Shown piece after piece: positions 1 to 64,000 of a stretch of DNA of 64,000 nt; within the stretch, counting starts at the first letter, position 1, and the number at the start of each line of letters is the position of its first letter. The DNA is taken from positions 27,302 through 91,301 of the forward strand of contig JACPRP010000014.1 of the NCBI GenBank assembly GCA_016189905.1, read 5' to 3'. The notes beneath the pieces were generated by a model. That model was given only the letters and a program-made list of their open reading frames with translations, was not told where the DNA came from and did no database searches. A program made the translations under genes and the position numbers. This stretch comes from Chloroflexota bacterium (GTDB taxonomy: Bacteria > Chloroflexota > UBA6077 > FW602-bin22 > JACPRP01).

Positions 1-1505
1 AGATTGTGCAAATCGAGCCACGCCTCTCGCTCACCGCTTCCCGCGCGGACGAGTGGATTCCCATTAACCCGGGAACTGAGGGCCTTCTGGCTCTGGGTAT
101 CGCCAACGTCATTGTCGCCGAGGACCTGGCCTCTGGTGCTCCACCTCAGGCTCTTCAGTCCTGGCGCAGCGGTCTCGCCGAGTTCACTTTGGAGCGGGTC
201 TCCCTTGGAACCGGTGTACCGGAGGCACGGATCCAGGGCTTGGCCCGTGAGTTTGCGTCTACGCAGCCGGGCGTAGCTTTCGGCGGCGCATCGGTTGCCG
301 GCCATACGAATGGTGTGGTCAGCCTGGTGGCGATCAACTCGTTGAACGTTCTCACGGGTTCGGTGGGTGTCGCGGGCGGCGTGCGCTTCGTTCAGAATCC
401 GGGCGTTCCAGATTCGCAGCCTCGTATCCCTACCGCCTACTCTGGCCTGCGCGCGGCCGTGGATAGATTGAACTCCGGCAATGTCGACACGGTGATCGTC
501 TTCGGCACGAACCCGGTCTTTACCAGCACGCCATCGTCAGGGCTGCGGGAGGCGTTCCTGAAAGCGAATTTCGTCGTCGCCTTTTCGAGTTTCCTCGACG
601 AGACATCAGTCCTCGCGGACCTCATTCTTCCTGATAGCACCTTCCTCGAGAGGTGGGGTGACGACGTGCCTGAATACGGCGGGGGATACTCCATTTACGG
701 CACCGCCCAGCCGGTTGTAAGCACGGCGTACGACACGCGGTCCTCACTCGATGTGCTTCTCGCCCTGGCTCAATCGGTGGACGATACAACGCGTCTGGGC
801 CTACCCTGGAATAACACGCTTGAGGTTCTGAAGGAATTCGCTGGATCGCTTCAGAAGCTCGACCGAGGCTCTATCCGAAACGAGAGCGTGGAACAATTCT
901 GGCCGGAGCTCCTGCGACAGGGGGGATGGTGGCTGCGTGACGATATCGCTGCCTCGACAGTCATCCAGCCTGTAGCTCTGCCCCCGCTCGTTTTTGATGA
1001 GCCGCGGTTCGATGGCCAGATGGAAGTCTATCCGTTTCAGTTACACATCTATGAGTCGATCTCGCTGTCCGATGGCCGTGGCGCCAATCTGCCCTGGCTC
1101 CAGGAGATGCCTGATCCCTTGTCCACCGCGGTCTGGAGCTCTTGGGTGGAGATAAATCCTGCCACTGCCCGGAAACTGGGCATTCAGGACGGGGACGCGG
1201 TCTGGGTGGAATCGCAGTCAGGCAAGATACTCACGGCCGCGGTTACGTTCCCCGGGGCGATGCCCGATGTGGTCAGTATCCCGGTTGGCCAGGGCCACAG
1301 TAGCTATGGGCGGTATGCGCAGGATCGAGGGGTGAATCCACTGGACCTGCTGGCACCGCTGGTTGACGATCAATCCGGCGCCCTGGCCTACGAAGCGACG
1401 CGGGTTAGTGTCACCAAAGCGGTGGGTGTGCCGAAGCTCGTGCCGAGGCTAGTGAGGGTCGAAATGGTCCAGTCTGAGACTCCTGGCACGACCTTCTTTG
1501 AGTAG
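1..1505 (+). CDS. Molybdopterin-oxidoreductase-family subunit, C-terminal part (5' end lies outside the window); ActB1/PsrA-like
   Basis: ORF is open to the window edge. It has a C-terminal molybdopterin-binding-type beta-barrel region (…VWVESQSGKILTAAVTFPGAMPDVVSIPVGQGH…). Context: directly followed by FeS, NrfD, ActD-like and cytochrome c genes. Confidence 0.75.
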   Translation, partial: IVQIEPRLSLTASRADEWIPINPGTEGLLALGIANVIVAEDLASGAPPQALQSWRSGLAEFTLERVSLGTGVPEARIQGLAREFASTQPGVAFGGASVAGHTNGVVSLVAINSLNVLTGSVGVAGGVRFVQNPGVPDSQPRIPTAYSGLRAAVDRLNSGNVDTVIVFGTNPVFTSTPSSGLREAFLKANFVVAFSSFLDETSVLADLILPDSTFLERWGDDVPEYGGGYSIYGTAQPVVSTAYDTRSSLDVLLALAQSVDDTTRLGLPWNNTLEVLKEFAGSLQKLDRGSIRNESVEQFWPELLRQGGWWLRDDIAASTVIQPVALPPLVFDEPRFDGQMEVYPFQLHIYESISLSDGRGANLPWLQEMPDPLSTAVWSSWVEINPATARKLGIQDGDAVWVESQSGKILTAAVTFPGAMPDVVSIPVGQGHSSYGRYAQDRGVNPLDLLAPLVDDQSGALAYEATRVSVTKAVGVPKLVPRLVRVEMVQSETPGTTFFE

Positions 1506-1534
1506 GCGCTTGACGATGCGATGGGAGCCCTGAG

Positions 1535-2221
1535 ATGTATAAATGGGCAATGGTTGTCGATCTCGATCGCTGCACAGGCTGTGCAGCCTGCGTGGTGGCC
1601 TGCCGGGCAGAGAACAATGTGCCCATCGCGGGCGAGGAGGAGGCCGGCAAGGGACGCGCCTCCTTCTGGATGAGGATCGAACGGTATTGGGAAGGCGAGT
1701 ATCCGAACGTGCGGGCACGGTATATGCCGGTTTTCTGCCAGCAGTGCGCCAACGCTCCTTGCGAGCCGGTGTGCCCCGTTTACGCAACCTATCATAGTGC
1801 GGAGGGTCTCAACGTGCAGGTCTACAATCGTTGCGTCGGCACTCGTTATTGCGCGAATAACTGCCCCTATGCTGTACGCTACTTCAACTGGTTCGACCCA
1901 CGTTGGCCGGATCCGCTGCCTGAACAGCTCAATCCCGATGTGACCGTTCGGTTCCGCGTCATGGAGAAATGCACGTTCTGTATTCAGCGGATCAGGCGTG
2001 GAAAAGAGCTCGCCAAAATGGCGGGTAGACGCGTCATCGACGGCGAGATACAGCCAGCCTGCGTGCAGACCTGCGCCCCTGGCGCGCTGGTGTTCGGCGA
2101 TTTGAACGATCCTGCCTCCAGAGTGGCGCGCCTGGCGATGAGCCCCAGGCGTTTCCGCTTGCATGAAGATCTAGGCACCGAGCCGGCCGTGTTCTATCTC
2201 AAGGAGCAATCTTATGGCTAG
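1535..2221 (+). CDS. 4Fe-4S ferredoxin-type subunit (ActB2/PsrB/HybA-like)
   Basis: Several Cys clusters: CTGCAACVVAC, CQQCANAPCEPVCP, CVGTRYCANNCP. Its 3' end overlaps the next gene, which suggests translational coupling. Confidence 0.85.
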   Translation: MYKWAMVVDLDRCTGCAACVVACRAENNVPIAGEEEAGKGRASFWMRIERYWEGEYPNVRARYMPVFCQQCANAPCEPVCPVYATYHSAEGLNVQVYNRCVGTRYCANNCPYAVRYFNWFDPRWPDPLPEQLNPDVTVRFRVMEKCTFCIQRIRRGKELAKMAGRRVIDGEIQPACVQTCAPGALVFGDLNDPASRVARLAMSPRRFRLHEDLGTEPAVFYLKEQSYG

Positions 2222-3602
2222 CGATAGCCCCTTCGGTTCAGCAGCGCGTGTAAACGACGATATTCTGAGGCCGGTGCTGCAAACCACCTGGAGGTTCTAC
2301 GCGGTGGTGGCGCTGCTGGGAAGCGTCGTCCTTTGGGGGGCGTTCGCTGTGTGGTATCTGCTTAGCACGGGTATCGGCGTTTTCGGCCTGAATCGTCCCG
2401 TCTACTGGGCCTTGATGATCATCAACTTTGTGTTCTTCGTGGGCCTCAGTCACTCTGGCACGCTCATATCGGCGATTCTGCGGGTTACTCACGCCGAATG
2501 GCGGCGGCCGATAACACGCGGTGCCGAGGCGATGACCGTGTTCACCATTATGGTCGCGGCCGCTTTTCCCCTCATTCATCTAGGACGGCCCTGGGTTTTC
2601 TATTACTTGATCCCTTACCCCGATCTGCGGGGGCTCTGGCCCAATTTTCGCTCCCCATTGATTTGGGATTTCATTGCGATCTCTACTTATCTGACCGGCA
2701 GCATCATTTATCTGTATCTTCCGATGATCCCCGACCTGGCCGTGATACGGGATCGATCCCACGGCTGGAGGCGCTATCTCTACATAGCCCTTTCCCTTGG
2801 GTGGACGGGATCCGAGCGCGAGTGGAGCAGGCTCTCTCGCGTTCTCGGCATCATGGCGGTAGTCATCATCCCGGTGGCGGTTTCTGTCCATAGCATTGTT
2901 TCCTGGGACTTTGCAATGACCATCGTTCCGGTCTGGCACAGTACTATCTTCGCGCCATATTTTGTCGTCGGTGCGATCTATTCGGGCATCGCACTGGTCA
3001 TCACCATCATGGTTTTGATCCGCTGGGTGTTCAACCTCCAGTCTTATCTGCAGCCGAGACAGTTCGACAATCTCGGCAAGCTGCTCTTCGTGATGTCGGT
3101 TATCTGGTTCTATTTTTGGTTTGCCGATGCCTTGACCACGTGGTACGGGCGCGAACCGTCGGAGTTCGCGGTGCTGCGCTACACGATCCTGGGCCCCTTC
3201 GCTCCTCTGTTTTGGACGATGATCGTCTGTAACCTCGTGATTCCTTTTTGGACGATGATGTTCAAGCAGTTGCGAAGGAATGTGCTGGTGATGCTTGTCG
3301 TGTCGCTGCTGGTGAATGTGGGCATGTATAGCGAGCGCATTCTCATCATCGTGCCCGCTCTATCTCGGGGGCGGCTTCCTTCCGCCTGGGGAAGCTATCA
3401 GCCAACGTGGGTCGAGATTTCGATAACGGCCGCTGCCTTCGCCGGCTTTAGCCTTCTGTACGTCCTTTTCACGAAGTTCTTTCCGGTCGTGTCTATGTGG
3501 GAGGTGAAAGAGGGGATGGGTGAGCGCGCGGAGGCCGGGGTCAAAGAGCCGGGGACGCCTCCTAGGAAGACCGTGGAAGGCGCCGAGGGAGCCTATGGAT
3601 AA
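2214..3602 (+). CDS. NrfD/PsrC-family polytopic membrane subunit (ActC-like quinol-interacting subunit)
   Basis: 462 aa with many hydrophobic helices. It sits where NrfD sits after the FeS subunit in Psr/ACIII-type operons. Confidence 0.8.
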   Translation: MASDSPFGSAARVNDDILRPVLQTTWRFYAVVALLGSVVLWGAFAVWYLLSTGIGVFGLNRPVYWALMIINFVFFVGLSHSGTLISAILRVTHAEWRRPITRGAEAMTVFTIMVAAAFPLIHLGRPWVFYYLIPYPDLRGLWPNFRSPLIWDFIAISTYLTGSIIYLYLPMIPDLAVIRDRSHGWRRYLYIALSLGWTGSEREWSRLSRVLGIMAVVIIPVAVSVHSIVSWDFAMTIVPVWHSTIFAPYFVVGAIYSGIALVITIMVLIRWVFNLQSYLQPRQFDNLGKLLFVMSVIWFYFWFADALTTWYGREPSEFAVLRYTILGPFAPLFWTMIVCNLVIPFWTMMFKQLRRNVLVMLVVSLLVNVGMYSERILIIVPALSRGRLPSAWGSYQPTWVEISITAAAFAGFSLLYVLFTKFFPVVSMWEVKEGMGERAEAGVKEPGTPPRKTVEGAEGAYG

Positions 3603-4152
3603 GCCTGTAGATAAGCACGAGGCCCGTCAAGACACCTCGCGCACGGTTCTCATCGGACTGTACGACGATGTGCACGCAGCCGGGCGGGCCGTTGATGGCC
3701 TTGAGAAACATGGAATCGCCCGAGATAAGATCTCCGTGAACTCGTCCGTTCCGCTTCCGGTAGGCACGTTCCGTGCCTATACCAGACCGAGCCGATTGCC
3801 CTACTTCTCGGCGCTTGGCGCCTTCGCCGGGCTGATCGCGGGCTTCAGTTTGGCGGCTGGCACGGCAATGCTCTACCCGATTGCGACCGGCGGCAAGCCT
3901 ATCGTCTCTCTGCCAACGGTTGGCGTCATCACCTACGAGTTCACGATGCTCGGGATCATCCTTTTCACCCTCGTGGGCGTGTTATACGAAATGGGACTGC
4001 CAAGAGTGAAGAAACCACCATATGATCCTCGCGTCAGCGACGGATGCGTCGGCGTGTTGGTGACATGCGAGACGGAGCAGATATCTTTCGAAATCGAGGG
4101 AATCCTTCGGGAATATGGCGCTGCTACGATCACCAGATTTGCTGGAGGATAG
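3595..4152 (+). CDS. ActD-like (DUF3341-type) membrane protein
   Basis: The in-frame ATG at 3595 overlaps the upstream stop (ATGGATAA). Soluble N-terminal region followed by two hydrophobic helices. Position after the NrfD subunit matches ACIII. The track ORF start at 3520 was rejected because it overlaps the upstream gene. Confidence 0.55.
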
Positions 4153-4156
4153 AAGC

Positions 4157-4648
4157 GTGATCCTCTTAAAGAAAATGTTCCGCGCTCATTTTGTCACGTT
4201 AGCCCTCGCTCTCTCGTTGCTCGTCGTCTTGCTTTCCTGCTCGAATATGCGCGCTCAGCCTTCGTTTCGTCCACAACAGGGGCCCAGGCCCTCTACGTCG
4301 GAAGGCATAGTGGCCACAAATGATCCCACCGGCCCGGTCCGCCCGGTAACGGTTCAGCAAGCGGCAATCGGGGCGGCCTCCGGCGATGCCACCATGGCGG
4401 GCGAGGACGTGTACAAGACATACTGCGCGATGTGCCACGGCGTTGATGGCCGAGGCACCGGCCCTGTTGGACAAGCCTTCAATCCGCCGCCGGCGGATCT
4501 GACGGCCGCCGTTTTGGATCAACGTTCGGATGTCCTCCTTTTCACCTTCGTTTCCTCCGGATTCGGCCGAATGCCTCCGTTCCAAAGCGACCTGACGGAG
4601 GAGCAACGATGGGCCGTGATCGGTTACATCAGAACCCTCAGAAAGTAG
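4157..4648 (+). CDS. Monoheme c-type cytochrome with signal/lipoprotein-like N-terminus (ActE-like)
   Basis: CAMCH haem-binding motif with a distal Met region (GFGRMPPF). GTG at 4157 lies 7 nt after GGAGGA. N-terminal hydrophobic segment …LLVVLLSCS. Confidence 0.75.
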
Positions 4649-4708
4649 ATCCGGACTGCGCTGTTTCTCGTGGCACAAAAGGCCTCTTCGTGGTCATGAT
4701 CGGGTTTA

Positions 4709-4744
4709 GACCGACGCATCCTTCCGCCGAAGGATGCGTCGGTC
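4709..4744. repeat. REP-like perfect hairpin GACCGA-cgca-TCCTTC-CGCC-GAAGGA-tgcg-TCGGTC
   Basis: A perfect 16-bp stem with a 4-nt loop just after the cytochrome c stop. It has the same outer (GACCGA/TCGGTC) and inner (TCCTTCCGCCGAAGGA) parts as the hairpin at 40338-40385. No U-tract follows. Confidence 0.6.
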
Positions 4745-4916
4745 TCGGCCACACCCTTTGCGAAAAGACCGATAGGAAGGAGTACAAGCCTGTCCAGCTT
4801 GTGCCCGGTAGTATATTCTCTGCATTTTTCGTGTCTTTCGTGTGTTTCGTGGTTGCTCCCCATCATACCCATGCGAAATCCCCATACACCCGTGCGAACC
4901 CCCTCGAGAAAGAGTA

Positions 4917-5369
4917 TTACCACCACGATCGTGGCCCCTTCTGAAGCCAATCCATACTTTGTTCCGATTTGTCAGACTTGGCCAGAACCTTGAAATCGAA
5001 GCCTCGCAGGGCGCGATAGGTGAGCGAATAGACCTGCAGCCGGGCGCCATAGGCGTACGCATCGGCAAGCAGATGGGTCAGGAAGGCCAGGGTTATCACC
5101 AAAGCCTGGGACTGCGCGTGGAACATAAACGCCAGAATCCAACCCGGTAGTAGCCATTCGAACGAATGAAGGACAATGAACAGTTTGTCTGACTTCTTCC
5201 ACAGGCGGAATCTGAAGTATTCAACAAAGTGGTCGACGTCTATCAAGAAGCCCGCGATCATAGTTAAGACCAGACTCAGAAAAGACGAGGTTATCCACCA
5301 AAGCACCAGGCCTAATCCCAATGAAATCGCGGCGTGACGGCTCGGCATCATCTCATCCACCTCCCGCAC
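4917..5369 (-). CDS. Small integral membrane protein, possibly a DUF457/YdjM-like metal-dependent hydrolase
   Basis: 150 aa with 4 predicted hydrophobic helices. His/Asp-rich motifs FLIDVDHF and THLLADAY. Confidence 0.4.
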   Translation of the reverse strand: MREVDEMMPSRHAAISLGLGLVLWWITSSFLSLVLTMIAGFLIDVDHFVEYFRFRLWKKSDKLFIVLHSFEWLLPGWILAFMFHAQSQALVITLAFLTHLLADAYAYGARLQVYSLTYRALRGFDFKVLAKSDKSEQSMDWLQKGPRSWW

Positions 5370-5614
5370 TACCCAAGCAGGCAGTACTAATTAACCTTCA
5401 GCCAGGACGCATTCCTGCAATTTGTCGGCCAAAGTCGTTGATTTAGTGGAGCCGGATTGATATAATTCGTCGAAGCATCTAGAGCGACGGGGTGTTCGTC
5501 GGTAAGAAGGTAGATCCCCTGTTCCCCTGGTGGTAATTCCCTTATTCCCTGGGTTAGTGCGGCCTCCAGAGCAGCCCACTGTGACCGTCCCTGGAGCCCG
5601 GAACTGGGAGGACA

Positions 5615-7183
5615 TTGGCGTTGGCAGGAGAGAAGACCCACGAGAGTGAATTGGCGCGGTTGCGGAGTCTCGAGGAAAGAGCGTTTTTGGGCGGAGGTCC
5701 CCAGGCAATTGCAAGGCTCCGCAAACGCAACAAGCTGACGGCACGCGAGCGCATCGCGGCTTTGCTCGATGCTGACAGCTTCATCGAGCTTTATATGCTG
5801 GCAGAGTGCCAGAGCCAGGACTTCGGACTGCGCGAGCGCAAAGTGCCCGGCGATGCCGTGGCGGTTGGTCACGGTACTATAGGCGGCCGGCTCGTGTTCG
5901 TGTATGCGCAGGATGTAACGGTGCTTGGCGGCTCTGTGGGGTGGACCCACGGCGAGAAAATCTGCCGCTTGATGGACGAGGCTCTGAAGGTCAAGGCGCC
6001 GATCATCGGACTTTTCGATTCCGGCGGAGCGCGTATCAATGAGGGCTCCGCCGGCTCGGTGGCGGTGGCAGAGATCTTCTTCCGTAATACGTTTGCTTCA
6101 GGCGTCGTGCCGCAGATCTCGGCGATGTTGGGCACCTGCGCCGGCGTCGCGGTGTACTCCCCGGCCATTAGCGACTTCGTCTTTATGACGGAAGAGGGGA
6201 GCGAAATGATGATCACCGGCCCGGGCGTCATCAGGCAGGTGACCGGAGAGGACATAACCCCCCAGGAGCTAGGTGGCGCCAGGGTGCACAGCCAGATTAC
6301 CGGCACGGCGCATTTTATAGCCAGCGATGATCTGGAGTGTATGCGTCAGATTCGCAGGCTGATGAGTTTTCTTCCATCCAATAATATGGAGCAGCCGCCG
6401 ATCGTCGACACAGGGGACGACCCACGCCGATTGAATGAGGACATCACCGACGTCGTGCCTTCCAACTTGAAACGGGTATTCGATATGCACGAGATAATCG
6501 ATCGGTTGGTGGACAAAGGGGATTTCATGGAAGTCCTGCCCAAGTATGCGCGAAACATTATCGTGGGCTTTGGTCGACTGGGCGGCCAGACGGTGGGAAT
6601 CGTGGCAAACCAGCCGTTGGTGATGGCCGGGGTGTTGGATGTGAACTCGGCGGACAAAGCCGCTCGATTCATTCGGTTTTGCGACGCGTTCAATATACCG
6701 CTGTTGAGCCTGGTGGATGTGCCTGGGTTTCTACCTGGAGCGAGGCAAGAGCACTTGGGCATCATCCGCCACGGGGCGAAGATGTTGTATGCCTTTGCCG
6801 AAGCGACCGTGCCAAAGGTGACGCTGGTGCTGCGGAAAATGTACGGCGGCGCGTTCATGGCGATGTGCTCGATGGGGATGGGTGTTGACCAGGTGCTGGC
6901 GTGGCCGATAGCCCAGTTGGTCGTGATGAACACCGAGAGCGCCGTACACATAATATATCGCAGGCAGATCAAGGAGGCGGATGACCCAGAGAGGTTTCTG
7001 GCCGAGAAGATAGCCGAATACGATTACAAATATTCGAACCCGTTCGATCCAGCGGCGAAAATGGCGGTGCACGCGGTGATCGATCCAAAGGAGACGCGCT
7101 TGAGGCTAATCGCGGCGCTACGGACGCTGCGGAACAAAAAGGTACCCCGCCCTGAACGGAAGCACGGCAACATACCGCTTTGA
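5615..7183 (+). CDS. Acyl-CoA carboxylase carboxyltransferase (beta) subunit, propionyl-CoA carboxylase beta / methylmalonyl-CoA carboxyltransferase family
   Basis: 522 aa. Typical family blocks: LTARERIAALLD, GHGTIGGR.V…AQD.TV.GGS, GPGVI, PLLSLVDVPGFLPG, RKMYGGA. TTG start after GGGAGG. Confidence 0.9.
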   Translation: MALAGEKTHESELARLRSLEERAFLGGGPQAIARLRKRNKLTARERIAALLDADSFIELYMLAECQSQDFGLRERKVPGDAVAVGHGTIGGRLVFVYAQDVTVLGGSVGWTHGEKICRLMDEALKVKAPIIGLFDSGGARINEGSAGSVAVAEIFFRNTFASGVVPQISAMLGTCAGVAVYSPAISDFVFMTEEGSEMMITGPGVIRQVTGEDITPQELGGARVHSQITGTAHFIASDDLECMRQIRRLMSFLPSNNMEQPPIVDTGDDPRRLNEDITDVVPSNLKRVFDMHEIIDRLVDKGDFMEVLPKYARNIIVGFGRLGGQTVGIVANQPLVMAGVLDVNSADKAARFIRFCDAFNIPLLSLVDVPGFLPGARQEHLGIIRHGAKMLYAFAEATVPKVTLVLRKMYGGAFMAMCSMGMGVDQVLAWPIAQLVVMNTESAVHIIYRRQIKEADDPERFLAEKIAEYDYKYSNPFDPAAKMAVHAVIDPKETRLRLIAALRTLRNKKVPRPERKHGNIPL

Positions 7184-7226
7184 GAGCCGATCTAGCGCCG
7201 TACCATTTCCTGATACCCTGCCTATT

Positions 7227-9095
7227 ATGAACACCTACCAGCACGCACTGACGGTGGCCATCGATGCCGCGATCGCAGCCGGCGACCTCCTGCGGCAGGA
7301 ATTCCACCGTCCCGGCGGCCCGCGAGGCAAACGAGGTCACGCCGATGTGGATATCGAGGCCGAGCGCATCATCCGGGCCAAGGTCCTTGCCCAATTCGGC
7401 GACTTCGGCTACCTCGGTGAGGAGACCGGCGCCGTTGATCCCGTCACTCCCTCCGCGACCCGTCACGTCTGGCTCGTCGATCCAAACGATGGGACGGACG
7501 CGTTTGTGCGCGGCGCTCGTGGCCACGCGGTGTCTATTGCCCTGCTGCGTGATGGCGTCCCCGTGCTTGGCGTCGTCTACGCGCCGACCGCCCCCGACGA
7601 CGGGGGCGATCTCTTTGCCTGGGCCGAAGGCTGTGGTCCGTTGAAACGTAATGGAAGCCCGATCGAGCGTGAGCCCTGGCTGTCCCAGCTAGGCCCCTAT
7701 GATATCTCCTTGCTGGCCAGAGGAGCCGATCTCGCCTCGTCGCGCGTCGCCCGCAATGTGGCTCCCGGTCGCTATAGGGCGCTGCCGAGTATCGCTTATC
7801 GCCTGGCCTTGGCCGCCGCGGGTGATGCCTCGGCAGCGGCATCTTTAGCGCACCCGGTGGGATGGGACTACGCGGCAGGCCATGCGCTCATTCGGGCCGT
7901 CGGAGGCGTTTTCGTCGACGAGCGTGGCCTGCCCATCGCCTACTCGCGCGACGGACATAGCGCGGTCGTGCGCTGCTTCGGGGGCGCGCCATCTATCGTC
8001 GAGAACCTCGTACCCCGGCCCTGGGACACAGTCTTCGACAAGAAGGATGCGCAGCCTGAAGCCCCCTTTGCCTTAGCACGCCTGGAACCCGGTAAGAACA
8101 TTGCCAACGCAGGGCTTCTGCGGCGGGCGCAGGGGTGCCTTTTGGGACAGATCGCCGGCGATAACCTGGGTGGGTTGGTGGAATTCCAATGGGCAGCGGC
8201 CATCCGTCGCGATGATCTATCCGTCCTGCGCGATGGCGGTGTCTGGCGCAATCTCGCCGGCCAGCCGACGGACGATTCTGAAATGGCGCTCTGTCTCGCC
8301 CGCGCCATCGCGCACGTGAAGCGCTACGATCCCGAGGCAGCCGCCCACCTCTACTACGCCTGGTACCGTTCGCATCCGTTCGACATCGGCAACACCACGG
8401 CCACCGCGCTCGAAGGGATCCGCGAGGCGGATGTTCGCGCCGGAGAAGCAGCCCTGGCCGCGTCTCGTGCGGCTAATGCGTCCAGCCAGGCCAACGGCTC
8501 GCTGATGCGCATTTCCCCACTGGGCATCGCGGCGCACAGCCTCGCTCCCGATCAGGCCGCGGAGATGGCGCGGCGCGACAGCGCCCTCACCCATCCGCAC
8601 GTGGTCTGCCAGGAGTCCTGCGCCGTCTACGCGGTAGCTATCGCCAATGCCGTCGCCTCTGGAGGCTCCTCATCGGACGTCTATCGTGAGACCCTCGCCT
8701 GGGCCCAAAAGAGTTGCCGTGCGCCAGAGGTTATTACGTCGCTCGAGATGGCCGCGACCGAGCCGCCCGTGGACTACCTGCGCCAACAGGGCTGGGTCCT
8801 CGTCGCCCTTCAGAATGCCTTCTACCAGCTCCTTTACGCCCCGACCCTGAAGGAAGGCGTCGTCGACTCTGTGTGCCAGGGTGGCGACACCGATACCAAC
8901 GCCGCCATTGCGGGCGCGCTCCTCGGCGCGGTGCACGGCCGCGAAGCCGTACCGCCTCAATGGCGCCAGATGGTCCTTACCTGCCGTCCCATCGAAGGCC
9001 TTGCCACCGTCCTCCATCCCCGCCCTCGCTTCCTCTGGCCCGTCGACGCTCTCGAGTTGGCCGAGAAATTGCTGCTCGTCTTCGCAGACCGATGA
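7227..9095 (+). CDS. Fusion protein: N-terminal inositol-monophosphatase/CysQ-family phosphatase domain plus C-terminal ADP-ribosylglycohydrolase (ARH/DraG-family) domain
   Basis: N-terminal half: GEETG, WLVDPNDGTDAF, GWDYAAGHALI (IMPase metal and substrate motifs). C-terminal half: GDNLGGLVEF, DDSEMALCLARAI, GGDTDTNAAIAGALLGAVHG (ARH binuclear-metal motifs). One uninterrupted 622-aa ORF. Confidence 0.8.
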   Translation: MNTYQHALTVAIDAAIAAGDLLRQEFHRPGGPRGKRGHADVDIEAERIIRAKVLAQFGDFGYLGEETGAVDPVTPSATRHVWLVDPNDGTDAFVRGARGHAVSIALLRDGVPVLGVVYAPTAPDDGGDLFAWAEGCGPLKRNGSPIEREPWLSQLGPYDISLLARGADLASSRVARNVAPGRYRALPSIAYRLALAAAGDASAAASLAHPVGWDYAAGHALIRAVGGVFVDERGLPIAYSRDGHSAVVRCFGGAPSIVENLVPRPWDTVFDKKDAQPEAPFALARLEPGKNIANAGLLRRAQGCLLGQIAGDNLGGLVEFQWAAAIRRDDLSVLRDGGVWRNLAGQPTDDSEMALCLARAIAHVKRYDPEAAAHLYYAWYRSHPFDIGNTTATALEGIREADVRAGEAALAASRAANASSQANGSLMRISPLGIAAHSLAPDQAAEMARRDSALTHPHVVCQESCAVYAVAIANAVASGGSSSDVYRETLAWAQKSCRAPEVITSLEMAATEPPVDYLRQQGWVLVALQNAFYQLLYAPTLKEGVVDSVCQGGDTDTNAAIAGALLGAVHGREAVPPQWRQMVLTCRPIEGLATVLHPRPRFLWPVDALELAEKLLLVFADR

Positions 9096-9114
9096 ACCAA
9101 AGGGAGGAGAGAGT

Positions 9115-10974
9115 ATGCCGCGTGTGGAACTGTCCACACCCACAGTGATCCCTGATTTGGAGCAAAGCCTGGCAGGGATGACGGTCGAGATGCTCAAACG
9201 GTACGCCGCCGTGCTCGGCAAGCCGCCTACGCGTAAGGCCGAGTTGACGAATATGCTCCTTCAGGCGCTGACGGACCCTGCCGAAGTGCGGCGGCTCTGG
9301 CAAAGGCTCACGCCCCTTCAGCAAACGGTAGTTGCCGAGGTCGTGCATACCTTTGGGGGCATCTACGACGATCAGGCAATCAAGGCCAAATACCCCGGGG
9401 CAAGCGCGCCCGAATGGATCGGTTACGGCAGCTTCGCGAGGACGAAGTCGGCGACCCCGTTCGACATACTCTTCTTTCACAGCACCGACGCGGGAATGTA
9501 CATCCCCACCGACCTTGCGGCGCTTCTGCGCACATTCGCTCCACGACCACCTGTCACACAGATGCGCGCACGGAGTGGACCTCCGTCGTCTCAAGAGTTT
9601 GCCACGCTTCGAGGACCGCCTCCGGCAGTCGTAGTGGCTGAAACCGAGCGAGCCGTCTTTCACGACCTGGCGGCAACGCTCCTCCTGATCCAGCAAGGCA
9701 GGATCGGTGTGAGTCCGGCTACCAGCCTGCCGACGCTTACTAGCGTCCGCAGGCTGCGTGAGCACTTGCTCACCGGCGACTTCTTTCCCGAAGCGGCATA
9801 CGAACGGGCCGAGGATGCTATCCGCCCCCTGGCCCTCGTCGTGCTCGTCCAGGCGGCAAAGTGGGCCGTGGTCGCTGGGCCGAGCGGCGGCAAGCTGCAA
9901 CTGACCAGGGCCGGGCAGGGACGGATCGCCGGACCGCCGCAGCCGTCCCATATACGCGAGGTCTGGGAATACTGGCTAAAGAGCGATCTCGTGGACGAGC
10001 TCTCGCGCATCCGCACGATCAAAGGACAGCAGTCGCGGCGGGTGCGTCTGACCAGGCCCTCCTCTCGCCGTGAGAAGCTGGTTGTCGCTTTGCGCTCCTG
10101 CCCGATCGGCCGTTGGGTGGACCTCGACGAGTTCTTCAGGTTCATGCGTGCGGAGCGTCTCTCGCCGGAGATTGAGCGCACCGTGGATAGCGGCCTGTCC
10201 ATTGGTGACATAGAGTACGGCTGGTTGGGGTATCGCGGGGTCAACTACTGGGACATCGTCGTCGGCTCGTGTTTGCGCGCGGTGCTCTGGGAGTACGTGG
10301 CAACCCTTGGCCTGATCGAGATCGCCTACACACGGCCGGAGGAGTCACCGCGCGACTTCGGGGAAGCGTACGGATTGGAGGACTACGAATATCTGAGCCG
10401 CTATGACGGTCTCCTGGCCTTCCGCCTCACGAACCTTGGCGCGTACGTCCTCGGCCTCACATCCGCATACACCCCGCCGATCCCCGTTGCTGAGCAAGGG
10501 CCTCCTTTGCTGAAAGTGCTGCCCAACCTGGACCTGGTCGTCGCCGACGCCACGCGGCTCACGCCGGGCGACCGAGCCTTTCTCGACCGCGTGGCGACGG
10601 CCCGCAGCGAGAACGTCTATCGTCTCAGCCGAGACCGGCTCCTCGACGCGGCCGAGCACGGACTCGGCATTCCCCAGATCGTGGCCTTCCTGGCCGGCAA
10701 GAGCGGCGTCGCTGAATCGGAGTTGCCACAGACCGTGCGCGTCTTCCTCGCGGACGTAGAGAAGCGCCTGGACGCGTTGCGCGAGGCCGGCCGGGCCGTA
10801 ATGCTGGAGTCCCAAGACCCCTACGTCCTCATTGAGCTGGCGCACACCACTCCCCTGCGAGGAATGGTGCGTCTGGCGACCGTGGATGACAGGCCCGTGC
10901 TCCTCGTCCCCGAAGACAAAGAATCCGCTGTGCGTAAGCAACTGAAAAAGCTGGGGTATCTGCCGAGGAAATGA
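9115..10974 (+). CDS. Large conserved hypothetical protein (619 aa), SAP-like N-terminus, C-terminal region resembling the helicase-associated 'Helicase_C_3'/XPB-N-terminal-type domain
   Basis: ATG at 9115 lies 5 nt after AGGGAGGAGAGAG and 19 nt after the upstream stop. The track start at 8881 overlaps the upstream gene and was rejected. The C-terminal block …LLDAAEHGLGIPQIVAFLAGKSG…LPQTVRVFLADVEKR… resembles helicase-associated domains. No ATPase motifs were seen. Confidence 0.5.
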   Translation: MPRVELSTPTVIPDLEQSLAGMTVEMLKRYAAVLGKPPTRKAELTNMLLQALTDPAEVRRLWQRLTPLQQTVVAEVVHTFGGIYDDQAIKAKYPGASAPEWIGYGSFARTKSATPFDILFFHSTDAGMYIPTDLAALLRTFAPRPPVTQMRARSGPPSSQEFATLRGPPPAVVVAETERAVFHDLAATLLLIQQGRIGVSPATSLPTLTSVRRLREHLLTGDFFPEAAYERAEDAIRPLALVVLVQAAKWAVVAGPSGGKLQLTRAGQGRIAGPPQPSHIREVWEYWLKSDLVDELSRIRTIKGQQSRRVRLTRPSSRREKLVVALRSCPIGRWVDLDEFFRFMRAERLSPEIERTVDSGLSIGDIEYGWLGYRGVNYWDIVVGSCLRAVLWEYVATLGLIEIAYTRPEESPRDFGEAYGLEDYEYLSRYDGLLAFRLTNLGAYVLGLTSAYTPPIPVAEQGPPLLKVLPNLDLVVADATRLTPGDRAFLDRVATARSENVYRLSRDRLLDAAEHGLGIPQIVAFLAGKSGVAESELPQTVRVFLADVEKRLDALREAGRAVMLESQDPYVLIELAHTTPLRGMVRLATVDDRPVLLVPEDKESAVRKQLKKLGYLPRK

Positions 10975-11413
10975 TGAAAAGAATATCACCGCAAACAATG
11001 TCGTGTGTATCAACGATAGGAGTTTGAGCCTCCTGATAAAGTGTGTTGAACACGTTCTTCCACACCTGAGTCAAGACCTGCGAGGGTTGCTGCGGGAATT
11101 GGGACGGCTTGTTGAGAACCGATTGATCTCACACCTCCCTCCAGTAAGTAATAGAATCCAGGGGCAAACAGCGCGTTTTCGCGCTCTCTCAAATGGAAAA
11201 CCGGGCTGAACAAACCGCGAAGAAAAGAATTCGCAAGTTGCTAGCGGCACTGCTGGGGAACAGCATCGTTCCTGGCGCTCGGGGGTCTGCCAGGACATAC
11301 ACTATGCTTGTACATTTTTATTATACACTGCCTGTCAAGGCTGCTTTCCGTTTGCGTTGGCGGAGCCTCTTGGCTCTCACCCTGATCGAAAACAAGAGGG
11401 TAGAATGGTGCGA

Positions 11414-12520
11414 TCAGGATGCCCTCTCCATCACTTCCTGACGTTCCTTCGAGATCGTGATCCGCAAGTACGTGTCGGTGACTATCACATCGGTTCCCAT
11501 CTCCCGGCACAAATGCCGTATCCGATCGGCGATGGCTTGGAAGTCATCGCCCTCGGCTAGATTAACCTGGAAATTCTCGATCAACACCGGAAATATGTCG
11601 ATATGGTCGATTCTCGCAGCATTGCTCACCTCCAGCCGAAACAGCGCTGACTGATCGTTGCGCAGGAACGGGTCCACCGCGTAATCGTCCACGAAATCGC
11701 CGGTGTCGTACAAGATGGGCTTCCCTTTGTAGATTTCAATTCCCTGAAGTATGTGCGCGCTGTGCCCATGGAAAATGTCTACGCCAGCGTCCATCAGTGC
11801 GTGAGTAAAGGCGACAAAAGACGGTGTCGGCCTCTCTCGCATATTTGGTCCCCAGTGAGCCGAGGCGATCACGAGGTCTGCGCCGCCCTCTCTCGCCAGC
11901 CGAATGCTCTTTCGAAGCCGTGTGAACTGCCTGGCGGCGATGCTAATCGGCACGAAGTTGATTCCGGGAGCCCGGTCCGTTGCCGCCCAGTCTGGCTCGT
12001 TGTCGGTAAACGAGAATACCGCTATCTTACGGCCCTTCGCCGTGAGCCAGGCCGGACGCTCCGCCTCTTTCAGGTTCCTCCCTGCTCCAGCGTGAGCGAT
12101 GTGGGCCGCGGCCAGCCGGTCCAGCATTTCCAACAGCGCGTCTTCCTCAAAATCCAGGGTGTGGTTGTTAGCCAGGGAAACGTAATCAGTTCCAGCAACC
12201 TCGAGAACCCTGATCGCCTCTGGATCGGCTTTGAAGTGGAAGACCTTTGGCGTCCGTGTCCAGGGCTTCCCACTAGAGGCGATCACGCACTCCAGATTCG
12301 CGAGCGTCAGATCGGCATTCTTCAAGAGGCCGATCGTGTTGCCCCAGGGGTAGAACGGGCCACGACGATGTATGACCTCGTTCATCAATCGACCCAGCAT
12401 CACGTCACCTGTTACCGCGAGCGTAAGTGGCGTTGCCTTAGGCCGATTTATGCGCCTTGTGGCCACTGTTTGCCGCTCCTCTTGCGCCAGACTGCGGTTG
12501 GCCCAGATGTTGCGCGACAT
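11414..12520 (-). CDS. CapA-family (PGA_cap) metallophosphoesterase-like protein
   Basis: LTLAVTGDVMLGR, ADLTLANLECVIA, VSLANNHTLDF, AHAGAGRN, HWGPN, HGHSAH: the canonical CapA/metallophosphatase blocks. Confidence 0.8.
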   Translation of the reverse strand: MSRNIWANRSLAQEERQTVATRRINRPKATPLTLAVTGDVMLGRLMNEVIHRRGPFYPWGNTIGLLKNADLTLANLECVIASSGKPWTRTPKVFHFKADPEAIRVLEVAGTDYVSLANNHTLDFEEDALLEMLDRLAAAHIAHAGAGRNLKEAERPAWLTAKGRKIAVFSFTDNEPDWAATDRAPGINFVPISIAARQFTRLRKSIRLAREGGADLVIASAHWGPNMRERPTPSFVAFTHALMDAGVDIFHGHSAHILQGIEIYKGKPILYDTGDFVDDYAVDPFLRNDQSALFRLEVSNAARIDHIDIFPVLIENFQVNLAEGDDFQAIADRIRHLCREMGTDVIVTDTYLRITISKERQEVMERAS

Positions 12521-12633
12521 GCTCCTCCTGGCCTGTGCCCTGCCCCTGCGCCCCCTGTGTTGCCCGAGAAGATAGCTGTTCGCCTGCCCATCAGTTGATA
12601 GCTTTCTCGTGACTCATCGTCGGAGATCTGGCC

Positions 12634-13320
12634 TCAGCGAATTCCTGATATCCGCGTACTGCCCGCCACGATCTCGATCTCGTTTCGCACGCTGACGACA
12701 CCGGCTGTAAAGCGAGCGTCCTCTTCGGCTGCTTGCCGCTCCCCAGTAGTCTGCACCTGCCCTCGCAATACGACGCGCCCGGCCCTGATTTCCGCGCCGA
12801 TCCGCGTCGGAGCGCCAATCCTGGCATCCCGCCCGATAGCCGTTCGGATATCGTCCTCTATCTCTCCGTCAGATCTCACTCTCGTTGGCGTAACCTCGAT
12901 GTAGTTTGCGACGTCGGTGACACCATCTGCGAACCACGCATCTTCTTCGGCGGCTTCCTTTTCGGCGAGGCTGGAGACCGACCCACTCAGCTCGACGATG
13001 CCATTGGCGACCTTGATCGCTATGCCCTTTGCATCCAGGCGGTTATCGCCTGTCAGAGCGTTCTCGACATCTGCCGCGATGTCTGCGTCCAGCCGCAAGT
13101 TTTCAGGGCTCACGACAATTCTATCCACCACGCTCTTCACGCCTTTGATTTTCCAGGCATCGTCTGCTGCCACCGTCTTTTCTGAGTACGTTCTCACCGT
13201 CCCTGATAAGGTTACGATGCCATCGGTAACATCGACGTCGAGGTTACAATCGTCGATGCGCACATCCCAGGCGAGCGTATCGCGAACATCGCGAAGTATC
13301 TGGGTGTCAGTTCTGAGCAT
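12634..13320 (-). CDS. BON-domain protein (three BON repeats, OsmY-like)
   Basis: Repeated pattern …V.V.V.DG.V.LSG.V.…A.....GV..V.N.I.V… occurs three times. The internal ATG at 13320 is preceded by GGAGGTG, so it is preferred over the longer track ORF. Confidence 0.8.
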   Translation of the reverse strand: MLRTDTQILRDVRDTLAWDVRIDDCNLDVDVTDGIVTLSGTVRTYSEKTVAADDAWKIKGVKSVVDRIVVSPENLRLDADIAADVENALTGDNRLDAKGIAIKVANGIVELSGSVSSLAEKEAAEEDAWFADGVTDVANYIEVTPTRVRSDGEIEDDIRTAIGRDARIGAPTRIGAEIRAGRVVLRGQVQTTGERQAAEEDARFTAGVVSVRNEIEIVAGSTRISGIR

Positions 13321-13551
13321 CGGTGTCAACTGCTTCACCTCCGTTTCTTGAAAACGGTTTTGGCGCTTTCTTCGACGATGCTGCAAGATAAGTGCCTTGC
13401 CTGAGGACAAAGGCTCTTGGGGCGGGCACACTTCTTGAAGTCTCGTCAAGAGAGCCAAACAGTAATAGGCTCTCGATTTCAACAAGTCGACGGCAATGCG
13501 ATCACTTGAATGACAGCAACCTCTCGAAATGCTTGAGCGTAGAGGTAGAGA

Positions 13552-14811
13552 ATGACTGAAGGACAGCGAGCGCCACGGCTGGTGCGGCGGGTCGGTCTCA
13601 TTGAGGCTATAGCCGTTGCGCTCGGGGCCATGATCGGGGCCGGCGTGTACGTCTCGATCGGAGAGGCGGGGGGCATAACCGGCGGTTCACTCGTCATCGC
13701 TGTTCTACTCGGTGCAGGAGTTGCCGTACTAAGCGGTCTGAGCGCCGCCGAACTTGGTGCCAATGATCCTCGCGCCGGCGGAGCCTATCAGTTCGCCTCT
13801 CGCCTTGTCCATCCATTAGTGGGGTTCGTGGCCGGCTGGCTCTTCCTCGTGGCCGCGCTCGCGGCTGGGGCGACATTTGCCTTGACCTTCGCCGCCTACG
13901 TCGAGCCTCTTCTGCCTGGCATACCGCCGCGTGTCTCCGGCATCGTAGTTGTTTTGGCCGCGATAATGCTCAACCTGCTCGGCGTCCGTCCCTCCGCCAG
14001 AGCTAACCTGGTGCTCGTGGCGATCAACTTGTCCATCCTGGTAGCCTTTGTTATGATGGCTCTGCCATCTCTTATGGTGAGCCGTTTTCAGCCGTTTCTC
14101 ATCGGAGGTGTAGGTGGATTATTACAGGCCTCCGCCTTCTTGTTTTTTGCCTATACTGGCTTCGCTCGACCAGTCACTGTAGCTGAAGAAGTGCTGGAGC
14201 CGCACAAAACCCTCCCCCGGGCGGTGCCAATCGCCCTCGGCATCGCCGCGCTTCTATACTTGGGCGTTGCCGTCGCTGCTCTTGGCTCATTGGGCCCCGA
14301 GGGTATGGGAGTTGAACCGGCGCCGCTGCGAGCTGCAATGGTGGCGGTTGGTAATGCAGTTGGGCCACTGCTCCTATCAGTTGGGGCATTGATCGCCATT
14401 TCAACCGTGCTGCTCACCGAGATTTGGGGCTTGTCGCGCCTGGCCTTCGCCATGGCCCGCGATGGTGATCTCCCCGCCTGGTTTGCTCAGATCTCGGTGC
14501 CCAGGCATATCCCCCGCAATGGGGTGCTTACAACGGGTGTGGTCTTGCTCATCCTGTCGAGTGCGCTCGACCTTCGCCCAGCCTTGGAGGTAAGCAGTCT
14601 TGCGTTGCTTATCTACTATGGAATCATGAACCTGTCGGCATTGCGGCTGCCGCCGGAACGGCGGCTCTACCCCCCGGTTGTGCCTGCCGCAGGGCTGCTC
14701 GCCACAGCTCTGATAGCCTTCTCGCTCCCCTGGCAGACACTGGCGGCTGTGCTCGTCGTCGTGATCCTCGGACTTGCCTATTACCGTCTACAGAGGAAAT
14801 CAGAACTCTGA
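13552..14811 (+). CDS. APC-superfamily amino acid/polyamine permease
   Basis: 419 aa with about 12 hydrophobic helices. N-terminal GAMIGAGVYV motif typical of APC transporters. Confidence 0.85.
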   Translation: MTEGQRAPRLVRRVGLIEAIAVALGAMIGAGVYVSIGEAGGITGGSLVIAVLLGAGVAVLSGLSAAELGANDPRAGGAYQFASRLVHPLVGFVAGWLFLVAALAAGATFALTFAAYVEPLLPGIPPRVSGIVVVLAAIMLNLLGVRPSARANLVLVAINLSILVAFVMMALPSLMVSRFQPFLIGGVGGLLQASAFLFFAYTGFARPVTVAEEVLEPHKTLPRAVPIALGIAALLYLGVAVAALGSLGPEGMGVEPAPLRAAMVAVGNAVGPLLLSVGALIAISTVLLTEIWGLSRLAFAMARDGDLPAWFAQISVPRHIPRNGVLTTGVVLLILSSALDLRPALEVSSLALLIYYGIMNLSALRLPPERRLYPPVVPAAGLLATALIAFSLPWQTLAAVLVVVILGLAYYRLQRKSEL

Positions 14812-14974
14812 AATCAGGAAGTTGGCCGGCCAGGGGGTGGCCTGGTGCGAAGTCAATGAGGTTGAGTGATTTCACGTATTCCCCCACAAAATCACTGTTC
14901 CATATGGCCCATTGGCATGCTACAATCCATTTATCATCATAGACGTCGTGGCGTAGCACAATGGAGGCAACGAG

Positions 14975-15166
14975 GTGATAATCGACGCAATTCTTAAGGA
15001 CGAGAACGGCCAGACTCTTGGGAAGATCGTGGCCAACGCAAAAACCTTCTCCAGCGGATCCCGTGGCTACTATGGCCAGAGTAAGATCGAGATTGACGGC
15101 AAGCGCTATCAATGCCAGGTCCAACTGGTGGAGATCGGGAGCAAAGAGCAGAAGAAAACCGACTGA
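14975..15166 (+). CDS. Small hypothetical protein (63 aa)
   Basis: GTG start 6 nt after GGAGGC. Followed by a hairpin plus T-run at 15219-15256. No function recognised. Confidence 0.45.
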   Translation: MIIDAILKDENGQTLGKIVANAKTFSSGSRGYYGQSKIEIDGKRYQCQVQLVEIGSKEQKKTD

Positions 15167-15218
15167 GTTCAGCGGCGCTAGCTAGAAGTTACAGCTTACT
15201 ACAGGGATGCTGGGGGCT

Positions 15219-15256
15219 GGCGGCAGACGACTTCACTTTGGCCGCCGTTTTCGGTT
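15219..15256 (+). terminator. Putative intrinsic terminator (GGCGGC…GCCGCC stem followed by GTTTTCGGTTT)
   Basis: A 6-bp GC stem and T-rich tail, seen directly, downstream of the 63-aa ORF. Confidence 0.4.
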
Positions 15257-15376
15257 TCCCCCATAGACTCCCCTCGTTCGTCCACAGATGAACGCAGATC
15301 GTAATTCCCTTTCTGAGATACCTGCGTCACCTGCGGAAAGTTGTTTCCCCGAGTACAGATTAAAGTAAAGCGGACG

Positions 15377-16582
15377 CTACTTCTTGTACGGGCCCAACTG
15401 CTGCACCGCGTATTTGACAAAAGTGTCGTCGACAATCTTACCGGTCGGGATGAGCTCTTGGTACTCCAGCAGCCCAACGTCCTTGAAAAACTGCTGCTGT
15501 TCCTGGATAAAGTCCTCCTGAATCTTCCCATCAGGATCGAACACGGGCAGCACACTGATCTTGAGCACCTCCGGCTTCTGCCCTGTCGCCTTGCTGACAA
15601 CGTCAATTATATCCGGCTTCAACATACCTTTGTCCTGCAGGTCTCGCATCGCCTTGAGGACAGCCACCATGAACCTCTTGGCGGCATCGGGTCGCTCCTG
15701 AATAAACTTGGGACTGTACTGAATCGTAAAGGCCATCTTGCCGGGAAGCGTCTCGTCCACGAGAATCTTGGCTATTCCTGATGCCACGGCTTGGGGTGCA
15801 TGGGGCTGGGTGGAAATGGCCGCGTCGATGGCCCTGTTTTGCAGCGCGACCAACTGGTCGGGAAAGTCCATAGTGACGATGTTCACATCCCCCAGGCTCA
15901 TTCCTGATTGCTTCAACACGTTGTGAAGCCGGTACTCACTGATGCCAGAGCGAGTGTTCATTGCGACAGTCCTACCCTTGAGGTCTTTCACCGACTGCAC
16001 CTCGCCCTTATCCATCAGTTCTTTGCGCACCAGAAGTGGTCCTGTGCTTCCTCCACCCATAGGCGGCTCCAGGGAGAGAGGACCAACTATACGCACCTGA
16101 GCACCCCGATTTATCGCGTTGAAAAAGCCCGCGCCCATAGCTCCACTTGCGATATCCAGTTGCCCTGTAGCCAGAAATGCTGCTACGGCGGCGGCGCCAG
16201 CAACGCTCTCGAAATTGGCGTCAAGCCCCTGCTCTTTGAAATAGCCCTTGGCCTCTGCTACGCGGAATGGCGCGCTGATCGTCGACTTGACGTCCGCGAG
16301 CTTCACTGAGACCAGTGATTGCGGCGATGCTTTGACCGCTGGTTCCGTAGTCTCAGCCGCTTTTGTTGGCGCCGGGGCCGGCGGCTTTGTGGCCTCTGCC
16401 GGCCTCGTCCAGGTCGGCGTCGGGGCGGGCGGTGCAGACTGCGCGCAGCCGAAAACCGATGCCAACGACAAAACTGCGACTAACAACGGGAACATACACC
16501 TGATCGACCAATCACTACTTCTCACGGCGACAACCTCCTCGCTTTTCCTCCAGCGATGACGGGCAAACACATTGACCGTCAT
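15377..16582 (-). CDS. ABC-type solute-binding lipoprotein, NMT1/THI5/SsuA-like fold (subfamily 2 in this window)
   Basis: Signal peptide with lipobox (LASVFGCAQ) and a PT/A-rich linker. Core resembles nitrate/sulfonate/bicarbonate-type SBPs. Paralogous to 21935-23335 and 39116-40273. Confidence 0.8.
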   Translation of the reverse strand: MTVNVFARHRWRKSEEVVAVRSSDWSIRCMFPLLVAVLSLASVFGCAQSAPPAPTPTWTRPAEATKPPAPAPTKAAETTEPAVKASPQSLVSVKLADVKSTISAPFRVAEAKGYFKEQGLDANFESVAGAAAVAAFLATGQLDIASGAMGAGFFNAINRGAQVRIVGPLSLEPPMGGGSTGPLLVRKELMDKGEVQSVKDLKGRTVAMNTRSGISEYRLHNVLKQSGMSLGDVNIVTMDFPDQLVALQNRAIDAAISTQPHAPQAVASGIAKILVDETLPGKMAFTIQYSPKFIQERPDAAKRFMVAVLKAMRDLQDKGMLKPDIIDVVSKATGQKPEVLKISVLPVFDPDGKIQEDFIQEQQQFFKDVGLLEYQELIPTGKIVDDTFVKYAVQQLGPYKK

Positions 16583-16601
16583 TCTTCTAGCAGCTTCACC
16601 G

Positions 16602-17771
16602 CTAGTCCCCGTACAGCTTCCTAATGAAACCGCTCTCGTCCAGTTCCTTCATCAGGCTATTATCGATGAAGCTCTCTGGTTTGACCTCCCTTGCTTTCGG
16701 ATTGTTCTTTGCCGCTTCGTCAAGGAGGGTCTGCACAGAGGCAACATTGACGTACGGGATTCTCGGCGCGAGCTTGTCCACATAAAAGTCGAACGTTTCG
16801 CCCAACACTTCCCTGTCCTCTGTCTTGGTGTACTGGCCGATGATCTTCATCGCGGCATCTTTGTCCTTCTTGGCCACGGCGATGCCTTCGACGTACGCTT
16901 TCAGGAAGTTCATCACCGTCTCTCGATTGGCAGATAGATACCGCCTGCTCACAGCTATACAGGTCTGAACGTATGGAATCTGGAGGTCGGCGACGTTCAC
17001 AAGCTCACGCATCCCGAGCTTCTTGAGCGTAAGAGAGTTTGGCGGTCCGGTAATCGTCGCCTGAACTGCCCCAGCCTTCATCGCGCCCATCGTCTCTGGG
17101 GTGCCGCCCAGTTGGACGATAGCTACATCTTTGTCAGGCTCAAGCCCAAATCTCTTGAGCGTCAGCCGCGCTGCGATATCAGTGCTGGCGCCGAACCGAC
17201 CGACACCAACCGTTTTCCCCTTGAGATCTTCGATTTGCTGTATGTTCGGCTGGCTAAAAAGAGAGAAGCCCAGGACATTGTTGGTCGCCGCGATAATGAC
17301 CAGGTCGCCGCCCCCGAGGCTGGAGGCGACCACCGCCTCACCCCCTGTGTTTGCCAGACCGAACTCTCCGGAGGCCATCGCCTGAGCCATTGTGGTGCTC
17401 GATACGATGTAGGGGATGTCGACATCGAGGCCATGTTTCTCGAAGATTGCTTTTTCCTTGGCTACCCAGAGTGGTGTGTATGAGCCGGCAACAGCAACGT
17501 AGGGGACCGTTAGACGAACAAGCCTACCGTCTGTTTTCGTCGCCTCTTTAGCCGCGAGGGTGGGCTTCGCCTCTGGCTTGACATCCTTGGCCTGTGTCGT
17601 GGCCGCCGTGGGCGTAGCTGCCGCCTTGGTCGGTGCTGCCGCCTTTGTTGGTGCAGGAGCTGAAGTCGAAGTTGGCGCAGGTGCAGGTGCACCAGCGCAC
17701 GCAACGGCAAAGGACAAGACGACAACAGATGCCACAAGAAGACCACATCGCAGTTCTCGATGCAAATTCAC
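16602..17771 (-). CDS. ABC-type solute-binding lipoprotein, NMT1/SsuA-like (subfamily 1)
   Basis: Lipobox (SFAVACAG) and an Ala/Pro/Thr-rich linker. Clear paralog of 24111-25337; the C-termini are nearly identical (…IDNS.(M/V)KELDESGFI(R/K)KLY..). Confidence 0.8.
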   Translation of the reverse strand: MNLHRELRCGLLVASVVVLSFAVACAGAPAPAPTSTSAPAPTKAAAPTKAAATPTAATTQAKDVKPEAKPTLAAKEATKTDGRLVRLTVPYVAVAGSYTPLWVAKEKAIFEKHGLDVDIPYIVSSTTMAQAMASGEFGLANTGGEAVVASSLGGGDLVIIAATNNVLGFSLFSQPNIQQIEDLKGKTVGVGRFGASTDIAARLTLKRFGLEPDKDVAIVQLGGTPETMGAMKAGAVQATITGPPNSLTLKKLGMRELVNVADLQIPYVQTCIAVSRRYLSANRETVMNFLKAYVEGIAVAKKDKDAAMKIIGQYTKTEDREVLGETFDFYVDKLAPRIPYVNVASVQTLLDEAAKNNPKAREVKPESFIDNSLMKELDESGFIRKLYGD

Positions 17772-17871
17772 CTTTCACCTCCTGGAAACGATCGATCCAT
17801 TCATCTTTCGACTGGTCCCGCTGCCGGCTTCAAACAGTCGCACGGGTGAGCCCCGAAGACATGTCAATCTT

Positions 17872-17997
17872 ATACCAATTGCCCCTCCACAGGCCCTATA
17901 CTCTTCGGGGGGGGAGCGGTGCCTGAAGTCCTTCGGCGGAAGGACTTCAGCCTGCGTGAGGCGGGGAAATATAGGACTCGTGCATGACCAACTGGAA
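17872..17997. repeat. Palindromic MITE-like element, copy 1
   Basis: About 125 bp, alignable along its full length to 21784-21906. Ends are ATACCAAtTG…GGCCCTATA and their inverted counterpart. Central 12-bp-stem hairpin CTGAAGTCCTTC-GGCG-GAAGGACTTCAG. Confidence 0.7.
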
Positions 17998-18013
17998 TAA
18001 CTAGGACTTCTTC

Positions 18014-18150
18014 GTGAATCTCACGCAACATTGCGGATTCCCAACGGAGGGGGATAGAAAACGCCGATCTGGTGCTGCCTTTCCTTTGCGACAAGGCAAG
18101 CGCTGCGAAGCGCAACGACCTATCTTACTGCGAGGAGCGTATGTGATCCA
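18014..18150 (-). promoter_or_regulatory. Conserved 5' leader element (copy A) of the SBP operon; candidate cis-regulatory RNA
   Basis: Aligns with 25436-25565. Invariant blocks include TGCGGATTCCCAA and GCAAGCGCT (+ strand notation). It lies between a strong promoter and the SBP start codon. Confidence 0.45.
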
Positions 18151-18155
18151 ACGGC

Positions 18156-18184
18156 AATATAGCACTGAGCTAACTGCTTGTCAA
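18156..18184 (-). promoter_or_regulatory. Sigma70-type promoter: TTGACA - 17 nt - TATATT (minus strand)
   Basis: Read directly from the reverse complement of 18156-18184. The same architecture occurs at 25572-25600. Confidence 0.6.
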
Positions 18185-18353
18185 CACGCAACAGTTCGGG
18201 GGATTCGAAGCAAATCATGGGGTTAATTTTCAACCCCACCAGCCGGCGATAGGGTGGACAGATTGTTAGGTTAAGAAAAGAGTGGGTAGCGGCCCTTTCC
18301 TTGCCGTACTGATCGTTAGAACCAGCCAGTACGAATCGAAAGGAGAACCCACC

Positions 18354-18995
18354 TTGACAGCAAGCTCAAGCACCCACTCAAACCCTTCCCCTGCAAGTTA
18401 CGAGCCAGCCTTGGCCCATCACGATGGGTTGGTCCACCTCGTCATCCGCCACCAATATAGAGGCTGCCTACCCTACGCTGAGTTGCTTCAGGCCGGTCGC
18501 AATGGCCTTTGGCACGCCCTCCAGCACTTCGACCCCAACCGTAGTAACGCATTCTCCACTTACGCTTGGCCCAGCATCGCTCACCAGGTCTGGCACGATG
18601 TAGCCCAGGCCAACTCTCCACCACAAGAAGTCCTCACTCCCAACCCGCCCCTACCCCCTCCGGATCTCGATGACCTCACCCAGCGCAGCCAAGTTTATGA
18701 TTGCCTGCGGCGCCTCGTCGATAAGCTCCCGGCCCAATTGTACGAGGTCATAGTTCTCTGCTACGGTCTCTATGACCATCCGCCGCACTCCCTACGGCAA
18801 CTGGGGCGTAAACTCGGCATCTCCCACGAGATGACTCGCCAACGCCTGCTCGCTGCTCTCGTCCATCTACGCCACCCTGCCAACTCCTTACCTTTACGCC
18901 AACTCCTAAACCGCAACACGATCACCGATTACGAGTACGCCGACGAATTGGCCCAGTCCTTCCTGCACCGACGAGGAGGCCGAAATGGTCGCTGA
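18354..18995 (+). CDS. Sigma-70-family protein (regions 2 and 4 only) encoded inside the IS
   Basis: Region 2: LLQAGRNGLWHALQHFDPNRSNAFSTYAWPSIAHQVW. Region 4 HTH: LPAQLYEVIVLCYGLYDHPPHSLRQLGRKLGISHEMTRQRLLAALVHLR. TTG at 18354 lies 8 nt after AAAGGAG. The stop overlaps the transposase ATG. Confidence 0.7.
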   Translation: MTASSSTHSNPSPASYEPALAHHDGLVHLVIRHQYRGCLPYAELLQAGRNGLWHALQHFDPNRSNAFSTYAWPSIAHQVWHDVAQANSPPQEVLTPNPPLPPPDLDDLTQRSQVYDCLRRLVDKLPAQLYEVIVLCYGLYDHPPHSLRQLGRKLGISHEMTRQRLLAALVHLRHPANSLPLRQLLNRNTITDYEYADELAQSFLHRRGGRNGR

Positions 18996-20591
18996 ACTCA
19001 CCGCTAGCCAGCAACGCTCTATGGACCCTGCTATTGTCGCTTCGCTCTCTTTCCCGGCCCTCTTGGACAAACTTCCCCTATCCTTATCTGTCCCTGCCGA
19101 TACTCCCCCTTCCCCCAAACCCCACTACCGCTCCCAATACACCGATCTGGGGTACGAAGGCCTCCTTGATCCCGCTGCCTGGGCCAGCTTGTCCCTGTTT
19201 GATCTCGCCCTGCGGCTCATCGATTTCAGTTCCCTCGAAGCGGTACTGGCTCAGATGGTCTATACAACCTCCGCCAGAGGCCACGTGCCTTTCCACCCGG
19301 TATATCAATGTTTCTGCTGCACTCATGGTACACTCTCAACAAATGGCGTCGTACCCAGGCGCTGTGCAATCTCGCTGCTGCCCGCTACGCTGACTATCGG
19401 GAGCGTTTCGGCTTCATAAAGGGGGTCTATCCCACTGAAGGCGGCCTGCGCGACTTCGAGACCAGGCTCGGCTCCACAGACGGCAACAATCTGATCGCCC
19501 AAACGGTCGAACTGGCTCGCTGCACGAGAATCATTTCCGAGCAGGCTATCCAGGACGGCATCCTTAGCACCGACGGGATGATCCACGACGCGGCCTCTAG
19601 AATGCGCTGCAGTTCGGTAGATGATGCTTGCTACCAGCCCGCTCCGAGAAAGTGCAGGGCCAAAGAAGAGAAGGGCCGCAAGGGCTGTGATTGCATGGAG
19701 ATGGTCTGTGCCGAAGTTTGCAAACATGCTACCCCGCGTGATCCCAAGGCTCGCTTCATCGTCTACGAAGGGCACAACCAAAGTGACAGCCCTAATGCGC
19801 CGTCCGACCATTCAGGGAAGAACAAATTCCAGCAGGGTGAGCCTCGCTACGGCTACCGCACTCCAGTTGTGCGGTTGATAGACCGGGTTCGGCGGGACAG
19901 CTTCGTGTTGGCGCACACTCTGCTTGGCGCCAATGCCCCGGAAGACAAGGCGGTCACGAAGTTGATGGAGGAAGGGGTAGCTCGATTCAACTGGGTACGT
20001 TGGCAGTTCGCGGTGGCGGATGCCGGCGAAGGCAGAGAACCTTTCCTAAGCACCGCCTATGCATTAGGATTGCGCCGCGTGGTTGGGTTGCGAAGAGTGC
20101 CCGGGGATGCCGACGTCCAGCAATGGGCCATTCGTGGCTATGATGACAAGGGTATCCCCGTCTGTCTCCACGGATGCAGGTTGCATCCTAACGGCTGGGA
20201 TAGAGAGCGGCGGCGCTACAAATGGTGTTGTCGACGCACTTGTGAGCGTGAGACAGAGCGTCCGGCACCGGATTGCCCGCACCGCTTTGACGGAGACAAA
20301 CACGGACTGGTTAAAGACGTAGGCCAGAGCTTCCCCGACGGCAGCACTCGGTTAGTCCGAGATGTTCCCTACGGTTCGCCCTTCGCCAAGAAGCTATACG
20401 CTCGTGGGCGTAACGCAGCGGAGGAGCGTAACTCCGAATTCGAGGATTTGGGATTGAAGCGAATGCCGGTGTACGGTTGGGAACGGGTACAGGCGATGGC
20501 GACGGTAGTGGATGTGTGGGTGAACCTCAAGACGATTGTATGCCTGATTCGGGAAGCGACCTTAGCGGCGAACGGGCTATCGCCGCCATAA
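18985..20591 (+). pseudogene. DDE transposase with a DUF772-type N-terminus, split by a frameshift near 19296-19310
   Basis: Frame 1 (18985-) gives …ARGHVPFHPV. Frame 0 (19308-) continues MFLLHSWYTLNKWRRTQALCNL…YRERFGF, so the DUF772 motif is split across two frames. The C-terminus (…NSEFEDLGLKRMPVYGWERVQAMATVVDVWVNLKTIV) is typical of IS4/IS5/IS1182 transposases. No slippery heptamer was seen. Confidence 0.65.
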
Positions 20592-21066
20592 GACAAGCTT
20601 TCTCCTGCCCATGCACTCGTGTACAGGAAATACGTCTGTCAAGCCGCTCTGTGGACCCTGTAAACGTAGAGGTCAGAGTCGGTGCGGGAAGGTGTGCCCG
20701 TGAAACAGCGGACAAACCATCAGCAAAGAGAATTAAGCGGCAGTCGACTATGACAAGCCTGCTACACCAGATCAATAGCTACAGGCTGGCAAAGAACTTG
20801 GATTTGCTTCGAATAAAAACAATCTTGCAATCATGGGCTAGACAGGCATCACGTCCACGATGCAGCTACCACGGTCAGCAGCCATCTAAATAGTATTGAG
20901 ATGTTCCCTGTATTTGCTTCGAATGCCCGTTCGCGCAACAGTTGGCATCACAGGGGTCTCGAAGCTGGCACATGTCTTGCTGCCCTCCTTGAAGCTGACA
21001 GATCCAGAAGCGCCGAAGCTTTTCTGGGTTCTGCGGTCTTATAAGTGGATAGGGAGGGGATGGTAC

Positions 21067-21765
21067 ATGCGCATCAATCTCGGAGTTCCGGTTTATCTTT
21101 CAGACGGCCAGAAAGGGACGGTAATAGACCGCGTAATCGTCGATCCCAAGCTGTGGGAAGTCACCCACCTCGTCGTCGGAAAAGGCGTAGACCTTGCCGA
21201 ACCCAAGCTCGTCCCGCTCAATGAGGTTCAGAGCTGGTCAAACGATCGAGTGAATCTACGACTGACACTCCAACAACTGGCCAATATGCCCGCGTATGTC
21301 GAACAACAGTACTGCAAGCCCTGCGTCCTGCTAGGTTCGGCTAAGGAGCCCGGCAAAGGGAAGGTTCCGACGACCGATATCTTCACCCAGGAAGGATTTC
21401 CTTACGGCCCGAGCACTATCCCACATAAGTCAAAACCGATGAAAACGCACGAGGCCAGGCATGCGCAGCCAGAAGTTGGCGAGGGGTACGTCGGCCCAAT
21501 TGAGCTGCAAAACGGCGCGCAAGTGGAAGCTGTGGATGGCCCCGTTGGGACCCTGGACCAGTTGCTGTTAGACACTTACATAGGTAGGGTCACTTACATA
21601 GTGGTCAGCGCGCCTGGCCTGCGGGACCACGAGTTGCGAATCCCGGTCGAGTGGGTAGGATATCTGGAGCCCACACGCATTCGCCTTGCGGCGACAAAGC
21701 AGCATTTGAAGGACCTGGTTGGCCCACCGGCAGGTAACTACTTGTCAGTAAAAGGCAACGGGTAA
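21067..21765 (+). CDS. PRC-barrel domain protein (two PRC-like repeats)
   Basis: MRINLGVPVYLSDGQKGTVIDRVIVDPKLWEVTHLVVGKG plus a second similar module (GAQVEAVDGPVGTLDQLLLD…VTYIVVS). ATG at 21067 follows GGGAGGGGA. Confidence 0.7.
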   Translation: MRINLGVPVYLSDGQKGTVIDRVIVDPKLWEVTHLVVGKGVDLAEPKLVPLNEVQSWSNDRVNLRLTLQQLANMPAYVEQQYCKPCVLLGSAKEPGKGKVPTTDIFTQEGFPYGPSTIPHKSKPMKTHEARHAQPEVGEGYVGPIELQNGAQVEAVDGPVGTLDQLLLDTYIGRVTYIVVSAPGLRDHELRIPVEWVGYLEPTRIRLAATKQHLKDLVGPPAGNYLSVKGNG

Positions 21766-21783
21766 GTGAAGCCTGATACCAAT

Positions 21784-21906
21784 ATTACCAATAGCCCCTG
21801 GATAGGCCCTATATTCTCCGGGGGCGGGGCCTGAAGTCCTTCGGCGGAAGGACTTCAGCCTGCGTGGGGCGGGGAATTATAGGGCTCGTCTATGACCAAT
21901 TGGAAT
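21784..21906. repeat. Palindromic MITE-like element, copy 2
   Basis: Full-length similarity to 17872-17997, including an identical central hairpin CCTGAAGTCCTTCGGCGGAAGGACTTCAG. Confidence 0.7.
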
Positions 21907-21934
21907 GAGCCCTTTTCTTCAAGGTGCGCGCCAG

Positions 21935-23335
21935 CTACCTCGGCGCCTGATATTTCCCAATCACCTGGTTGGCAGAATCGAGCAGAGATGGATCGAAGAG
22001 TTGTTTCGTGCTCACGGCCTTCTCAAGGCCGCCGTATTCGACCAGGTAGTTCTGATAATTCTCGAGGAAGCGGACGTTGACGTAGCCATTTGGATCAGCC
22101 TGCAGCACTCCCAATCGTGCTATCAGAGACTTGTCCTTTGCCGTGGTATACCTGGAAATGATGTCGATCACTTCGTCCTTGCCCTTGCCGAAATACATAG
22201 CGTCGTGGTAAGCACGAAATCCTTTCAAGTAACCAACCACAAACCGCTTAGCCACCTCCGGCTTTTCTGTCACGAATTTCGGAGATGCCATTATGATGCT
22301 TGTTACCAGGCCGGGATAAAGCTCGTCGGTTCCGGCAAACCAGGCGACCAGCCCATTCTCTACAGCCTGCGTCGCAAACGGCTCCGCCGGAAGGCCCGCG
22401 TCTATGGCCTTGTTGGCAAAGGCGATCATCTGGTCCGGCATCGAAAGCAGCTTAACGTCATCGGCCACGAATTTGCGGGCCTCAGCCTTGGTGAACCCGC
22501 CCTTTTCTATCAAGGTGCGATACAATCCAAAAGCAGGGGGCAGCAGCCCTCCGGCGGCGTTGTCCGCGAGAATCAATCCTTTCAGGTCAGCCCACTGGCG
22601 CACTCGGCCGCTATCCACGAGGTCCTTTCTTACCATTAAGCCTCCAGCCGCCTTGCCGCCGGGCGGTGGTGGCACGTTGTATGTCTGCCCGCCACTTGAC
22701 ACTATCCTGATGTCTACGCCCCGCGCGATTGCATTGAATAATCCCGCGCTCGGTGCACCCCTGCCGATATCCAACTGGCCCGTGCCCAGGGCCGGTATCA
22801 TGTCAGCGCCGCTCTTGAACGAAACGAGCTCGACTTCGAGCCCGAGTTCCTTGAAGAAGCCTTTATCGATCCCTACGAACAGGCCGGCTCCCGATAGTGT
22901 GCTCAGTTCTCCAACCTTGACGCTGACTGGTGGTGCCAATGGCACTAGCGAAGCCTGGGGAGTAGTCGCGGGCTTGGCCGCCGGCGAAGCAGCAGGCTTA
23001 GTCGCCTCGCCCGCGGGCTTCTCCGGCGCTTTTGTGGCAGCAGGCGCAGGAGCCTTGGTTGGTTCTGATGCCTTGGTCGGCGCGGCCGGTGCTTTTGTCG
23101 GCGTCGGCGTGGCTGCTGGCGTGCACGCGGACACTACAAGAGAGATCGATACGAGAGCCACCAATGTCAATCCAAGAAAGCCTTTCACCTTGCGCCTCCT
23201 TTGCTCTTGGGACGTGAGATTCCCCTGAAGTGCGGTTATCATAGTCCCTTGTGCCCCCACTTCTATATCTAGGGCAATAACAACGCCAAAGACAGGGGCA
23301 ACATTCGCTCCCATTTTCGACTGCCGTTGCTTCAA
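21935..23335 (-). CDS. ABC-type solute-binding lipoprotein, NMT1/SsuA-like (subfamily 2)
   Basis: Lipobox (LVVSACTP) and a long PT/A-rich linker. Paralog of 15377-16582 and 39116-40273. The start is uncertain: TTG at 23335 or ATG at 23242. Confidence 0.8.
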   Translation of the reverse strand: MKQRQSKMGANVAPVFGVVIALDIEVGAQGTMITALQGNLTSQEQRRRKVKGFLGLTLVALVSISLVVSACTPAATPTPTKAPAAPTKASEPTKAPAPAATKAPEKPAGEATKPAASPAAKPATTPQASLVPLAPPVSVKVGELSTLSGAGLFVGIDKGFFKELGLEVELVSFKSGADMIPALGTGQLDIGRGAPSAGLFNAIARGVDIRIVSSGGQTYNVPPPPGGKAAGGLMVRKDLVDSGRVRQWADLKGLILADNAAGGLLPPAFGLYRTLIEKGGFTKAEARKFVADDVKLLSMPDQMIAFANKAIDAGLPAEPFATQAVENGLVAWFAGTDELYPGLVTSIIMASPKFVTEKPEVAKRFVVGYLKGFRAYHDAMYFGKGKDEVIDIISRYTTAKDKSLIARLGVLQADPNGYVNVRFLENYQNYLVEYGGLEKAVSTKQLFDPSLLDSANQVIGKYQAPR

Positions 23336-23361
23336 CAGCCTTCACCTACCCTCTTTGCTGG

Positions 23362-24114
23362 CTATGCCAGCGTACGCATCAGAGCGCCGTAGCCTGGGAT
23401 GTCATCCCGAATGTTCATCAGCTTGAGCGCATGCCAGGTGGTAGATTGGCTGGAGGAAATGACGGTACATCCAAGCTCTCTCTCCAGAAGCTCAATATAA
23501 TCGATAGTCGGCCATCGGGGGCAATGAACAAAGACCGTGTCCGCCTTTGTGTCCGCTTCGAAGTATAGCCTCTTGGCTAGCCGGTAGGCGGCGTGGTCTT
23601 GAAGGTGAGCTATATCGGCGTTCCGTTTGACCCCCAGGCCTCCCAGGTTCACCACCTCAAAACCGTATCCTTCAAGAAAGCTCTTCATGTTTTGACCGAG
23701 CCAGTCTTCGAAAGGCGTGGCAAATATCAGCTTCCTGGCCTCCATAGTCCGAAGCGCGTCAATCACCGCCATAATTGTGGACGACACCCGAGCTTTCACC
23801 TTTTGCTGGATCCTGGCGCAGGTCTCGGCCTCACTTCCCACGCCTTGAGTAGTGAACAGAGGGGCGCCGCCGATCATTATCGCGTCGACACCGCTCTCGT
23901 CCAAATCCGTAGCGACCTCCTCGATTGTGGCAGTCTGCCGTTCGATATTTTCCCGGTCCAGTTGGCGAATCGTGCCGGGGCTATGGCGAATAAGCACCCC
24001 CTTTGGGGCCATCTGATAGAATTCGTAAACAAGTTCGGCCCCCGCCGCCGGACCAACATAACCAAGAATGCCTCGCCAACCGTACATCTTCATTACCTCC
24101 GCCAAACCACTCAA
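23362..24114 (-). CDS. Asp/Glu/hydantoin-racemase-superfamily enzyme (maleate cis-trans isomerase / arylmalonate decarboxylase-like)
   Basis: 250 aa, the typical size for this family. Two-lobed pattern with candidate catalytic Cys residues (…ETCARI…, …VFVHCPRWPT…). Embedded between two SBP genes; its 5' end overlaps the upstream gene by 4 nt. Confidence 0.6.
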   Translation of the reverse strand: MSGLAEVMKMYGWRGILGYVGPAAGAELVYEFYQMAPKGVLIRHSPGTIRQLDRENIERQTATIEEVATDLDESGVDAIMIGGAPLFTTQGVGSEAETCARIQQKVKARVSSTIMAVIDALRTMEARKLIFATPFEDWLGQNMKSFLEGYGFEVVNLGGLGVKRNADIAHLQDHAAYRLAKRLYFEADTKADTVFVHCPRWPTIDYIELLERELGCTVISSSQSTTWHALKLMNIRDDIPGYGALMRTLA

Positions 24115-25337
24115 TATTCGTAAAGCTTCTTAATGAACCCGCTTTCGTCCAGTTCCTTCACCACGCTGTTGTCGATGTAGGTTTCTGGCTTGACATCCTT
24201 CGCCTTCGGGTTGGACGAGGCCGCCTCATCCAGGACGGTGCCTATGGCCTCGACGGACGGGTAAGGCGCCTTGGGGATGAGCTTGGTCACGTAGAAATCA
24301 TAACCCTCTTCCAGCGCTTCCTTGTCCTCGGTGCCGCTATACTTGCTGATCACCTTTATTGCGAAATCTTTGTCCTTCTTGCCAGCCGCGATGCCTTCCA
24401 CGATGGCCTTCATAAAGCTTCTCACCGTGTCAAGGTTGCTAGACATATACTGCTTGCTCACAACTGCCGAGGCCATCGGGTAGGCCACCCCCATGTCGGC
24501 GAGGCTGATCAGCTCGATCATCCCCGCTTTCTTTGCTACCAGGGTGTTTGGCGGTCCGAAGATTCCGGCGTGTACGCCACCCGTTTGAATGGCGCCGAGC
24601 GTCTCCGGCGTGCCGCCCGTCTGTACGATGGCAACGTCTTTGTCCGGCTCCAGCCCGTACTTCTTGAGCGCCAAGCGAGCGGCGAAATCGGTGGTCGCAC
24701 CGAACCTGCTGATACCCAGCTTCTTGCCCTTGAGGTCTTCGACGCGCTTTATTTCAGGCCGCGCGTACACAAAGAGCCCGAGCACATCGACCATTCCGGC
24801 AATCAACACTAGGTCAGCTCCGCTGAGATTCACGTTCACGAGGGCGCTGCCGCCCATCAACGCCAAACGCACATCTCCGGACATCAAGGCCGCCGTTATC
24901 GTAGTTGACGAGGCGACAAACGGTACCTCGACGTCGAGGCCGTACTTCTCGAAAAGCCCCTTTTCTTTGGTCAGCCAGGGTGCGGCAAACATTGCCGCCG
25001 TGGAGGCATAAGGCACCTGGAGCTTGATAGGCGCCTTCACCGCTTCGGCCGCAGGTTTGGTCGCTGTGGCCGCGGCCTTAGCCTCTTTCGGCGCTGGCTT
25101 TGCTTCCGGTTTGGCTTCGTTGGCCGGCGCAGCCTTTGCCGCCTGAGTTGGCGTAGGCGTTGGGGATGCTGGCTGGCTACAGCCGACTACCAGTGCAATC
25201 AGGACGATGCCAGTGACGAGAATACATAACTTGCCCTTCGACCGTTTGGAAAGCTTAAACACGACGATCCTCCTTCGCGTGAGCGGCCTCTGTTCGACCG
25301 TCTCAGTCTTCAACGGTGAGCTTAAATGGTCCGCCAA
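24111..25337 (-). CDS. ABC-type solute-binding lipoprotein, NMT1/SsuA-like (subfamily 1)
   Basis: Lipobox (LVVGCSQ) and an Ala/Pro/Lys-rich linker. Paralog of 16602-17771. The true start may be internal. Confidence 0.8.
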   Translation of the reverse strand: MADHLSSPLKTETVEQRPLTRRRIVVFKLSKRSKGKLCILVTGIVLIALVVGCSQPASPTPTPTQAAKAAPANEAKPEAKPAPKEAKAAATATKPAAEAVKAPIKLQVPYASTAAMFAAPWLTKEKGLFEKYGLDVEVPFVASSTTITAALMSGDVRLALMGGSALVNVNLSGADLVLIAGMVDVLGLFVYARPEIKRVEDLKGKKLGISRFGATTDFAARLALKKYGLEPDKDVAIVQTGGTPETLGAIQTGGVHAGIFGPPNTLVAKKAGMIELISLADMGVAYPMASAVVSKQYMSSNLDTVRSFMKAIVEGIAAGKKDKDFAIKVISKYSGTEDKEALEEGYDFYVTKLIPKAPYPSVEAIGTVLDEAASSNPKAKDVKPETYIDNSVVKELDESGFIKKLYEY

Positions 25338-25435
25338 GAATGATAGAGTGAGTAGTGCTGTTGGCGATGACAGGGTCGCTGCACGCCTAGCACCATGTTT
25401 CTCTAGTAGAGGACAATGAGGGGTCCTTTATGAAT

Positions 25436-25565
25436 TCTACGCCACAGTGCGGATTCCCAAACGCTGGGGGCACAAGATAGCACGACGTCGTGTTGTCTTC
25501 CCGTACGATGAAGCAAGCGCTACGATGCGGAGCGAACGACAGATTGCAGAGAAAGAATGTAGCTC
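25436..25565 (-). promoter_or_regulatory. Conserved 5' leader element (copy B); candidate cis-regulatory RNA
   Basis: Alignable to 18014-18150 and lies directly downstream of the promoter at 25572-25600. Confidence 0.45.
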
Positions 25566-25571
25566 AAGGTG

Positions 25572-25600
25572 AATTTAGCACCTGGACGGGCGCTTGTCAA
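25572..25600 (-). promoter_or_regulatory. Sigma70-type promoter: TTGACA - 17 nt - TAAATT (minus strand)
   Basis: Read directly from the reverse complement. Positional homolog of the promoter at 18156-18184. Confidence 0.6.
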
Positions 25601-25947
25601 CATGTACTGTGATCCTGGTGATCCTGTACTGTGATCCACAATTTCGGGTAAACGAAAAGCCCCGCCAAATCGACAGGGCTCTTGATGGTGTTCCACTCGC
25701 CGTTGATTCTGTGCTGCATCTGATTGCAAGTGAGCACCACTATCCAAGTTATTGGGAATACCGGTGCCTTGATGCAAAGAGCCGTGCCTTTCGATAGGGG
25801 TTGGTGGGTGTGAGGCGGATCTTGAATCCTTGCCATTCCATGTTCGGTGTTCCTGTCATGATACAGCATGTCAAGCTTTATCCTTGCCTAAGTTGTAAAT
25901 TCGTGTTCCTATTCGTACACACTTGTGATATAGCGCCGGGCAAGGAT

Positions 25948-26166
25948 GTGATTCACTTGTGCCGAGAGCAAGAGAAGTGGCTTTCTGTAGCGGAGGCGGC
26001 GGAGTACCTTGGCGTGACACCGCGAGCGATCCGGAAGTATATCCAGCAAGGCAAGCTGCGTGCCTTCAAATCACCTGTGGGCGGCCGCACCCTATTTCGT
26101 CCAGATGACCTGGAGGCCTTCAGGCAACCGCGCCCGTACGACCGGCGTCAGGAAGAGGCCAGTTAA
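25948..26166 (+). CDS. Excisionase/MerR-type helix-turn-helix DNA-binding protein
   Basis: WLSVAEAAEYLGVTPRAIRKYIQQGKLRAFKSPVGGRTLFRPDDLEAF is the classic excisionase-family HTH. Start uncertain (GTG 25948 or TTG 25957). Confidence 0.6.
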   Translation: MIHLCREQEKWLSVAEAAEYLGVTPRAIRKYIQQGKLRAFKSPVGGRTLFRPDDLEAFRQPRPYDRRQEEAS

Positions 26167-26170
26167 GACC

Positions 26171-26403
26171 GTGAGCCCGAGGCTACCGAGGGTCACGGCG
26201 GTGGAGCTGCTGCGTGCCTTGCACCACGACGGCCAGCGGCCGGTGCGCCAGAGTGGCAGCCACGTGGTTCTGAGGCACCCCCCGAAAAGCCGGGGCGCGT
26301 GGTCCTGGCCAACCATCCGCGGATAGTCCTGGCACCCAAGACGCTGGAGTCGATACTCGACGATGCCGGCCTCACCGCTGACGAGCTGCGCCAGCCGCTT
26401 TGA
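26171..26403 (+). pseudogene. hicA: hicA-type toxin gene, frameshifted at a C6 homopolymer (26278-26283)
   Basis: Frame A gives …VELLRALHHDGQRPVRQSGSHVVLRH. Another frame continues …PEKPGRVVLANHPRIVLAPKTLESILDDAGLTADELRQPL*. Together these make a complete HicA. Confidence 0.7.
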
Positions 26404-26598
26404 TTGGAGGATTCCGTGAAAGAGAGAGCTTATTCCATCATCCTTTTCCGCGACCCTGGCGAGGGCACTTATACCGTGAAAGTGCCAGCCCTGCCCGGTC
26501 TGACGACGCAAGGCAATACCCTCGAAGAGGCGATTGCGATGGCCAAGGATGCCATCAAGCTTTACCTGGAGGACTTGATCCCCCTTGATCCCCCTTGA
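26404..26598 (+). pseudogene. hicB: hicB-type antitoxin gene truncated by a 10-bp tandem repeat expansion
   Basis: HicB N-domain: YSIILFRDPGEGTYTVKVPALPGLTTQGNTLEEAIAMAKDAIKLYLEDL. The repeat TTGATCCCCC x2.7 (26575-26601) creates a TGA. Removing 20 bp restores …EDLILNGEPVPEEDEPPEA…. Confidence 0.65.
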
Positions 26599-26799
26599 TC
26601 CTCAATGGCGAGCCAGTGCCGGAGGAAGACGAGCCGCCCGAGGCACTCCGTGTAATACTCTTTCTCGTTGATGATTTCGCAAAATACACAGCTCGGCAGG
26701 ATGGTAGGGGCTCGGCAGGCTGGTAGGGGTCCTTCAGCGGAAGGAGTAGTCGCCCTCCTTGGGGGGAACGACCTACCTATTCGCGAAACGACCTTCGTG

Positions 26800-27014
26800 A
26801 AAGAGTATAAGGGTGGCGGCTTAGGCGCTGATTCTCGAATTCCACGCCACTGCCCTGCTCAAGGCGGGCACACCCTCAAGGTAGTACAGGAACGACTAGG
26901 CACGCGATGATCTCGGTCACACTGGACACTTACAGCCACCTACGACCAGGGCTCCAGGAGCAAGCGGCACGGGCCTTTGCGGCCACGACGAAGGCCGCGA
27001 GGCGAAGGGTTTGA
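26800..27014 (+). pseudogene. Tyrosine recombinase (phage integrase family) 3' remnant with a 1-nt frameshift
   Basis: …GHTLKVVQERLG then, after a shift at about 26900, HAMISVTLDTYSHLRPGLQEQAARAF. This is the LGH…Y.H catalytic Tyr box. No N-terminal or core domain lies upstream. Confidence 0.6.
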
Positions 27015-27217
27015 AAGAATGTCGGCAGTCTGTCGGCAACCTTTGGAGGGGACAAATCACCGCATGTCTTTGTCAATCCGGTATGGCCCACTTTGATAAT
27101 CGGGAATGGCCCACCCCCTGGGGGTATCTTAACCTAACACTAGGTCAAGTGGTCTACCGTCTGGCCGGGATTTAGCTGGCTCTGTTGATCTGGCTCTGGT
27201 ATGCTCGGTAGGTCGGC

Positions 27218-27991
27218 TCACTCCTTTCCCTTCCTCCTCTGTAAGGTCCGTCGGAAGCGATATGATTCGGTGCCAGTTTCGATGATGTGCGCCCGATCCG
27301 TGATGCGATCCAAGAGGGCTTTGCACAGCCGGGCATTCGGGATCACCTGGGTCCATTCCGAGAATGGCAGATTGGTCGTCAGGATTATGGCCGCCTTTTC
27401 GGACCGGTCAGCGATCACCTGAAAGAGTAACTCCGCCCCTACATCCGCGAGGGGTACATAGCCAACCTCGTCGATGGCGATGAGCTCGTACCGCTCCCAG
27501 CGGGCCAACACACGGCGCAACTGTGACTGTGCCTTGGCCTCAACCAACTCGTTGACCAAACCCGCCGCCGTGGTAAAGCGTACTCGCCGTTTCTGGCGGC
27601 AGGCCGCTACGCACAGCCCTGTCAACAGATGCGTCTTACCAGTGCCACACTCCCCGATGAATACCACTGGCTCGGCTCGTTCGATGTATCCTCCCTCGGC
27701 TAGTTCCCGTATCCTGGTTGCTGAGATCACCGACGCCTGGTGGAAATCAAACTCCTCTAGCGTCTTGATCTTCGGCAGATGCGCCTCCTGGATTCGCCGC
27801 ATAATCGTTTTCTGCTCCCGCTCGTCTAGCTCAGCCGTAAGCAACGCATCGAGATAATCAAGGTATCCCTGGTGCTCGCGCTCGGCCTGTTCCGCCAGCC
27901 GAGCGCACCCGCCACCAACCGTCGGCAGATGAAGCAGCTTGCAGTGTTGTTTGATGGCGTTTTCTTGCAGTGAAACTCGCCCCTCGCTCAT
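27218..27991 (-). CDS. istB: IS21-family helper ATPase IstB
   Basis: Walker [11 protein letters not shown], Walker [10 protein letters not shown], typical length of 257 aa. Overlaps the istA stop by 4 nt. Confidence 0.9.
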
Positions 27992-29565
27992 CTTGCCTTC
28001 CCCCCGACCAGGAGCTGATCGTAATCACTAACCAGCGGTAACGGACGCTCATAGACCGCTAAGTCGCCAACGGCTATGGGTGGGGCAGAGGCGCGTTCGA
28101 GCTGGTGGGCCGTTAGCAGATAGCGCACCGTGGAGCTGTCCCCACAGCCAAGGGCCAGCGCTCCTTCTATGGCCACACGTAGCTTATCCTGACCATTGGT
28201 ACGACCCAACTGCAGCAACTCGATCAACTCCTTTGTTCCCTTCTGACGACCGTACCTGTCGATGAGACCTTGCCAGAACCTATCGTAGCTGGCTGGCCAA
28301 CGCCCAAGTTGGCGCCACTGGGCCAGGGGTTTGCTGCCGATTAGTGCCCCTGGTTTATGCTCCAAGACGTCGAGGTAGTGTTCTAACTCCAACCTTTCCT
28401 GATGGCGGCCATAGCAGCGCTCGTGCGTCGCTACCAGGCTTCCTTCGTGCCAGACTTCCACCGCCGTCGGCGTGATCTTCGCCTGCACGGTTGTGCCAGC
28501 CGCGACAGGGGTCGAGTAGGAGTTCGTCTTAACCTTGACGCAGCCAAGACTATTGACCGTGGGGAAACTCACCTCCACGATCTCGAAGTCCTCGCTGGCG
28601 GGCGGCAACAGATACGCCCGCTCGAGCAGCATCGCGTTACCCACTGTCTGATCGTGGCCGGCTATCACGCGCCGCTCGTCGTCGTGACAGGCTTTCAGGA
28701 GTTGGGCATTGAGATCGGCCAGGTCGTTTGCTTTGGGAACTGGTACCCAGTGGTTGCGACGGAATCTACCCACCTCGTTTTCCACTCCGCCTTTCTCGTG
28801 TGGCTCGCCCGGGTTACAGAACTCGGACTGAAACTTCCAGTGAGAGCGAAAGGCGATGAAACGGGCAGTCTCTTCTCGTTGGAAGCCTCGTAGGATACGC
28901 TTTACCGCCTCCGGCAGGTTATCGTAGCGGAGCCGATAGAAGACACCCCCGAAATGATGAAAGGCTAACTGGTGAGCTTCCAGGAAGGCCTGCTGCGTAG
29001 GCCGATGATAGGCGCGATGGAAAGCACCACCACTGGCCATGCTACGGAAGACGAAAACGTACAACTTGACCCGTTCGTCGCCGAGATCGGCCTCGGCTTC
29101 GTACCAGTCAATTTGTGCTTCCTGGCCCCAAGCGTGGCTCTGGGGCACGAATGTCTCACGCGCCAAAAGACCCAGGGCGCGCTTTCGCTCCCGGACATAC
29201 TGGCGCACTGTCGATTCCGCTACGTGAACGTCTTTGCACTCCTCGCCTATCCGAACGTATATCCGGTGTGCCGTGTGCCTTTGCTTGCGCGGCGCCTTCC
29301 GATCGCCCTCAAGGATAGCGTCGATGAAGTCCACTGCTGGCCCCAACACGGGACGAGGACGCACTACCGCTTGTTTTTCCTTCGGTACTGCGCTGTCAAT
29401 CGCCTCCCGCACCATACGCCGATGAATGCCAAACTTGCGAGAAACGCCTTGAATTGTCCCCACCCCAAACTCGTATTCTCGTCTGATCGCTTCGAATAGC
29501 TCCACGTTCGCTCTTCTCCTTCGCATCGGTCCCCCATTGTGCTTTGCTGACACAAAGGGTACCAC
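27988..29565 (-). CDS. istA: IS21-family transposase IstA
   Basis: 525 aa with an N-terminal HTH and a DDE core (…[12 protein letters not shown]…, …RYDNLPEAV…, …[12 protein letters not shown]…). Paired with istB. Confidence 0.9.
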
Positions 29566-29748
29566 TTTTCTTCATCGAAGGTGGGCCATTCCCGGCCATC
29601 GAAGTGGGCCAAAGTAGAGTATCAAAAACATACTGGCGGGCTATCGAACACTTGGCAACGTGGGAGACCAGGAATATAATGTTTGAGCCATCTGATCGTG
29701 GATTGGACCTGCAAGGTGATCGAAAGGCACTTCGAGCTTCGGTATGTC

Positions 29749-30231
29749 TCAGTCGATTTCGAGCACCGCAAATTGCCTAACGCCGGCAGGTACTTCGACC
29801 TCTACAGAATCGCCAATCTTCTTGCCCAATAGAGCGCTGCCAACTGGTGACTGGTTCGAGATTCGCCCTGCCCTGGCATCTGCTTCCGCGGAGCCCACGA
29901 TGGTGAAAACCTCTTCTTCGCTATCTTCATTCCGAACACGAACGCGCGAACCCACTCGCACAGCCTCTGGCTTAGCGCTTCCCGCCAGCTCCTCGATGAT
30001 CGATGCCTCAGACAGCGTCTTCTCGATTGTGCGGATCCGACCCTCGACAAAGGCCTGGGCGTTCTTGGCCTCCAGGTATTCGGGGCTATCCCATCCATCG
30101 CTTAACTGTCGCGCCAGGTGAAGCTGCTCTGCGACCTCCTTACGGCGTACGTTTCGCAAGGACTCCAGTTCCTTCAGCAGTTTCTGCCTCCCCTCGTGAG
30201 TCATCAACCTCGAGTCCTGCAAGGTTATCAC
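29749..30231 (-). CDS. greA: Transcription elongation factor GreA
   Basis: N-terminal coiled-coil (GRQKLLKELESLRNVRRKEVAEQL…AKNAQAFVEGRIRTIEKTL) and a C-terminal FKBP-like domain (GRISNQSPVGSALLGKKIGDSVEVEVPAG). Start may be GTG 30231 or ATG 30204. Confidence 0.9.
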   Translation of the reverse strand: MITLQDSRLMTHEGRQKLLKELESLRNVRRKEVAEQLHLARQLSDGWDSPEYLEAKNAQAFVEGRIRTIEKTLSEASIIEELAGSAKPEAVRVGSRVRVRNEDSEEEVFTIVGSAEADARAGRISNQSPVGSALLGKKIGDSVEVEVPAGVRQFAVLEID

Positions 30232-30601
30232 CCCCTACTTAGCGCTCTCGATTTCCAGATCTGCACAAACGATCGCCGATAACAAACAAGACCAGCGGCT
30301 AAACCTCTGGTCCCGAAAAACCCCGACAACCGCCAAACACCCGCTGCAAGTGGATTCACAGCTACCTAAGTTCGACCTGATTGAGGGTATCAACACTATT
30401 CACGAAAACTAGCTTCTCTGGAAAAGCATAACAGATAGGCGTGCGAACTGTCAAGCCTCATTGGCGGCGGTTCTTATTGCCAGTCTCCCCCAAAGAGAAA
30501 TGGCAAGAGGATGCCGCCTCTTTCCCGACAGCGCTCCATCTGATCCTCACGACTAGACGATCAGAAAGGGCACAGAAGCGGCATCCCCCGGGTTAATCAC
30601 A

Positions 30602-30928
30602 TTAGGACTTCTCGGTATGCTTCCTAGCGCGACCGCCCTTCTTGCCAATCCTCGAGTAGTACTCTTGACCGTGTCGCTCTTTGACGGTCTCACCGCCTCG
30701 GCGACCGATCTCGGCGTAGAACTCGCGACCGTGCTTGGCCTTCAGGGCTTCCCCACCCTTCTTGCCAATCTCGGCGTAGAACTCGCGTCCCCGCTGCTCG
30801 GCCACGGTTTCGCCACCCTTCTTCCCGATCTTCGAGTAGAACTCGGGGCCGTACCGCTCTTTGACAGTCTCGCCGCCTTTTCTACCGGCCTCGCGGACCG
30901 TCATCTCCTTCTTCTCATCAGGAGCCAT
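30602..30928 (-). CDS. KGG-repeat general-stress protein (YciG/GsiB-like)
   Basis: At least four tandem 20-aa units: (K/R)(K/R)GGE(T/A)V…(H/Y)G.E(F/Y)Y..IG. They are mirrored by a 60-nt periodicity in the DNA. Confidence 0.8.
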   Translation of the reverse strand: MAPDEKKEMTVREAGRKGGETVKERYGPEFYSKIGKKGGETVAEQRGREFYAEIGKKGGEALKAKHGREFYAEIGRRGGETVKERHGQEYYSRIGKKGGRARKHTEKS

Positions 30929-31153
30929 CTTCCTCCACCCCCTTCCCAGTTTGGAATGGGAAGTTAGTTATGATAGATAGGTGCTCGTTTTGCCCCTATC
31001 TTCACCATTCGCATCCGAAACCAGTCTTCCTGCCTGCTCTATCTCTCAGCGCTCTACTTTGTCCACAGGGTCACTGGAAACGGAGCGTCCGCTTCTCTGT
31101 CCTTAGTGTAGCACAAAGCGGTGGTTATGTCAACAAGTCTACTCGCCTTCGTA

Positions 31154-31182
31154 TTGACAGTGCCAACGTTGCGGTATACTAT
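31154..31182 (+). promoter_or_regulatory. Putative promoter: TTGACA - 17 nt - TACTAT (or 15 nt - TATACT)
   Basis: Read directly, about 70 nt upstream of the MEMO-like gene. Confidence 0.45.
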
Positions 31183-31250
31183 ATACGCACGGGCAACAGC
31201 GCAGCCCATCTCCTGTCGTTCCGCTCTGAGTTCTATCTATCATTCTTTGC

Positions 31251-32147
31251 GTGCTATGCACAAGGCGGTGGCCGTTGACGAACCGGTCGGTTAGAAGACC
31301 AGCAGTAGCTGGCGCGTTTTACGCCAACTCAGAGTCAAAGCTTCGCGCACAAGTCGAATGGTGCTTCAGACATCCTTTCGGACCAGGCGCGTTGCCCATT
31401 CTCGGCAACGATCTCGGCAACGATGTCGATAGTCCACGTAAGCTGCGGGCACTGGTCAATCCTCACGCCGGATACCTGTACTCAGGGCCAGTCGCGGCCC
31501 ACGGGTTTCAAGAGGCGGCGCGGGATGGCAAGCCAGATGTGGTCGTGATCGTTGGCCCAAACCACCGAGGCATCGGGGCTCCGATTGCCATCGGGCGATC
31601 TGATGCTTGGCAGACGCCGCTCGGCGAGGTGGCGCTCGACGTCGAGCTGGGCACGCACATCATGGGTGCGACGCCCGGCGCCCAGTTTGACGATCTTGCC
31701 CACAAGATGGAGCATTCTGTCGAGCTCCAGTTACCGTTTCTCCAGTATCTGTTCGGCGACGCGTTCCGCATCGTTCCCGTCGTTGTCCTGACGCAGAATC
31801 TAGTGGCCTGCGCTGCGCTTGGGCACGCCATAGCTTCCGCGGCGTCTGGAAGGAACGTTCTCATCATTGCCACCACTGATTTCACCCACTATGAGACCAA
31901 CGACATCGCTGCCTACAAAGACCACATCGCCCTCGAGTGTATACTACACATGCAGGGCCAGCGGCTTTTCGAGGCCATTTGCGACCACTCCATCTCGATG
32001 TGCGGACCTGGACCAGTCGCGGCCGCGATCGCGGCGTGCGAACAAATGGGTGCGACCGGCGGGACATTGCTGCGGTATGCGACTTCCGGCGACGTAACTG
32101 ACAGTGTTGGCCCTGTGGTGGGCTACGCCTCCGTGAAGCTCGAATGA
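31251..32147 (+). CDS. MEMO1-family protein (AmmeMemoRadiSam system protein B-like)
   Basis: AVAGAFY, NPHAGYLYSG, MEHSVELQLPFLQY, TDFTHY, SMCGPGP: the conserved Memo blocks. Start uncertain (GTG 31251 or TTG 31275). Confidence 0.8.
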   Translation: MLCTRRWPLTNRSVRRPAVAGAFYANSESKLRAQVEWCFRHPFGPGALPILGNDLGNDVDSPRKLRALVNPHAGYLYSGPVAAHGFQEAARDGKPDVVVIVGPNHRGIGAPIAIGRSDAWQTPLGEVALDVELGTHIMGATPGAQFDDLAHKMEHSVELQLPFLQYLFGDAFRIVPVVVLTQNLVACAALGHAIASAASGRNVLIIATTDFTHYETNDIAAYKDHIALECILHMQGQRLFEAICDHSISMCGPGPVAAAIAACEQMGATGGTLLRYATSGDVTDSVGPVVGYASVKLE

Positions 32148-32171
32148 AAGCGGACTTCTGGGGAAACTGCT

Positions 32172-32801
32172 CTACCTGTTATTGTAGCGACTCTCTGACT
32201 GCTCAACCTCCTGCCTGGAGCAGGCCAGCTCGATGGCATCGCGGTCGGCGCTCTTGATCCAGGTGACCGGGACGGTGACGTCTTTGGTCAGCAAAGTACC
32301 CTTACGTACGATGAACGCGGTGACACGTCCGGTCTCAGAATCGACAACCACCTCGTCCACTATGCCGATCTTACCATCAACGCATCGCACGTCAGTTCCC
32401 TCGGTGATGTCGACCGCTTCCTCAGGGATGTGGCGCTCTTCGTGCATTATTACTGGAGCATACACGTACGCGAGTGGCCAGAGAACGCTGCCAGGCACAT
32501 AGGGGCCGATTGGGGCCGCCTGGGGAGGCGCCATGTACTCTTCTTCAGAGAAGTCAGGCATGCTTTCGATCTCGGCAACCGTGACCCCTAGAATGACGTG
32601 TCGCTTGGTCGTGCGGTCTATCGCTTCGACTGGCACCACGATATCTCTCGTCAGGACACGTCCTTTATGAATGACAATGTGAGTGACTTCTAGGCTGCGC
32701 GGCACCATAACCACTCGGTCAATCTTGCCGACGTGGTGTCCGTCTTTCGTGATTACCTCCGACTCGATGTCGATGCGCAAGCCGCCTTGTCTGCCTCGCA
32801 C
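32172..32801 (-). CDS. PRC-barrel domain protein (two repeats)
   Basis: VITKDGHHVGKIDRVVMVPRSLEVTHIVIHKG and VRCVDGKIGIVDEVVVDSETGRVTAFIVRKG. Similar architecture to 21067-21765. Confidence 0.7.
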   Translation of the reverse strand: MRGRQGGLRIDIESEVITKDGHHVGKIDRVVMVPRSLEVTHIVIHKGRVLTRDIVVPVEAIDRTTKRHVILGVTVAEIESMPDFSEEEYMAPPQAAPIGPYVPGSVLWPLAYVYAPVIMHEERHIPEEAVDITEGTDVRCVDGKIGIVDEVVVDSETGRVTAFIVRKGTLLTKDVTVPVTWIKSADRDAIELACSRQEVEQSESRYNNR

Positions 32802-32825
32802 AGCTACCCCTGCTATTTCTGCCCA

Positions 32826-33041
32826 TCAGTAAGCGACGAGATCTCGAACCTTGCCGAGATGATAGTCATCTAGCCCAAACTCTCTCAGACGCTCCAGATT
32901 CCCTGTGCGCAGCGCTTCCAATTCGTCTTCGCTCAACGTGTACCGCTGCAACACTTCTTGCGGCCATTCCAATAGCTCGATCCAGATATTGGAGTTACTA
33001 GCAGCGTCGTCGATAATCCTGTTCAACTCGAGGAGGCTCAT
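32826..33041 (-). CDS. Small helical hypothetical protein (71 aa); weak resemblance to LigA-subunit-type domains
   Basis: ATG at 33041 lies 7 nt after AAGGGAG. The segment …YTLSEDELEALRTGNLERLREFG…Y.L.K is reminiscent of LigA-like small subunits. The functional call is weak. Confidence 0.35.
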   Translation of the reverse strand: MSLLELNRIIDDAASNSNIWIELLEWPQEVLQRYTLSEDELEALRTGNLERLREFGLDDYHLGKVRDLVAY

Positions 33042-33138
33042 AATCAGACTCCCTTTCATCTGAGGCTTATTGATCGTGGCAACCTCCGTTTGCGCCACCA
33101 CCGGCTGCATCCGCAATTCCTGTACCATTCACAGCCGT

Positions 33139-33816
33139 TTAATGCCTGAGCCTCTTCATTCGAGCCCTCGCCAGAAAGTTCCTCACCTCTTCGTCGCTGG
33201 TCTGCTCGAAGTGCCTGTACCAGGCGCCCACCGCGAAGAATGGCTCGGGGGTCTCAAGGCAGATGACTTCGTCCGCCTCATCCCTTATCTGCTCCAGCAC
33301 GTCTGGCGGCGCAACGGGCACTCCAACGACGACTTTCTTCGGCTGCTCGGCCTTAATGGCGAGAATCGAAGCTCTGATCGTAAAACCGGTGGCTATCCCG
33401 TCGTCGACGATAATGGCGATCCTATCCCTCACACTCGGCAGTCTCCTTCCCCCCCGATACAATTGCACTCGCCTCTCGATCTCCTCCCTTTGTTTGCGAA
33501 TCTCCTCGTCTATATACTGCTGCGAGATACCGTACAAACGAATTTCTTCCTGGTTCAGTTGGACATCGCCTGTTTCGGCGACGGCACCGATGGCGTACTC
33601 AGGATTGCCCGGCGCGCCAACTTTTCTGGTTATGATAACGTCCAGCGGCAGATCAAGCCTCATCGCCACCTCGTAGCCGATGACCACCCCGCCTCTGGGC
33701 AAGGCCAGAACGATCGCGTTTTTCCCCCGATAAATCTCCAGTGCTTGCGCCAGTTTCTTACCCGCGTCGTACCTGTCCTCGAACAGCATGTCCCCGATCT
33801 CTCGTGCTTCCACCAC
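33139..33816 (-). CDS. Phosphoribosyltransferase-family protein
   Basis: PRPP-binding loop IAIIVDDGIATGFT and N-terminal VLALPRGGVVIGYEVA. 225 aa. Confidence 0.8.
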   Translation of the reverse strand: MVEAREIGDMLFEDRYDAGKKLAQALEIYRGKNAIVLALPRGGVVIGYEVAMRLDLPLDVIITRKVGAPGNPEYAIGAVAETGDVQLNQEEIRLYGISQQYIDEEIRKQREEIERRVQLYRGGRRLPSVRDRIAIIVDDGIATGFTIRASILAIKAEQPKKVVVGVPVAPPDVLEQIRDEADEVICLETPEPFFAVGAWYRHFEQTSDEEVRNFLARARMKRLRH

Positions 33817-33883
33817 AGCTTAACACCATCCTAATGTTTGATCGATCTGCCGGACAGTGGCCGCAGAAAATGTGCCAGTAACT

Positions 33884-34975
33884 TCAGTGCAAGCCGTCTT
33901 TCCCGGGGTCGTCGACACCGCGCTGCAATAGCGTTCCTAGCTCTCCTATTACGATGTCTACCGAGATATCTTCGACGCAAGATCGCACATCAGGAAAAAC
34001 ACAAACGCCGCTTTGCCAGCAGCTTTGCTCGACGAGATTGAGGGGCCGCCGCTCGGCGCAGACCCGCGATGATCGCAGGTTAATGCTAGGGCTCCGCAAT
34101 CGTAAGCGATCGGCCCAGGTAGGTCCGAACATCACGATAGCGGGGGGGCCTGCCGCGGCGGCGATTCGCGCCGCGACGGTGTCGGCCGATACGAAAATGG
34201 CGGACTGGGCAACAAGAGCCACAAACTTCCTCAAGGCTATCTTTGGCAGCGTCATAGCATCTCCCCCAATGTGGAGTGCAATCTCTTCTGTCTGGCGAAT
34301 GTCTTCACGCGCTGCCACGATGACGCTGAGCCCAGCTTCCTTGGTAAGCCATTTGCCCAGTTCGACGAATCGTTCTGACGGCCACACGTTGATGGCCATC
34401 TCCGCTTCCGGATAAAGTATTACAATATCGCCGCGCTTTGGCAAATTATTTCGTAGCCAGACCTTCGCCCATTGCTGCTCGTCATCCGAGAGCGCTATAC
34501 GCCCCGGCAAGTCGTGGAAACTGGGATCGACCAGTCCCTCGCCTACGAGGGTCGACACAAATATCTGCTCGACACGTTGGTTCTCAGCCTGACCATTAGC
34601 CAAGGAACTCCCTCCCGAAAGGCGCCACAGGCTCGATATCTTTCGCTTCACGTTGCTGTTCTCGACGATCCGGTCGATCCCGCCACGCCGCGTATCGGAC
34701 ACAACGACGTCGAAAACCTCGTTCTCCAGCACTTGGCGCAAGTAGTCAGCCTGCGTGCTATAGTCCCCTGGCATCCCCTCTGACGGTGCTACCAGCACCC
34801 GTGACACCAGCGAGTCTTTCTCCAGCAACTCGGCATTTGAAGCGAATGTTAGGACGGTCAGACGCGTATCGCCGTGTGAGTTGGCAATTGCGTGGATTGC
34901 TGGCAGCGCAAGCAGCATTTCGTCTACGCCGCCAAGCAGCTCCACAAACAGGATGTTCTGGATAGCTTCGGACAC
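33884..34975 (-). CDS. Glycosyltransferase family 9-like (heptosyltransferase fold) protein
   Basis: N-terminal ILFVELLGGVDEMLLALPAIHAI… and a C-terminal …FVSADTVAARIAAAAG.P.IVMFGPT pattern typical of GT9. Specificity unknown. Confidence 0.55.
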   Translation of the reverse strand: MSEAIQNILFVELLGGVDEMLLALPAIHAIANSHGDTRLTVLTFASNAELLEKDSLVSRVLVAPSEGMPGDYSTQADYLRQVLENEVFDVVVSDTRRGGIDRIVENSNVKRKISSLWRLSGGSSLANGQAENQRVEQIFVSTLVGEGLVDPSFHDLPGRIALSDDEQQWAKVWLRNNLPKRGDIVILYPEAEMAINVWPSERFVELGKWLTKEAGLSVIVAAREDIRQTEEIALHIGGDAMTLPKIALRKFVALVAQSAIFVSADTVAARIAAAAGPPAIVMFGPTWADRLRLRSPSINLRSSRVCAERRPLNLVEQSCWQSGVCVFPDVRSCVEDISVDIVIGELGTLLQRGVDDPGKDGLH

Positions 34976-35149
34976 AGGCGTGGCCCCCTCAGGGAGTTCG
35001 CAATTCCATTTTACTACCGAATCCGTTAGCAGGCAAGCACCCGTTAAGCAAGGGGAAGGTCGCCAGATCGGGACCCCGAAGGAGGGGAGGAAGCTGTCTC
35101 ATTATCAAGATCAAGCATAACCTGAAGCCTAACCCGAGGCATAACCTGA

Positions 35150-35533
35150 TCAGGGCTGCACCCGTTGCCAGGGCATTTCGTCGAAAACCGATCCGATGCA
35201 CTCGAGGAGATGATCGAGGTCAAAGGGCTTTGCCAGGTAGCCGTAAGCGCCGATCTCGGTGCTTGTCTTTCTTGCGTCGACGCTGGCGCTCATCACGATT
35301 ATCGCCATGTCGTGTTCTCCGACACCGCGTACCTGCCGGCTGAACTCCCAGCCGCCCATCACTGGCATCACCATGTCCAGTAGAACAACCTGAGGCTGGT
35401 GCTGCCGAACCATTTCCAGGGCCTCTTTACCGTTCCTGGCGGCAACCGTCGAATAGCCCTCAGATTCCAAAAGCAACTTAACAAACCCAACGATGTTGGG
35501 GTCGTCGTCTACTATCAATACTTTCCCGGCCAT
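35150..35533 (-). CDS. Single-domain response regulator (CheY-like receiver)
   Basis: KVLIVDDDP…, VLLDMVMPVMGG, …SA…, YLAKPF. ATG at 35533 follows GGGAGGGG. Confidence 0.8.
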   Translation of the reverse strand: MAGKVLIVDDDPNIVGFVKLLLESEGYSTVAARNGKEALEMVRQHQPQVVLLDMVMPVMGGWEFSRQVRGVGEHDMAIIVMSASVDARKTSTEIGAYGYLAKPFDLDHLLECIGSVFDEMPWQRVQP

Positions 35534-35734
35534 GTCCACCCCTCCCGTCTTCGCTAATTCGTGCCTGTCACGCCAACGCACTCAAGCGACCGTCACCTGA
35601 CAGGTCGAACACGACAAAGTTCTCCTGCGGGACAGAAAAGCCACAACTGGAAACTTCTTGGGTCATTTCGACGATCTGTCAGGGGTACGGTCAAGACTAT
35701 CCAATAACAGGATACCACTGGAGCGCCATTTTGT

Positions 35735-36112
35735 CTAGGGGCTGAGAGGCCCAATAAATCGCCGTGTTTTTTTTAGCACTTCGTCGATATCGAACGGCTT
35801 GAGCAGGATATCACAACCGCGGCGCTTCAATTCGGGCTCGGCGGCGCTGAGCTCCTCTGCCGCGGCTGACGTCACTATCACCTTTATGTTTTGCGTCTCA
35901 GGTTTGGTCTTCATTTGGTCCAGGATTTGCCAACCGGATGCTCCAGTCATTCTGATATCGAGATACACCAGGTCCGGCTTCCAATTCTTGATGAACTCGA
36001 ACGCCCTGGAGCCATCACTACACGTTTCGACCACGTATCCTTGCTCTTCAAGCAGCATCCGCATGAGCGCCAGGAAATCCTGATTATCATCTACGATGGC
36101 AATGCGATTCAA
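35735..36112 (-). CDS. Single-domain response regulator (receiver)
   Basis: RIAIVDDNQ…, LVYLDIRMTGASG, VIVTSAA, ILLKPF. The TTG start at 36112 (9 nt after AGGAAGG) is inferred; the longer track ORF start is unlikely. Confidence 0.7.
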   Translation of the reverse strand: MNRIAIVDDNQDFLALMRMLLEEQGYVVETCSDGSRAFEFIKNWKPDLVYLDIRMTGASGWQILDQMKTKPETQNIKVIVTSAAAEELSAAEPELKRRGCDILLKPFDIDEVLKKTRRFIGPLSP

Positions 36113-36188
36113 GACATTCTGCCTTCCTCTCACAGCTAACGTGAGACCTTTCGCAAGAGTTGTGCCACACTTGCTGTGCCATACTTGC

Positions 36189-36217
36189 TTGACAATAGGA
36201 CAGCCATAGCATATACT
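36189..36217 (+). promoter_or_regulatory. Strong sigma70-type promoter: TTGACA - 17 nt - TATACT
   Basis: Read directly. It precedes a roughly 205-nt hairpin-rich leader before the UbiD-family gene. Confidence 0.6.
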
Positions 36218-36428
36218 CGCGCCGGAAAGAGTGGCAGACCCTCTGCCCGTTTCATGCCAACGCTCTGGACTTTTGCCCACGACCTACTTCTTTTCGTTCG
36301 AAACTTCGGTATTCGAGGTGGCATTAGGCCAGGATCTGATGCACAATCCTGGCAGCTTCACTCAGGTGGAAAGTCAGTGGGGCCAGATCAGCCCCAAAGA
36401 GATCTACGCTAGTGATGGAGGTTACGTA

Positions 36429-37868
36429 ATGCCTTTTAATGATCTCCGCGAATTCCTCGCTTTTCTGGAAGAACAGGGCGAGATCAAGCACGTCCCCGTA
36501 GAAGTTGATTGGAACCAGGAAATGGGGGCCATATCTAGAATAGGCCTCGAGCGCAAGCTTCCGGCACTGGTCTTCGAGAAAGTAAAGGATTATCCTGGCT
36601 GCACAGTTGTGGGCAACCTCCTGGGGCCGACCAGGCCCGTGGTTCAGGGCAGGATTGCGTTGGCTATGGGATTGCCGAAGGATACCCCGACGTCTGAGAT
36701 CATTAAGGCGTTGCGTGGGCACTTTCGCCAGTCCATCCCGCCACGCTTGGTCTCGACCGGTCCTTGCAAAGAGAACATCATCCACGGCTCTGATATCAAC
36801 CTCCTGGACTTCCCTGTCCCCTACATTCACAGCTACGATGGCGGAAGGTACTTTGGCACCTGGAGTATCTCCATTACCAAAGATCCCGATAATGGCTGGG
36901 TCAACTGGGGCACCTACAGGCATATGCTGCATGATAGCCGAAGGATCGGATGGCTCGCCAACCCCGGGCAGCACGGCCCGGGCCATTTCTATCAGAAATA
37001 CGAGGCCCGTGGGAAGGCGATGCCGATGGCCATCGTCATTGGCGCGGACCCCGCCTGTCATCTTGCCGCTACCACGCAGTTGCCGCCATTCGTCGACGAG
37101 CGAGAGGTGGCTGGCGCCATAAGGGGCGCGCCGGTCGATCTCGTGAAGTGCGAAACCATCGATCTGGAGGTGCCGGCGACGGCAGAAATCGTGGTCGAAG
37201 GTCACGTCTTACCTGGTGAGCGCCTTGAAGAGGGACCATTCGGGGAATGGACGGGTTACTATGCCAGCGACCGATTGCCCAGGCCTGTGTTCCGCGCTGA
37301 ATGTGTGACCTTCAGAAACAACCCGATTTTCTGTTTCGACGGTCCGGGCAAGCCGTGGGATGTGTCCAGCAACATATTCTCGGTAGCGTGGACTGCCGTC
37401 GTGGCTAACGATCTGGAGGAGCGCGGTGTCGAATTTGTGAACATCTATGCGCCTCCGCCGCAGCTCGGCATCTTCATATCTGTCAAGAGCCCCTACGCCG
37501 GCTACGCCCATCTGGTGGCTTCGGCGTTCTGGTCTTCAAAGACAGGCATATACCGACCGTTTGTGTACATTGTCGGCGAGGATGTGGACGTGACCAATCC
37601 CGACGAAATCCTGTGGTGCCTGCAAACGCGCCTCCATCCCGTCAGAGGGATTCACGTTCAGACCCAGACCATGGGCAACGTATTACATCCGTTCCTGAAT
37701 AGCGAAGAACAGCGGACCCAGATCGGCGCGAAGGCTTACTTTGACGCGACTTTTCCGGTGGAGTGGGGGGAAGAACGTACGCCGAAAGTTGTGGATTTCG
37801 AGCACGCCTGGACCCCCGAGATACAACGTAAGGTTCTGGAGCGCTTGAGCGAGTACGGGATCGACTGA
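36429..37868 (+). CDS. UbiD-family (prFMN-dependent) reversible decarboxylase, paralog 1
   Basis: ATG at 36429 follows GGAGG. Family blocks: NWGTYRHM, AIVIGADP, EREVAGAIRGAPVDLVKCETIDLEVPATAEIVVEG, EEGPFGEWTGYY. Confidence 0.85.
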   Translation: MPFNDLREFLAFLEEQGEIKHVPVEVDWNQEMGAISRIGLERKLPALVFEKVKDYPGCTVVGNLLGPTRPVVQGRIALAMGLPKDTPTSEIIKALRGHFRQSIPPRLVSTGPCKENIIHGSDINLLDFPVPYIHSYDGGRYFGTWSISITKDPDNGWVNWGTYRHMLHDSRRIGWLANPGQHGPGHFYQKYEARGKAMPMAIVIGADPACHLAATTQLPPFVDEREVAGAIRGAPVDLVKCETIDLEVPATAEIVVEGHVLPGERLEEGPFGEWTGYYASDRLPRPVFRAECVTFRNNPIFCFDGPGKPWDVSSNIFSVAWTAVVANDLEERGVEFVNIYAPPPQLGIFISVKSPYAGYAHLVASAFWSSKTGIYRPFVYIVGEDVDVTNPDEILWCLQTRLHPVRGIHVQTQTMGNVLHPFLNSEEQRTQIGAKAYFDATFPVEWGEERTPKVVDFEHAWTPEIQRKVLERLSEYGID

Positions 37869-37952
37869 GATGCCTGCGCAAGATCGCCGAGTTCTCAACG
37901 GTCAGTCTTGCGCGAGGCACAGTTCGCAATAATGTGATATAGGAGGAGAAAG

Positions 37953-38888
37953 ATGTACATCGACTGTCATGCTCACCTTATTCCACGAGAGTTTGCGCTT
38001 GGTCCCAGGCCGCAGGCTATGTTTGCCGTCGAGCCTCTGCTAGCCCAGCAGGAAGAGGCCGGGGTGGTGACGGTGTTCTCAAACCCTATGTTTACCTACC
38101 ACCCCGATAAGCTCGACCCCACCGACATCAAGCACCTCAGGATATACAATGACTTCGCGGCGAACCTTGCGGCCAAGTATCCAGGTCGCTTGATCGGCAC
38201 GGCCTCCGCCAACCCTTTCGGTGGCAAGGAGTATGTGCGAGAAACCGAGCGCGCCATTAAGGAATGCGGCCTCAAAGGCGTCATGGTTAACTCGAGCGTT
38301 CACGGCGAGTACCTCGACTCTGACCGAGCCCTTCCCTTCTACGAGCTTGTTTGTGAGTTAGATGTCCCGGTCTTCGTTCATCCTCCCGCTATGCCCCTGG
38401 GAACGGAGAAAATGGAGAAATACCGCCTCATCGAGATGATCGGTCGCCCTATGGACACGACGCTGTCACTGGCTCGGGCGGTTTACGCGGGCATATTCGA
38501 GCGCTTCCCTAACCTCAAAATCGTTGGCTCTCACGTTGGGGGTGGCATAATGATGTTGCCCGGGCGTCTGAACTACGGGTGGGACGCAAGGGAAGACAGG
38601 GACTTCCTGCCACTCGGACAATGGGGTGAGAATATTCTCGTCCAACAACCCAGCGAATACATGAAACAGCTCTACGTCGATACGATGAGCCTTCATCCTC
38701 CCGCCGTGATGTGCGCCATAGCCATGGTGGGTGTCGACCACGTCGTGTACGGCAGCGATGCCCCTCCGCTTGAGATTCCAATGGCAACGTCCAAGAAAGT
38801 TGTGGAAGACCTGCCGCTGAGCCAATCTGACAAGAACAAGATCGCCAGCGGCAACGCCCAGCGTATTCTGAAGCTCGACATCACCTGA
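37953..38888 (+). CDS. Amidohydrolase_2-family metal-dependent hydrolase/decarboxylase (ACMSD/PicC/IDCase-like)
   Basis: MYIDCHAHLIP (HxH), …VFVHP…, …VGSHVGG…, VVYGSDAP (Asp). Length 311 aa. Confidence 0.8.
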   Translation: MYIDCHAHLIPREFALGPRPQAMFAVEPLLAQQEEAGVVTVFSNPMFTYHPDKLDPTDIKHLRIYNDFAANLAAKYPGRLIGTASANPFGGKEYVRETERAIKECGLKGVMVNSSVHGEYLDSDRALPFYELVCELDVPVFVHPPAMPLGTEKMEKYRLIEMIGRPMDTTLSLARAVYAGIFERFPNLKIVGSHVGGGIMMLPGRLNYGWDAREDRDFLPLGQWGENILVQQPSEYMKQLYVDTMSLHPPAVMCAIAMVGVDHVVYGSDAPPLEIPMATSKKVVEDLPLSQSDKNKIASGNAQRILKLDIT

Positions 38889-38914
38889 CCTCGATTACCT
38901 TGGTCTCGTATCTT

Positions 38915-38959
38915 CAGGAAGGTTCCAGAAGATCATTCAGGTCTTCTGGAACCTTCCTG
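38915..38959 (+). terminator. Perfect 18-bp-stem hairpin (CAGGAAGGTTCCAGAAGA / TCTTCTGGAACCTTCCTG)
   Basis: Seen directly, 27 nt after the amidohydrolase stop. No clear U-tract, so it may be a terminator, an RNA-stability element or a protein-binding palindrome. Confidence 0.45.
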
Positions 38960-39115
38960 GGCCGATTACGCTATTTATAGCGTTTTGCGAAAAGATCGAG
39001 CTGTTGTCCCGGCTGTTTAGGGGTGACTGGCTGTGTAGGGGCGACTCGTAGTCGCCCTCAGCAAAGAATCGAGTGGTCAATATTCACGCAGACCGCTGTA
39101 GGAGGTGCGCGCATC

Positions 39116-40273
39116 ATGAACCCAAGAGGGATCATCGGTCTTTTCCTGGTGTTATCGTTCGTGACAGCAACGGCCTGCACGCCGGCAGCCCCAACGCCAA
39201 CCCCCACCGTGGCCAAACCGTCCACTCCACCCCCCGCCGCTGCCACGCCCGTTAAGCCAGCCGCATCGCCGCCCGCCGCGCCATCGCCGGCCGCTACGAA
39301 ACCAGCGGCTGCCGTGCCCCAACCAACCCCGGCGCCAGCTAACGTAAAGGTCGGCAGCCTTCAGGTGGTCTCCGATGCCGGCGTTTTGATCGCCCTCGAA
39401 AAAGGCTATTTCAAGGAGCAGGGGCTCAACGTCGAAGTGGAGAAATTCCTCCAGGTTCCGGACATGGTGCCACCGCTGGCGACCGCGCAGCTTGACGTCG
39501 CGATGGTCGCGATGAGTGTGGCCATGCTCGCCGCCGCCGACCGTGGCGCGGATGTGAAGATGGTGGCTGATAAAGGAACCACCCAGCCTGGGTTCGAGTT
39601 CGATTGGATTCTCCTGCGGAAGGACCTGGCCGATTCAGGACAGGTGAAAAAGCCTTCAGACCTGAAAGGTATGAAAGTGGCCATCCCTTCCCCCAAGAGT
39701 GTCGGAGAACAGACGATTCAGATGATGATCGAGGAGGGGGGCTTGACGATGAACGACGTCGAGGTAGTGATAGTCCCTCTAGCGGATCAGCCTGCCGCTT
39801 TCGCCAACAAGGCAATCGCGGCATCCTATGGCGTGGAGCCGAACGTCACCGCCGCCGTTGGAAGAGGATTCGCTGTCAAGTGGATTCCCAATAGCTACTA
39901 TTTCTCGGGGAAGCTAACGGCGGCCGCTCTTTATTACGGTCCCAATCTGATCAAGAACAAGGATGTGGGTCAGCGGTTTATGGTGGCTTATCTAAAGGGG
40001 ATTCGTGATTACAACAAGGCCTTCACCAGCGGTGAGGGACGAGACAACATCGTCGGCATACTCGCGAAATACACAACCGTGAAGGATGTCAAGCTCTACG
40101 ATGTAATGGAGATGCCCTACCTCGACCCCAACGGCGTTATCGACAGGAAGAGCATCGATGCCCAGTATAAGTGGTACGTTGATAAGGAAGTGTACAAGGG
40201 TAGCAAGACCTTCGACGACATCCTCGACACCTCCTTCGCCGAATACGCGGCTCAGAAACTAGGAAAGTGGTAG
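39116..40273 (+). CDS. ABC-type solute-binding lipoprotein, NMT1/SsuA-like (subfamily 2)
   Basis: ATG at 39116 follows GGAGGTG. Lipobox (VTATACTP) and a PT/A-rich linker. Paralog of 15377-16582 and 21935-23335. Confidence 0.8.
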   Translation: MNPRGIIGLFLVLSFVTATACTPAAPTPTPTVAKPSTPPPAAATPVKPAASPPAAPSPAATKPAAAVPQPTPAPANVKVGSLQVVSDAGVLIALEKGYFKEQGLNVEVEKFLQVPDMVPPLATAQLDVAMVAMSVAMLAAADRGADVKMVADKGTTQPGFEFDWILLRKDLADSGQVKKPSDLKGMKVAIPSPKSVGEQTIQMMIEEGGLTMNDVEVVIVPLADQPAAFANKAIAASYGVEPNVTAAVGRGFAVKWIPNSYYFSGKLTAAALYYGPNLIKNKDVGQRFMVAYLKGIRDYNKAFTSGEGRDNIVGILAKYTTVKDVKLYDVMEMPYLDPNGVIDRKSIDAQYKWYVDKEVYKGSKTFDDILDTSFAEYAAQKLGKW

Positions 40274-40337
40274 GATCGAAAGAAGCGAAGGGCCACTTAT
40301 AAAATGCATCCAGATAAAACCTATACGGGCGACTCGC

Positions 40338-40385
40338 GACCGAGACCGGCGCGTCCTTCCGCCGAAGGACGCGCCGGTCTCGGTC
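40338..40385. repeat. REP-like perfect hairpin GACCGA-gaccggcgcg-TCCTTC-CGCC-GAAGGA-cgcgccggtc-TCGGTC
   Basis: A 22-bp perfect stem. Shares its outer 6 bp, inner 6 bp and loop with 4709-4744. Confidence 0.6.
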
Positions 40386-40495
40386 CGACTGGCATATGAG
40401 CCTAGCGAAGTTTTAGCAGCCGATACTCGTAGCGTTGGGTCTCGAAGACCCAACCTCTTCTGCTTTGGCAAGCACCCACCCTGATCGTCTACAGC

Positions 40496-40831
40496 TTATG
40501 TCAGCCCCAAAAGCCTGGCGGCGTTTATCCCCAGTATCTTCTGTCTGTCACCTTCGGATATTCGCGCCTTGGCCAGTTGCTCGCGACTGAAGGGGAGCGC
40601 CAGCTCCGGCGATGTTAGCGGGTCATCCCCCCCAAGGACGACTCGACCTGCCCCCAGCGCCTCGACAGCGCATTCCATCGCCAGCGCATCTGTCGAGTGG
40701 GAATCGGCGTAAAATCGTCCCAGATAGTCGCCGGCATTGACGATTGCCTCGCCGCCGGGCGCTCCCGCCAGTCTTAAAGCGCGTCGGTGCATCTCGCGCG
40801 ACAAATAGAACCGTCCCCTGAGAAATGGCAC
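40496..40831 (-). pseudogene. Amidohydrolase_2-type gene fragment (C-terminal ~100 aa only)
   Basis: …RFYADSH…GAGRVVLGGDDP…KILGINAARLLGL matches only the C-terminal strands of amidohydrolase_2 enzymes. The N-terminal HxH part is missing, and a TA cassette abuts it. Confidence 0.5.
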
Positions 40832-40861
40832 CGTTCCTCCTCGTCTTTGGGGTTAGGAGGA

Positions 40862-41419
40862 TTACAGCAGGCCAGATTCGTTCGCGGTTTGTGCGAAGTT
40901 GGGAACGGAGTGTCCGAGCTTCTCGAGTACGTCATAGACCGTTTTTGGCGGCTTCCTGAGAGAGCTGGCTTGCGCCCTTAACACAGCCACCATGTTGGCT
41001 GGTGATAGATGCCACAGGTTACAGAGGAACTCGTCAGCAGACTGGACATCTATCTCGTAGGGAGCGCAGGCAGCCCCAGGATAGTGCACGCGACTGTTTG
41101 TTACGAGTACCGCTGCTTTCACACGAATCGCGGCCGCAAGCGCGTGCCGATCCTTCTCGTGGTTGCGCATAGCAGGAATCAAAGCTTGATAGCCGTCGAC
41201 AAGTGCCTCTGGAAAAGCCTCTAGCATCTGATTGACTGTACGGTCAATCCGCGCAGGATCGAGGTCCGGTCGCGCTCGTTTGAGTGAATTCGCCATTTCC
41301 CCAAGTATGTCGTAACTCCAAGCAGGTCGAAAGAGGCCATGTTCTGCGGCTACTAAGAGGGTATCACGTACTGATGCAGGCCAAAGGACGTCCGCATCCA
41401 GTAACGCAATAAGACTCAC
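40862..41419 (-). CDS. PIN-domain ribonuclease toxin
   Basis: N-terminal IALLDADVLWP… (acidic PIN residues). 185 aa. Overlaps the upstream HTH gene by 4 nt. Confidence 0.8.
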   Translation of the reverse strand: MSLIALLDADVLWPASVRDTLLVAAEHGLFRPAWSYDILGEMANSLKRARPDLDPARIDRTVNQMLEAFPEALVDGYQALIPAMRNHEKDRHALAAAIRVKAAVLVTNSRVHYPGAACAPYEIDVQSADEFLCNLWHLSPANMVAVLRAQASSLRKPPKTVYDVLEKLGHSVPNFAQTANESGLL

Positions 41420-41883
41420 ACACTCTTCCCGCGGTCGTATTCGCCCATGTCTTGCGCATCCTGAATCATTTCAGTGAGAACGGCTCGCCGCTTCTTGCTA
41501 CGCTTGCGATCATATATTTGGAGATCCTTGAACCGAATTCGCCGGTGTGTGCCAACGTAGTGAAATGGAATCTCGCCCGACTCTAGGAGTTTCACAAGGA
41601 ATGGCCGCGACACGTTCACTAAGTCTGCCGCCTGCTGGGTGGTTAACTCCGCGTGGACAGGTACAATCGTCACGCCGTTACCACGACCTAACTCGTGAAT
41701 CATTCGCATAAGCAACTTGTACACCGAGACTGGTAGGGGCAACTGCTCGCCCTGGGGCCCTAGCAGTGCGGGGGTGAATCGTGGAGCCTCTACTAACCTG
41801 GCTTCTAGGTTGCGAATTATGCGCTTCTCAGCCTCACGAGCTATGATCGGCTCTCGCTTCGTGGTGGCTGGCATCGGTATCAC
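41416..41883 (-). CDS. Excisionase-type HTH antitoxin partner of the PIN toxin
   Basis: LTTQQAADLVNVSRPFLVKLLESGEIPFHYVGTHRRIRFKDL. Genetic coupling to the PIN gene. Confidence 0.75.
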   Translation of the reverse strand: MIPMPATTKREPIIAREAEKRIIRNLEARLVEAPRFTPALLGPQGEQLPLPVSVYKLLMRMIHELGRGNGVTIVPVHAELTTQQAADLVNVSRPFLVKLLESGEIPFHYVGTHRRIRFKDLQIYDRKRSKKRRAVLTEMIQDAQDMGEYDRGKSV

Positions 41884-41909
41884 CTCTTGCTAGAAATTAT
41901 GCAACAAGC

Positions 41910-42176
41910 CTACAACTGCATACTAGCACAGGCTCTGCATATTCGCAATATTCGAAATACTTCAAACATCACCGCTGCGGCCAGCGCAAGCGCGCCCTTT
42001 GCGGTTGTGCCTCCGCCTTTGAGCCCCTTGGCCTTCCGCAACCCGTCTAGCGTCTTATCCTGCAATTTGGGTGAGAGCTCGAATATCTTGCCGTCCAGGG
42101 ATATGCTCGCTAGATAATTGAACTTCTCGGCCTCATACTGCAACCCAGGCGCCCTCAGAACATCATTCGTTATCAC
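41910..42176 (-). CDS. Hypothetical protein; the reading frame stays open upstream to a strong SD, with a possible CTG start at 42236
   Basis: GAGGAGGGAG at 42243-42252 (minus strand) is followed 4 nt later by an in-frame CTG. There is no ATG/GTG/TTG at suitable spacing. Hydrophobic C-terminus. Function unknown. Confidence 0.3.
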   Translation of the reverse strand: MITNDVLRAPGLQYEAEKFNYLASISLDGKIFELSPKLQDKTLDGLRKAKGLKGGGTTAKGALALAAAVMFEVFRILRICRACASMQL

Positions 42177-42448
42177 CCCGTCGGAGCTTTTGGCGACCAG
42201 CGTGAGCCCGTCGCGGTTTGCCTCGTTGAAAACCAGTTAACTCCCTCCTCGATTATTACCTATTCCACTCCCCCCAACGGCTTTGTCAAGGGGCCTGGCA
42301 ACCTCACGATGCCCTGTAGCTGTCTGGCCACAGGAGCTAGAGCGTCGCCAGGCCCAGGTACTCCCGCTCGGTGGAACATCATTCCCGACGAAGAACTTTT
42401 ATCAAGGACAACAGGGGTATAGTCAAGTCCAAAGAAGAGGTTGGTTCG

Positions 42449-44224
42449 TTAGTTAATGATCCTTCGCGGCCGCAGCATCTCACGCCTCTTGACATCGTAC
42501 ACCCCCGCCGGGTTAACGCGCAGCTCCGGCAGGAAGTCGCAGGGCAGGAACAAAATGGTAGATAGCACGTCTTCATAGGCGTGCCCACGATCCCGCAGCA
42601 GGCGCTTGAACTCCTGTGTCTGGCTGCCCACGATGTCCATCGACTCATAAGACATCATTCCACCCAGAGCTAACGGCATCTCGAAAAGGACCCGCCCGTC
42701 CTCTACCAGGATGATGCCACCGCCTATGTCGTAAAGACGGTTGGCGGCCATCGCCATTGCCTCGCCGCTCGCGCCAATCACCATCACCTGCCCCGCCGTG
42801 TTGTACGAGACCGCCAGCCCATCCAGATTGCGTGCGAATCCCCTTATGATGCCATTGGTTGCCCACTTACCGTGCCTTTCCAGCAGAGTCGCGAAAAGCC
42901 CTCCATCGCTGTGGCTCAGATCCACAAATCCATTCGCAACGGGCAGTTTCATATCCAGTCGCCTCGTTATCGCCGTGCTCGGCAGGTCCATAACGGGGAA
43001 ATCCGGTATAGCATCCTCGGCTCGCACCATCACGTCCTCGGGGCGAATCCGCACGCCCCGTGGCAGGCTCGGGTGATCGGCGTGGTACTGCCCCCAATCC
43101 GCGTGCGATAAATCGATCTCCAGTCTTCCGTTTCGGCCCACCACCTGCCCGTTAACCATCACCGTCTCCGGCTTGAAGCGGTCGGGGCGAGGATTGATGA
43201 CGATGTCCGCGAACCTGCCAGGCGCTATCCCTCCAACATATTGATCCAGATGGAAATACGTCGCGGGATTGAGCGTGATCATCTGCAGCGCCGTCATCGG
43301 GTCAACGCCCTCATCCACGGCCGTATCGGCCAGGCATTCCACCGACCCTCTTTCGACATAGTACCAGGGGCTGGAGCCGTCTGTTGTCAGGATCAAACGG
43401 CTGGTGTTCACCTTGTTCTGGGTCACAGCTCGGAGCAGCTCGGGCAAGTCGTCGCGGATCGAGCTGCCCCTTAGAAACACGTACATTCCCAGTCGCAACC
43501 GGTCCAGCGCCTGCTCGAGGTCAATAGCCTCGTGGCACGATTCCAGGCCCGCTGCCACCACTCCATTTAATTTCTCATACGAGCATCCGGCCGTATGTCC
43601 ATCCACACGCTTGCCCTGCTGCCGTGCGGCCGCGACGCTCTCCAGCAAGCCGTTATCCCCCTCCAGGAGGGCAGGCCATCTCGTCACTTCAAACACGCCC
43701 GCCACGTTGGGCAGCTCCAGGATTTGCTTAACACGGTCGGTCCCAAACTTGATGTCGATATCGTGGTCAGCCATCACACTTTGAGGGGCGATGCGAATGC
43801 CCCATAGAACCTTGATAGGTAGCTTGCTCACATCGAGCAAAGATCGCTCAAAAGAACCATTCCCCAAGATCAAGAGGAACGACAGGGTATCGAAGTACGT
43901 CGTCGTGGTGCCCCGTTGTAGCATTGCTTCACAAAAAGCGGCTGGATTGTAAATGGCGAAAGGATGTGCGTGCGCCTCGAAATACCCCGGGCACAGATAC
44001 TTTCCCGAGGCGTCGATCATCTCGGTAGCGTCACCGATCGCCTTCTCGCTCAGCCCGACGTAGGCGATCCGTCCCTTCTTGATCGCCACGTTTGCCCGCA
44101 AGTATTCACCGGAGTAAACGTTGGCTACTGTCCCCCCACGTATGTATGTGTCCGCTGGCTCGCTTCCGCGCGATACGTTAATAAGGTCTTTTACGTCGTC
44201 AACCGAAGGTTCGAGGAAAAACAT
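42449..44224 (-). CDS. Adenine-deaminase-family amidohydrolase
   Basis: HxH (EAHAHP), …VDGHTAG…, and the C-terminal adenine-deaminase-type block GGGIILVEDGRVLFEMPLALGGMMS. ATG at 44224 lies 9 nt after AGGAGA. Confidence 0.7.
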   Translation of the reverse strand: MFFLEPSVDDVKDLINVSRGSEPADTYIRGGTVANVYSGEYLRANVAIKKGRIAYVGLSEKAIGDATEMIDASGKYLCPGYFEAHAHPFAIYNPAAFCEAMLQRGTTTTYFDTLSFLLILGNGSFERSLLDVSKLPIKVLWGIRIAPQSVMADHDIDIKFGTDRVKQILELPNVAGVFEVTRWPALLEGDNGLLESVAAARQQGKRVDGHTAGCSYEKLNGVVAAGLESCHEAIDLEQALDRLRLGMYVFLRGSSIRDDLPELLRAVTQNKVNTSRLILTTDGSSPWYYVERGSVECLADTAVDEGVDPMTALQMITLNPATYFHLDQYVGGIAPGRFADIVINPRPDRFKPETVMVNGQVVGRNGRLEIDLSHADWGQYHADHPSLPRGVRIRPEDVMVRAEDAIPDFPVMDLPSTAITRRLDMKLPVANGFVDLSHSDGGLFATLLERHGKWATNGIIRGFARNLDGLAVSYNTAGQVMVIGASGEAMAMAANRLYDIGGGIILVEDGRVLFEMPLALGGMMSYESMDIVGSQTQEFKRLLRDRGHAYEDVLSTILFLPCDFLPELRVNPAGVYDVKRREMLRPRRIIN

Positions 44225-44418
44225 GTTCGACATTCTCCTGCTATTGCCTGTTTGCCCTACGATTCTAGACCTCACACGACTGGACGTCAAGGTATGGTTG
44301 GCTATCGACATTGACACCACTTCAAATGGCGTGCTATATTGCGGTAGCCTGGTTGCGACATCATCGGCGCGACCCCGGCCCCTGTGACTGAAGCCTGGCG
44401 AAAGGCGGAGAGGAATAG

Positions 44419-46077
44419 ATGCTAAAGAAGATCGTGACTGACGTTCTGGTGGTGGGCTCTGGAGCGGCGGGTCTTTGCGCGGCCATCGCGGCCAGGCAGG
44501 GAAATGCGCAAACGCTCCTGCTTTCGATCACCTCCGCCGGCGCGGGCAACTCCACCGCCGTGTCAGGCGCAATAATGAATGGCGCCGTGGGCCCAGACGA
44601 TTCGCCGCAGATGCACCTCGAAGATACTCTCCGCGCCGGCGCCCTTCTGAACGACGTGCCGTTGGCGGCCAAGGTTGTTGAATCGATGCCCATCTGTCTG
44701 CCCAGACTGGAAGAATGCGGCGTGGGTTTCTTGAAAGAGGATGGGCGGTACATAGTCGACCGGTCCCCAGGGCACACCCGAGCGCGAACGGTGTTGTTTC
44801 AGCCAAGAGCGGGCACCACTCTGTCGAAGCCGCTGGCCCGCACGGCAGTGCAGTTGGGAACGAAGATAATATCCAACTTCAACCTGGTCAAGGTCCTGGT
44901 TCAAGACGGTCGCGCTATTGGGGCCATCGGGTATGTCTGGGAAACTGGCCAGATCGTGCATGTGGCCGCCAAAGTGGTCATCCTGGCGACAGGCGGGGCA
45001 TCTATGCTTTACAGCCGAACGCGAATCCCACCGGGCGTGCCCGGCGATGGCTACGGCATCGCCTTAGATGCCGGCTTGACGCTGCAAGATATGGAGTTCG
45101 TTCAGTTCTATCCGACGATACTGGCTGAGCCCGGGATGGCGAAAGTGGTGGTCAGCTATGATTACTTCATCAGGTCTGGCGCTGTTTTCGTAAACTCTCT
45201 CGGCGAAGACATCGTCACCAAGTACGATCTGCCTGATTCCCGAATGATCACGCGCGATCAGCTTTCTATCGCCATCGCGCGCGAGATCTACGAAGGCCGA
45301 GGTGTGGATGGGGCGCTGTTTATGGACGCGACGTCCTGCAGGACGCAGATCGACAGCGTCATGGGCTCCACCAACGCTTTCATCAGAATCGTGAGAGACC
45401 GGCTGGCGCAGGGAGAGGATCTTCTAGCGCGGCCCATTCGTGTGGCGCCAGCCAATCACTACTACATGGGCGGGGTTCAAGCCGCTCCCACTGGCGAGAC
45501 AGTTATTCACGGTCTGTTGGCCTGCGGCGAGGTGGTCGGTGGCACCCATGGTGCCAACCGTCTTCAGGGCAACTCCCTCTCCGAAACAGTGGTTATGGGC
45601 TTCGAGGCAGGAAATACGGCCGCGGGCCTGGCGTCCCACCTTCCGCCACCACCAACTCCTGAACGCACGATTCGTGAAACTGCCTTGCGCCTTAGAGTGA
45701 GTCTGGACAGGCGATCGGGAACCCCTGTCCGAGAAATCGTGAAAGCCCTGCAATCGGTGATGACCGCCAAGGCGGCGCTCGTGCGCGAAGGTGAAGGCTT
45801 ACAGGACGCAAAAGCCGCCATCGACAGCCTGCGGCAGGAGATTCCCCATGCCGTCGCAATTGCGCCACGTGAAAGGGCTCAGCTAACCACGTTGTCCCAG
45901 CTTTTCGACACCGCCGAATGCGTCGTGGCATCGGCCCTCGCCCGGCAGGAGAGCCGTGGCGCCCACTTTCGTCTCGATTACCCCGAGCGCAACGACGCCG
46001 AGTGGCTGAAACACATCACCTGCGCCAGACGCGACGGGGAGATAGTGAACTCGCAGTCCCAGGTCAGGGGCGCATAA
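44419..46077 (+). CDS. FAD-dependent flavoprotein of the L-aspartate oxidase / succinate dehydrogenase-fumarate reductase (NadB/SdhA) family
   Basis: DVLVVGSGAAGLCAAIAA (FAD dinucleotide fold), …HYYMGG…, GLLACGEV…GTHGANRL.GNSL, ESRGAHFRLDYPERND. Confidence 0.8.
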   Translation: MLKKIVTDVLVVGSGAAGLCAAIAARQGNAQTLLLSITSAGAGNSTAVSGAIMNGAVGPDDSPQMHLEDTLRAGALLNDVPLAAKVVESMPICLPRLEECGVGFLKEDGRYIVDRSPGHTRARTVLFQPRAGTTLSKPLARTAVQLGTKIISNFNLVKVLVQDGRAIGAIGYVWETGQIVHVAAKVVILATGGASMLYSRTRIPPGVPGDGYGIALDAGLTLQDMEFVQFYPTILAEPGMAKVVVSYDYFIRSGAVFVNSLGEDIVTKYDLPDSRMITRDQLSIAIAREIYEGRGVDGALFMDATSCRTQIDSVMGSTNAFIRIVRDRLAQGEDLLARPIRVAPANHYYMGGVQAAPTGETVIHGLLACGEVVGGTHGANRLQGNSLSETVVMGFEAGNTAAGLASHLPPPPTPERTIRETALRLRVSLDRRSGTPVREIVKALQSVMTAKAALVREGEGLQDAKAAIDSLRQEIPHAVAIAPRERAQLTTLSQLFDTAECVVASALARQESRGAHFRLDYPERNDAEWLKHITCARRDGEIVNSQSQVRGA

Positions 46078-46140
46078 CCCATCGGTTAAGAAACCGTCTG
46101 GAAAACATCAGGCTTGCGCCAGTCGCCTGATCCTAATATT

Positions 46141-46421
46141 ATACCAAATGCTTTTTGATAGACCCTATGTTATACAGGTGGTGAGGTAGGGCGAGATCGC
46201 AGCCCTGAAGGAACCACTTCAGGCCCCGATACATTGCATTCGTTATGAGATGTATCGGGGCAGGCCGCAAACTGGCGATATCTCTTGCCCAGTCCCGATA
46301 CATTACACAACATAAAATGTATCGGGGCCAGCGGCCTGAAGCGATTGCTTTAGCGCCGCGACGTCGCTGCTGGCCAGACGCTTCCCTACAGCATAATTCA
46401 GGGTGTATCTATACACAATTC
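46141..46421. repeat. Larger member of the palindromic MITE-like family, carrying twin internal hairpins
   Basis: Ends ATACCAAATG…GATAGACCCTATGTTATAC and the inverted ATACGAATTG…GATACACCCTGAATTATGC. Two internal hairpins share a stem: CCCGATACAT…ATGTATCGGG at 46224-46260 and 46293-46326. Confidence 0.5.
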
Positions 46422-46424
46422 GTA

Positions 46425-46838
46425 TTAGATAGGTTCTTCGCCAAAATGGTAGAGCCTGACGCCCGGGACGTCTTGATAATCGCCCACATTACGGGTAACC
46501 AACGTGAGGCCGTGCTCAAGAGCGGTCGCGACGATCAACAAATCGAGCGCCCTGTGGCTGATTTGGTGCCGTTGAGCACGCAACTGATAGCGGATCTGGC
46601 CATTTCGCTTTGCTACAGCTCGGCTTATCCCAAGGACGGTGATTTCCCGAAGAAAACTTTGAAATGCAGCCTCGCCGAGAGCAGGACTCCTACTCCCGTA
46701 GATTCCCTCATAGACTTCACTAAAGGAAATGGTGCTGATGGCGACACCGTCTGGTATCAACTTCGCAAAAAGATCACCGGCCTCCGTTTGGCCGGTGAGG
46801 TAGTCGATTATCCAATCTGTATCGACCAGGTAGTTCAT
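46425..46838 (-). CDS. vapC: VapC-type PIN-domain toxin
   Basis: MNYLVDTDWIIDYL…, …ISTISFSEVYEG…, …DLLIVATALEHGLTLVTRN. ATG at 46838 overlaps the antitoxin stop (ATGA). Confidence 0.85.
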   Translation of the reverse strand: MNYLVDTDWIIDYLTGQTEAGDLFAKLIPDGVAISTISFSEVYEGIYGSRSPALGEAAFQSFLREITVLGISRAVAKRNGQIRYQLRAQRHQISHRALDLLIVATALEHGLTLVTRNVGDYQDVPGVRLYHFGEEPI

Positions 46839-47131
46839 AACTCGACTGGCGGACGCCTGGAGCCTCGAGCAGAGGCCAGATCTCGTTTGAGTGCATCGGC
46901 GTCCACGATATCTTTCCACGCCCCAAAGGCTGAACGGAAGGCTTCGCGGTCCACCTTTGTCTTCACCCGCTTCGGTCTGGACCTGGTTATATGACCGGCC
47001 GGCATCAGGATAGCCAGGTCCTCCTTGTTGCGCCTGAGCACGCGAGGAACTTGCGTCTTGCGCACTTCTTCGACTACCCGCAGCAGTTCAGGCAGATCGC
47101 CAATGTCCATCGGTTTTGGTTCTCTTCCCAT
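46835..47131 (-). CDS. VapB-type antitoxin (family not recognised)
   Basis: Small basic protein directly upstream of vapC and overlapping it. ATG at 47131 lies 5 nt after GGGAGG. Confidence 0.6.
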   Translation of the reverse strand: MGREPKPMDIGDLPELLRVVEEVRKTQVPRVLRRNKEDLAILMPAGHITRSRPKRVKTKVDREAFRSAFGAWKDIVDADALKRDLASARGSRRPPVEL

Positions 47132-47263
47132 AAAAACCTCCCACCGATTCAAGTATAGCAGACTCGAACCAGGCGATCAAACGAGAAACGCTTTACCCCT
47201 CGCCCCATCCCACCCGCTTGTCTTCCGAATCACCCATAAACTAATGGGGAAACCGGGCACACC

Positions 47264-48559
47264 TCACGACGCCGCCCCAGCCAGCTTCAGAACCCTGTCC
47301 ATACGCTGCTGCGGCCGCGTCGCCAGGAAGAACAGCGCGATGCCCATCAGCAAACACACGATAGCCACCCCAAAAGGCAGCGCGTAAAGGCCGGTGGCAT
47401 CGAACACGAAGCCGGCAAGAGCGGGCCCAATTGTTGCGCCCGATCTCCAGCCCAGGTTCAGCCCGCTCACCATCACGCCCAGCGACTTGTTCCCGAGGAT
47501 GTCGGGCAGCGTTCTCACAAAAGTTGTGTCTGAGCCTGACAGCGCGACGCCAAAGGCGAGCGCCGCGGCGTAAAGCACTGCTACGTCCTGGCTGGCCAGT
47601 ATAGTCCCCAGAGCCAGCGCCCCGACTGCCGCGCTGATAGCCAGCGTAGCTCGCGCGCCAAGACGGTCCGACAACGAGCCAAGCACCAATCGCCCAGAAA
47701 GAGCACCCAGACCGTATATGCCAAGCACTCCAGCGGCAGTCCCCATCGCGATCCCCTTGTCGGCCACCAGTGGAACCACGTGCACGACGAACATCATCTG
47801 CGCGAATGCCTGGAACATCCATATCGCCAGCAGCATCCAAAATGTTGACGTTCGGACAGCCTGCCGCAGCGTGATCGCGGGTATAGTGTGCGCCGGACCG
47901 CTTTTCGAGGTCTCGTGGGTCTTCGCCAACCCATTGGACTCTATAACGGCAGGACGTGGAGCCGAAGGGGGGTTGCGGAGGATACAGGCCGGCAGTATCG
48001 CCACAAGCCCAAGCGCCAGCGCAAAGATGACGTAAGCGCCGCGCCAGTCGAACTCTGCGATCAAAGCCACGGCGAAGATCGGCCCTAGCAGATAGCCCAA
48101 TCCATTGCCGCTGAGCACGATGCCCATCGCCATACCCCGATTCTCCTGAAACCATCTCGCCGTCGTAATGGTCGGAATCAGGTATCCTCCGGCCATGCCC
48201 ATCCCAAGAAACACGCCGAGAAATAGATAGAGGTGCCAGATGCTCTGGGTGAAAGATGTGAGAATGTAGCCGATACACGAGATAACTACCTCGAAGACCA
48301 TCACCTTCCAGGGAGCGTGCTTGTCGATCAGACGGCCGATGACCACGCCTACCGGCGCGCCAATAGCCATCGAGATGCTGAAAACGACCGCGACACTCCC
48401 ACGCGACCAACCGAAGTCCTCGGCGATGCGCGGCAAGAAAACGCCGAATCCCGCGTTGGGACTCCATAGCGCAAGCAAGATCAGGAAGTTAGCCACGACG
48501 ATTATCCAGCGAAAATGTTCCCTATCGGTTGCGAAGAACGCCCTCATTCTATCGGTCAT
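47264..48559 (-). CDS. MFS transporter
   Basis: 12 hydrophobic helices with the MFS loop motif (G.L.DR.G.R-like: GSLSDRLGAR). ATG at 48559 follows GGAAGGA. Confidence 0.85.
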   Translation of the reverse strand: MTDRMRAFFATDREHFRWIIVVANFLILLALWSPNAGFGVFLPRIAEDFGWSRGSVAVVFSISMAIGAPVGVVIGRLIDKHAPWKVMVFEVVISCIGYILTSFTQSIWHLYLFLGVFLGMGMAGGYLIPTITTARWFQENRGMAMGIVLSGNGLGYLLGPIFAVALIAEFDWRGAYVIFALALGLVAILPACILRNPPSAPRPAVIESNGLAKTHETSKSGPAHTIPAITLRQAVRTSTFWMLLAIWMFQAFAQMMFVVHVVPLVADKGIAMGTAAGVLGIYGLGALSGRLVLGSLSDRLGARATLAISAAVGALALGTILASQDVAVLYAAALAFGVALSGSDTTFVRTLPDILGNKSLGVMVSGLNLGWRSGATIGPALAGFVFDATGLYALPFGVAIVCLLMGIALFFLATRPQQRMDRVLKLAGAAS

Positions 48560-48679
48560 TGACCATTCCTTCCAGTCGAAATCGCGGGCGCGGCCACGCA
48601 CCGCTGCGCCACTTCCGACGTTTCGACGATGAGCGCAGTCTAACAGCCGTTTAACCAACCGTCAAGTGCGAACTTGTAG

Positions 48680-48707
48680 TTGACACTCGTTACATATTAT
48701 GTATAAT
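48680..48707 (+). promoter_or_regulatory. Near-consensus sigma70 promoter: TTGACA - 16 nt - TATAAT
   Basis: Read directly, about 175 nt upstream of the FtsH-like gene. Confidence 0.65.
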
Positions 48708-48883
48708 GGACGCGCCACAGTGACATCTCCTGGCAGTATTCCTCAGAGACAACGACGACGGCCTTTGATGGATTGGGAGAGCCGAGAGTGCAAGTCGGTC
48801 GCAGACAGGGCCGTATCAAGAAAACGCCTCTCTCTCGGTCTGCTGGTTGGGAAAAGCTGACCATTCTTTGATGGTCCGGGGAT

Positions 48884-50605
48884 TTGGGGAGGCTCTCCTT
48901 GCGTCAACCTCAAAAAGATCTCGACGAATCGATCGACAGGTTTCTGGACGGGTTTTTCGGCTGGTTTGGCAGAAACCTGCGCGTTCTCCTGTTTATTCTC
49001 TGCAGCGCAGCGGTCTTCTGGCTGTTCTTGTGGCCCTCCTGGGATAACTGGCTGCCTTACGTTGGCTACGGAGCGATGTTCCTTTTCCAACTGGCATTTG
49101 CGGTCCTCTTCATGATCGTTCAATTCGTCGCGCTCTTCTGGTTCCTCGCGCGAGGACGTGTCTACTGGGTTCTCCCTGGCGAAACCGGCGTCGGGTTTGC
49201 CGATTACAAGGGCAACCCAGAGGTGTTGGAGGCGGCGCGGCGCATCGTCGTGCTGCTGAGAGGCGTTCGCGAATTCAAAGAGATGGGTGGCGAGGTGATC
49301 AGAGGATTGCTCCTGGTAGGTCCTCCCGGGACCGGCAAGAGCTACCTGGCCCAGTGCATCAGCACCGAGGCCGGGGTGCCTTTCGGTTATGCCAGCGCTC
49401 CCAGCTTCCAGAATATGTTCTTTGGGATCTCCAACCTTCGCATTATGATGCTTTATGGTAAGGCCCGTGGCCTGGCGCGGAAGTATGGGGCCTGTATCCT
49501 TTTCATCGACGAAATCGACGCGATCGGCGGATCACGCTCGGCCCAGGGGCCATCCACGGGAATAGGCGGAATGCTTATGGGTGGCAATACAGGCATGCTC
49601 AATGAGCTTCTTCTACAAATGGACCCGCCACCTCAGGAGCAGGGCCGAATCCGACGGCTCTTGCGCCGTCTCGGTCTGCGGCGGGGCAAGGCCGTGATGC
49701 ACCCGGTGCTGACCATCGGTGCCACCAACATGACGGATGTTCTCGACGCGGCCCTCCTCCGCCCCGGACGCTTCGATAGAAAGATCACCGTCGATCTCCC
49801 CGACGCAGACGGCCGCAAGGAAATCCTGGAGTATTATCTGGCCAGGGTACGACACGAGGCACTACCCATGGCCAAAATGGTATCGGATACCATCGGCTAC
49901 TCGCCAGTGGCGATAAAGTACGTCATCAACGAGGCTGTGGTTCACGCCCACTTCGCCGGTCGCGGTTCCATAACCTACGACGACTTCACTCAGGCTCGCG
50001 AGGCTCACGAGTGGGGCCTCCGACAGCCCATAAAAAGCATGTCTCTCGAAGAACGGCGGCGCATCGCCTATCATGAGGCGGGGCATTGTTTCGCTCAATT
50101 GAAGCTTCTGCCCCGCGAGCGCATGGCTAAAGTTACCATCATCCGGCACGGCCAGGCGCTCGGCTTATCCGCCACCAAGCCACTAGAGGAGATGTACACG
50201 CGGAGCCGAGAGGAGCTTCTCGCGGACATTCAATGTTGCCTGGCCAGCCGGGCCGCCGAGGAGATATTCCTTGGCACCGCCCTCACCGGCGTCACACAGG
50301 ACCTCGAGCAGGCGACGCGCGCCGCCGGGGCCTGCATCGCGTGGTTTGGCATGAACGGCGAGCTCTACTCCGCCCGAGCCTTTAATGAGACCGTGCCAGA
50401 TGCTCACACCAAGAGGCAGATCAGCAAGGTGCTCCGCGAGGAATACCAGAAGGTCAAAGCTCTGGTCGAAGCAAACCGCGAAACAGTGGTGGCCATTGCC
50501 GAAGGACTATTGCAGAAGAACGAGTTGGACGAGGAAGAAATAGAGCTTATCGTGGCTGGAGTAGAGCTGGGGGTGAGTGACCGTGAAATTGTTCAGATTT
50601 CCTAG
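48884..50605 (+). CDS. Divergent FtsH-like membrane AAA+ / M41 zinc metalloprotease
   Basis: Two N-terminal TM helices separated by only a few residues. Walker A GPPGTGKS, Walker B ILFIDEIDAIG, SRH TIGATNMTDVLDAALLRPGRFDR, zinc site YHEAGHCF. TTG start is uncertain. Confidence 0.8.
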   Translation: MGRLSLRQPQKDLDESIDRFLDGFFGWFGRNLRVLLFILCSAAVFWLFLWPSWDNWLPYVGYGAMFLFQLAFAVLFMIVQFVALFWFLARGRVYWVLPGETGVGFADYKGNPEVLEAARRIVVLLRGVREFKEMGGEVIRGLLLVGPPGTGKSYLAQCISTEAGVPFGYASAPSFQNMFFGISNLRIMMLYGKARGLARKYGACILFIDEIDAIGGSRSAQGPSTGIGGMLMGGNTGMLNELLLQMDPPPQEQGRIRRLLRRLGLRRGKAVMHPVLTIGATNMTDVLDAALLRPGRFDRKITVDLPDADGRKEILEYYLARVRHEALPMAKMVSDTIGYSPVAIKYVINEAVVHAHFAGRGSITYDDFTQAREAHEWGLRQPIKSMSLEERRRIAYHEAGHCFAQLKLLPRERMAKVTIIRHGQALGLSATKPLEEMYTRSREELLADIQCCLASRAAEEIFLGTALTGVTQDLEQATRAAGACIAWFGMNGELYSARAFNETVPDAHTKRQISKVLREEYQKVKALVEANRETVVAIAEGLLQKNELDEEEIELIVAGVELGVSDREIVQIS

Positions 50606-51182
50606 GCGTGCGCTTCGCTTCGCCATAAGAACCCTCATCCTTCACCGGTGGAGCACGCTCGCTATCATCATCCTCCTGGCCGCGCTGGTTTTCACCAACG
50701 TCTGGCGTCTGAACGCCCCGGCTTACGTTGCGGACACAGGACTCGAACCCAGGGCAGCCGATATCTCTGGGGCGCGCGAGCTTTCTGTCGTCGGTCTAGG
50801 ACAAGACCGTGAAGCGGGCAGGAATATCATGGTGCTCAAAGACAGGTCCTCCGACCGCTATCTGGCCGTCTGGATTCGTCAAGCCGAGGCCTTTTCTATC
50901 GCCACACAACTCGAGACGACGCTAACCCCGCGCCCGATGACACACGACCTTCTGAAGTCGGCCATCAGCGTCCTTGGCGGGAAAGTCATCAGGATAATGG
51001 TGACCGACTTCAGTGACGATACTTACTACGCTCGGGTCGTGCTGGAGACCGCGGATTCGACCCAGATAGAGCTCGACGCTCGCCCCAGCGACGCGGTTGC
51101 CCTGGCCATGCGTGCTGGGGCACCCATCTACGCGACCGAAACCCTTCTCAATATGAAGGGCATCAAGTACGCCGAGGAATAG
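50577..51182 (+). CDS. Bifunctional nuclease (BFN/DUF151) family protein with an N-terminal transmembrane anchor
   Basis: RNIMVLKDRSSDRYLAVWIRQAEAFSIA…PRPMTHDLL…ARPSDAVALAMRAGAPIY are the canonical BFN blocks. N-terminal helix WSTLAIIILLAALVFTNVW. Overlaps the FtsH-like gene by about 25 nt. Confidence 0.75.
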   Translation: MTVKLFRFPRRALRFAIRTLILHRWSTLAIIILLAALVFTNVWRLNAPAYVADTGLEPRAADISGARELSVVGLGQDREAGRNIMVLKDRSSDRYLAVWIRQAEAFSIATQLETTLTPRPMTHDLLKSAISVLGGKVIRIMVTDFSDDTYYARVVLETADSTQIELDARPSDAVALAMRAGAPIYATETLLNMKGIKYAEE

Positions 51183-51335
51183 TTACTGTCGATCGTCTAT
51201 CTCTGGACTCTCTGCCGCCCCAAACTCATGTTGGCAGAACGGGCAGATCAGCTTCACCTGCTTAGACTTCAGCCCATAGTCGCAATAAAACCTGTCGCTG
51301 CACTTCGGGCATTTCACCCAGAAGATCTTTTCCAT
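51183..51335 (-). CDS. Unannotated 50-aa zinc-ribbon protein (not in the supplied ORF track, below its size cut-off)
   Basis: My translation: MEKIFWVKCPKCSDRFYCDYGLKSKQVKLICPFCQHEFGAAESPEIDDRQ*. Two CPxC knuckles. GGAAAGGA lies 6 nt upstream. It sits 44 nt downstream of the UbiD-family gene on the same strand. Confidence 0.5.
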   Translation of the reverse strand: MEKIFWVKCPKCSDRFYCDYGLKSKQVKLICPFCQHEFGAAESPEIDDRQ

Positions 51336-51378
51336 CCCGTATCCTTTCCATACTCACTTAGTTCGACAAGGTCCAAAG

Positions 51379-52761
51379 CTAGTTTATCCATTCCTCCAGC
51401 TTGATCCTCTCCATCGCCGCGTCAGGCACCTTTATCACCGACGGGAAAGCGATATCGTGGGGCCGAGTAGCGTCGACGATCACCTTGCTGTGTCCCATGG
51501 CCGTGATGAAAGAACACGAAACGTTCTCGATATAAGATATGTCTCGCTTGGGATTGGTCGCCGTCACGACGGCCCAGACGACATCCCGCTCGTTGAACAC
51601 GTCGACGTCGTCGTCGACTATGACAACCCATTGGAACTGCCTGGCCGAAGTCAGGACCTCCAGCGCGACCGCCTTGGCCTCACCTTCATGCCTCTTGTCG
51701 ATCGAGACGTAGCAAGAGAAGCGACCGCAGCCTGAATCCGGCAGGTGCACCGCCTTGACGTTGGGGTATTTCCTCTGGAGTGCGTTGTAGATGCTGCCCT
51801 CTTTCGGGATGCCTCCCAGGCTCCAGTGCCCTTGATGGCCTGAGAAGATATCCTGCATCTTTGCCCCGCGACGGTGCGTGACCGCGGTGACGTCGGTTAT
51901 CGGGCTCAGACACTGCGCCTGATAGTGCCGTGTCACCTCGCCAAATGGGTTCGCGATCTCGCGTACGCCGGGTGGCATTACCCCCTCGATGATCAGCTCG
52001 GCGTCGGCCGGCACCATGAACTTGTCGCCCCAGGTTTCGGAAGGCGTCAGACGGAGCGGCTCGCCCAGATATGCCCCAATAGCATCGTAATCATTTGTTC
52101 CCCATGGCGCCAGCGCCAGGGTGCCAAGATAGAAACCCGGATGATGGCCCAGGACGTTGATTATCGGCACCGGCTCGCCGCGCTTCTCATACTTGGCGAA
52201 GATGCGATCGATGTGCGGGGAATGTCTTACCGTCCCCAGCTTGCGCGGGCCTTTATACACCGATTTTACGAATGAAACGTCGTAGAACCCTTCATCAGGG
52301 TCCCGCATCACAACGGCCATTGTGATATAAGGGCCGAGGTCCATTTCGTAGTGACGGACCATGGGCAGTTTCCGCAAGTCAACCTGATCGTCCACCTCGA
52401 CGATCTCCTTAACGGGAGCATCGCTTTTGGCGATATTCTCGGCCGTCATTCGTAGCTTCTCTCGCCGCGCGAACTCTATCGAGAGGGGCATCTTACTCTG
52501 GTCGCGCGGCAGGTCTAGAATGGTGGCGCAACGCTCTCGCGTTCCGAACACGTTCGAGACGAGCGAGTACTCGGACTCCTCACCGAGCAGGTTCTTGGCC
52601 GACTTGAAATGCACGAGAGGGAAGCGATTGGCTTTGTCGAGATGCTCCAGGATAGCCGTCGCATCGTAGTTATCAGGGTTGATTGTTCGCTTGATCTCGA
52701 GTACGTCGTCCGGAAATAGCTCTTTCAGTTGACTGATGAAGTCGCCGAGATTCTTGGCCAT
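51379..52761 (-). CDS. UbiD-family decarboxylase, divergent paralog 2
   Basis: Overall UbiD architecture (…DLGPYITMAVV…, …VPADAELIIEG…). The usual EGPFGE.TGY block reads ANPFGEVTRHY. ATG follows GAGGAGG. Confidence 0.8.
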   Translation of the reverse strand: MAKNLGDFISQLKELFPDDVLEIKRTINPDNYDATAILEHLDKANRFPLVHFKSAKNLLGEESEYSLVSNVFGTRERCATILDLPRDQSKMPLSIEFARREKLRMTAENIAKSDAPVKEIVEVDDQVDLRKLPMVRHYEMDLGPYITMAVVMRDPDEGFYDVSFVKSVYKGPRKLGTVRHSPHIDRIFAKYEKRGEPVPIINVLGHHPGFYLGTLALAPWGTNDYDAIGAYLGEPLRLTPSETWGDKFMVPADAELIIEGVMPPGVREIANPFGEVTRHYQAQCLSPITDVTAVTHRRGAKMQDIFSGHQGHWSLGGIPKEGSIYNALQRKYPNVKAVHLPDSGCGRFSCYVSIDKRHEGEAKAVALEVLTSARQFQWVVIVDDDVDVFNERDVVWAVVTATNPKRDISYIENVSCSFITAMGHSKVIVDATRPHDIAFPSVIKVPDAAMERIKLEEWIN

Positions 52762-52826
52762 TTAAGGCTTCGGTTACCTCCTCGAACAAAATTTGCCCCG
52801 TGGGGGACAACTCGGTGCCATATGCG

Positions 52827-52862
52827 GATAGGGCGGCAAAGGGTAATCCCCGCCGCCCTATC
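52827..52862 (-). promoter_or_regulatory. Intercistronic perfect 11-bp-stem hairpin (GATAGGGCGGC…GCCGCCCTATC) flanked by CCCCCACGG repeats
   Basis: Seen directly in the 153-nt gap between the FAD subunit gene and the UbiD-family gene. Confidence 0.4.
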
Positions 52863-52914
52863 GCTCTTAAGAAAAGCCGTGGGGGAGCACCAGACGCTCT
52901 CGCCCACGAAAAAC

Positions 52915-53898
52915 CTATGCCAGACCTGCCACTTTGGTAAGGGCATCTTTCACCAGCACCCTGACCAGCCGCTTTCGATAAGCCGGCGAAACCTCCATGT
53001 CGGACACCGGCTTCGCCTGCTTGAAGGCCGCCTCGGCCGCCTCGGCTATCGTCTCCTGGCTGACCTTTTTGCCCAACAGCGCGTTCTCGCTATCCTTGGC
53101 CACGAATGGGGCGGAGCCAACCCCCGTGACGGCGATGGCTGCTTTGCTGCATACCCCGTTCTCCTCACCCAGAGCGGCGGCAACTCCGACGATCGGGAAA
53201 TCGATGGCCTCGCGCCGGCGGAACTTCAAGTAGGTGCTCCGCTGTCCGTTGGCCGCTACGGGTACGATCACCTCGGCGATCAGCTCGCCGGGGTTCAATA
53301 TCGTCGGTTTCTTTCCGTCGTCGACGAACAATTCCTCCAGGCCAATGGTACGCTCTCCACTCGCGCTGACCAACCGCACCCTCGCGCCGAGCGCTAGCAA
53401 TGCGGGCGCCGTGTCGCCGCTGTACAGGGCATAGCAGCGCTTGCTGGCTTTGGCCATGTAGCAGATCGAGCCTCCTGCTTTGAGGCAGGCCTCGCGTCCC
53501 TGTCTCCAGGTGTACGTCTGATTGTAATACCAGCAGCGGGTCTCCAGGCAGATGTTGCCGCCAATCGTTCCCATATTCTGCAACTGCGTCGCGCCAACCG
53601 CGGCCGCGGCCTCCGCCAGGGCCGGCGCCTGCTCACGAACCGCCGCGGACTTCTGCACGTCCGATAGTGCCACCAGAGCGCCTATGCGTAGTTCAGCTCC
53701 GTCGCTCTTGATCTCGGCAATTCCGTCGATGCGCTTGATGTCGACGACAAACTGCGGCTCGACGAGTCTTTGCTTCATGCGCACCAGAATGTCGGTGCCC
53801 CCTGCGATGATCCTGGCCTTGTCTCCGTGCTCGGCGAGAATGGCGCACGCCTCGACAAGGCTCTTGGGTTCCAGATGCTCAAACTTGGTAAGTCTCAT
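52915..53898 (-). CDS. Xanthine-dehydrogenase-family Mo-hydroxylase 1, FAD-binding medium subunit (CoxM/XdhB-like)
   Basis: FEHLEPKSL.EA…IIAGGTDILVRMK and …TIGGNIC…. Its start overlaps the stop of the large subunit gene. Confidence 0.85.
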   Translation of the reverse strand: MRLTKFEHLEPKSLVEACAILAEHGDKARIIAGGTDILVRMKQRLVEPQFVVDIKRIDGIAEIKSDGAELRIGALVALSDVQKSAAVREQAPALAEAAAAVGATQLQNMGTIGGNICLETRCWYYNQTYTWRQGREACLKAGGSICYMAKASKRCYALYSGDTAPALLALGARVRLVSASGERTIGLEELFVDDGKKPTILNPGELIAEVIVPVAANGQRSTYLKFRRREAIDFPIVGVAAALGEENGVCSKAAIAVTGVGSAPFVAKDSENALLGKKVSQETIAEAAEAAFKQAKPVSDMEVSPAYRKRLVRVLVKDALTKVAGLA

Positions 53899-56249
53899 TA
53901 GCGCACCTCCGACAGGACTCTGTCCTTCGCCTTCTGCTCATCCAGGGCCTTCAATACCTTCTCTGGAGTAATGGGAAGATCAGTCATCCACACCCCAATC
54001 GCGTTATGAATTGCGTTTACAATGGCCGGGATCGTCGACACCTGAGTTCCCTCACCCGATTCTTTAGCGCCAAATGCGCCAACCGGATCGAGTGTCTCAA
54101 TCGAATAAGAGATCATCTCCGGCATATCGCCAACGGTAGGCATCGCGTAGCTGGTGAAGTTACTGCTCAAGGTCTGACCGTCGTCCTCCACGCAGTGCTC
54201 ATAAATGGTATGGCCTACGCCCCCGCCAATTGATCCCTCGTGCTGTCCTTCAACCGCAAGCGGATTTAGCGCAAAACCGCAGTCGTGCGCCACGACCATC
54301 CTCGTGACGTTCACCTTGCCGGTCTCGGTGTCCACCTCTACCCACGCTGCCTGGGTGCCAAAGGTGTACGAGCCCGCGAGGTTACCGATGCCCTTCTCGA
54401 AATCGACCGGGTCGATCTCCTGGCCCCAGCTTCCCGACCCGATAACCGTCGTGCCCGCCCCGTGAGCCACCGTCAGACGTGCCAGGTCGCGGAAGCGCAT
54501 CGACTTGTCTGGAGCGCCCTTGACGAACACCTTTCGATCCCGCAGCTCGATGTCCTCAGGCTTGGCTTCGAGAAGCTCGGCCGCCACAGCCACAAGTTGG
54601 CGTCGCGCGTCCTCCGCAGCTATCCTCACGGCGTTGCCGGCGGTCGAGCTCACCCGACTGCCGAAGCTGCCCGGATCTACCGGAGTCACCGTGCTGTCGG
54701 TCTGAGGAACCACCACATCCTCGATCCTGGTCCCCAGCACCTCGGCCACGATCATAGCAAGCACGGTCTCGGATCCCTGCCCGCTGTCGGTAGACCCGGT
54801 CATAAGGGATACCGTTCCATCTTCGTGGACCTTGATCACCGCCGAACAGCAGTTGTGCCCGCGCAGACGAACCCCTGAGCAAAAAGAGTTGCAGGCGATT
54901 CCCACACCTTTGGCGATGCGCCCAGTGGGCTCCTCGGCCTTCTCAGGCCAGGAGCGAAACTCCTTCTCCCAATCGACCGCCTTCAGAGCCTCGTCGATGC
55001 TCTCCTGCAGCCCGCAGCTTGTGACCTTCATTCCGTTCGGCGTGGTGTAGCCCGTGTAGGCTGAGTTCCTTCGACGAATCTCCACCGGATCGATTCCCAG
55101 GTCCTCGGCGATCATATCGATCTGCACATCGGCCGCGTAGCGGATCTGCTGGATTCCGTTGCCTCTTTGAGCCACAGACACTGGCCGGTTTGTGTAGACC
55201 CGCTTGCCATCGAATCTCACGTTGGGAACAACGTAGGGGAGATTCATAAAATAGAAAGCGTTCGCGATCGTCGTGGGGCCAATCGCCGTTCCAGCCCCGC
55301 CGTCCGCGATTATGCGGCATTCGCAGGCGAGTAGCGTCCCGTCCTTCTTGACCCCGGTCTTCAGCCAGACGATCATGGGGTGCCGTCTCCGCTGCGCCGT
55401 GAGCACCTCTTCCTGAGTCAGTGTCAGTTTAACTGGCCTGCCGGTTTTCTTCGAGAGCATCACCGCAGCGAAATCGAGCGCATACGAGCCGTTCTTCCCC
55501 CCATAGCCCCCGCCAATGTATGGCTGAACCACTCGAACGTTGCTAAGAGGCACGTCGAAGCAGTTCGCCAGATTACGATACAGGAAGTAAGGGCTTTGTT
55601 TTGAAGCCCAAACCGTGATGCGGTTCGGTGGCTCCCAGCTCGCGACAAGCGAGTTTGGCTCCATAAAGCCGTGCAAGACCGACTGGCTGTAGAAACGGTC
55701 CTCGCGAACGTAATCGGCATCCTTGAAAGCCGCGTCGACATCGCCGAACTCGGTATGCATATGAATGCTGATATTTCCCGGCTTGTCCGCGTGAATCTGC
55801 GGCGCTCCCTCGCGAAGCGCTGCCTCGGGATCGGTGACAGCCGGCAGAACCTCATACTCCACCTTTATTAGCTCGACAGCTTCCTGAGCGATATCCTCGT
55901 CGATAGCGGCAACCGCGGCGACTTCCTCGCCCACAAAGCGGGCCTTGTCCAGCGCCATCGGATACTCGTCCCTTGTATCCGGCCGCAGACCATATCTGAA
56001 CTTCCCAAAATCGGCACCCACCACGATTCCACGCACGCCAGGCAGCCTCTCGGCTTCGCTCGTATCTATGCTGAGAATCTTAGCGTGAGCATGTGGACTG
56101 CGCTTCAACTTTGCGTATAGCATTCCCGGCAGGACCAGATCATCGGCATAATTAGCTTTGCCGGTGGCCTTTACCGGCCCGTCTACCCTGGGCAACCGTT
56201 GGCCCAGAACTGAGTACTGTGGCACCCTGAATTCCCCCTCTCCTAGCAC
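53898..56249 (-). CDS. Xanthine-dehydrogenase-family Mo-hydroxylase 1, molybdopterin-binding large subunit
   Basis: 783 aa. GKANYADD…, VQPYIGGGYGGKNGS, …RGNG…, …GSFGSRV…, …FGAKESGEG…. Confidence 0.9.
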   Translation of the reverse strand: MLGEGEFRVPQYSVLGQRLPRVDGPVKATGKANYADDLVLPGMLYAKLKRSPHAHAKILSIDTSEAERLPGVRGIVVGADFGKFRYGLRPDTRDEYPMALDKARFVGEEVAAVAAIDEDIAQEAVELIKVEYEVLPAVTDPEAALREGAPQIHADKPGNISIHMHTEFGDVDAAFKDADYVREDRFYSQSVLHGFMEPNSLVASWEPPNRITVWASKQSPYFLYRNLANCFDVPLSNVRVVQPYIGGGYGGKNGSYALDFAAVMLSKKTGRPVKLTLTQEEVLTAQRRRHPMIVWLKTGVKKDGTLLACECRIIADGGAGTAIGPTTIANAFYFMNLPYVVPNVRFDGKRVYTNRPVSVAQRGNGIQQIRYAADVQIDMIAEDLGIDPVEIRRRNSAYTGYTTPNGMKVTSCGLQESIDEALKAVDWEKEFRSWPEKAEEPTGRIAKGVGIACNSFCSGVRLRGHNCCSAVIKVHEDGTVSLMTGSTDSGQGSETVLAMIVAEVLGTRIEDVVVPQTDSTVTPVDPGSFGSRVSSTAGNAVRIAAEDARRQLVAVAAELLEAKPEDIELRDRKVFVKGAPDKSMRFRDLARLTVAHGAGTTVIGSGSWGQEIDPVDFEKGIGNLAGSYTFGTQAAWVEVDTETGKVNVTRMVVAHDCGFALNPLAVEGQHEGSIGGGVGHTIYEHCVEDDGQTLSSNFTSYAMPTVGDMPEMISYSIETLDPVGAFGAKESGEGTQVSTIPAIVNAIHNAIGVWMTDLPITPEKVLKALDEQKAKDRVLSEVR

Positions 56250-56318
56250 GTGCTCGCCACTCTTGGGCCTAAGCTTTAGCGAAAGGCTTCGAGTACGGCC
56301 CGTCGATCGATATTGTCC

Positions 56319-56786
56319 TTAGTTTGCTTGCTCTCCGGCCGCTTCGATCGCGTCGAGTATCTTCACGTATCCTGTGCAGCGGCACAGATTGCCCCCGATG
56401 GCCTTTTTCACCTCTTCCCTGCTCGGCTTAGGATTCTCGTCCAGCAGCGCCTTCGCAGAAAGCACGAGACCAGGAGTGCAGTAGCCGCATTGGATTGCCC
56501 CTTTGTCGAGAAACGCCTGCTGTATTGGGTGTAGTCTGTCGCCGGTCGCCATGCCCTCGATCGTTTCGATGTTCTTGCCCTGGGCCTCTACTGCCAGCGT
56601 CAAACAAGACAATACTGCCCTGCCGTCGATGATAACCGTGCACGCGCCGCAATCGCCCGAGTCGCAGGCCTTCTTCGTTCCAGTGTAACCCAGGGTCTCG
56701 CGCAGCACCTCCAGCAACGTCCTCTGAGGCTCCACCACCACTTCGTGCACTACGCCATTGACATTCAGTTCGATGATACGCTTCAC
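56319..56786 (-). CDS. Xanthine-dehydrogenase-family Mo-hydroxylase 1, [2Fe-2S] small subunit
   Basis: CDSGDCGACTVIIDG (plant-type cluster) and CGYCTPG…CRCTGY (second cluster). Confidence 0.9.
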   Translation of the reverse strand: MKRIIELNVNGVVHEVVVEPQRTLLEVLRETLGYTGTKKACDSGDCGACTVIIDGRAVLSCLTLAVEAQGKNIETIEGMATGDRLHPIQQAFLDKGAIQCGYCTPGLVLSAKALLDENPKPSREEVKKAIGGNLCRCTGYVKILDAIEAAGEQAN

Positions 56787-56937
56787 TAATCAGTCACCTA
56801 CCTTCCATTGGTCGACCCTACTTCGTCGCCGTTCGTGTCTACACAATACAACTCGCTATCGACCTACCACGCTGATGACCGCGAGACCCCATCCGCGCGA
56901 GTCGATAACGCTCGTCTTTCATCGTTGGGGCACATCT

Positions 56938-56965
56938 ATTTTAGTCAGTCTCGACGTTTTGTCAA
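56938..56965 (-). promoter_or_regulatory. Putative promoter: TTGACA - 16 nt - TAAAAT (minus strand)
   Basis: Read directly from the reverse complement, about 150 nt upstream of the small-subunit start. Confidence 0.55.
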
Positions 56966-57226
56966 GGCATTGATTGGCATGACACGTCGCCTGACATGGT
57001 ATGCGTGCCTCGAAAACATTGTTACCGAAGATTACAGGCAATGTGACTCAGCCCGACAATTGCGGACAAATCCCTGAAGAGCTTCGCCAGAGGGGATCAG
57101 GTTGGCTGCGGATGGGAAAATCGGCGGCAGCCAGATTCATCTTTTACGTTTGCAGATGCTTCTGGCTACCGCCTGGCCCTCTTCTTATCCTGCTTTCACG
57201 TAGCGAATGCCGTGATAACAGGCCAC

Positions 57227-59542
57227 TTACTTCTGCGCCTTCTCTTTCGCCTTCTCTTTCAGGGCTTTGACTATCTTCTCCGGCGTTGCCGGCTGTTCTT
57301 TGATCCACACGCCCGCAGCATCGTGAATGGCGCAAATTACGGCCGGAGGCGTGCTCACGTGACTGGCCTCGCTGGCCTCCTTTGCTCCGTAGGGACCATC
57401 TGGATCATTCGTCTCGACGTCGATGAGCTTCATTTCCGGAATGTCGACAGAATGTGGCATCTTGTAGTCGACGAAGGTGGGATTCAGCGTCCTACCCTTA
57501 TCCATTATGAAGTCCTCGTATATCGCCTGTCCGAGTCCCTGAATGGCGCCCCCTTCGATCTGCCCTTCCGCTAGCAACGGATTCAGCATACGGCCGCAGT
57601 CGGATGCAATGGTGAAGCTCTGGGTGGTTAGCTGACCTGTCTCCAGGTCAACGCCCACCCTGGCAGTCTGTGCCGTGAAGCTGTAAGATACGCCAGCGTT
57701 ACCATAGCCTGATTCCATTCCTAATGGTTCCAGGCCATAGGTAGAGTAGCCAGTGCCCATGATAACCGCGCCCGTACCCGAATAGCAGGCGACCCTGGCC
57801 ATGCGATCGAATGGCATCTGCTTGTCTGGATCGGACGCGACGAATACCATACCGTCGCGAATGTCCACATCCTCGGGCTTGACTTTCCAGGTCTGCGCCG
57901 CCACTTCGACCAGTTGCTTCTTGACTTCCTGCGCAGCCTTCTGCACTGCCTGCCCGCCAAGCACCGTAACACGGCTCCCGTAGCTGCCCGGGTCTGCCGG
58001 AGTGTAGCTGGTGTCCACTTTCTGTGAGATCACGGCCGACACAGGAATGCCAAGCTCTTCAGCCGCGATCATCGCCAGCACCGTGTCAGATCCCTGCCCA
58101 CAGTCGGTGGCTCCGGTGATGAGGTTCACCGTGCCGTCCTCGCAGAGCCTGATGATCGCCGCGCATGCCTGGTGGCCCATCTGCCTGGCGCCGGTGAGAT
58201 ATGGGGCTCCAGAAACACCAACCCCCCAGGAAATATTCCCCTCTTTCTTGGGCAGCTCATTGCGCTCGTGCCAGTATGGCTCGGCTACCTGTCGGAAAGC
58301 CTCTTTCATCCCACAGGTCTTGAGCGTTACCCCGTTGATCGTCGTATACGTGGTGCCCGGCGCCGGGTTATCGATGGAATTCTTCATTCTGATCTCGAGC
58401 CGATCCATTCCCAGCTCGTCAGCGATCATATCCATCTGGCATTCCGCCGCAAAGCGGGTGTGCGTGACGCCGTGGCCTCTCATCGCCGCTCCCATCGGAT
58501 TGTTGGTGAAGACGCGGTAGCCGTCATACTTGAAGTTGTCCAGTTTGTACGGTAACGTCGTGCCAAAGCCAGCGAGGTACAGGCTGAGAGGCCCAACCGC
58601 GGTGTAGCCGCCGCCATCGGCGATAACCTTATGCTGTATCGCGGTTATGATGCCGTCTCGCGTAGCCCCCATCTTGCTGTAAGTGATCATATTGTGCCGT
58701 CTACGGCTGGTGGTAAGCTCCTCTTCCATCGACTCGACGTACTTCACCGGCTTGCCGGTCATCTTCGAGAGAAGCACGGCGCAGAAGTCGCCGGCCAGCG
58801 AATCGTTCTTGGTCCCCCCGAACCCGCCACCGATGTATGGCTGAATCACTCTTACTCGGCTCAACGGCAGCTTGAAGCACGCCGCCAGGTGCCTGTAGTG
58901 GAAATACGGGCTCTGCTTCGCCGCGCGGACTGTGATGTATCCCGAGGGATCATAATAGGCCAGCGTGGCCGGGGGCTCGATGTAGCCCTTGGTCGCACGG
59001 GACGTCGCGAACCTGTCTTCGCGGACGATGTAGGCATCGGCAAAAGCCTTCTCCACATCGCCAAAGTTCCAGTGATATTGCACGCTGATGTTGTTCTCCG
59101 CGTAATCGTGTACCGCGGGAGCCCCGTCCTTCATAGCTTCCTCGGGGTCGAAGACCCCAGGCAACTCCTCATACTCCACGTCGACGAGGTCGCAGGCCTC
59201 CTCGGCAGTGTCTTCGTCGATAGCGGCGATGCCGGCCACCGCTTCGGCCCAGTAGCGAACCTTATCCACCGCCACCGGAGGCTCATCTCTTGTCGCGGGC
59301 ATCCAGCCCCAGGTCCATCCGCCAAAGTCTTTGCCCGTGACGACGGCTTTTACCCCAGGGAGGCGCAGCGCCCGACTGGCATCGATATTCACGATGCGTG
59401 CGTGAGCATAAGGACTTCGCACCAGCTTGCACCAGAGCATGCCCGGAAGAGAGAAGTCGGCGGCGTAGCCGGCCTTGCCGGTGACCTTTTCCACGCCATC
59501 GACACGGGGTACTGATTTGCCAATTAAAGAGAACTCCGCCAT
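57227..59542 (-). CDS. Xanthine-dehydrogenase-family Mo-hydroxylase 2, molybdopterin-binding large subunit
   Basis: 771 aa. GKAGYAADF…, IQPYIGGGFGGTKND, …RGHG…, …GSYGSRV…, …YGAKEASEA…. Confidence 0.9.
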   Translation of the reverse strand: MAEFSLIGKSVPRVDGVEKVTGKAGYAADFSLPGMLWCKLVRSPYAHARIVNIDASRALRLPGVKAVVTGKDFGGWTWGWMPATRDEPPVAVDKVRYWAEAVAGIAAIDEDTAEEACDLVDVEYEELPGVFDPEEAMKDGAPAVHDYAENNISVQYHWNFGDVEKAFADAYIVREDRFATSRATKGYIEPPATLAYYDPSGYITVRAAKQSPYFHYRHLAACFKLPLSRVRVIQPYIGGGFGGTKNDSLAGDFCAVLLSKMTGKPVKYVESMEEELTTSRRRHNMITYSKMGATRDGIITAIQHKVIADGGGYTAVGPLSLYLAGFGTTLPYKLDNFKYDGYRVFTNNPMGAAMRGHGVTHTRFAAECQMDMIADELGMDRLEIRMKNSIDNPAPGTTYTTINGVTLKTCGMKEAFRQVAEPYWHERNELPKKEGNISWGVGVSGAPYLTGARQMGHQACAAIIRLCEDGTVNLITGATDCGQGSDTVLAMIAAEELGIPVSAVISQKVDTSYTPADPGSYGSRVTVLGGQAVQKAAQEVKKQLVEVAAQTWKVKPEDVDIRDGMVFVASDPDKQMPFDRMARVACYSGTGAVIMGTGYSTYGLEPLGMESGYGNAGVSYSFTAQTARVGVDLETGQLTTQSFTIASDCGRMLNPLLAEGQIEGGAIQGLGQAIYEDFIMDKGRTLNPTFVDYKMPHSVDIPEMKLIDVETNDPDGPYGAKEASEASHVSTPPAVICAIHDAAGVWIKEQPATPEKIVKALKEKAKEKAQK

Positions 59543-59544
59543 CG

Positions 59545-60036
59545 TTATGCGCCTCCCCTTCCGTCACTCGATGCAGCCATCGCGACTTTAGCAGCTCTGA
59601 TTGAATCGAATATCTTGGCGTAACCCGTGCACCGACACAGGTTACCAGATATTCCTTTCTTTATCTCGTCGTCAGTCGGATTCGGATTGTCGTCAAGCAT
59701 CACTTTGGTCGACATGATCATGCCTGGAGTGCAGAAACCGCACTGGAAGCCACCATTATCTATGAACGACTGCTGAATCGGATGAAGCCTCTCTGCCTGA
59801 GCCAGTCCTTCGATGGTGGTTATGCGCTTGCCGTTCGCCTCGGCGGCCAGCACGAGACAGGAGTTGACCGTCTTGCCATCCATAAGCACGCTGCACGCGC
59901 CACACTCGCCGAGACCGCAGCCTTCCTTGGTGCCGGTCATCTGCAGTTCTTCCCTGATAACTTCCAGGAGCGTCCGCCACGGCGCTACTTCTACCTCGTG
60001 CTGCACGCCGTTTATCTCGAGCTTGATACTCTTCAT
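59545..60036 (-). CDS. Xanthine-dehydrogenase-family Mo-hydroxylase 2, [2Fe-2S] small subunit
   Basis: Internal ATG (MKSIKLEINGVQHEV…) chosen at 60036. CGLGECGACSVLMDG and CGFCTPG…CRCTGY. Confidence 0.9.
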   Translation of the reverse strand: MKSIKLEINGVQHEVEVAPWRTLLEVIREELQMTGTKEGCGLGECGACSVLMDGKTVNSCLVLAAEANGKRITTIEGLAQAERLHPIQQSFIDNGGFQCGFCTPGMIMSTKVMLDDNPNPTDDEIKKGISGNLCRCTGYAKIFDSIRAAKVAMAASSDGRGGA

Positions 60037-60041
60037 CCTTA

Positions 60042-60956
60042 CTATGCCCCCTTTCCGAAGCCTTGAGCGGAAGCAGCTTCGTCCGACAGCAACTCTCTTA
60101 TGGCCCTTCTCGTCAAGACCCTGACCATATCGCGGCGATACTCGGCCGAGGCCCGATGATCGCTGATCGGTCGACATCCTTCCGCCGCCGCCTCCGCGAC
60201 CTGATCGATCAGCTCGTCGGAAAACTTGTTGCCCTTTAATATGCTTTCGGCCTGCGCGACCCTGATCGGCGTCGGGCTTACCGCTCCGAGAGCGATGCGC
60301 AAATCTTTGCAGATTCCGTTCTCTGGCGTAACCATCACGGCCACACCCACAACCGCCAGGTCCATCGCCCGTCGTGGCGTCAGCTTGATGTATTTGCCAC
60401 GGGAATTCGCTGGGGGATTCGGAATCTCGATGCCTGTGACGATTTCATCTGCGCTCAGAACTGTCTTGGTGGGACCGGTAAAAAAGTCTTGAATCGCCAC
60501 CGTCCTGGAACCCTTCTCGCTGACCACCGACACCTTCGCGTCGAGGGTCAGGAGGGACGGAGCCATATCGGCGGAGGGGACAGCGTTGCAGATGTTTCCA
60601 ACCACCGTCCCACGGTTTCTCACCTGTGGAGAAGCCATGCTCTCGGCCGCCTGAGCCAGCATAGGGAATGTCTCAAGGACAACATCCGAGCGCTCCACCG
60701 CGCGCACAGTTGCCAGAGGCCCTAGCTTCAGCCCGGCGCCATCATAACTGATGTAGTCCAGCCCGGATATCCCCTTCAGATCTACGATGTAATCGATGCC
60801 CTTCATCGCCCTTCTCTTCAGCTTGGGCACCACATCGCTTCCACCAGCAATCACCTTGGCGCTTCCCTGATAACGGGATAACAAGGCCAGCGCCTCCTCG
60901 ATTGACTGCGGAGCAAGATAATCGAACTTGGGTAGTCGCCTGTAGAATGTTACCAT
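60042..60956 (-). CDS. Xanthine-dehydrogenase-family Mo-hydroxylase 2, FAD-binding medium subunit
   Basis: FDYLAPQSIEEA…VIAGGSDVVPKLK and …TVVGNIC…. Confidence 0.85.
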   Translation of the reverse strand: MVTFYRRLPKFDYLAPQSIEEALALLSRYQGSAKVIAGGSDVVPKLKRRAMKGIDYIVDLKGISGLDYISYDGAGLKLGPLATVRAVERSDVVLETFPMLAQAAESMASPQVRNRGTVVGNICNAVPSADMAPSLLTLDAKVSVVSEKGSRTVAIQDFFTGPTKTVLSADEIVTGIEIPNPPANSRGKYIKLTPRRAMDLAVVGVAVMVTPENGICKDLRIALGAVSPTPIRVAQAESILKGNKFSDELIDQVAEAAAEGCRPISDHRASAEYRRDMVRVLTRRAIRELLSDEAASAQGFGKGA

Positions 60957-61010
60957 TCACACACTCCTCGTCTCGGATTTCTCGGGTTCCAAACGGTCAT
61001 CCGCCCTCAC

Positions 61011-61286
61011 TTATCCTCCTCCAAACGGAGTTATCTCCGCCATCACCATTACCTGGTCGCCATCATTAATCTTTGCGTCAAGGAGGTAGGTTTCTTTGCC
61101 ATTGATAATCACTGTGTGAACGTCTTCACCCAGTTTGTCGCCCCTCATAAGTTCCATGCTGCGGCACAGCTCCCCGATCTTGGAAAATAGATCTCTAACA
61201 GTGGCACTTTCCCCCGGGAGCTCTACCCGCGCTGGGGTGACAAACCTTCCGCACATTGTGATGTTCGAGTCTACTGTAATAACCAT
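61011..61286 (-). CDS. MoaD/ThiS-family ubiquitin-like beta-grasp protein ending in GGG
   Basis: 91 aa. C-terminus …NDGDQVMVMAEITPFGGG* matches the D.V.…P.GG signature of sulfur-carrier/Ubl proteins. It is the first gene of the Mo-hydroxylase 2 transcription unit. Confidence 0.6.
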   Translation of the reverse strand: MVITVDSNITMCGRFVTPARVELPGESATVRDLFSKIGELCRSMELMRGDKLGEDVHTVIINGKETYLLDAKINDGDQVMVMAEITPFGGG

Positions 61287-61393
61287 TAACCCTGCCCCAA
61301 ATACATCGTTGTAATTGCCTGTAGTCGATTCGCTGCAAGTTGTCTCAATTGCCCGCCCGGCACCTCCACCCTCCTTAGACGTAAGTCCCCGAC

Positions 61394-61422
61394 ATTCTAC
61401 ACCAAGTCCAATCGATATGCAA
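61394..61422 (-). promoter_or_regulatory. Putative promoter: TTGCAT - 17 nt - TAGAAT (minus strand)
   Basis: Read directly, about 105 nt upstream of the MoaD-like start. Confidence 0.5.
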
Positions 61423-61487
61423 GATTGTCTGCGCGCGCAACGCGCAGAAAAACATTCGAATGGTTGGCTACCAGACGATGAGAAACC

Positions 61488-61517
61488 GGGCTGACAAGAG
61501 CGCGCTTTTGTCAGCCC
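61488..61517 (-). terminator. Hairpin terminator (GGGCTGACAA / TTGTCAGCCC) abutting the stop codon
   Basis: A 10-bp perfect stem begins immediately after the TAA of the hydrolase gene. On the minus strand it is followed by GGTTTCTCAT. Confidence 0.5.
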
Positions 61518-62234
61518 TTATTCTTGCCCGCTCACGTACTCGATCGCCTCGGCAAGCGTGATAACCGTCGCGTATTTCGCGTTCATCTCGTACAGGCTCA
61601 CGAGGTGTGACATCTCCGCCCGGTCGAAGACGCCTTCTTCGACCACGAACGTGTGGAAACCATGGGAACAGGCATCTACCGCCGTTGCCCGGACGCACCC
61701 AGAAGTTACACACCCCGTCAACAGCACCGTGTCCACACCTTGCTGTCGCAGGTATATGGCGAGGGGCGTGGAAAAGAAGGCTGATGCGCGGGATTTCTCG
61801 AGCACCCATTCACCCGGTAGCGGCGCTATCAAATCGGGAATCTCCTGTCCCCGCCTTTGCATCTCTGAGTTCCACGCGTCTTCGTCCTGGACATCAGGCT
61901 GGGGACCAAGCCTCGCTGCACCGCCGAGAAACCTCTTCGTCGCCAGGTTGCCTCGCGTATACACCACGGGTCTCTGTTTCTCCCGGCACACACTCAACAG
62001 ATTCTTTATGTTCGGCAGCGCGGCCCACCCTACATCGCCGCAACTGGTCGCGAACTCTTCAACCGATTGCAGCACATCCGCCGGTTTTTGGCCGATGAAG
62101 CCGTATGTCACGTCGATAACCAGGAGCGCTGGATTTTGACCGAAAGCCTGACGTTTTCCATGGCCGCCTTTTTCGTAGATCGCTCGCTCTCGCTCTGGCA
62201 AAACATTGCGCCAGCTCGTCATTTGTCCCTCCAT
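61518..62234 (-). CDS. Isochorismatase-family cysteine hydrolase (nicotinamidase / maleamate amidohydrolase / N-carbamoylsarcosine amidase-like)
   Basis: ALLVIDVTYGF (Asp) and LLTGCVTSGCVRATAVDA (nucleophilic Cys). Its ATG abuts the stop of the upstream UbiD-family gene. Confidence 0.85.
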   Translation of the reverse strand: MEGQMTSWRNVLPERERAIYEKGGHGKRQAFGQNPALLVIDVTYGFIGQKPADVLQSVEEFATSCGDVGWAALPNIKNLLSVCREKQRPVVYTRGNLATKRFLGGAARLGPQPDVQDEDAWNSEMQRRGQEIPDLIAPLPGEWVLEKSRASAFFSTPLAIYLRQQGVDTVLLTGCVTSGCVRATAVDACSHGFHTFVVEEGVFDRAEMSHLVSLYEMNAKYATVITLAEAIEYVSGQE

Positions 62235-63824
62235 CTAAACCCTGATTCGATTCTGCGCTAGCTTCTCGCCGGTTATGTAATGCTCACCTCTAAGGGCCAG
62301 CTCTGCCTCTTCGGCGATCTCATCCGGCCAGTAACCAAGCGATGCCCCGTACCATGGCATCTTCGGGTTTAGCTCGGGCAATCCTTCCTCCTCCCAAATC
62401 TGCCTGGCTTTCTCCATGAACTCCTTCCTCGGCAGAGATGTCGGCGGATAATCCCATTTCCTCGTGGCGTCGATCAGCAGCGAAGTTGTGCGTGGGTCCT
62501 CGAGAGCAGTCTGCTTGTCCTCGGGAGGCACGGCAGATGGGTCCAAAGAGGCGGTCTTGCCCTTGGCGATATGAATGTCTCGATGCGGTTGCATCCGGTA
62601 GCACAGCGCCCACATAACCGAATCCATATCTCGCGGATCGATGTCGTCGTCGACGGCGATCAAAACCTTCGCGTAGCGGGTGCTGGCGGCGCAGATCCCG
62701 TACAGGGCCTGCCAGACCTGTGGCGTTGTGGCGTTCTTCAACGCTATGACGCACAGGATGCGCCCGCCGCTCTCCAGATGATAGCCTACGTCGACCACGC
62801 TGTCGATGCCGAGATCGTATTTTAGCAGGTGATAGTCGGTTGCCTCTTTGCCCATCTGGGTCATCAAGCTGCTTTCGCTCGGCGGGAACTGGCTGATGTA
62901 CGCGTTCCAGATTGGCTGCTTGCGATGGGTGATGCATTTCACGTTCACGCACAGGTTGGGCCCACGCAAGCCCATATAGCCCGTGAACTCGCCGAACGGA
63001 CCTTCGCGTTCCAGATAATCGGTGGCAATCTCACCCTCCACGACGATTTCAGCCGTGGCCGGAACTTCCAGATCGACCGTCTTGCATTTCACCAGTTGCA
63101 CGGGCTCGCCCGCGATGCCGCCGGCGACGGCAAGCTCGTCCACGCCATACGGAACCTTGGTCACCGCCACCAGACCCACGTTCGGCGTGGGCCCAATGGC
63201 CACCGCCACCGGCATCGGAATGCCCAGCCGCTTGTACTTCGCCCAGTGCATCCGAATGTGCTGCGGCATCGGCGCGTCTACCCCGGTCCGCGTGGGACTC
63301 TTCACCATCGTGCGATGATTGCCCACGTTCCTTACGCCTGTTTCAGGGTCTCTGGAGATCCAGTTTCCCGCGGAGAAATACGGCGCGTTGTCGAACCCCG
63401 GCGTCGATATCGGAATCGCGAATTCCCCCAGCCCCCCGTGCTCTAGCAAGGTCGCGCCCACGTGCACCTCTTCCTGACATGGTCCAGAGTCGACCACGAC
63501 GGGCTCGATCCGATTCACCTGCGCCCGCTGCCACTTCTTCGCGAGAGCATCGCGCGAAGGCTCGGTCGCCATAGCCAGGGCATATATGTCTCTCGATCCG
63601 GCGTGACAGGCGACGAGGACCTTGTTGTCATACTTCTTGCCCTTTACGTCGACCACGTTCTCGAACAGAAACGCCTTTCGGTCCTTATCGGGAAGTCCAC
63701 GGAACTGCCAGCGAACCAGAGGCATCAACTCGGTATCCTTGTTGATCTCCCTCTTGATTCTTACCAGCTTGCCTCTTTCTTCCAGCACCTCGATGTATTC
63801 TCTGATATCCTTATAGTAGGCCAT
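62235..63824 (-). CDS. UbiD-family decarboxylase, paralog 3
   Basis: MAYYKDIREYIEVLEERGKLVRIKREI…, NVGNHRTM, AVAIGPTP, ELAVAGGIAGEPVQLVKCKTVDLEVPATAEIVVEG, REGPFGEFTGYMG. Confidence 0.85.
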   Translation of the reverse strand: MAYYKDIREYIEVLEERGKLVRIKREINKDTELMPLVRWQFRGLPDKDRKAFLFENVVDVKGKKYDNKVLVACHAGSRDIYALAMATEPSRDALAKKWQRAQVNRIEPVVVDSGPCQEEVHVGATLLEHGGLGEFAIPISTPGFDNAPYFSAGNWISRDPETGVRNVGNHRTMVKSPTRTGVDAPMPQHIRMHWAKYKRLGIPMPVAVAIGPTPNVGLVAVTKVPYGVDELAVAGGIAGEPVQLVKCKTVDLEVPATAEIVVEGEIATDYLEREGPFGEFTGYMGLRGPNLCVNVKCITHRKQPIWNAYISQFPPSESSLMTQMGKEATDYHLLKYDLGIDSVVDVGYHLESGGRILCVIALKNATTPQVWQALYGICAASTRYAKVLIAVDDDIDPRDMDSVMWALCYRMQPHRDIHIAKGKTASLDPSAVPPEDKQTALEDPRTTSLLIDATRKWDYPPTSLPRKEFMEKARQIWEEEGLPELNPKMPWYGASLGYWPDEIAEEAELALRGEHYITGEKLAQNRIRV

Positions 63825-63858
63825 TCCCCTTGCTCCTTACCAAAACTGATCGCTCGGT

Positions 63859-64000
63859 CTATTCAACGCTGAGTTGAACCACTTGCGGGGACGTAGCGCC
63901 CTTGCGCCATTCGTAAACGAACAGCGAAACCCCAATCATCAAGCCAACGATGTTGACGTAGATAACCCACCCGGCATCTGCCTTCAACGGTATGAGCAAT
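63859..64000 (-). CDS. 3' end of a membrane protein gene (5' part outside the window)
   Basis: My translation: …LIPLKADAGWVIYVNIVGLMIGVSLFVYEWRKGATSPQVVQLSVE*. One hydrophobic helix. The …VYEWRKGA tail is reminiscent of NuoA-type subunits, but identity is not established. Confidence 0.3.
   Translation of the reverse strand, partial: LLIPLKADAGWVIYVNIVGLMIGVSLFVYEWRKGATSPQVVQLSVE

Follow-up and report, generated by a model that had tools for sequence, protein, structure and literature searches.

In an uncultured lineage of Chloroflexi, the promoter-proximal ~135 nt of the mRNAs of operons encoding NMT1/SsuA-like substrate-binding proteins (SBPs) constitute a shared element. Judged from sequence comparison, conservation of this element is far above the neutral expectation and confined to the stretch from the promoter through +135, and the first ~135 transcribed bases are held by selection, with recent segmental duplication not being the cause. 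The leader matches no described RNA family and is most probably a new regulatory leader, though as only three copies are available and no mechanism is established, it represents a lead rather than a discovery. The favored reading, with a probability of about one half, is that the element is a structured cis-acting regulatory leader RNA that would switch between a form closed by a long-range helix (P1) and alternative pairings.

Two operons on the minus strand of the window (the whole 64-kb stretch of DNA that was analysed) carry the element, as copies A and B (Table 1). The first genes of the two operons are paralogs (SBP A and SBP B), and each operon has a second, more distant SBP (SBP C and SBP D, with 34-36% identity to one another), which indicates that the whole two-SBP operon was duplicated long ago. 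The operons lie in an island of genes for UbiD, xanthine-dehydrogenase-type, amidohydrolase, and isochorismatase proteins, with a sigma-70-family gene (18282-18995) upstream of copy A and an HTH_17 gene (25801-26166) upstream of copy B. Solved structures related to these SBPs comprise two distant PDB relatives with function unknown and gave no ligand. Mobile elements occur nearby, including an IS21 and the MITE that follows copy A, a second copy of which is present at 21786-21906.

Table 1. Positions of the two leader copies, their predicted RNA elements, and the genes of the associated operons (window coordinates).
Feature	Coordinates	Strand	Score or matches
Promoter, copy A: TTGACA-17-TATATT, TG extended -10	18156..18184	-	11/12 matches
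Conserved leader, copy A: first ~135 nt of transcript, 3' end ATTCAC	18014..18149	-	nhmmer E = 4.9e-39
P1 5' strand, copy A: CUCGC	18130..18134	-	
hp1, copy A: GCGC[UUCGCA]GCGC	18100..18113	-	
hp2, copy A: CCUU[GUCGCA]AAGG	18083..18096	-	CM R1 51.6 bits
hp3, copy A: hexaloop CGC[AAUGUU]GCG, within invariant UUGGGAAUCCGCA..GU.GCG	18024..18035	-	
P1 3' strand, copy A: GUGAG	18020..18024	-	
MITE inserted directly 3' of copy A leader	~17873..17998	-	
SBP A: NMT1/SsuA-like lipoprotein binding protein, operon A gene 1	16602..17771	-	Pfam NMT1 E = 5e-23
SBP C: second NMT1-like binding protein, operon A	15377..16582	-	
Promoter, copy B: TTGACA-17-TAAATT, TG extended -10	25572..25600	-	10/12 matches
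Conserved leader, copy B	25431..25565	-	nhmmer E = 4.9e-38
P1 5' strand, copy B: UCUGC	25546..25550	-	
hp3, copy B: hexaloop CGC[ACUGUG]GCG	25440..25451	-	
P1 3' strand, copy B: GUAGA	25436..25440	-	
SBP B: SBP A paralog (51% identity), operon B gene 1	24111..25262	-	Pfam NMT1 E = 2.8e-24
Arylmalonate decarboxylase / maleate isomerase family gene, operon B	23362..24114	-	
SBP D: SBP C paralog, operon B last gene	21935..23335	-	

All three full copies (the third is described below) lie behind a strong promoter of the sigma-70 type that has an extended -10, and transcription presumably starts near 18149 in copy A and near 25565 in copy B. The local alignment of copies A and B begins two bases before the -35 box and finishes at the ATTCA block, with 126 of 181 positions identical (70%) and a score of 57, compared to 19.3 +/- 2.2 (maximum, 28) for 300 dinucleotide shuffles; over the transcribed part alone, identity is 66%. 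The blocks GTCGTT, AGCGCTTGC, and TTGGGAATCCGCA are unchanged between the two copies, and a purine block, AAAGGCAGCA (18073-18082), located directly after the hairpin hp2 in copy A, is also conserved. Outside of these boundaries the similarity stops: the DNA upstream of the -35 box yields no A-B alignment and the rest of the 5' UTR (101 nt past the MITE in A; 168 nt in B) is unalignable, with a score of 14 against 14.7 +/- 2.1 in shuffles. The spacing between the element and the start codon is similarly variable and unconserved, at about 50, 170, and 245 nt across the three copies.

Much of this arrangement had been proposed in a sequence-only reading of the same DNA. The promoters were found in both copies at the positions and with the sequences that it had given, the leaders align at close to the two-thirds of positions that it had estimated by eye, its three invariant blocks (GUCGUU and the two noted above) are present in both copies, and the MITE that it had placed between element A and the start codon was confirmed, the second copy being 86% identical to the first. 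Two boundaries were moved, with the end of the conserved block in copy B corrected from 25436 to 25431 and the start of SBP B, previously set at 25337 (a TTG), likely being the GTG at 25262 behind GGAGGA. Its further statement that the proteins look no more conserved than the leader agrees with the codon comparison below, as does its proposal of constraint on the non-coding part, which can be attributed to purifying selection and not to a recent segmental duplication given the saturated synonymous sites and the unalignable flanks.

SBP A and SBP B are 66%, 72%, and 42% identical at codon positions 1, 2, and 3, respectively, and at four-fold degenerate sites within identical codons the identity is 38%, where composition predicts 28%, placing the synonymous sites of this gene pair near saturation. 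As the leader is 70% identical while the synonymous sites are randomised and the remaining UTR is unalignable, the leader is under purifying selection. This bears directly on the possibility that the element has no regulatory function and that the similarity is a remnant of duplication or the product of gene conversion (or, as a variant, that a separate small RNA gene is encoded here), an explanation that is very unlikely. Two of the three copies do occur in one genome, 7.4 kb apart and with MITEs and an IS21 close by, the element is missing from most paralogs, and no homolog was recovered from the JGI metagenome pattern scan, viral contigs, or plasmids, all of which would fit such an origin. 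Against it, the invariant blocks persist amid randomised synonymous sites and flanking non-coding DNA, and a copy from another assembly keeps the blocks before a protein that is only 57-59% identical; for the small RNA variant, there is no terminator that could delimit an sRNA.

The sequence-only reading had two copies at hand, to which the homolog search added a third full copy (L125) before a paralogous SBP gene (P0008) in another genome, a Chloroflexi MAG. The encoded protein is 59% identical to SBP A and about 56% identical to SBP B. The promoter of L125, TTGACA-17-TATAAT with TG (12 of 12 matches; positions 111-139 of L125), is followed in order by CAUAC, CUCGCA, the hp2 box, GGAAAGACAGCA, CCC..GGG, and GGGGAUCCGCAACGUAGCGCAGGAUUCAC, with the RBS ~40 nt further on. 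Over 87 nt, L125 shares 69% identity with copy A (z = 6.6); an nhmmer search with a profile of the three copies recovers it at E = 7.8e-27, and 61 columns are invariant in the three-way alignment. A partial representative (L146), upstream of another paralog (P0127), has the same promoter type and a short leader with only the hp2 box in common (z = 4.8; 39.4 bits with CM R1). The element as currently recognised therefore consists of three full representatives and one partial representative, all in one poorly sampled lineage.

The SBP family to which these proteins belong has ~35 paralogs with mutual identities of 45-65% and was seen only in MAGs labeled 'Chloroflexi bacterium' and in Logan assemblies of three runs; a collection of 5.8 billion proteins contains no close ortholog of SBP A, SBP B, or P0008. 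Among the upstream DNA of 11 database paralogs, the full leader was found only at P0008 and the partial leader only at P0127, while the remaining paralogs are either internal to an operon or have unrelated leaders. That most of the examined paralogous SBP genes are without the element is an observation that counts against the best reading.

Further searches within defined collections did not extend the set. A profile HMM of the three leaders compared with the window and 150 loci returned no further copy, and a covariance model (CM) of the hp1-hp2 region, in which only the hp2 helix was modelled, matched only its four training sequences and gave no score for an exact CTCATCGTCGA behind a promoter at 48665. 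Scanning genome contigs with the loose pattern TTGGGAATCCGCANTG produced at least 120 chance matches, and BLAST of the leaders against those 120 loci found nothing; three of the matches to this pattern, all in one Poriferihabitaceae MAG, belong to an unrelated repeat. In the metagenome scan with GGRATCCGCANNGTNGCGNNNNATTCA, all 14 matches correspond to the biotin carboxylase coding motif G-I-R-T-V-A-V-Y-S, with no leader, and neither viral contigs (two-block pattern) nor plasmids (blastn) contained a homolog.

Comparison with the described RNA families was likewise negative. At the gathering score, no Rfam 15 family matched anywhere in the 64-kb window, and with cmscan at E <= 10 the element drew no match in any of the three full copies (A, B, and L125), the sole matches in copy A at this threshold being off the element and on the other strand. 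TPP, cobalamin, SAM, glycine, guanidine, ZTP, fluoride, and xanthine (NMT1 motif) riboswitches were excluded for the three copies by the lack of a Rfam 15 match at E <= 10, as were the Chloroflexi motifs contained in Rfam. For the first seven of these riboswitches, the sequence-only reading had likewise arrived at no match. Two of these families nevertheless occur before comparable genes. The TPP riboswitch precedes thiY/NMT1-type genes, the same type of controlled gene, and CCUGAUCCG in L125 resembles part of the TPP pyrimidine-sensor helix; unlike a TPP riboswitch, no copy of the element has a match at E <= 10 and the resemblance is limited to L125. The xanthine riboswitch (NMT1 motif) is found before NMT1/THI5-like or tauA-type genes and consists of a two-stem junction (P1-P2a-P2b, with conserved nucleotides in its bulge) of ~50 nt that overlaps the RBS and is known from Proteobacteria only (PMC7373994). 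The element shares with it the position in cis before NMT1/tauA-type SBP genes and a context of purine/heteroaromatic oxidation, but is ~135 nt long, occurs in Chloroflexi, and is far from the RBS.

Several lines of comparative evidence suggest that the conserved leader is structured as RNA, and the signal, while modest, is specific to the mRNA strand. RNAalifold predicts the long-range helix P1, which joins about +16..+20 to about +126..+130. Between copies A and B, P1 has three consecutive compensatory pairs in addition to a conserved G-U pair and a C-G pair, and a compensatory run of this length was reached in 5 of 500 column shuffles. The same columns pair in L125 with one mismatch (5' strand, CUCGC or AUCCGCG; 3' strand, GCGCAGG), the other option being a helix of AUCCGCG and GCGCAGGAU that contains one bulge. 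This mismatch or bulge in the P1 of L125 is a further observation against the best reading. The consensus energy for the three sequences is -15.2, compared to -8.5 +/- 2.9 in shuffles (12 of 500 as low), and pairing in the named structure (P1, hp1, hp2, and CCC/GGG) amounts to 83%, against 27-49% in slid controls, with 5 of its pairs showing changes at both partners (16/500).

The consensus fold of the sense strand reaches z = -2.46 (4/300) while that of the antisense strand is at z = -0.66 (66/300), and the G-U pairs of P1 and of the copy B hp2 can function on the mRNA strand only. Not all measures respond in this way: single-sequence folding energies are no better than those of shuffles (z = +0.14 and +2.0), and for A versus B alone the consensus energy (126/500) and the total number of compensatory pairs (357/500) are unremarkable. 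The covariation statistics are weak (p about 0.01-0.03) because only three full copies exist, two of which are paralogs in one genome.

The strand bias is relevant to the suggestion that control operates at the level of DNA, with the blocks representing transcription-factor operators or an extended promoter/initially transcribed region on double-stranded DNA. Such an arrangement would account for conservation that begins exactly at the -35 box, for several blocks that are imperfect palindromes (e.g., GCGCTTCGCAGCGC and CGCAATGTTGCG), and for the two occurrences of a TCCGCA..GT.GCG motif in copy B, separated by about 75 bp, and regulator-type genes do lie upstream of both copies. It is nonetheless improbable: conservation reaches +135, past the usual operator positions, with nothing kept upstream of the -35 box, the palindrome arms are asymmetric with a bulge of 3-4 nt that is always on the 3' side, the consensus-structure signal is found in the sense orientation only with some helices needing G-U pairs, and the neighboring regulator genes (sigma-70-family and HTH_17) differ between the two copies.

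A coding explanation for the conserved blocks was also considered. No conserved ORF is present in the leader on either strand, and the A-B indels are not multiples of three. One small ORF, TTG-GGA-ATC-CGC-AAY-GTN-GCG-stop, is in frame in copies A and B and was rejected since L125 has TCG in place of the TTG and its frame continues where the other two have the stop; that the third positions vary is accounted for equally well by their being loop positions (p about 0.11).

Within the structured leader, small hairpins with six-base loops recur, which raises the possibility of an ANTAR-type protein-dependent leader, in which a regulator binds small hairpins with G at the fourth loop position (G4) and controls read-through or translation. 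Several known ANTAR systems (NasR, NasS-NasT, and AmiC-AmiR) control or use binding-protein-like genes. In the element, the stem of hp3 is 3 bp long, and its hexaloops (AAUGUU, ACUGUG, and AACGUA) have A at the first position (A1) as well as G4 in each full copy. The hp2 loops (GUCGCA, (C)AUCGUA(C), GUCGUC, and AUCGUC; consensus RUCGYN) retain G4 in four of four cases and A1 in two of four, with one compensatory change in the stem. Paired hairpins are closely spaced, with linkers of 2-4 nt between hp1 and hp2 in A, B, L125, and L146 and of 4 nt between the CCC..GGG hairpin and hp3 in A, B, and L125. L146 additionally has a hairpin, GAAC[AAUGUU]GUUC, with the loop of the copy A hp3 on a different stem, for which homology to hp3 is without statistical support.

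An ANTAR target has been defined as two hairpins of at least 3 bp joined by a short linker, with A1 and G4 in their hexaloops (PMC3369931, PMC8164766), where the linker is 5-12 nt in eut and 2-25 nt in the actinobacterial definition, and G4 is the base contacted by the ANTAR protein (PMC8934654). The element resembles the ANTAR-target RNAs (EutV/eutP, NasR/nasF, AmiR/amiE, and actinobacterial) in being located in an operon 5' leader, in having paired small hairpins of at least 3 bp with six-base loops containing G4 and often A1, and in keeping the loops conserved while the stems can change. It differs from them in that ~135 nt are conserved, compared to ~40 nt in ANTAR targets, so that the conserved sequence reaches far past two mini-hairpins, and in having a long-range closing helix. 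Several loops lack A1, and loop lengths are irregular (8-9 nt for hp2 in copy B; 4, 6, or 7 nt for the partner hairpins). In ANTAR targets, the second hairpin by definition overlaps the 5' half of an intrinsic terminator, or else the RBS or start codon, and in the element no hairpin has such an overlap. A Pfam scan of ~58 window ORFs gave no ANTAR domain. With the terminator and RBS overlap lacking, the loops irregular, and no ANTAR gene in the window, the ANTAR type is kept as a doubtful sub-hypothesis and no family assignment is made. Neither hp3 (CGC[ANNGUN]GCG) nor its outer stem varies among the copies, so covariation there speaks neither for the fold nor against it.

The hairpin modules also have to be reconciled with a metabolite riboswitch, in which the domain closed by P1 would be an aptamer for the SBP substrate or a breakdown product, perhaps an N-heteroaromatic or other organic acid. 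P1, with its compensatory changes, surrounds highly conserved unpaired blocks (UUGGGAAUCCGCA and GGAAAGRCARCA) as in aptamer cores, the MFE fold of each full copy shows alternative pairing of its 3' strand, the controlled genes are uptake components within the UbiD/xanthine-dehydrogenase-type/amidohydrolase/isochorismatase island, and the xanthine (NMT1 motif) riboswitch before NMT1/tauA-type genes is a precedent (PMC7373994). As a reading of its own, a riboswitch of this kind is improbable, considering that the 5' third of the element is unalignable in L125, where the hp1 region is replaced by an unrelated hairpin and about 15 extra nt, that L146 has only some of the modules and in another order, a rearrangement that one aptamer could not accommodate, that searches for an expression platform were negative, and that the folding energies are unremarkable. 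The ANTAR-like version and the true riboswitch version can both be viewed as sub-cases of the leader-RNA reading and are, as such, roughly equally likely. A broader formulation, in which the element provides the aptamer domain for a rare and new class of riboswitch, or for a new protein-RNA switch, confined to an uncultured Chloroflexi lineage, senses the substrate of a much-expanded family of orphan NMT1-like lipoprotein SBPs, and dispenses with a classical terminator or RBS platform, is a tentative and rather doubtful possibility.

For the leader RNA as favored here, the alternative pairings center on the 3' strand of P1, which is shared with hp3 (local folding energy, -3.7 to -9 kcal/mol) and which, in the MFE structures of the three full leaders, makes up the base of a hairpin located further downstream, an arrangement such as a switch would have. 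In copy A, GUGAG pairs with CUCAC at 17842-17846, such that the MITE is nested in the loop, while the corresponding pairings are GUAGA...UCUAC in copy B and GCGCAGG...UUUGCGU in L125; the downstream hairpins have energies of -5.9 to -15.6 kcal/mol (z, -1.4 to -2.3). These downstream partners are proposed with caution since they lie in unalignable sequence and chance alone would supply several five-base complements in each UTR.

No intrinsic terminator or attenuator was found in the leaders of A, B, or L125, and there is no conserved occlusion of the RBS, which is 50-245 nt downstream of the element across the copies. The best partners for the Shine-Dalgarno (SD) sequence are at non-homologous positions: copy A offers a CCUCC..UGGGAA block, copy B the ACACGACG hairpin, and L125 GAUCCGCG. 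With z-scores between -2.5 and -3.3, they do not exceed the level expected for the best of many windows. Of the sequence-only proposal of a ligand- or protein-responsive leader, the regulatory leader RNA has gained some support from strand-specific signs of structure with compensatory changes; a ligand-binding riboswitch is only a candidate, and no expression platform was identified.

Taken as a regulatory switch, the element would be closed by P1, enclosing hp1, hp2 (loop RUCGYN), a variable hairpin, and CCC...GGG, with the hexaloop hairpin CGC[ANNGUN]GCG adjoining P1. The 3' strand of P1 could instead pair within hp3 or with a downstream segment, giving two mutually exclusive conformations. 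Selection between them would fall to a factor acting in trans, be it a small molecule or a protein that binds RNA and recognises the G4 hexaloops. The output would then be exerted on transcription elongation (e.g., Rho-dependent) or on mRNA stability and not through a fixed RBS-occlusion platform, an expectation that follows from the variable and unconserved distance to the start codon, which tolerates even the insertion of a MITE, and from the lack of an intrinsic terminator.

These Chloroflexi carry dozens of paralogous orphan NMT1-like SBPs beside UbiD, xanthine-dehydrogenase-type enzymes, and amidohydrolases, and a leader common to a subset of the SBP operons marks genes that answer one shared signal. 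Were the effector a metabolite, its identity would name the substrate class of these binding proteins, and were it a protein, the leader would define a post-initiation regulon in a phylum with little-known RNA-based control.

The entire two-binding-protein operon is present twice, with the NMT1/SsuA-like proteins A and C encoded at 15377-17771 and the corresponding B and D, together with an Amdase-like gene, at 21935-25262. Protein identity between the duplicates is 51% for A/B and 34-36% for C/D, and a third C/D-like binding protein is encoded elsewhere (table). Genes for an ABC permease or ATPase are absent from the neighbourhood of the binding-protein genes in the window. The operon surroundings include two copies (86% identity) of a MITE of ~126 nt that carries a strong internal hairpin (CTGAAGTCCTTCCGCCGAAGGACTTCAG). 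A sigma-70-family gene diverges from leader A (18282-20591, +, including the next ORF) and has regions 2 and 4 only, an ECF-like arrangement; the 427-aa ORF that follows it has no Pfam match and is possibly an anti-sigma factor.

Coordinates of features in the window
Feature	Position	Strand	Context
Alternative complex III genes	6-4648		molybdopterin oxidoreductase, 4Fe-4S, NrfD, ActD, cytochrome c
MITE copy 1	17873-17998		directly after leader A
MITE copy 2	21786-21906		directly after last gene of operon B
HTH_17 (excisionase-like) gene	25801-26166		just upstream of leader B
IS21-family element (istA/istB)	27218-29565		just upstream of leader B
Strong promoter with extended -10 (fourth)	31105-31133	-	TTGACA-17-TACACT
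UbiD decarboxylase	36231-37868		precedes third C/D-like binding protein gene
Amidohydrolase	37953-38888		between UbiD decarboxylase and third C/D-like binding protein
Third C/D-like binding protein	39023-40273		downstream of UbiD decarboxylase and amidohydrolase
MITE hairpin fragment, 18 nt	40353-40370		after third binding-protein gene
HTH_17 and PIN gene pair	40862-41883		
Strong promoter	48637-48665	-	upstream of MFS transporter gene
Xanthine-dehydrogenase/CODH-type trios (n = 2)	52915-56786; 57227-60956		
Isochorismatase	61518-62234		candidate N-heteroaromatic island

In the leader of the paralogue P0127 (locus L146, 655-800), two hairpins, GAAC[AAUGUU]GUUC and GUGAG-UAGUC-CUCAC, occur together with the hp2 box, a small conserved hairpin region, in a module order that differs from that of the copies in the window; the MFE fold of the P0127 leader pairs the Shine-Dalgarno sequence with GUUCUCCU. 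Strong promoters of the form TTGAC-N-TGnTAnnnT number only four in the window. At ~+4 from the one upstream of the MFS transporter gene lies CTCATCGTCGA (48623-48633), an exact 11-mer of the L146 hp2 box, a match that may be due to chance because the hp2-box covariance model gives no score there. The fourth promoter is followed by a ~175-nt leader and a KGG/LEA-type stress protein gene (30602-30928).

Two sets of database matches were rejected as relatives of the leader. The leader block GGAATCCGCAnnGTnGCG....ATTCA coincides with the codons of G-I-R-T-V-A-V-Y-S, a conserved motif at the biotin carboxylase N-terminus, and all 14 of the 14 metagenome pattern matches (L132-L145) are accC genes. 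A repeat of >200 nt, present in at least three copies (L025, L040, L062) in one sponge-associated MAG (Candidatus Poriferihabitaceae CBDBQH01), contains TTGGGAATCCGCATTG by coincidence and is unrelated.

The alternative complex III genes fit a Chloroflexi-type respiratory chain. Further along, the regions 36231-37868, 42449-44320 and 51379-63824, with three UbiD-family decarboxylases and an adenine-deaminase-like amidohydrolase in addition to the trios and isochorismatase, resemble a gene island for N-heteroaromatic catabolism.

Follow-up and report, generated by a model that had tools for sequence, protein, structure and literature searches.

A minus-strand cluster of two XO-family molybdenum enzymes, UbiD-family proteins and a cysteine amidase in a Chloroflexota genome

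Introduction

At the end of a 64-kb stretch of Chloroflexota DNA (the whole stretch analysed, hereafter the window), about 12.6 kb (51183-63824) holds 11 closely packed genes that all run in one direction between unrelated neighbours. The gene content, two XO-family molybdenum (Mo) enzymes together with UbiDs and a cysteine amidase and no recognizable oxygenase, supports the view, already put forward in a preliminary description of this DNA, that the cluster is unusual and uncharacterized. Our leading explanation, which we hold tentatively and would stop short of calling probable, is a lineage-specific assembly of four separately conserved modules that most likely work jointly to break down an imported aromatic or heteroaromatic carboxylic acid without oxygen. 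Module (a) would pair UbiD-3 with an N-carbamoylsarcosine-amidase/NicF-type hydrolase of small amides or ureido compounds; module (b) would be an XO-family enzyme encoded by four genes (for a MoaD-like GGG protein and the FAD, 2x[2Fe-2S] and Mo subunits); module (c) an hcrCAB-type XO-family enzyme with an extra [4Fe-4S] cluster in its FAD subunit; and module (d) the non-canonical UbiD-2, to which a 50-aa Zn-ribbon protein is an obligatory partner.

Organization of the locus

ORF calling and domain searches agree with the preliminary description on the position and domains of all 11 genes (UbiD_N/UbiD/UbiD_C, Isochorismatase, FAD_binding_5+CO_deh_flav_C, Fer2+Fer2_2, Ald_Xan_dh_C+MoCoBD_1/2), which lie on the minus strand (table 1). 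This includes UbiD-2, earlier called divergent, which shares the strand of unit 3. Two ORFs are longer than the genes listed: the unit 3 large-subunit ORF spans 53898-56249, and the unit 2 2Fe-2S ORF spans 59545-60177, with identical Logan contigs calling the start at 60036, where the gene probably begins.

Table 1. Features of the cluster and its surroundings, in order of transcription.
Feature	Positions	Strand	Basis and remarks
Membrane-protein ORF, 3' end (hydrophobic C-terminus)	63859..64000	-	Read from sequence; runs off window
UbiD-3, UbiD-family decarboxylase, 529 aa	62235..63824	-	Domain search, TIGR00148, PDB match
Isochorismatase-fold cysteine amidase, 238 aa	61518..62234	-	Domain search, structure-database match
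Hairpin, 13-bp stem, weak U tract, probable terminator	61488..61517	-	Directly 3' of amidase stop
MoaD/ThiS-like protein, 91 aa, C-terminus GGG	61011..61286	-	Sequence read, profile search
Unit 2 FAD subunit, 304 aa, lacking [4Fe-4S] insertion	60042..60956	-	Domain search, alignment
Unit 2 2x[2Fe-2S] subunit, probably 163 aa from internal ATG	59545..60036	-	Domain search
Unit 2 Mo-cofactor large subunit, HcrA-like, 771 aa	57227..59542	-	Domain, profile, PDB searches
Sigma-70-like promoter match TTGACA-16-TAAAAT	56938..56965	-	11/12 positions; in 440-nt gap ahead of unit 3
Unit 3 2x[2Fe-2S] subunit, hcrC position, 155 aa	56319..56786	-	Domain search
Unit 3 Mo-cofactor large subunit, HcrA-like, 775 aa as in MBI2953078.1	53898..56225	-	Domain, profile, PDB searches
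Unit 3 FAD subunit, 327 aa	52915..53898	-	Domain search, alignment
Two stable hairpins in FAD-UbiD-2 spacer	52793..52863	-	Second is followed by T-run, terminator-like
UbiD-2, UbiD-family protein, 460 aa	51379..52761	-	Domain, profile search
Zn-ribbon protein, 50 aa	51183..51335	-	Two CxxC knuckles (C9, C12, C31, C34) plus invariant C18
IS21 element	27218-29565		

Promoter-like and terminator-like signals between the units suggest three or four transcription units. Three separate units had been proposed; four are likelier than three because UbiD-2 is co-directional and a 153-nt spacer with two strong hairpins lies between it and the unit 3 FAD gene. The stop of UbiD-3 abuts the amidase start, as described before, and the hairpin after the amidase (-22 kcal/mol, z = -3.6) is probably the terminator that had been placed there. 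Promoters had been suggested for both Mo operons: a TTGCAT-17-TAGAAT site can be read as one upstream of the MoaD-like gene, and unit 3 is preceded by its sigma-70-like match. The MoaD-like gene, whose product had been described as a GG protein and ends in GGG, follows an upstream ORF of 27 codons, and the stop of this ORF overlaps the start of the gene (TAATG). The membrane-protein ORF comes to its end 34 nt before UbiD-3, so unit 1 begins beyond the window, whose end truncates the cluster.

The rest of the window contains the other genes named earlier, namely UbiD-1, Amidohydro_2, five NMT1-type binding proteins, an Amdase/maleate-isomerase-like gene and an MFS transporter. However, these genes do not make up one unbroken 'supercluster' across 23 to 64 kb, since an IS21 element and unrelated genes intervene. 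The DNA that separates the UbiD-1 group from the cluster encodes a PIN/HTH pair, an adenine-deaminase-like gene, an SdhA/NadB-like flavoprotein, an FtsH-like protease and a BFN nuclease. The window also encodes an alternative complex III and a c-type cytochrome. Among the roughly 49 ORFs scanned, no flavin monooxygenase or ring-cleaving dioxygenase was found, in line with the preliminary description, nor was a UbiX or CoA ligase.

The two molybdenum enzymes

[quoted passage not shown] They share only about 38% identity with T. aromatica HcrA, a level that every other retrieved homologue group shows as well, and the TIGR03194 scores (749 and 698) stand against a cut-off of 994.55. The second-closest solved relative of both is the E. 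barkeri nicotinate dehydrogenase (L and M chains, ~455-460 bits summed).

In unit 3 the FAD subunit carries an insertion of about 40 aa in which Cys121/137/145/154 correspond in the alignment to the [4Fe-4S] ligands Cys122/138/146/155 of HcrB (4/4). This extra cluster suggests that the enzyme is probably ferredoxin-coupled. It leaves the direction of the reaction unfixed, since the oxidative aldehyde oxidoreductase PaoABC also has an extra [4Fe-4S] cluster in its FAD subunit, and PaoB aligns through the insertion region. The FeS-Mo-FAD (hcrCAB) gene order of unit 3 is that of the T. aromatica 4-HBCR operon. The G. metallireducens operon has the same organization as that of T. aromatica (PMC1924859). 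Orthologues of unit 3 at 76-81% identity adjoin CoA transferases, an acyl-CoA dehydrogenase and beta-oxidation genes, and UbiD genes were never seen in the orthologue neighbourhoods examined. Orthologues of unit 2 (75-78%) are stand-alone operons in housekeeping contexts that also carry small ORFs with a GGG ending, for a MoaD-like protein.

These affinities could be taken to mean classical anaerobic phenolic metabolism, with unit 3 and/or unit 2 as a true 4-HBCR and the UbiDs as phenol-type or hydroxybenzoate (de)carboxylases feeding the benzoyl-CoA pathway. The top matches to 4-HBCR subunits, together with the gene order and four-Cys loop of unit 3, favour this reading, as do UbiD-1, whose best specific model is phenylphosphate carboxylase alpha, and the UbiD plus small Zn-ribbon arrangement, analogous to the hydroxyarylic acid decarboxylase VdcCD (PMC8379154). 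Yet the TIGR03194 scores are well under the cut-off, HcrA identity is no higher than for other groups, and the VdcC and Ppc models fall far below theirs. Moreover, the window lacks genes for 4-hydroxybenzoate-CoA ligase, benzoyl-CoA reductase and phenylphosphate synthase, and the alternative complex III and the cytochrome also speak against this scheme, which we regard as decidedly improbable.

The UbiD proteins and the amidase

UbiD-3 scores above the TIGR00148 cut-off (261.5 bits), has the canonical N-R-E-E active-site residues and finds its best PDB match in HmfF (6H6V). UbiD-2, in contrast, has D-K-A-E at these positions, and across its clade they are replaced by D/K/non-acidic/E, while the His that sets HmfF specificity for furan-type (heteroaromatic) substrates is retained. 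The amidase, described before as an isochorismatase-type hydrolase, can be placed more closely: it has an intact Asp-Lys-Cys triad, and its nearest solved relatives are N-carbamoylsarcosine amidase and the NicF maleamate amidohydrolase (3OT4/3UAO). Some homologues at 47-50% bear the JGI label 'maleamate amidohydrolase', and orthologues adjoin hydantoinase- and creatinase-like genes.

The preliminary description had proposed for the cluster a candidate route for N-heteroaromatic carboxylates (e.g. pyridine mono- or dicarboxylates), in which Mo enzymes hydroxylate the substrate twice in sequence with water, UbiDs decarboxylate it and an amidase takes part, with no oxygenases. The NicF affinity and labels of the amidase, the E. 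barkeri relative, the His kept in UbiD-2 and the lack of an oxygenase in the window scan all fit. An N-heterocycle substrate is possible, given the grouping of the amidase and the looser operons on Ensifer and Paracoccus plasmids, where an XO-family Mo enzyme, UbiD/UbiX and amidohydrolases accompany an NCS2 nucleobase transporter. The hydroxylation route fares worse: the Mo enzymes show no tie to nicotinate, picolinate or quinoline hydroxylases, and two sequential hydroxylations are not the obvious reading given the nearness to HcrA, the reductase-type [4Fe-4S] loop of unit 3 and the CoA-ester neighbourhoods of its orthologues. Furthermore, no nic or pic enzyme has an equivalog-level match, the maleate-isomerase-like and Amidohydro_2 genes match no equivalog model and lie 13-37 kb off, unlinked, behind unrelated genes, and the linkage is not conserved. 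As a whole, this model appears improbable.

Conservation of the modules

The whole arrangement occurs in no other genome examined. Linkage in relatives, which the preliminary description had made a condition of its model, is largely missing: units 2 and 3, UbiD-3 and the amidase each have orthologues in different contexts, and none of the neighbours of the 45% UbiD-3 homologues in Binatia recurs in the window. This counts against joint action, as do the promoter- and terminator-like signals of the individual units, the absence of UbiX, XdhC and CoA ligase/transferase from the window, and a paralogue-rich genome (the 64 kb include five binding proteins as well as three UbiDs and two XO-family enzymes), in which chance adjacency is not negligible. 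The signals and the paralogues, together with the conserved context that each module has elsewhere and that contains none of the others, favour independent functions, i.e. four unrelated operons side by side. XO-family operons often adjoin other, non-orthologous ones (L008, L009, L014), as expected from family expansion.

We nevertheless consider such independence rather unlikely. The pairing of UbiD-2 with the Zn-ribbon is conserved at about 28 metagenome loci, and at six of these (L030-33, L036, L039) the pair is contiguous with a UbiD-3 homologue; here the pair and UbiD-3 bracket the Mo operons and amidase. A relative from the same samples (L098/L099) likewise has UbiD-3 and the amidase side by side, there arranged convergently, and Mo enzymes return near UbiDs in distant lineages, as other XO-family enzymes adjoining UbiD-2 homologues (L030, L062) and, with amidohydrolases, on the Ensifer and Paracoccus plasmids. 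These recurrences support joint action, as do the tight co-directional layout between unrelated flanks and the carboxylate uptake genes (TAXI-TRAP, TctC and NMT1-type binding proteins) repeatedly found beside UbiD-2 homologues.

A possible pathway

If the modules do act jointly, the prFMN-dependent UbiDs would take off ring carboxyl groups. UbiD-3 would be the catalytic unit, while UbiD-2/Zn-ribbon would either partner it or serve as a second decarboxylase whose active site is altered. Both HcrA-like Mo enzymes may form or cleave a ring C-OH bond, via water or reducing equivalents, a role suggested by their nearest relative and by the cysteine loop, gene order and CoA-gene neighbours of unit 3. 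The unit 3 substrate would be activated, probably as a CoA ester, or be a ring that bears an electron-withdrawing carbonyl in the para position, and the reaction is possibly reductive (dehydroxylating). Precedent for this option comes from 4-HBCR and Ucdh, XO-family reductive dehydroxylases known for para-carbonyl substrates (PMC12771579, PMC11760930). Finally, the amidase would act on an amide or ureido intermediate to liberate ammonia.

Gene content and layout of the cluster

All eleven ORFs that the preliminary description had named were recovered on the minus strand with unchanged coordinates. [quoted passage not shown] NCBI annotation of the same proteins (MBI2953075-85, from a Chloroflexi MAG) is generic only. 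As described before, the sequence has the stop codon of UbiD-3 abutting the start of the hydrolase (amidase) gene, and a hairpin with a 13-bp stem (-22 kcal/mol, z = -3.6) lies directly 3' of the hydrolase stop. A promoter-like site, TTGACA-16-TAAAAT, precedes unit 3. UbiD-2, which had been called divergent, is encoded on the same strand as unit 3; the 153-nt spacer between it and the unit 3 FAD gene holds two strong hairpins, one of them followed by a T-run. The unit 2 2Fe-2S gene most likely starts at 60036. Upstream of UbiD-3, the cluster is cut by the window edge: a membrane-protein ORF ends 34 nt before the gene and continues beyond the window.

Before the MoaD-like gene comes a 27-codon ORF that begins with GTG, 6 nt past a strong AAGGAGG, and shares a TAATG with the start of the MoaD-like gene. 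This overlap may reflect translational coupling or a leader peptide. A search of the whole window against Rfam at gathering thresholds came back empty, as did one of 50.5-64 kb at E <= 1; hence there is no Moco or other known riboswitch in the 5' leaders.

Features of the window, with positions in nucleotides unless marked kb
Feature	Position	Strand	Basis or remark
UbiD-family protein (UbiD-3)	62235-63824	minus	Pfam, NCBIfam
Isochorismatase-fold protein (amidase)	61518-62234	minus	Pfam, NCBIfam
Upstream ORF, 27 codons	61284-61367	minus	
MoaD-like ORF, 91 aa	61011-61286	minus	upstream of unit 2; ends GGG
Unit 2, three-subunit XO-family enzyme (FAD, 2Fe-2S, Mo)	57227-60956	minus	Pfam, NCBIfam
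Unit 3, three-subunit XO-family enzyme (2Fe-2S, Mo, FAD)	52915-56786	minus	Pfam, NCBIfam
UbiD-family protein (UbiD-2)	51379-52761	minus	Pfam, NCBIfam
Zn-ribbon, 50 aa	51183-51335	minus	
Flavoprotein	44419-46077		
PIN-domain and HTH_17-domain genes	40862-41883		4-nt overlap
UbiD-1/Amidohydro_2/binding-protein group	36.2-40.3 kb		
AmmeMemoRadiSam system protein B (Memo-like)	31251-32147		
IS21-family element (IstA transposase, IstB ATPase)	27218-29565		
Five NMT1/SsuA-type binding proteins	15377-17771, 21935-23335, 24111-25337, 39023-40273		
Alternative complex III genes	6-4648		

Two molybdenum enzymes related to 4-hydroxybenzoyl-CoA reductase

Each unit has a large subunit with Ald_Xan_dh_C, MoCoBD_1 and MoCoBD_2 domains, a small subunit with Fer2 and Fer2_2, and a medium subunit with FAD_binding_5 and CO_deh_flav_C, all far above the Pfam cut-offs. 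[quoted passage not shown] They score 748.8 bits (unit 3) and 698.3 bits (unit 2) against TIGR03194, and 533 and 498 bits against HcrA (PDB 1RM6_A), to which they are 38.2% and 37.5% identical, the same level as in every homologue group retrieved. The L and M chains of Eubacterium barkeri nicotinate dehydrogenase, summed, reach ~455-460 bits. Several identities could be rejected. With TIGR03194 scores under the equivalog cut-off of 994.55 bits and 37-38% identity to HcrA, the large subunits are not 4-HBCR equivalogs. CO dehydrogenase (~320 bits) and purine xanthine dehydrogenase (~190 bits), the two identities that the preliminary description had named as counting against its reading, both fall away against 500-530 bits for HcrA. 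Because of these sub-cut-off scores and identities, both large subunits would belong to a large HcrA-like sister clade, in which we identified no characterised member.

Paired Mo-enzyme operons recur among the orthologue loci. At three of the seven examined (L008, L009 and L014), the unit 2 or unit 3 orthologue has another XO-family operon, not orthologous to it (37-43% identity), less than 10 kb away; the pairing of unit 2 with unit 3 occurs in none of the seven.

Unit 3 resembles 4-HBCR most closely. Its FAD subunit carries an insertion of ~40 residues that aligns without gaps to HcrB, with Cys121/137/145/154 matching HcrB Cys122/138/146/155, the four cysteines that hold the extra [4Fe-4S] cluster in the HcrB loop of 4-HBCR (PMC11760930). 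Unit 3 also shares its FeS-Mo-FAD gene order with the 4-HBCR operon. Orthologues of the large subunit (76-81% identity) are found in Chloroflexota, in a cultured bacterium, Geobacter argillaceus, and in MAGs that carry the labels Tectomicrobia and Deltaproteobacteria. This level of identity between Chloroflexota and Geobacter/Deltaproteobacteria suggests, on sequence grounds, recent horizontal transfer of the FeS-Mo-FAD([4Fe-4S]) operon. All four such loci examined (L008, L010, L011, L012) keep the gene order and the long FAD subunit and sit beside genes for CoA transferases, a 599-aa acyl-CoA dehydrogenase, enoyl-CoA hydratase, 3-hydroxyacyl-CoA dehydrogenase and thiolase; a UbiD gene adjoins the orthologue in none of the four. 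A fifth orthologue locus, L009, has another layout, with an AMP-dependent ligase. At the Geobacter-type loci, the operon is sigma-54 regulated and is followed by the 599-aa acyl-CoA dehydrogenase and an acetyl-CoA hydrolase/transferase.

The two enzymes had been read earlier as catalysing two sequential water-dependent hydroxylations. For a pair of HcrA-like enzymes this is not the natural reading, given the reductase-type cluster of unit 3 and the CoA-linked contexts of its orthologues. A partner of the ferredoxin type is indicated by the [4Fe-4S] loop. The loop does not settle the direction of the reaction, since PaoB, which belongs to an oxidative enzyme, aligns through the same insertion region. 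Reductive dehydroxylation is known for only two members of the XO family, 4-HBCR and the urolithin C dehydroxylase Ucdh, and both remove a hydroxyl group para to an electron-withdrawing carbonyl (PMC12771579); the unit-3-type family is thus a candidate third.

Unit 2 differs in its 304-aa FAD subunit, which is without the [4Fe-4S] insertion. Its large subunit is 74-78% identical to more than 100 metagenome proteins, many of them labelled '4-HBCR alpha' by JGI, a label that looks unjustified for members of this type. On the two long contigs examined, the orthologues form stand-alone operons in unrelated surroundings. Both contigs carry, between the FAD and FeS genes, a 67-70-aa ORF that ends in GGG (L014 9282-9494; L015 9291-9494). 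The 91-aa protein of the window, named MoaD/ThiS family by PGAP, matches both families weakly (moaD_arch, 22.4 bits with a cut-off of 49.5; ThiS, E = 0.0077). A small GGG-ending protein (67-91 aa) is therefore present in three of three independent unit-2-type loci, at varying operon positions, and the MoaD-like partner seems from these operons to be a conserved fourth component of the enzyme type.

UbiD proteins and a small Zn-ribbon partner

UbiD_N, UbiD and UbiD_C domains are found in UbiD-2, UbiD-3 and the more distant UbiD-1. Against TIGR00148 (cut-off 244.85), UbiD-1 (311) and UbiD-3 (261.5) score above and UbiD-2 (233.5) just below. The three are 26-31% identical to one another and 33-36% to the 2,5-furandicarboxylate decarboxylase HmfF of Pelotomaculum, which among solved structures is the top match for UbiD-2 and UbiD-3.

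A metagenome scan with UbiD-2 retrieved 80 loci (L016-L095), to which all window proteins were then compared. The 50-aa ORF downstream of UbiD-2, which has two CxxC knuckles, follows the UbiD-2 homologue in ~28 of the 80 (45-68% identity); the pairing holds at nearly all loci that have enough flank. Residues I4, F5, V7, C9, C12, F16, C18, L22, L29, C31, P32, C34 and F38 are invariant in this Zn-ribbon family, whose profile retrieved only generic zinc fingers from the PDB and no VdcD chain at E <= 10. In six loci (L030-33, L036, L039), a UbiD-3 homologue (44-51%) comes directly next, followed in two of the six by an Amidohydro_2 gene. Frequent neighbours of the UbiD-2 homologues are NMT1-type binding proteins, TAXI-TRAP systems and a TctC receptor; the 43-44% homologues have housekeeping neighbours (aldehyde dehydrogenase, SAICAR synthetase, ThiC). 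A scan of the genome collection with UbiD-3 found only 45-46% homologues, in Binatia and Thermodesulfobacteriota MAGs, and their loci have no neighbours in common with the window.

The active site of UbiD-2 is unusual. At the positions of Aspergillus niger Fdc1 N168, R173, E277 and E282 it has D, K, A and E (we take N168 to be the metal-binding Asn, and the five-residue spacing was also used for the assignment). The pattern D-K-(V/A/C/L/Q/E)-E holds in 75 of 79 metagenome UbiD-2 homologues. Among 116 full-length library representatives (50% clustering), 103 have NREE, NRDE or NRED, and Lys occurs in only four, those closest to UbiD-2. UbiD-1 and UbiD-3 have canonical active-site residues. The specificity His of HmfF (PtHmfF H296) is kept in UbiD-2, is Ser in UbiD-3 and is Val or Pro in UbiD-1, depending on the alignment. 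In canonical UbiD enzymes, E277, R173 and E282 (Fdc1 numbering) form a Glu-Arg-Glu ionic network; Fdc1 R173K is inactive, as are non-acidic substitutions at 277, only Glu-to-Asp changes being tolerated (PMC5818171).

Given this D-K-A-E active site, UbiD-2 and its Zn-ribbon would be a mechanistic variant or, alternatively, a partner of UbiD-3 without a catalytic role of its own. Phenylphosphate carboxylase has two UbiD-like subunits, a pair which the non-catalytic option would resemble. Our literature search found no relevant description of a UbiD clade lacking the E-R-E residues.

The amidase

The hydrolase has an isochorismatase domain (PF00857, 115 bits). Alignment to N-carbamoylsarcosine amidase, its best solved relative (E = 1e-34), shows an intact Asp-Lys-Cys triad as in CSHase, made up of the D of VIDV, the K of LEKSRAS and the C of TSGCVRAT. 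Next comes the entry for the maleamate amidohydrolase NicF, 3OT4/3UAO (E = 8.5e-24). No NCBIfam equivalog for NicF, RutB, BiuH or PncA was matched, all scores being far below the cut-offs. A 67% orthologue in another Chloroflexi MAG lies beside hydantoinase A, a creatinase-like gene and an NMT1-type binding protein, and a 52% homologue also has a creatinase-like neighbour. On short contigs from the organism's two samples, a 63% paralogue is convergent with the 3' end of a UbiD-3 gene of 84% identity. This convergent pair is the only independent support for a link between UbiD-3 and the amidase.

The rest of the window

The cluster had been placed in a wider 'supercluster', which proved discontinuous. 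Between the UbiD-1 group and the cluster lie the PIN/HTH pair, an adenine-deaminase-like gene, an SdhA/NadB-like flavoprotein, an MFS transporter, an FtsH-like protease and a BFN nuclease, and the IS21 element separates the binding-protein/Amdase group from the remainder of the window. The PIN/HTH_17 pair is a probable toxin-antitoxin system.

The earlier remark that no flavin monooxygenase or ring-cleaving dioxygenase could be recognised was borne out: among the ~49 window ORFs scanned there is no NicC/PicB flavin monooxygenase or NicX/PicD 2,5-dihydroxypyridine dioxygenase. The same ORFs include no UbiX, XdhC or CoA ligase, and we found no UbiX/Flavoprotein-domain ORF within the window; AMP-binding ligase, CoA transferase and benzoyl-CoA reductase are likewise absent from the 64 kb. 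The sole dioxygenase-like match is the Memo-like AmmeMemoRadiSam protein B, with weak LigB similarity, which NCBIfam rules out as a ring-cleavage enzyme.

The five binding proteins are lipoproteins, each with a signal peptide, a lipobox Cys and a Pro/Thr/Ala-rich linker, and no permease or ATPase gene adjoins their genes. Related binding proteins are encoded beside UbiD-2 homologues at nine or more metagenome loci, and in L096 one adjoins the orthologue of the amidase. FAD_binding_2 flavoproteins (SdhA/NadB/TcuA-like) also recur near UbiD-2 homologues (L024, L029, L048, L070, L077, L095), in some of these loci in the order TAXI-TRAP, flavoprotein, UbiD; the window flavoprotein is 25-30% identical to them. 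At the far end of the window, alternative complex III genes encode a molybdopterin-like ActB, a 4Fe-4S protein, an NrfD-like ActC, ActD and a c-type cytochrome; they indicate a respiratory lifestyle of the host, which is probably (micro)aerobic or facultative.

Comparison with known systems

HcrCAB of Thauera aromatica (PDB 1RM6/1SB3) shares the three-subunit plan with two [2Fe-2S] clusters, Mo and FAD, and shares with unit 3 the gene order and the FAD-subunit insertion with all four [4Fe-4S] cysteines. Unit 2, in contrast, lacks the loop and has the MoaD-like partner instead. The window is also without the CoA ligase and benzoyl-CoA pathway genes, although close unit 3 orthologues do adjoin CoA-transferase and acyl-CoA dehydrogenase genes. 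Ucdh (UcdCFO) of Enterocloster bolteae, whose closest characterised relative is 4-HBCR, reductively dehydroxylates a free, non-CoA substrate at a phenolic position para to a carbonyl (PMC12771579, PMC11760930). By description rather than by sequence, it is likewise a three-subunit XO-family enzyme; unlike unit 3, it has no [4Fe-4S] loop (PMC11760930).

The hmf systems combine an XO-family Mo enzyme acting on a heteroaryl-CoA (furoyl-CoA dehydrogenase, HmfABC) with a UbiD decarboxylase for a heteroaromatic dicarboxylate (HmfFG, acting on FDCA), as in Cupriavidus basilensis; the Pelotomaculum HmfF is solved (6H6V). UbiD-2 keeps Arg331 of HmfF as well as His296, yet lacks the E-R-E network. HmfABC is rejected as a direct homologue of the Mo enzymes, HmfA having 1015 aa (PMC8091172) against 771-783 aa for the large subunits here. 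The ligase HmfD, HmfE and UbiX/HmfG are not in the window, which offers no hmf context. A literature search on furoyl-CoA dehydrogenase versus 4-HBCR found nothing relevant.

VdcCD/BsdCD likewise pair a UbiD subunit with an adjoining small (<10 kDa) two-CxxC Zn-ribbon subunit; the UbiD-2/Zn-ribbon pair is kept in ~28 loci, with C9, C12, C31 and C34 invariant. VdcD is a Zn-ribbon activator that stabilises the VdcC loops carrying the E-R-E residues (PMC8379154). Here the UbiD partner is without these canonical residues, the VdcC model NF041204 (cut-off 650) gives 218 and 237 bits, and the 50-aa Zn-ribbon has no detectable sequence relation to VdcD, which it parallels in position and size.

Aerobic nic/pic clusters share an XO-family hydroxylase, an isochorismatase-fold amidase (NicF/PicF), an Asp/Glu-racemase-fold isomerase and an Amidohydro_2 decarboxylase (PicC). 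The window, however, lacks their monooxygenase and dioxygenase. Its nic/pic-like accessory genes, which the preliminary description had drawn into the pathway, are unlinked: the isomerase-like and Amidohydro_2 genes lie 13-37 kb off, behind unrelated genes. None reaches an equivalog cut-off, and the Amidohydro_2 gene matched no NCBIfam model. To our knowledge, UbiD enzymes are not part of nic or pic clusters.

A further parallel is a conserved operon on plasmids of Paracoccus sp. SMMA_5 (L101; pNSM5b, 98-111 kb) and Ensifer sp. PDNC004 (L102; 117-128 kb), and in L104. Its order is NCS2, FAD-FeS-Mo enzyme, CobW-like GTPase, two amidohydrolases, UbiD, UbiX and XdhC. Like the cluster, it joins an XO-family enzyme at the HcrA-like level (37-39%), an HmfF-like UbiD (32%) and Amidohydro_2-type genes. 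Unlike the cluster, it has a single Mo enzyme together with UbiX, XdhC and a nucleobase transporter, and is without a Zn-ribbon, an isochorismatase or a [4Fe-4S] FAD subunit. A related module without the Mo enzyme is found in Paracoccus methylovorus and the archaeon Natrinema. We know of no characterisation of this operon; occurring in cultured Alphaproteobacteria, it is a tractable model for co-function of Mo enzyme and UbiD.

One pathway or several

The genes of the cluster are co-directional and tightly packed, and UbiD-3 and the UbiD-2/Zn-ribbon pair, contiguous elsewhere, here bracket the Mo operons and the amidase. In addition, other XO-family enzymes adjoin UbiD-2 homologues in L030 and L062, and the Ensifer/Paracoccus plasmid operon joins a Mo enzyme, a UbiD and amidohydrolases. 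We give co-function of the modules in one pathway a shade less than an even chance. That they function independently, or are together by chance, we regard as somewhat less likely. This reading draws on the separate promoter-like and terminator-like signals, on a genome rich in paralogues of these families and on the absence of UbiX, XdhC and any CoA-activating enzyme from the window. Moreover, the whole arrangement occurs at no other locus and every module has its own, differing context elsewhere; the gene linkage, whose conservation in relatives the preliminary description had itself made a test, is largely not conserved.

The N-heteroaromatic carboxylate substrate proposed earlier is possible; the type of amidase speaks for it, as do the analogue operons with their link to NCS2 and the HmfF-type His that UbiD-2 retains. 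The specific pathway built on it stays a proposal, and we found no relevant literature description of a UbiD plus Mo-hydroxylase pathway for pyridine dicarboxylates. A further proposal, improbable as a whole, starts from the UbiD-2 clade (Lys for Arg, a non-acidic residue for the first Glu, Asp for Asn; Zn-ribbon-paired). The clade would be a distinct prFMN enzyme, or the non-catalytic subunit of a UbiD-2/Zn-ribbon/UbiD-3 (de)carboxylase, and this complex would have recruited the ferredoxin-linked and MoaD-partnered HcrA-like enzymes and the amidase, giving a new oxygen-independent route for heteroaromatic or phenolic polycarboxylates.

The components are known families, and the joining of UbiD with XO-family enzymes is already seen in the hmf pathway and in the anaerobic metabolism of phenol and 4-hydroxybenzoate. 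Novelty lies in how the components are combined, in the UbiD-2/Zn-ribbon clade with its non-canonical residues, in the MoaD-like protein that accompanies the unit-2 type and in a second family of HcrCAB-like enzymes that has a [4Fe-4S] loop. Three of these findings are testable whatever the pathway: a UbiD-2 clade that is an exception to the 'invariant' Glu-Arg-Glu rule and comes with a Zn-ribbon of its own; the unit-2 type, a very abundant and uncharacterised HcrA-like family with a conserved MoaD-like partner; and the unit-3-type family, linked to CoA metabolism. If the modules cooperate, they would join two enzyme classes sought in biocatalysis, reversible prFMN carboxylases and Mo hydroxylases/dehydroxylases, and would amount to oxygenase-free breakdown of aromatic or heteroaromatic acids in uncultured groundwater Chloroflexi.

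Follow-up and report, generated by a model that had tools for sequence, protein, structure and literature searches.

A UbiD-family decarboxylase gene and a 50-residue zinc-ribbon gene form a conserved pair in a Chloroflexota contig

We report here a conserved two-gene module, made up of the UbiD-family gene UbiD-2 and a 50-aa open reading frame downstream of it, whose probable product is a reversible, heteromeric decarboxylase of (hetero)aromatic acids that depends on prFMN and is related to HmfF. On our best reading, the 50-aa product (the mini-protein) would be a Zn-ribbon serving as small subunit of this HmfF-related decarboxylase, similar to VdcD but distinct from it. The module lies in a 64-kb stretch of DNA (the window), with the following features.

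51183..51335, minus strand: Zn-ribbon mini-ORF, 50 aa, C9/C12/C31/C34; putative small subunit of UbiD-2
51336..51378, minus strand: intergenic spacer between UbiD-2 and the mini-ORF, 43 nt; AAGGA Shine-Dalgarno sequence at 51342-51346, 6 nt 5' of the mini-ORF ATG
51379..52761, minus strand: UbiD-2, 460 aa; HmfF-related UbiD-family decarboxylase with the signature D161/K166/H183/D224/A270-N271/E275
52793..52810, minus strand: terminator-like hairpin and T-run between the FAD-subunit gene and UbiD-2; a weak call from a consensus scan
52915..56786, minus strand: three-subunit Mo-hydroxylase in HcrCAB order, upstream of UbiD-2 (Pfam)
52915-53898, minus strand: Mo-hydroxylase FAD subunit with a Cys-rich insert; best NCBIfam model 4-hydroxybenzoyl-CoA reductase beta (285 bits, below cut-off)
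53898-56249, minus strand: Mo-hydroxylase MoCo subunit; best NCBIfam model 4-hydroxybenzoyl-CoA reductase alpha (749 bits, below cut-off)
56319-56786, minus strand: Mo-hydroxylase 2Fe-2S subunit; top NCBIfam score glyceraldehyde dehydrogenase gamma, with 4-HBCR gamma third
62235..63824, minus strand: UbiD-3, canonical paralog (N R H E E G E; Pfam) heading a same-strand gene run; comparator
36231..37868, plus strand: UbiD-1, canonical paralog nearest phenylphosphate carboxylase alpha (Pfam, NCBIfam, and signature); comparator

The hairpin upstream of UbiD-2 may be a transcription-unit boundary or an attenuator. A promoter scan found none, and an Rfam scan of the whole 64-kb window returned no family.

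The mini-ORF is a genuine conserved gene, and its product (MEKIFWVKCPKCSDRFYCDYGLKSKQVKLICPFCQHEFGAAESPEIDDRQ) carries the knuckles CPKC (residues 9 to 12) and CPFC (residues 31 to 34). The initial annotation had described a 50-aa ORF on the same strand, downstream of UbiD-2, with two CPxC knuckles and a Shine-Dalgarno sequence of its own, all of which holds; the gap, given there as 44 nt, is 43 nt, and the ORF, thought to be unannotated, is listed by NCBI as hypothetical protein HYY30_02085 and appears as a Logan gene call with an identical 50-aa product. In the mini-protein alignment (n = 74), each of the four cysteines is invariant in 73 to 74 sequences, and F5, L29, P32, F38, and E42 are conserved; the orthologs (n = 73) combine near-invariant cysteines with a conserved ESPxIDERW tail. 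Members of the family (199 clusters at 50% identity) are stand-alone proteins of 45 to 100 aa in nearly all cases, and no natural fusion of a UbiD with a mini-protein was present among the 150 matches listed in an exhaustive search. The AF2 model of the mini-protein (pLDDT 75) shows four short strands, and Foldseek matched it to generic Zn-ribbons (ribosomal proteins), none significantly. Pfam and NCBIfam gave generic Zn-ribbon models only (YnfU and Zn_ribbon_4), all sub-threshold, with no match to Phenyl_P_gamma (Pfam) or TIGR02725. The proposed fold of the mini-protein is a small zinc ribbon of beta strands, in which one Zn would be bound by C9, C12, C31, and C34. Genomic context now provides a name for what was listed as a 50-aa "hypothetical protein."

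A mini-protein homolog was found in 72 of 80 related loci (UbiD identity to UbiD-2, 44 to 69%), which cover about ten phylum-level groups, judged by record titles. In 65 loci it directly follows the UbiD gene on the same strand, and in 3 it directly precedes that gene (68/80 adjacent in total); the gap between the two genes has a median of ~44 nt. Four further loci (L006, L023, L058, and L064) have the mini gene 2 to 6 kb from the UbiD gene, in L006 because a block of genes has been inserted; it is absent from eight, one of which is cut by a contig end. When metagenome contigs were scanned with a peptide pattern from the mini-protein, 12 of the 15 loci recovered had a UbiD-2-like gene directly upstream. 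Co-occurrence of the mini-ORF with UbiD-2 orthologs, a check proposed with the initial annotation, is therefore beyond chance in both directions. Other UbiD paralogs in the related loci (21 to 34% identity) have no mini-protein of their own, and the genes neighbouring the pair differ widely from locus to locus. Recurrence of the pair in many bacterial phyla makes it most likely that this UbiD group has an undescribed small subunit in the mini-protein.

The same linkage would fit equally well if the mini-protein were a transient maturation or assembly factor (for prFMN or metal loading, or for oligomer assembly) in the manner of LpdD and PhdC, instead of a stoichiometric subunit. PhdC is a described prFMN maturase, and small UbiD-associated proteins of diverse sequence are known, LpdD being a prFMNH2 chaperone (PMC10865409). 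We nevertheless consider such a role unlikely: no flavin-binding pocket is obvious in a Zn-ribbon of 50 aa, VdcD (the one UbiD-associated Zn-ribbon that has been characterised) is an integral subunit, and the short, near-constant gene spacing favours 1:1 co-production.

UbiD-2 has the three-domain architecture of its family, with UbiD_N, UbiD (Rift-related), and UbiD_C all above the Pfam cut-off (E values, 2.5e-42, 1.2e-30, and 1.8e-08, respectively). A PDB search matched 40 UbiD chains, the closest solved structure being PtHmfF (6h6v; E value, 5e-63), and identity to UbiD-3 is 24%. The motif block is canonical in UbiD-1 (LEEGPFGEWTGYY) and UbiD-3 (EREGPFGEFTGYM) and deviates in UbiD-2 (EIANPFGEVTRHY), as the initial annotation had read it, and the deviation extends further than was noted there. 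At the positions aligned with Fdc1 N168, R173, H191, E233, E277, G278, and E282, UbiD-2 has D, K, H, D, A, N, and E, that is, also Asp for the metal-ligand Asn, Lys for the Arg of the Glu-Arg-Glu network, and Asp for the metal-ligand Glu. Of that network (A270, K166, and E275 in UbiD-2), the third residue alone is kept, and since residue 271 is Asn and not Asp, UbiD-2 has no acid at 277/278. The canonical catalytic set is thus incomplete after alignment, which settles a point on which the initial reading of UbiD-2 had depended.

Among close homologs (n = 119), the Lys and D224 are present in all 119 and E275 in 117, and the Arg-to-Lys exchange co-varies across the clade with E277 to Val/Ala plus G278 to Asp/Asn. 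The metal ligands of Fdc1 are Asn168, His191, and Glu233; D161, H183, and D224 of UbiD-2, at the putative metal site, are chemically similar ligands and are fixed in the clade. Fdc1 R173K is inactive and Fdc1 E277Q nearly inactive (PMC5818171), so an enzyme with Lys and Ala at these positions might be inactive or might work differently. The loss of a catalytic acid/base that the initial annotation had considered is not what the alignment suggests, because E275 preserves Fdc1 E282, the remaining changes co-vary and are fixed across the clade, and this clade is UbiX-linked in relatives. Judged from aligned residues, UbiD-2 belongs to a coherent clade in which the active site appears rewired, not decayed. 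Sister clades with the canonical Arg and Glu are also accompanied by the Zn-ribbon, with the same conserved tail; compensation for the altered motif is therefore not what gave rise to the Zn-ribbon, and the two are not causally tied. For the same reason, the supply of missing catalytic residues was rejected as the primary role of the mini-protein.

No Flavoprotein/UbiX domain was detected with Pfam in 50 non-overlapping ORFs of at least 150 aa in the 64-kb window, and tblastn of 11 UbiX queries against the window gave nothing better than an E value of 0.55 (as a control, UbiX was detected with these queries in 19 related loci). The window thus contains no UbiX, as first noted, although the absence is ordinary and not the notable feature it had seemed, since UbiX lies within 10 kb in just 19 of the 80 related loci, K-class loci included. 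The ubiX and ubiD genes of Escherichia coli are also unlinked. Exact-sequence queries aimed at DNA past the window end yielded no record for UbiD-3 or the isochorismatase gene, and for UbiD-2 just a Logan contig of 3.5 kb.

It is quite improbable that UbiD-2 is a non-catalytic or regulatory scaffold working with a canonical UbiD (e.g., UbiD-3), as in the alpha/beta arrangement of phenylphosphate carboxylase, with the Zn-ribbon as part of a larger complex. UbiD-2 does have no equivalents of Arg173 and Glu277, the first of which Fdc1 cannot exchange for Lys, and one or more further canonical UbiDs lie within 10 kb in about 20 loci, with such a paralog directly after the mini gene in L015, L052, L055, and L056; a 99-aa PpcC-gamma-like protein, separate from the mini-protein, is present in 8 loci, some of them with a second UbiD. 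However, about 60 of the 80 loci have no second UbiD nearby, and K-class loci pair the module with UbiX and a transporter alone. The near-invariance of E275, H183, D224, and the HmfF specificity His (H312) would be unexpected for a dead enzyme, and the co-variation of the replacements suggests a working network. A mini-ORF functionally unrelated to UbiD-2 (e.g., encoding a small regulator) and merely hitch-hiking beside it could account for the generic, sub-threshold family matches and for the four separated loci, but is very improbable, given that adjacency is kept over about ten phylum-level groups while all other neighbours change, that the reverse search from the mini-protein returns this UbiD clade, and that the separation in L006 is due to an inserted gene block.

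If the mini-protein is a small subunit of UbiD-2, as we favour, it would join the UbiD-2 oligomer in stoichiometric amounts, in the way that VdcD docks on VdcC, and stabilise the active-site loops, with its conserved acidic tail (E42-S-P-x-I-D-E-R) lying along the UbiD-2 surface. Within UbiD-2, E275 (Fdc1 E282) would act as the catalytic acid/base, D161/H183/D224 would form the metal site, and the ionic network would be rewired, with K166 in place of Arg173 and Asp or Asn at 271 in place of the lost Glu277. The prFMN would be supplied by a UbiX encoded elsewhere in the genome.

More tentatively, the Zn-ribbon-linked clade, especially the Lys-class that includes UbiD-2, could perhaps be a mechanistically distinct UbiD branch, with a Lys/Asp(Asn) network for the Arg-Glu pair that proved indispensable when Fdc1 was mutated, Zn-ribbon-dependent activity, and a chemistry or substrate class unlike that of any characterised UbiD. 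Were this so, the substrates could be, for example, N-heteroaromatic carboxylates that are processed jointly with 4-HBCR-like Mo enzymes. With Lys for Arg and the first Glu gone, the clade offers a natural test of the Glu-Arg-Glu network, which is supposed to be essential; despite these changes, purifying selection on the residues is clear and the genes are still UbiX-linked.

There is demand for UbiD enzymes as catalysts of reversible (de)carboxylation, and many of them resist activation in heterologous hosts, for which missing accessory proteins (e.g., VdcD and LpdD) are a known cause. The mini-protein family adds a widespread small UbiD partner for which no earlier description was found; it comprises ~200 clusters at 50% identity, is spread over about ten phylum-level groups, and accompanies a whole HmfF-related clade. 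Its co-expression is advisable when enzymes of the UbiD-2 clade are expressed.

Among known systems, HmfF/HmfG (2,5-furandicarboxylate decarboxylase and its UbiX) includes the nearest solved relative, PtHmfF, yet its identity to UbiD-2 is ~33%. The furan-specificity His of HmfF (H296/297) corresponds to the invariant H312 of UbiD-2, and HmfF R331 to R347; many UbiD-2 orthologs carry the JGI label "2,5-furandicarboxylate decarboxylase 1." HmfF keeps the canonical N/R/H/E/E/G/E, whereas UbiD-2 does not, and we know of no Zn-ribbon partner of HmfF. Plasmid-borne HmfF-like genes likewise differ from UbiD-2 in having no Zn-ribbon: a search of 72,556 plasmids with a betaproteobacterial mini-protein found no homolog, despite 102 HmfF-like UbiDs (31 to 35% identity).

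Phenylphosphate carboxylase PpcABCD and related multi-UbiD carboxylases also combine UbiD-like subunits with small accessory subunits. The mini-protein, however, gave no match to the Ppc gamma subunit family, kinase and phosphatase partners are not found here, and most of the related loci have a single UbiD. LpdD and PhdC, like the mini-protein, are small accessory proteins genetically tied to UbiD enzymes; going by their descriptions, both act on prFMN and neither is a zinc ribbon. The 50-aa mini-protein, a four-Cys zinc ribbon in which nothing points to a flavin site, would differ from them in both respects.

VdcD, a Zn-ribbon (C3, C6, C28, and C31), binds to those loops of VdcC in which the Glu-Arg-Glu motif lies, and activity depends on it (PMC8379154); no other UbiD-associated Zn-ribbon was found in the literature. 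Homology of the mini-protein to VdcD or BsdD was not detected: hhalign against VdcD gave 5% probability, PDB searches with the single sequence and with a profile gave no VdcD match (a control BsdD sequence finds 7ae4_a), NCBIfam and Pfam gave no subunit D model (the subunit C model, VdcC, does appear for the UbiDs), and Foldseek returned generic Zn-ribbons. The D-like accessory subunit of the initial annotation is thus supported as to its role, the mini-ORF being a real, conserved partner gene of a UbiD clade, but not as a detectable homolog of VdcD; the VdcD analogy accordingly rests on fold class and gene context.

As a separate observation, R133 of ShVdcC, the salt-bridge partner of VdcD E39, aligns with UbiD-2 R136, a suggestive parallel. 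Of 67 mini-linked enzymes, 52 have Arg at this position, which is most commonly Lys, Met, or Ile in other paralogs and is Thr in HmfF; covariation of R136 with mini-protein E42 was not informative, both residues being conserved.

Compared with VdcCD, ShdCD, and BsdCD, the mini-protein is shorter (50 versus 68 to 75 aa), its tail is acidic where that of the VdcD-type subunit is proline-rich, its partner UbiD is HmfF-like and not VdcC, and this window has no adjacent ubiX (B) gene. As in those systems, the gene directly downstream of that for the UbiD-family catalytic subunit encodes a protein of <10 kDa. This protein is a zinc ribbon whose four Cys form two CxxC knuckles at similar spacing (18 residues, versus 21 in VdcD), with an acidic residue 8 positions past the last Cys (E42, versus E39 in VdcD). 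In fold class, size, and genomic role, the mini-protein resembles VdcD.

The window is part of a Chloroflexi MAG contig. UbiD-2, one of three UbiD-family decarboxylase paralogs in the window, and the 50-aa mini-ORF downstream of it are the last members of a long minus-strand gene run that extends from UbiD-3 through two Mo-hydroxylase sets.

UbiD genes, mini-ORF and accompanying genes of the window
36231..37868, plus, UbiD-1
51183..51335, minus, mini-ORF, 50 aa, MEKIFWVKCPKCSDRFYCDYGLKSKQVKLICPFCQHEFGAAESPEIDDRQ
51379..52761, minus, UbiD-2, 460 aa, all three UbiD Pfam domains
52915..53898, minus, second Mo-hydroxylase set (HcrCAB order), FAD subunit
53898..56249, minus, second Mo-hydroxylase set (HcrCAB order), MoCo subunit
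56319..56786, minus, second Mo-hydroxylase set (HcrCAB order), 2Fe-2S subunit
57227..59542, minus, first Mo-hydroxylase set, MoCo subunit
59545..60177, minus, first Mo-hydroxylase set, 2Fe-2S subunit
60042..60956, minus, first Mo-hydroxylase set, FAD subunit
61518..62234, minus, isochorismatase-family hydrolase, same run as UbiD-3 and UbiD-2
62235..63824, minus, UbiD-3, in the same-strand run that ends with UbiD-2 and the mini-ORF

The initial annotation described both genes, the two knuckles of the mini-protein (CPKC and CPFC) and its own Shine-Dalgarno site (AAGGA, 6 nt ahead of the ATG) correctly; the spacer is 43 nt, not 44. The mini-ORF had been called unannotated, but it is present in public records, if unnamed, since NCBI lists it as hypothetical protein HYY30_02085 and an independent gene call gave the identical 50-aa product. 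A terminator-like GC hairpin with a T-run (52793-52810, minus) lies within the 153 nt that separate UbiD-2 from the FAD-subunit gene; UbiD-2 and the mini-ORF may form a separate or attenuated transcription unit. The mini-ORF stop abuts the stop of a convergent gene with a bifunctional-nuclease domain (50577-51182); the distance at 51182/51183 is 0 nt, and separate terminators thus have no space.

Elsewhere, the window starts with Alternative complex III-like genes (6-4648, plus; molybdopterin subunit, 4Fe-4S subunit, NrfD, ActD, and cytochrome c) and carries an IS21-type element (27218-29565, minus; IstA-like transposase with rve and Mu-transposase C-terminal domains, then IstB ATPase). Five paralogous NMT1/THI5-like substrate-binding proteins are encoded in 25 kb (15377-17771, 21935-23335, 24111-25337, and 39023-40273), one of them after UbiD-1 and an Amidohydro_2 gene (37953-38888).

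A one-genome-per-species scan returned 336 relatives, of which the best 80 loci (44-69% identity) were kept; by record names, these came from Chloroflexota, Actinomycetota, Bacillota, several former Deltaproteobacteria orders, Binatia, Alpha-, Beta-, and Gammaproteobacteria, Verrucomicrobiia, acidobacterial Sulfotelmatobacter, and Velamenicoccus. Searched with a profile built from the mini-protein, 72 of the 80 loci proved to have a homolog. It follows the UbiD gene directly and on the same strand in 65 (median gap, ~44 nt), is immediately upstream in 3, and lies 2 to 6 kb away in 4; one of the 8 loci missing it is cut by a contig end. Conversely, when metagenomes were scanned with the mini-protein peptide pattern alone, a UbiD-2-like gene was immediately upstream in 12/15 loci. 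The co-occurrence proposed initially as a check was thus found in both directions: the mini-ORF is conserved as a gene and goes with the UbiD-2 clade. Its four Cys are invariant (73-74/74 sequences) within the pattern M-x-R-I-F-W-x-x-C-P-x-C ... F ... L-R-H ... L-x-C-P-[YF]-C ... F ... E-S-P-x-I-D-E-R-W. When 1.84 billion representatives were searched exhaustively with a profile, 199 clusters reached E 1e-3 or better; almost all are stand-alone proteins of 45 to 100 aa, with no UbiD fusion among the 150 matches listed.

In one Chloroflexota lineage (L006:11185-17094; also L088 and L091), an insertion of ~6 kb lies between the UbiD gene and the mini gene; its genes include those for an AAA_21/AAA_15 ATPase, a glutathionylspermidine-synthase-like ATP-grasp protein, and several products without family. 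This ribbon type is not confined to UbiD partners, since a similar ribbon (FWTTCxxC...LRCPxCQ..F.GVESP) occurs twice in P0216, a 280-aa protein that from its sequence looks like a eukaryotic-type J-domain protein.

The closest solved structure to UbiD-2 is the 2,5-furandicarboxylate decarboxylase PtHmfF (6h6v; E 5e-63, ~33% identity), followed by VdcC (7ae4; E 1e-35). At Fdc1 positions N168/R173/H191/E233/E277/G278/E282, PtHmfF, UbiD-1, and UbiD-3 read N R H E E G E and UbiD-2 reads D K H D A N E. The altered motif reported initially is therefore real, but the loss of catalytic residues suggested there is not borne out, as the same residues recur clade-wide and the E282-equivalent catalytic acid is kept. 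Among the 119 closest database homologs, the N168 position is D in 107, R173 is K in 119, H191 is H in 118, E233 is D in 119, E277 is V/A/C, E282 is E in 117, and G278 is D in 104 and N in 14; UbiD-2 is in the minority with N, not D, at position 271. Across the 80 loci, wherever Lys occupies the Arg position, residue 277 is hydrophobic and residue 278 is usually D/N, and Arg goes with E-G or E-A, which suggests a salt bridge shifted by one residue, not lost, in the Lys-class enzymes. The furan-specificity His of HmfF (H296/297) is kept as H312, invariant, and HmfF R331 corresponds to R347. In Fdc1, the R173K exchange abolishes activity, E277Q almost does, and positions 277 and 282 must carry an acid (PMC5818171), so the UbiD-2 clade deviates naturally from the model enzyme, with a motif that by alignment appears rewired clade-wide around the retained acid.

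A mini-ORF was adjacent to 35 of 43 Lys-class genes (44-100% identity to UbiD-2) and 21 of 24 in a sister class with canonical Arg and Glu277 and Asp at the E233 position (45-48%). The 27 further UbiD paralogs of these loci (21-34%) all lacked one of their own, and mini homologs were absent throughout a plasmid collection despite HmfF-like genes there (31-35%). The Zn-ribbon thus marks a clade, and the partnership is broader than the altered motif. Compensation for lost residues is not the role of the Zn-ribbon, because enzymes with canonical residues have it too.

The absence of UbiX from the 64 kb is real, since Pfam scans found no flavoprotein/UbiX domain in 50 non-overlapping window ORFs of ≥150 aa and tblastn (with E. 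coli UbiX and ten UbiX sequences of related loci as queries) gave a best E of only 0.55. The E. coli query recovered UbiX in 18 related loci (E 1e-50 to 1e-78) and a fragment in one more. With UbiX within 10 kb in only 19/80 related loci, its absence, initially singled out, is ordinary; ubiX and ubiD are likewise unlinked in E. coli.

Neighbors of the pair vary: TRAP-TAXI and TTT transporters, IclR regulators, CoA ligases and transferases, Amidohydro_2 enzymes, Mo-hydroxylases (8 loci), and UbiX. This context fits a predicted decarboxylase module of aromatic/heteroaromatic carboxylate catabolism, recruited into differing pathways. In the window, a 4-hydroxybenzoyl-CoA-reductase (4-HBCR)-like Mo enzyme precedes the pair; 4-HBCR alpha/beta models score highest for its Mo-binding and FAD subunits, though neither score reaches the cut-off. 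The FAD subunit (327 aa) gives a full-length match to the beta model (285 bits, below cut-off), Cys-rich insert (C..C..C..C..C, ~residues 107-145) included, and this second set (52915-56786, minus) may be a reductive dehydroxylase instead of a hydroxylase. UbiD-3 and the HcrCAB-like set flank an ordinary three-subunit Mo-hydroxylase set and the isochorismatase-family hydrolase (57227-62234, minus), and a maleate-isomerase/arylmalonate-decarboxylase-like gene lies at 23362-24114; these genes hint at N-heteroaromatic acid catabolism. Some lineages may form multi-UbiD carboxylase complexes, given extra canonical UbiD paralogs in ~20 related loci and a PpcC-gamma-like 99-aa protein (Phenyl_P_gamma, phenylphosphate carboxylase gamma subunit; Pfam E 1.5e-7) near UbiD-2-like genes in 8 (L077:11238-11534; L047, L024, L007, L064, L051, L063, and L072). 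A canonical UbiD gene directly follows the mini gene in L015, L052, L055, and L056.

Judged by its conserved pairing, the putative Zn-ribbon very likely serves UbiD-2 as an accessory partner, the two forming a predicted UbiD with a small subunit. Literature searches found no paper on this pair, which is of practical use to those expressing UbiD enzymes. The accessory role proposed initially is thus supported; membership in the VdcD family, implied by "D-like," is not. VdcD is a 68-aa four-Cys Zn-ribbon that decorates the VdcC hexamer, touches loops bearing the Glu-Arg-Glu motif, and is needed for activity (PMC8379154). The mini-protein resembles it in fold class, size, position, and conservation, but neither its sequence nor its profile matched the PDB, hhalign against VdcD gave a probability of 5%, Pfam and NCBIfam returned generic Zn-ribbon models alone (sub-threshold), and Foldseek on the model (pLDDT 75) returned ribosomal Zn-ribbons alone, none significant. 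The homology test had power, since a BsdD control matched ShdD in 7ae4. In ShVdcC, R133 salt-bridges VdcD E39. R133 aligns with UbiD-2 R136, a position that is Arg in 52/67 mini-linked enzymes, most commonly K, M, or I in other paralogs, and T in HmfF; E42 of the mini-protein lies 8 residues past the last Cys, the same offset as VdcD E39. The parallel is suggestive, as a hypothesis and not as a sign of homology.
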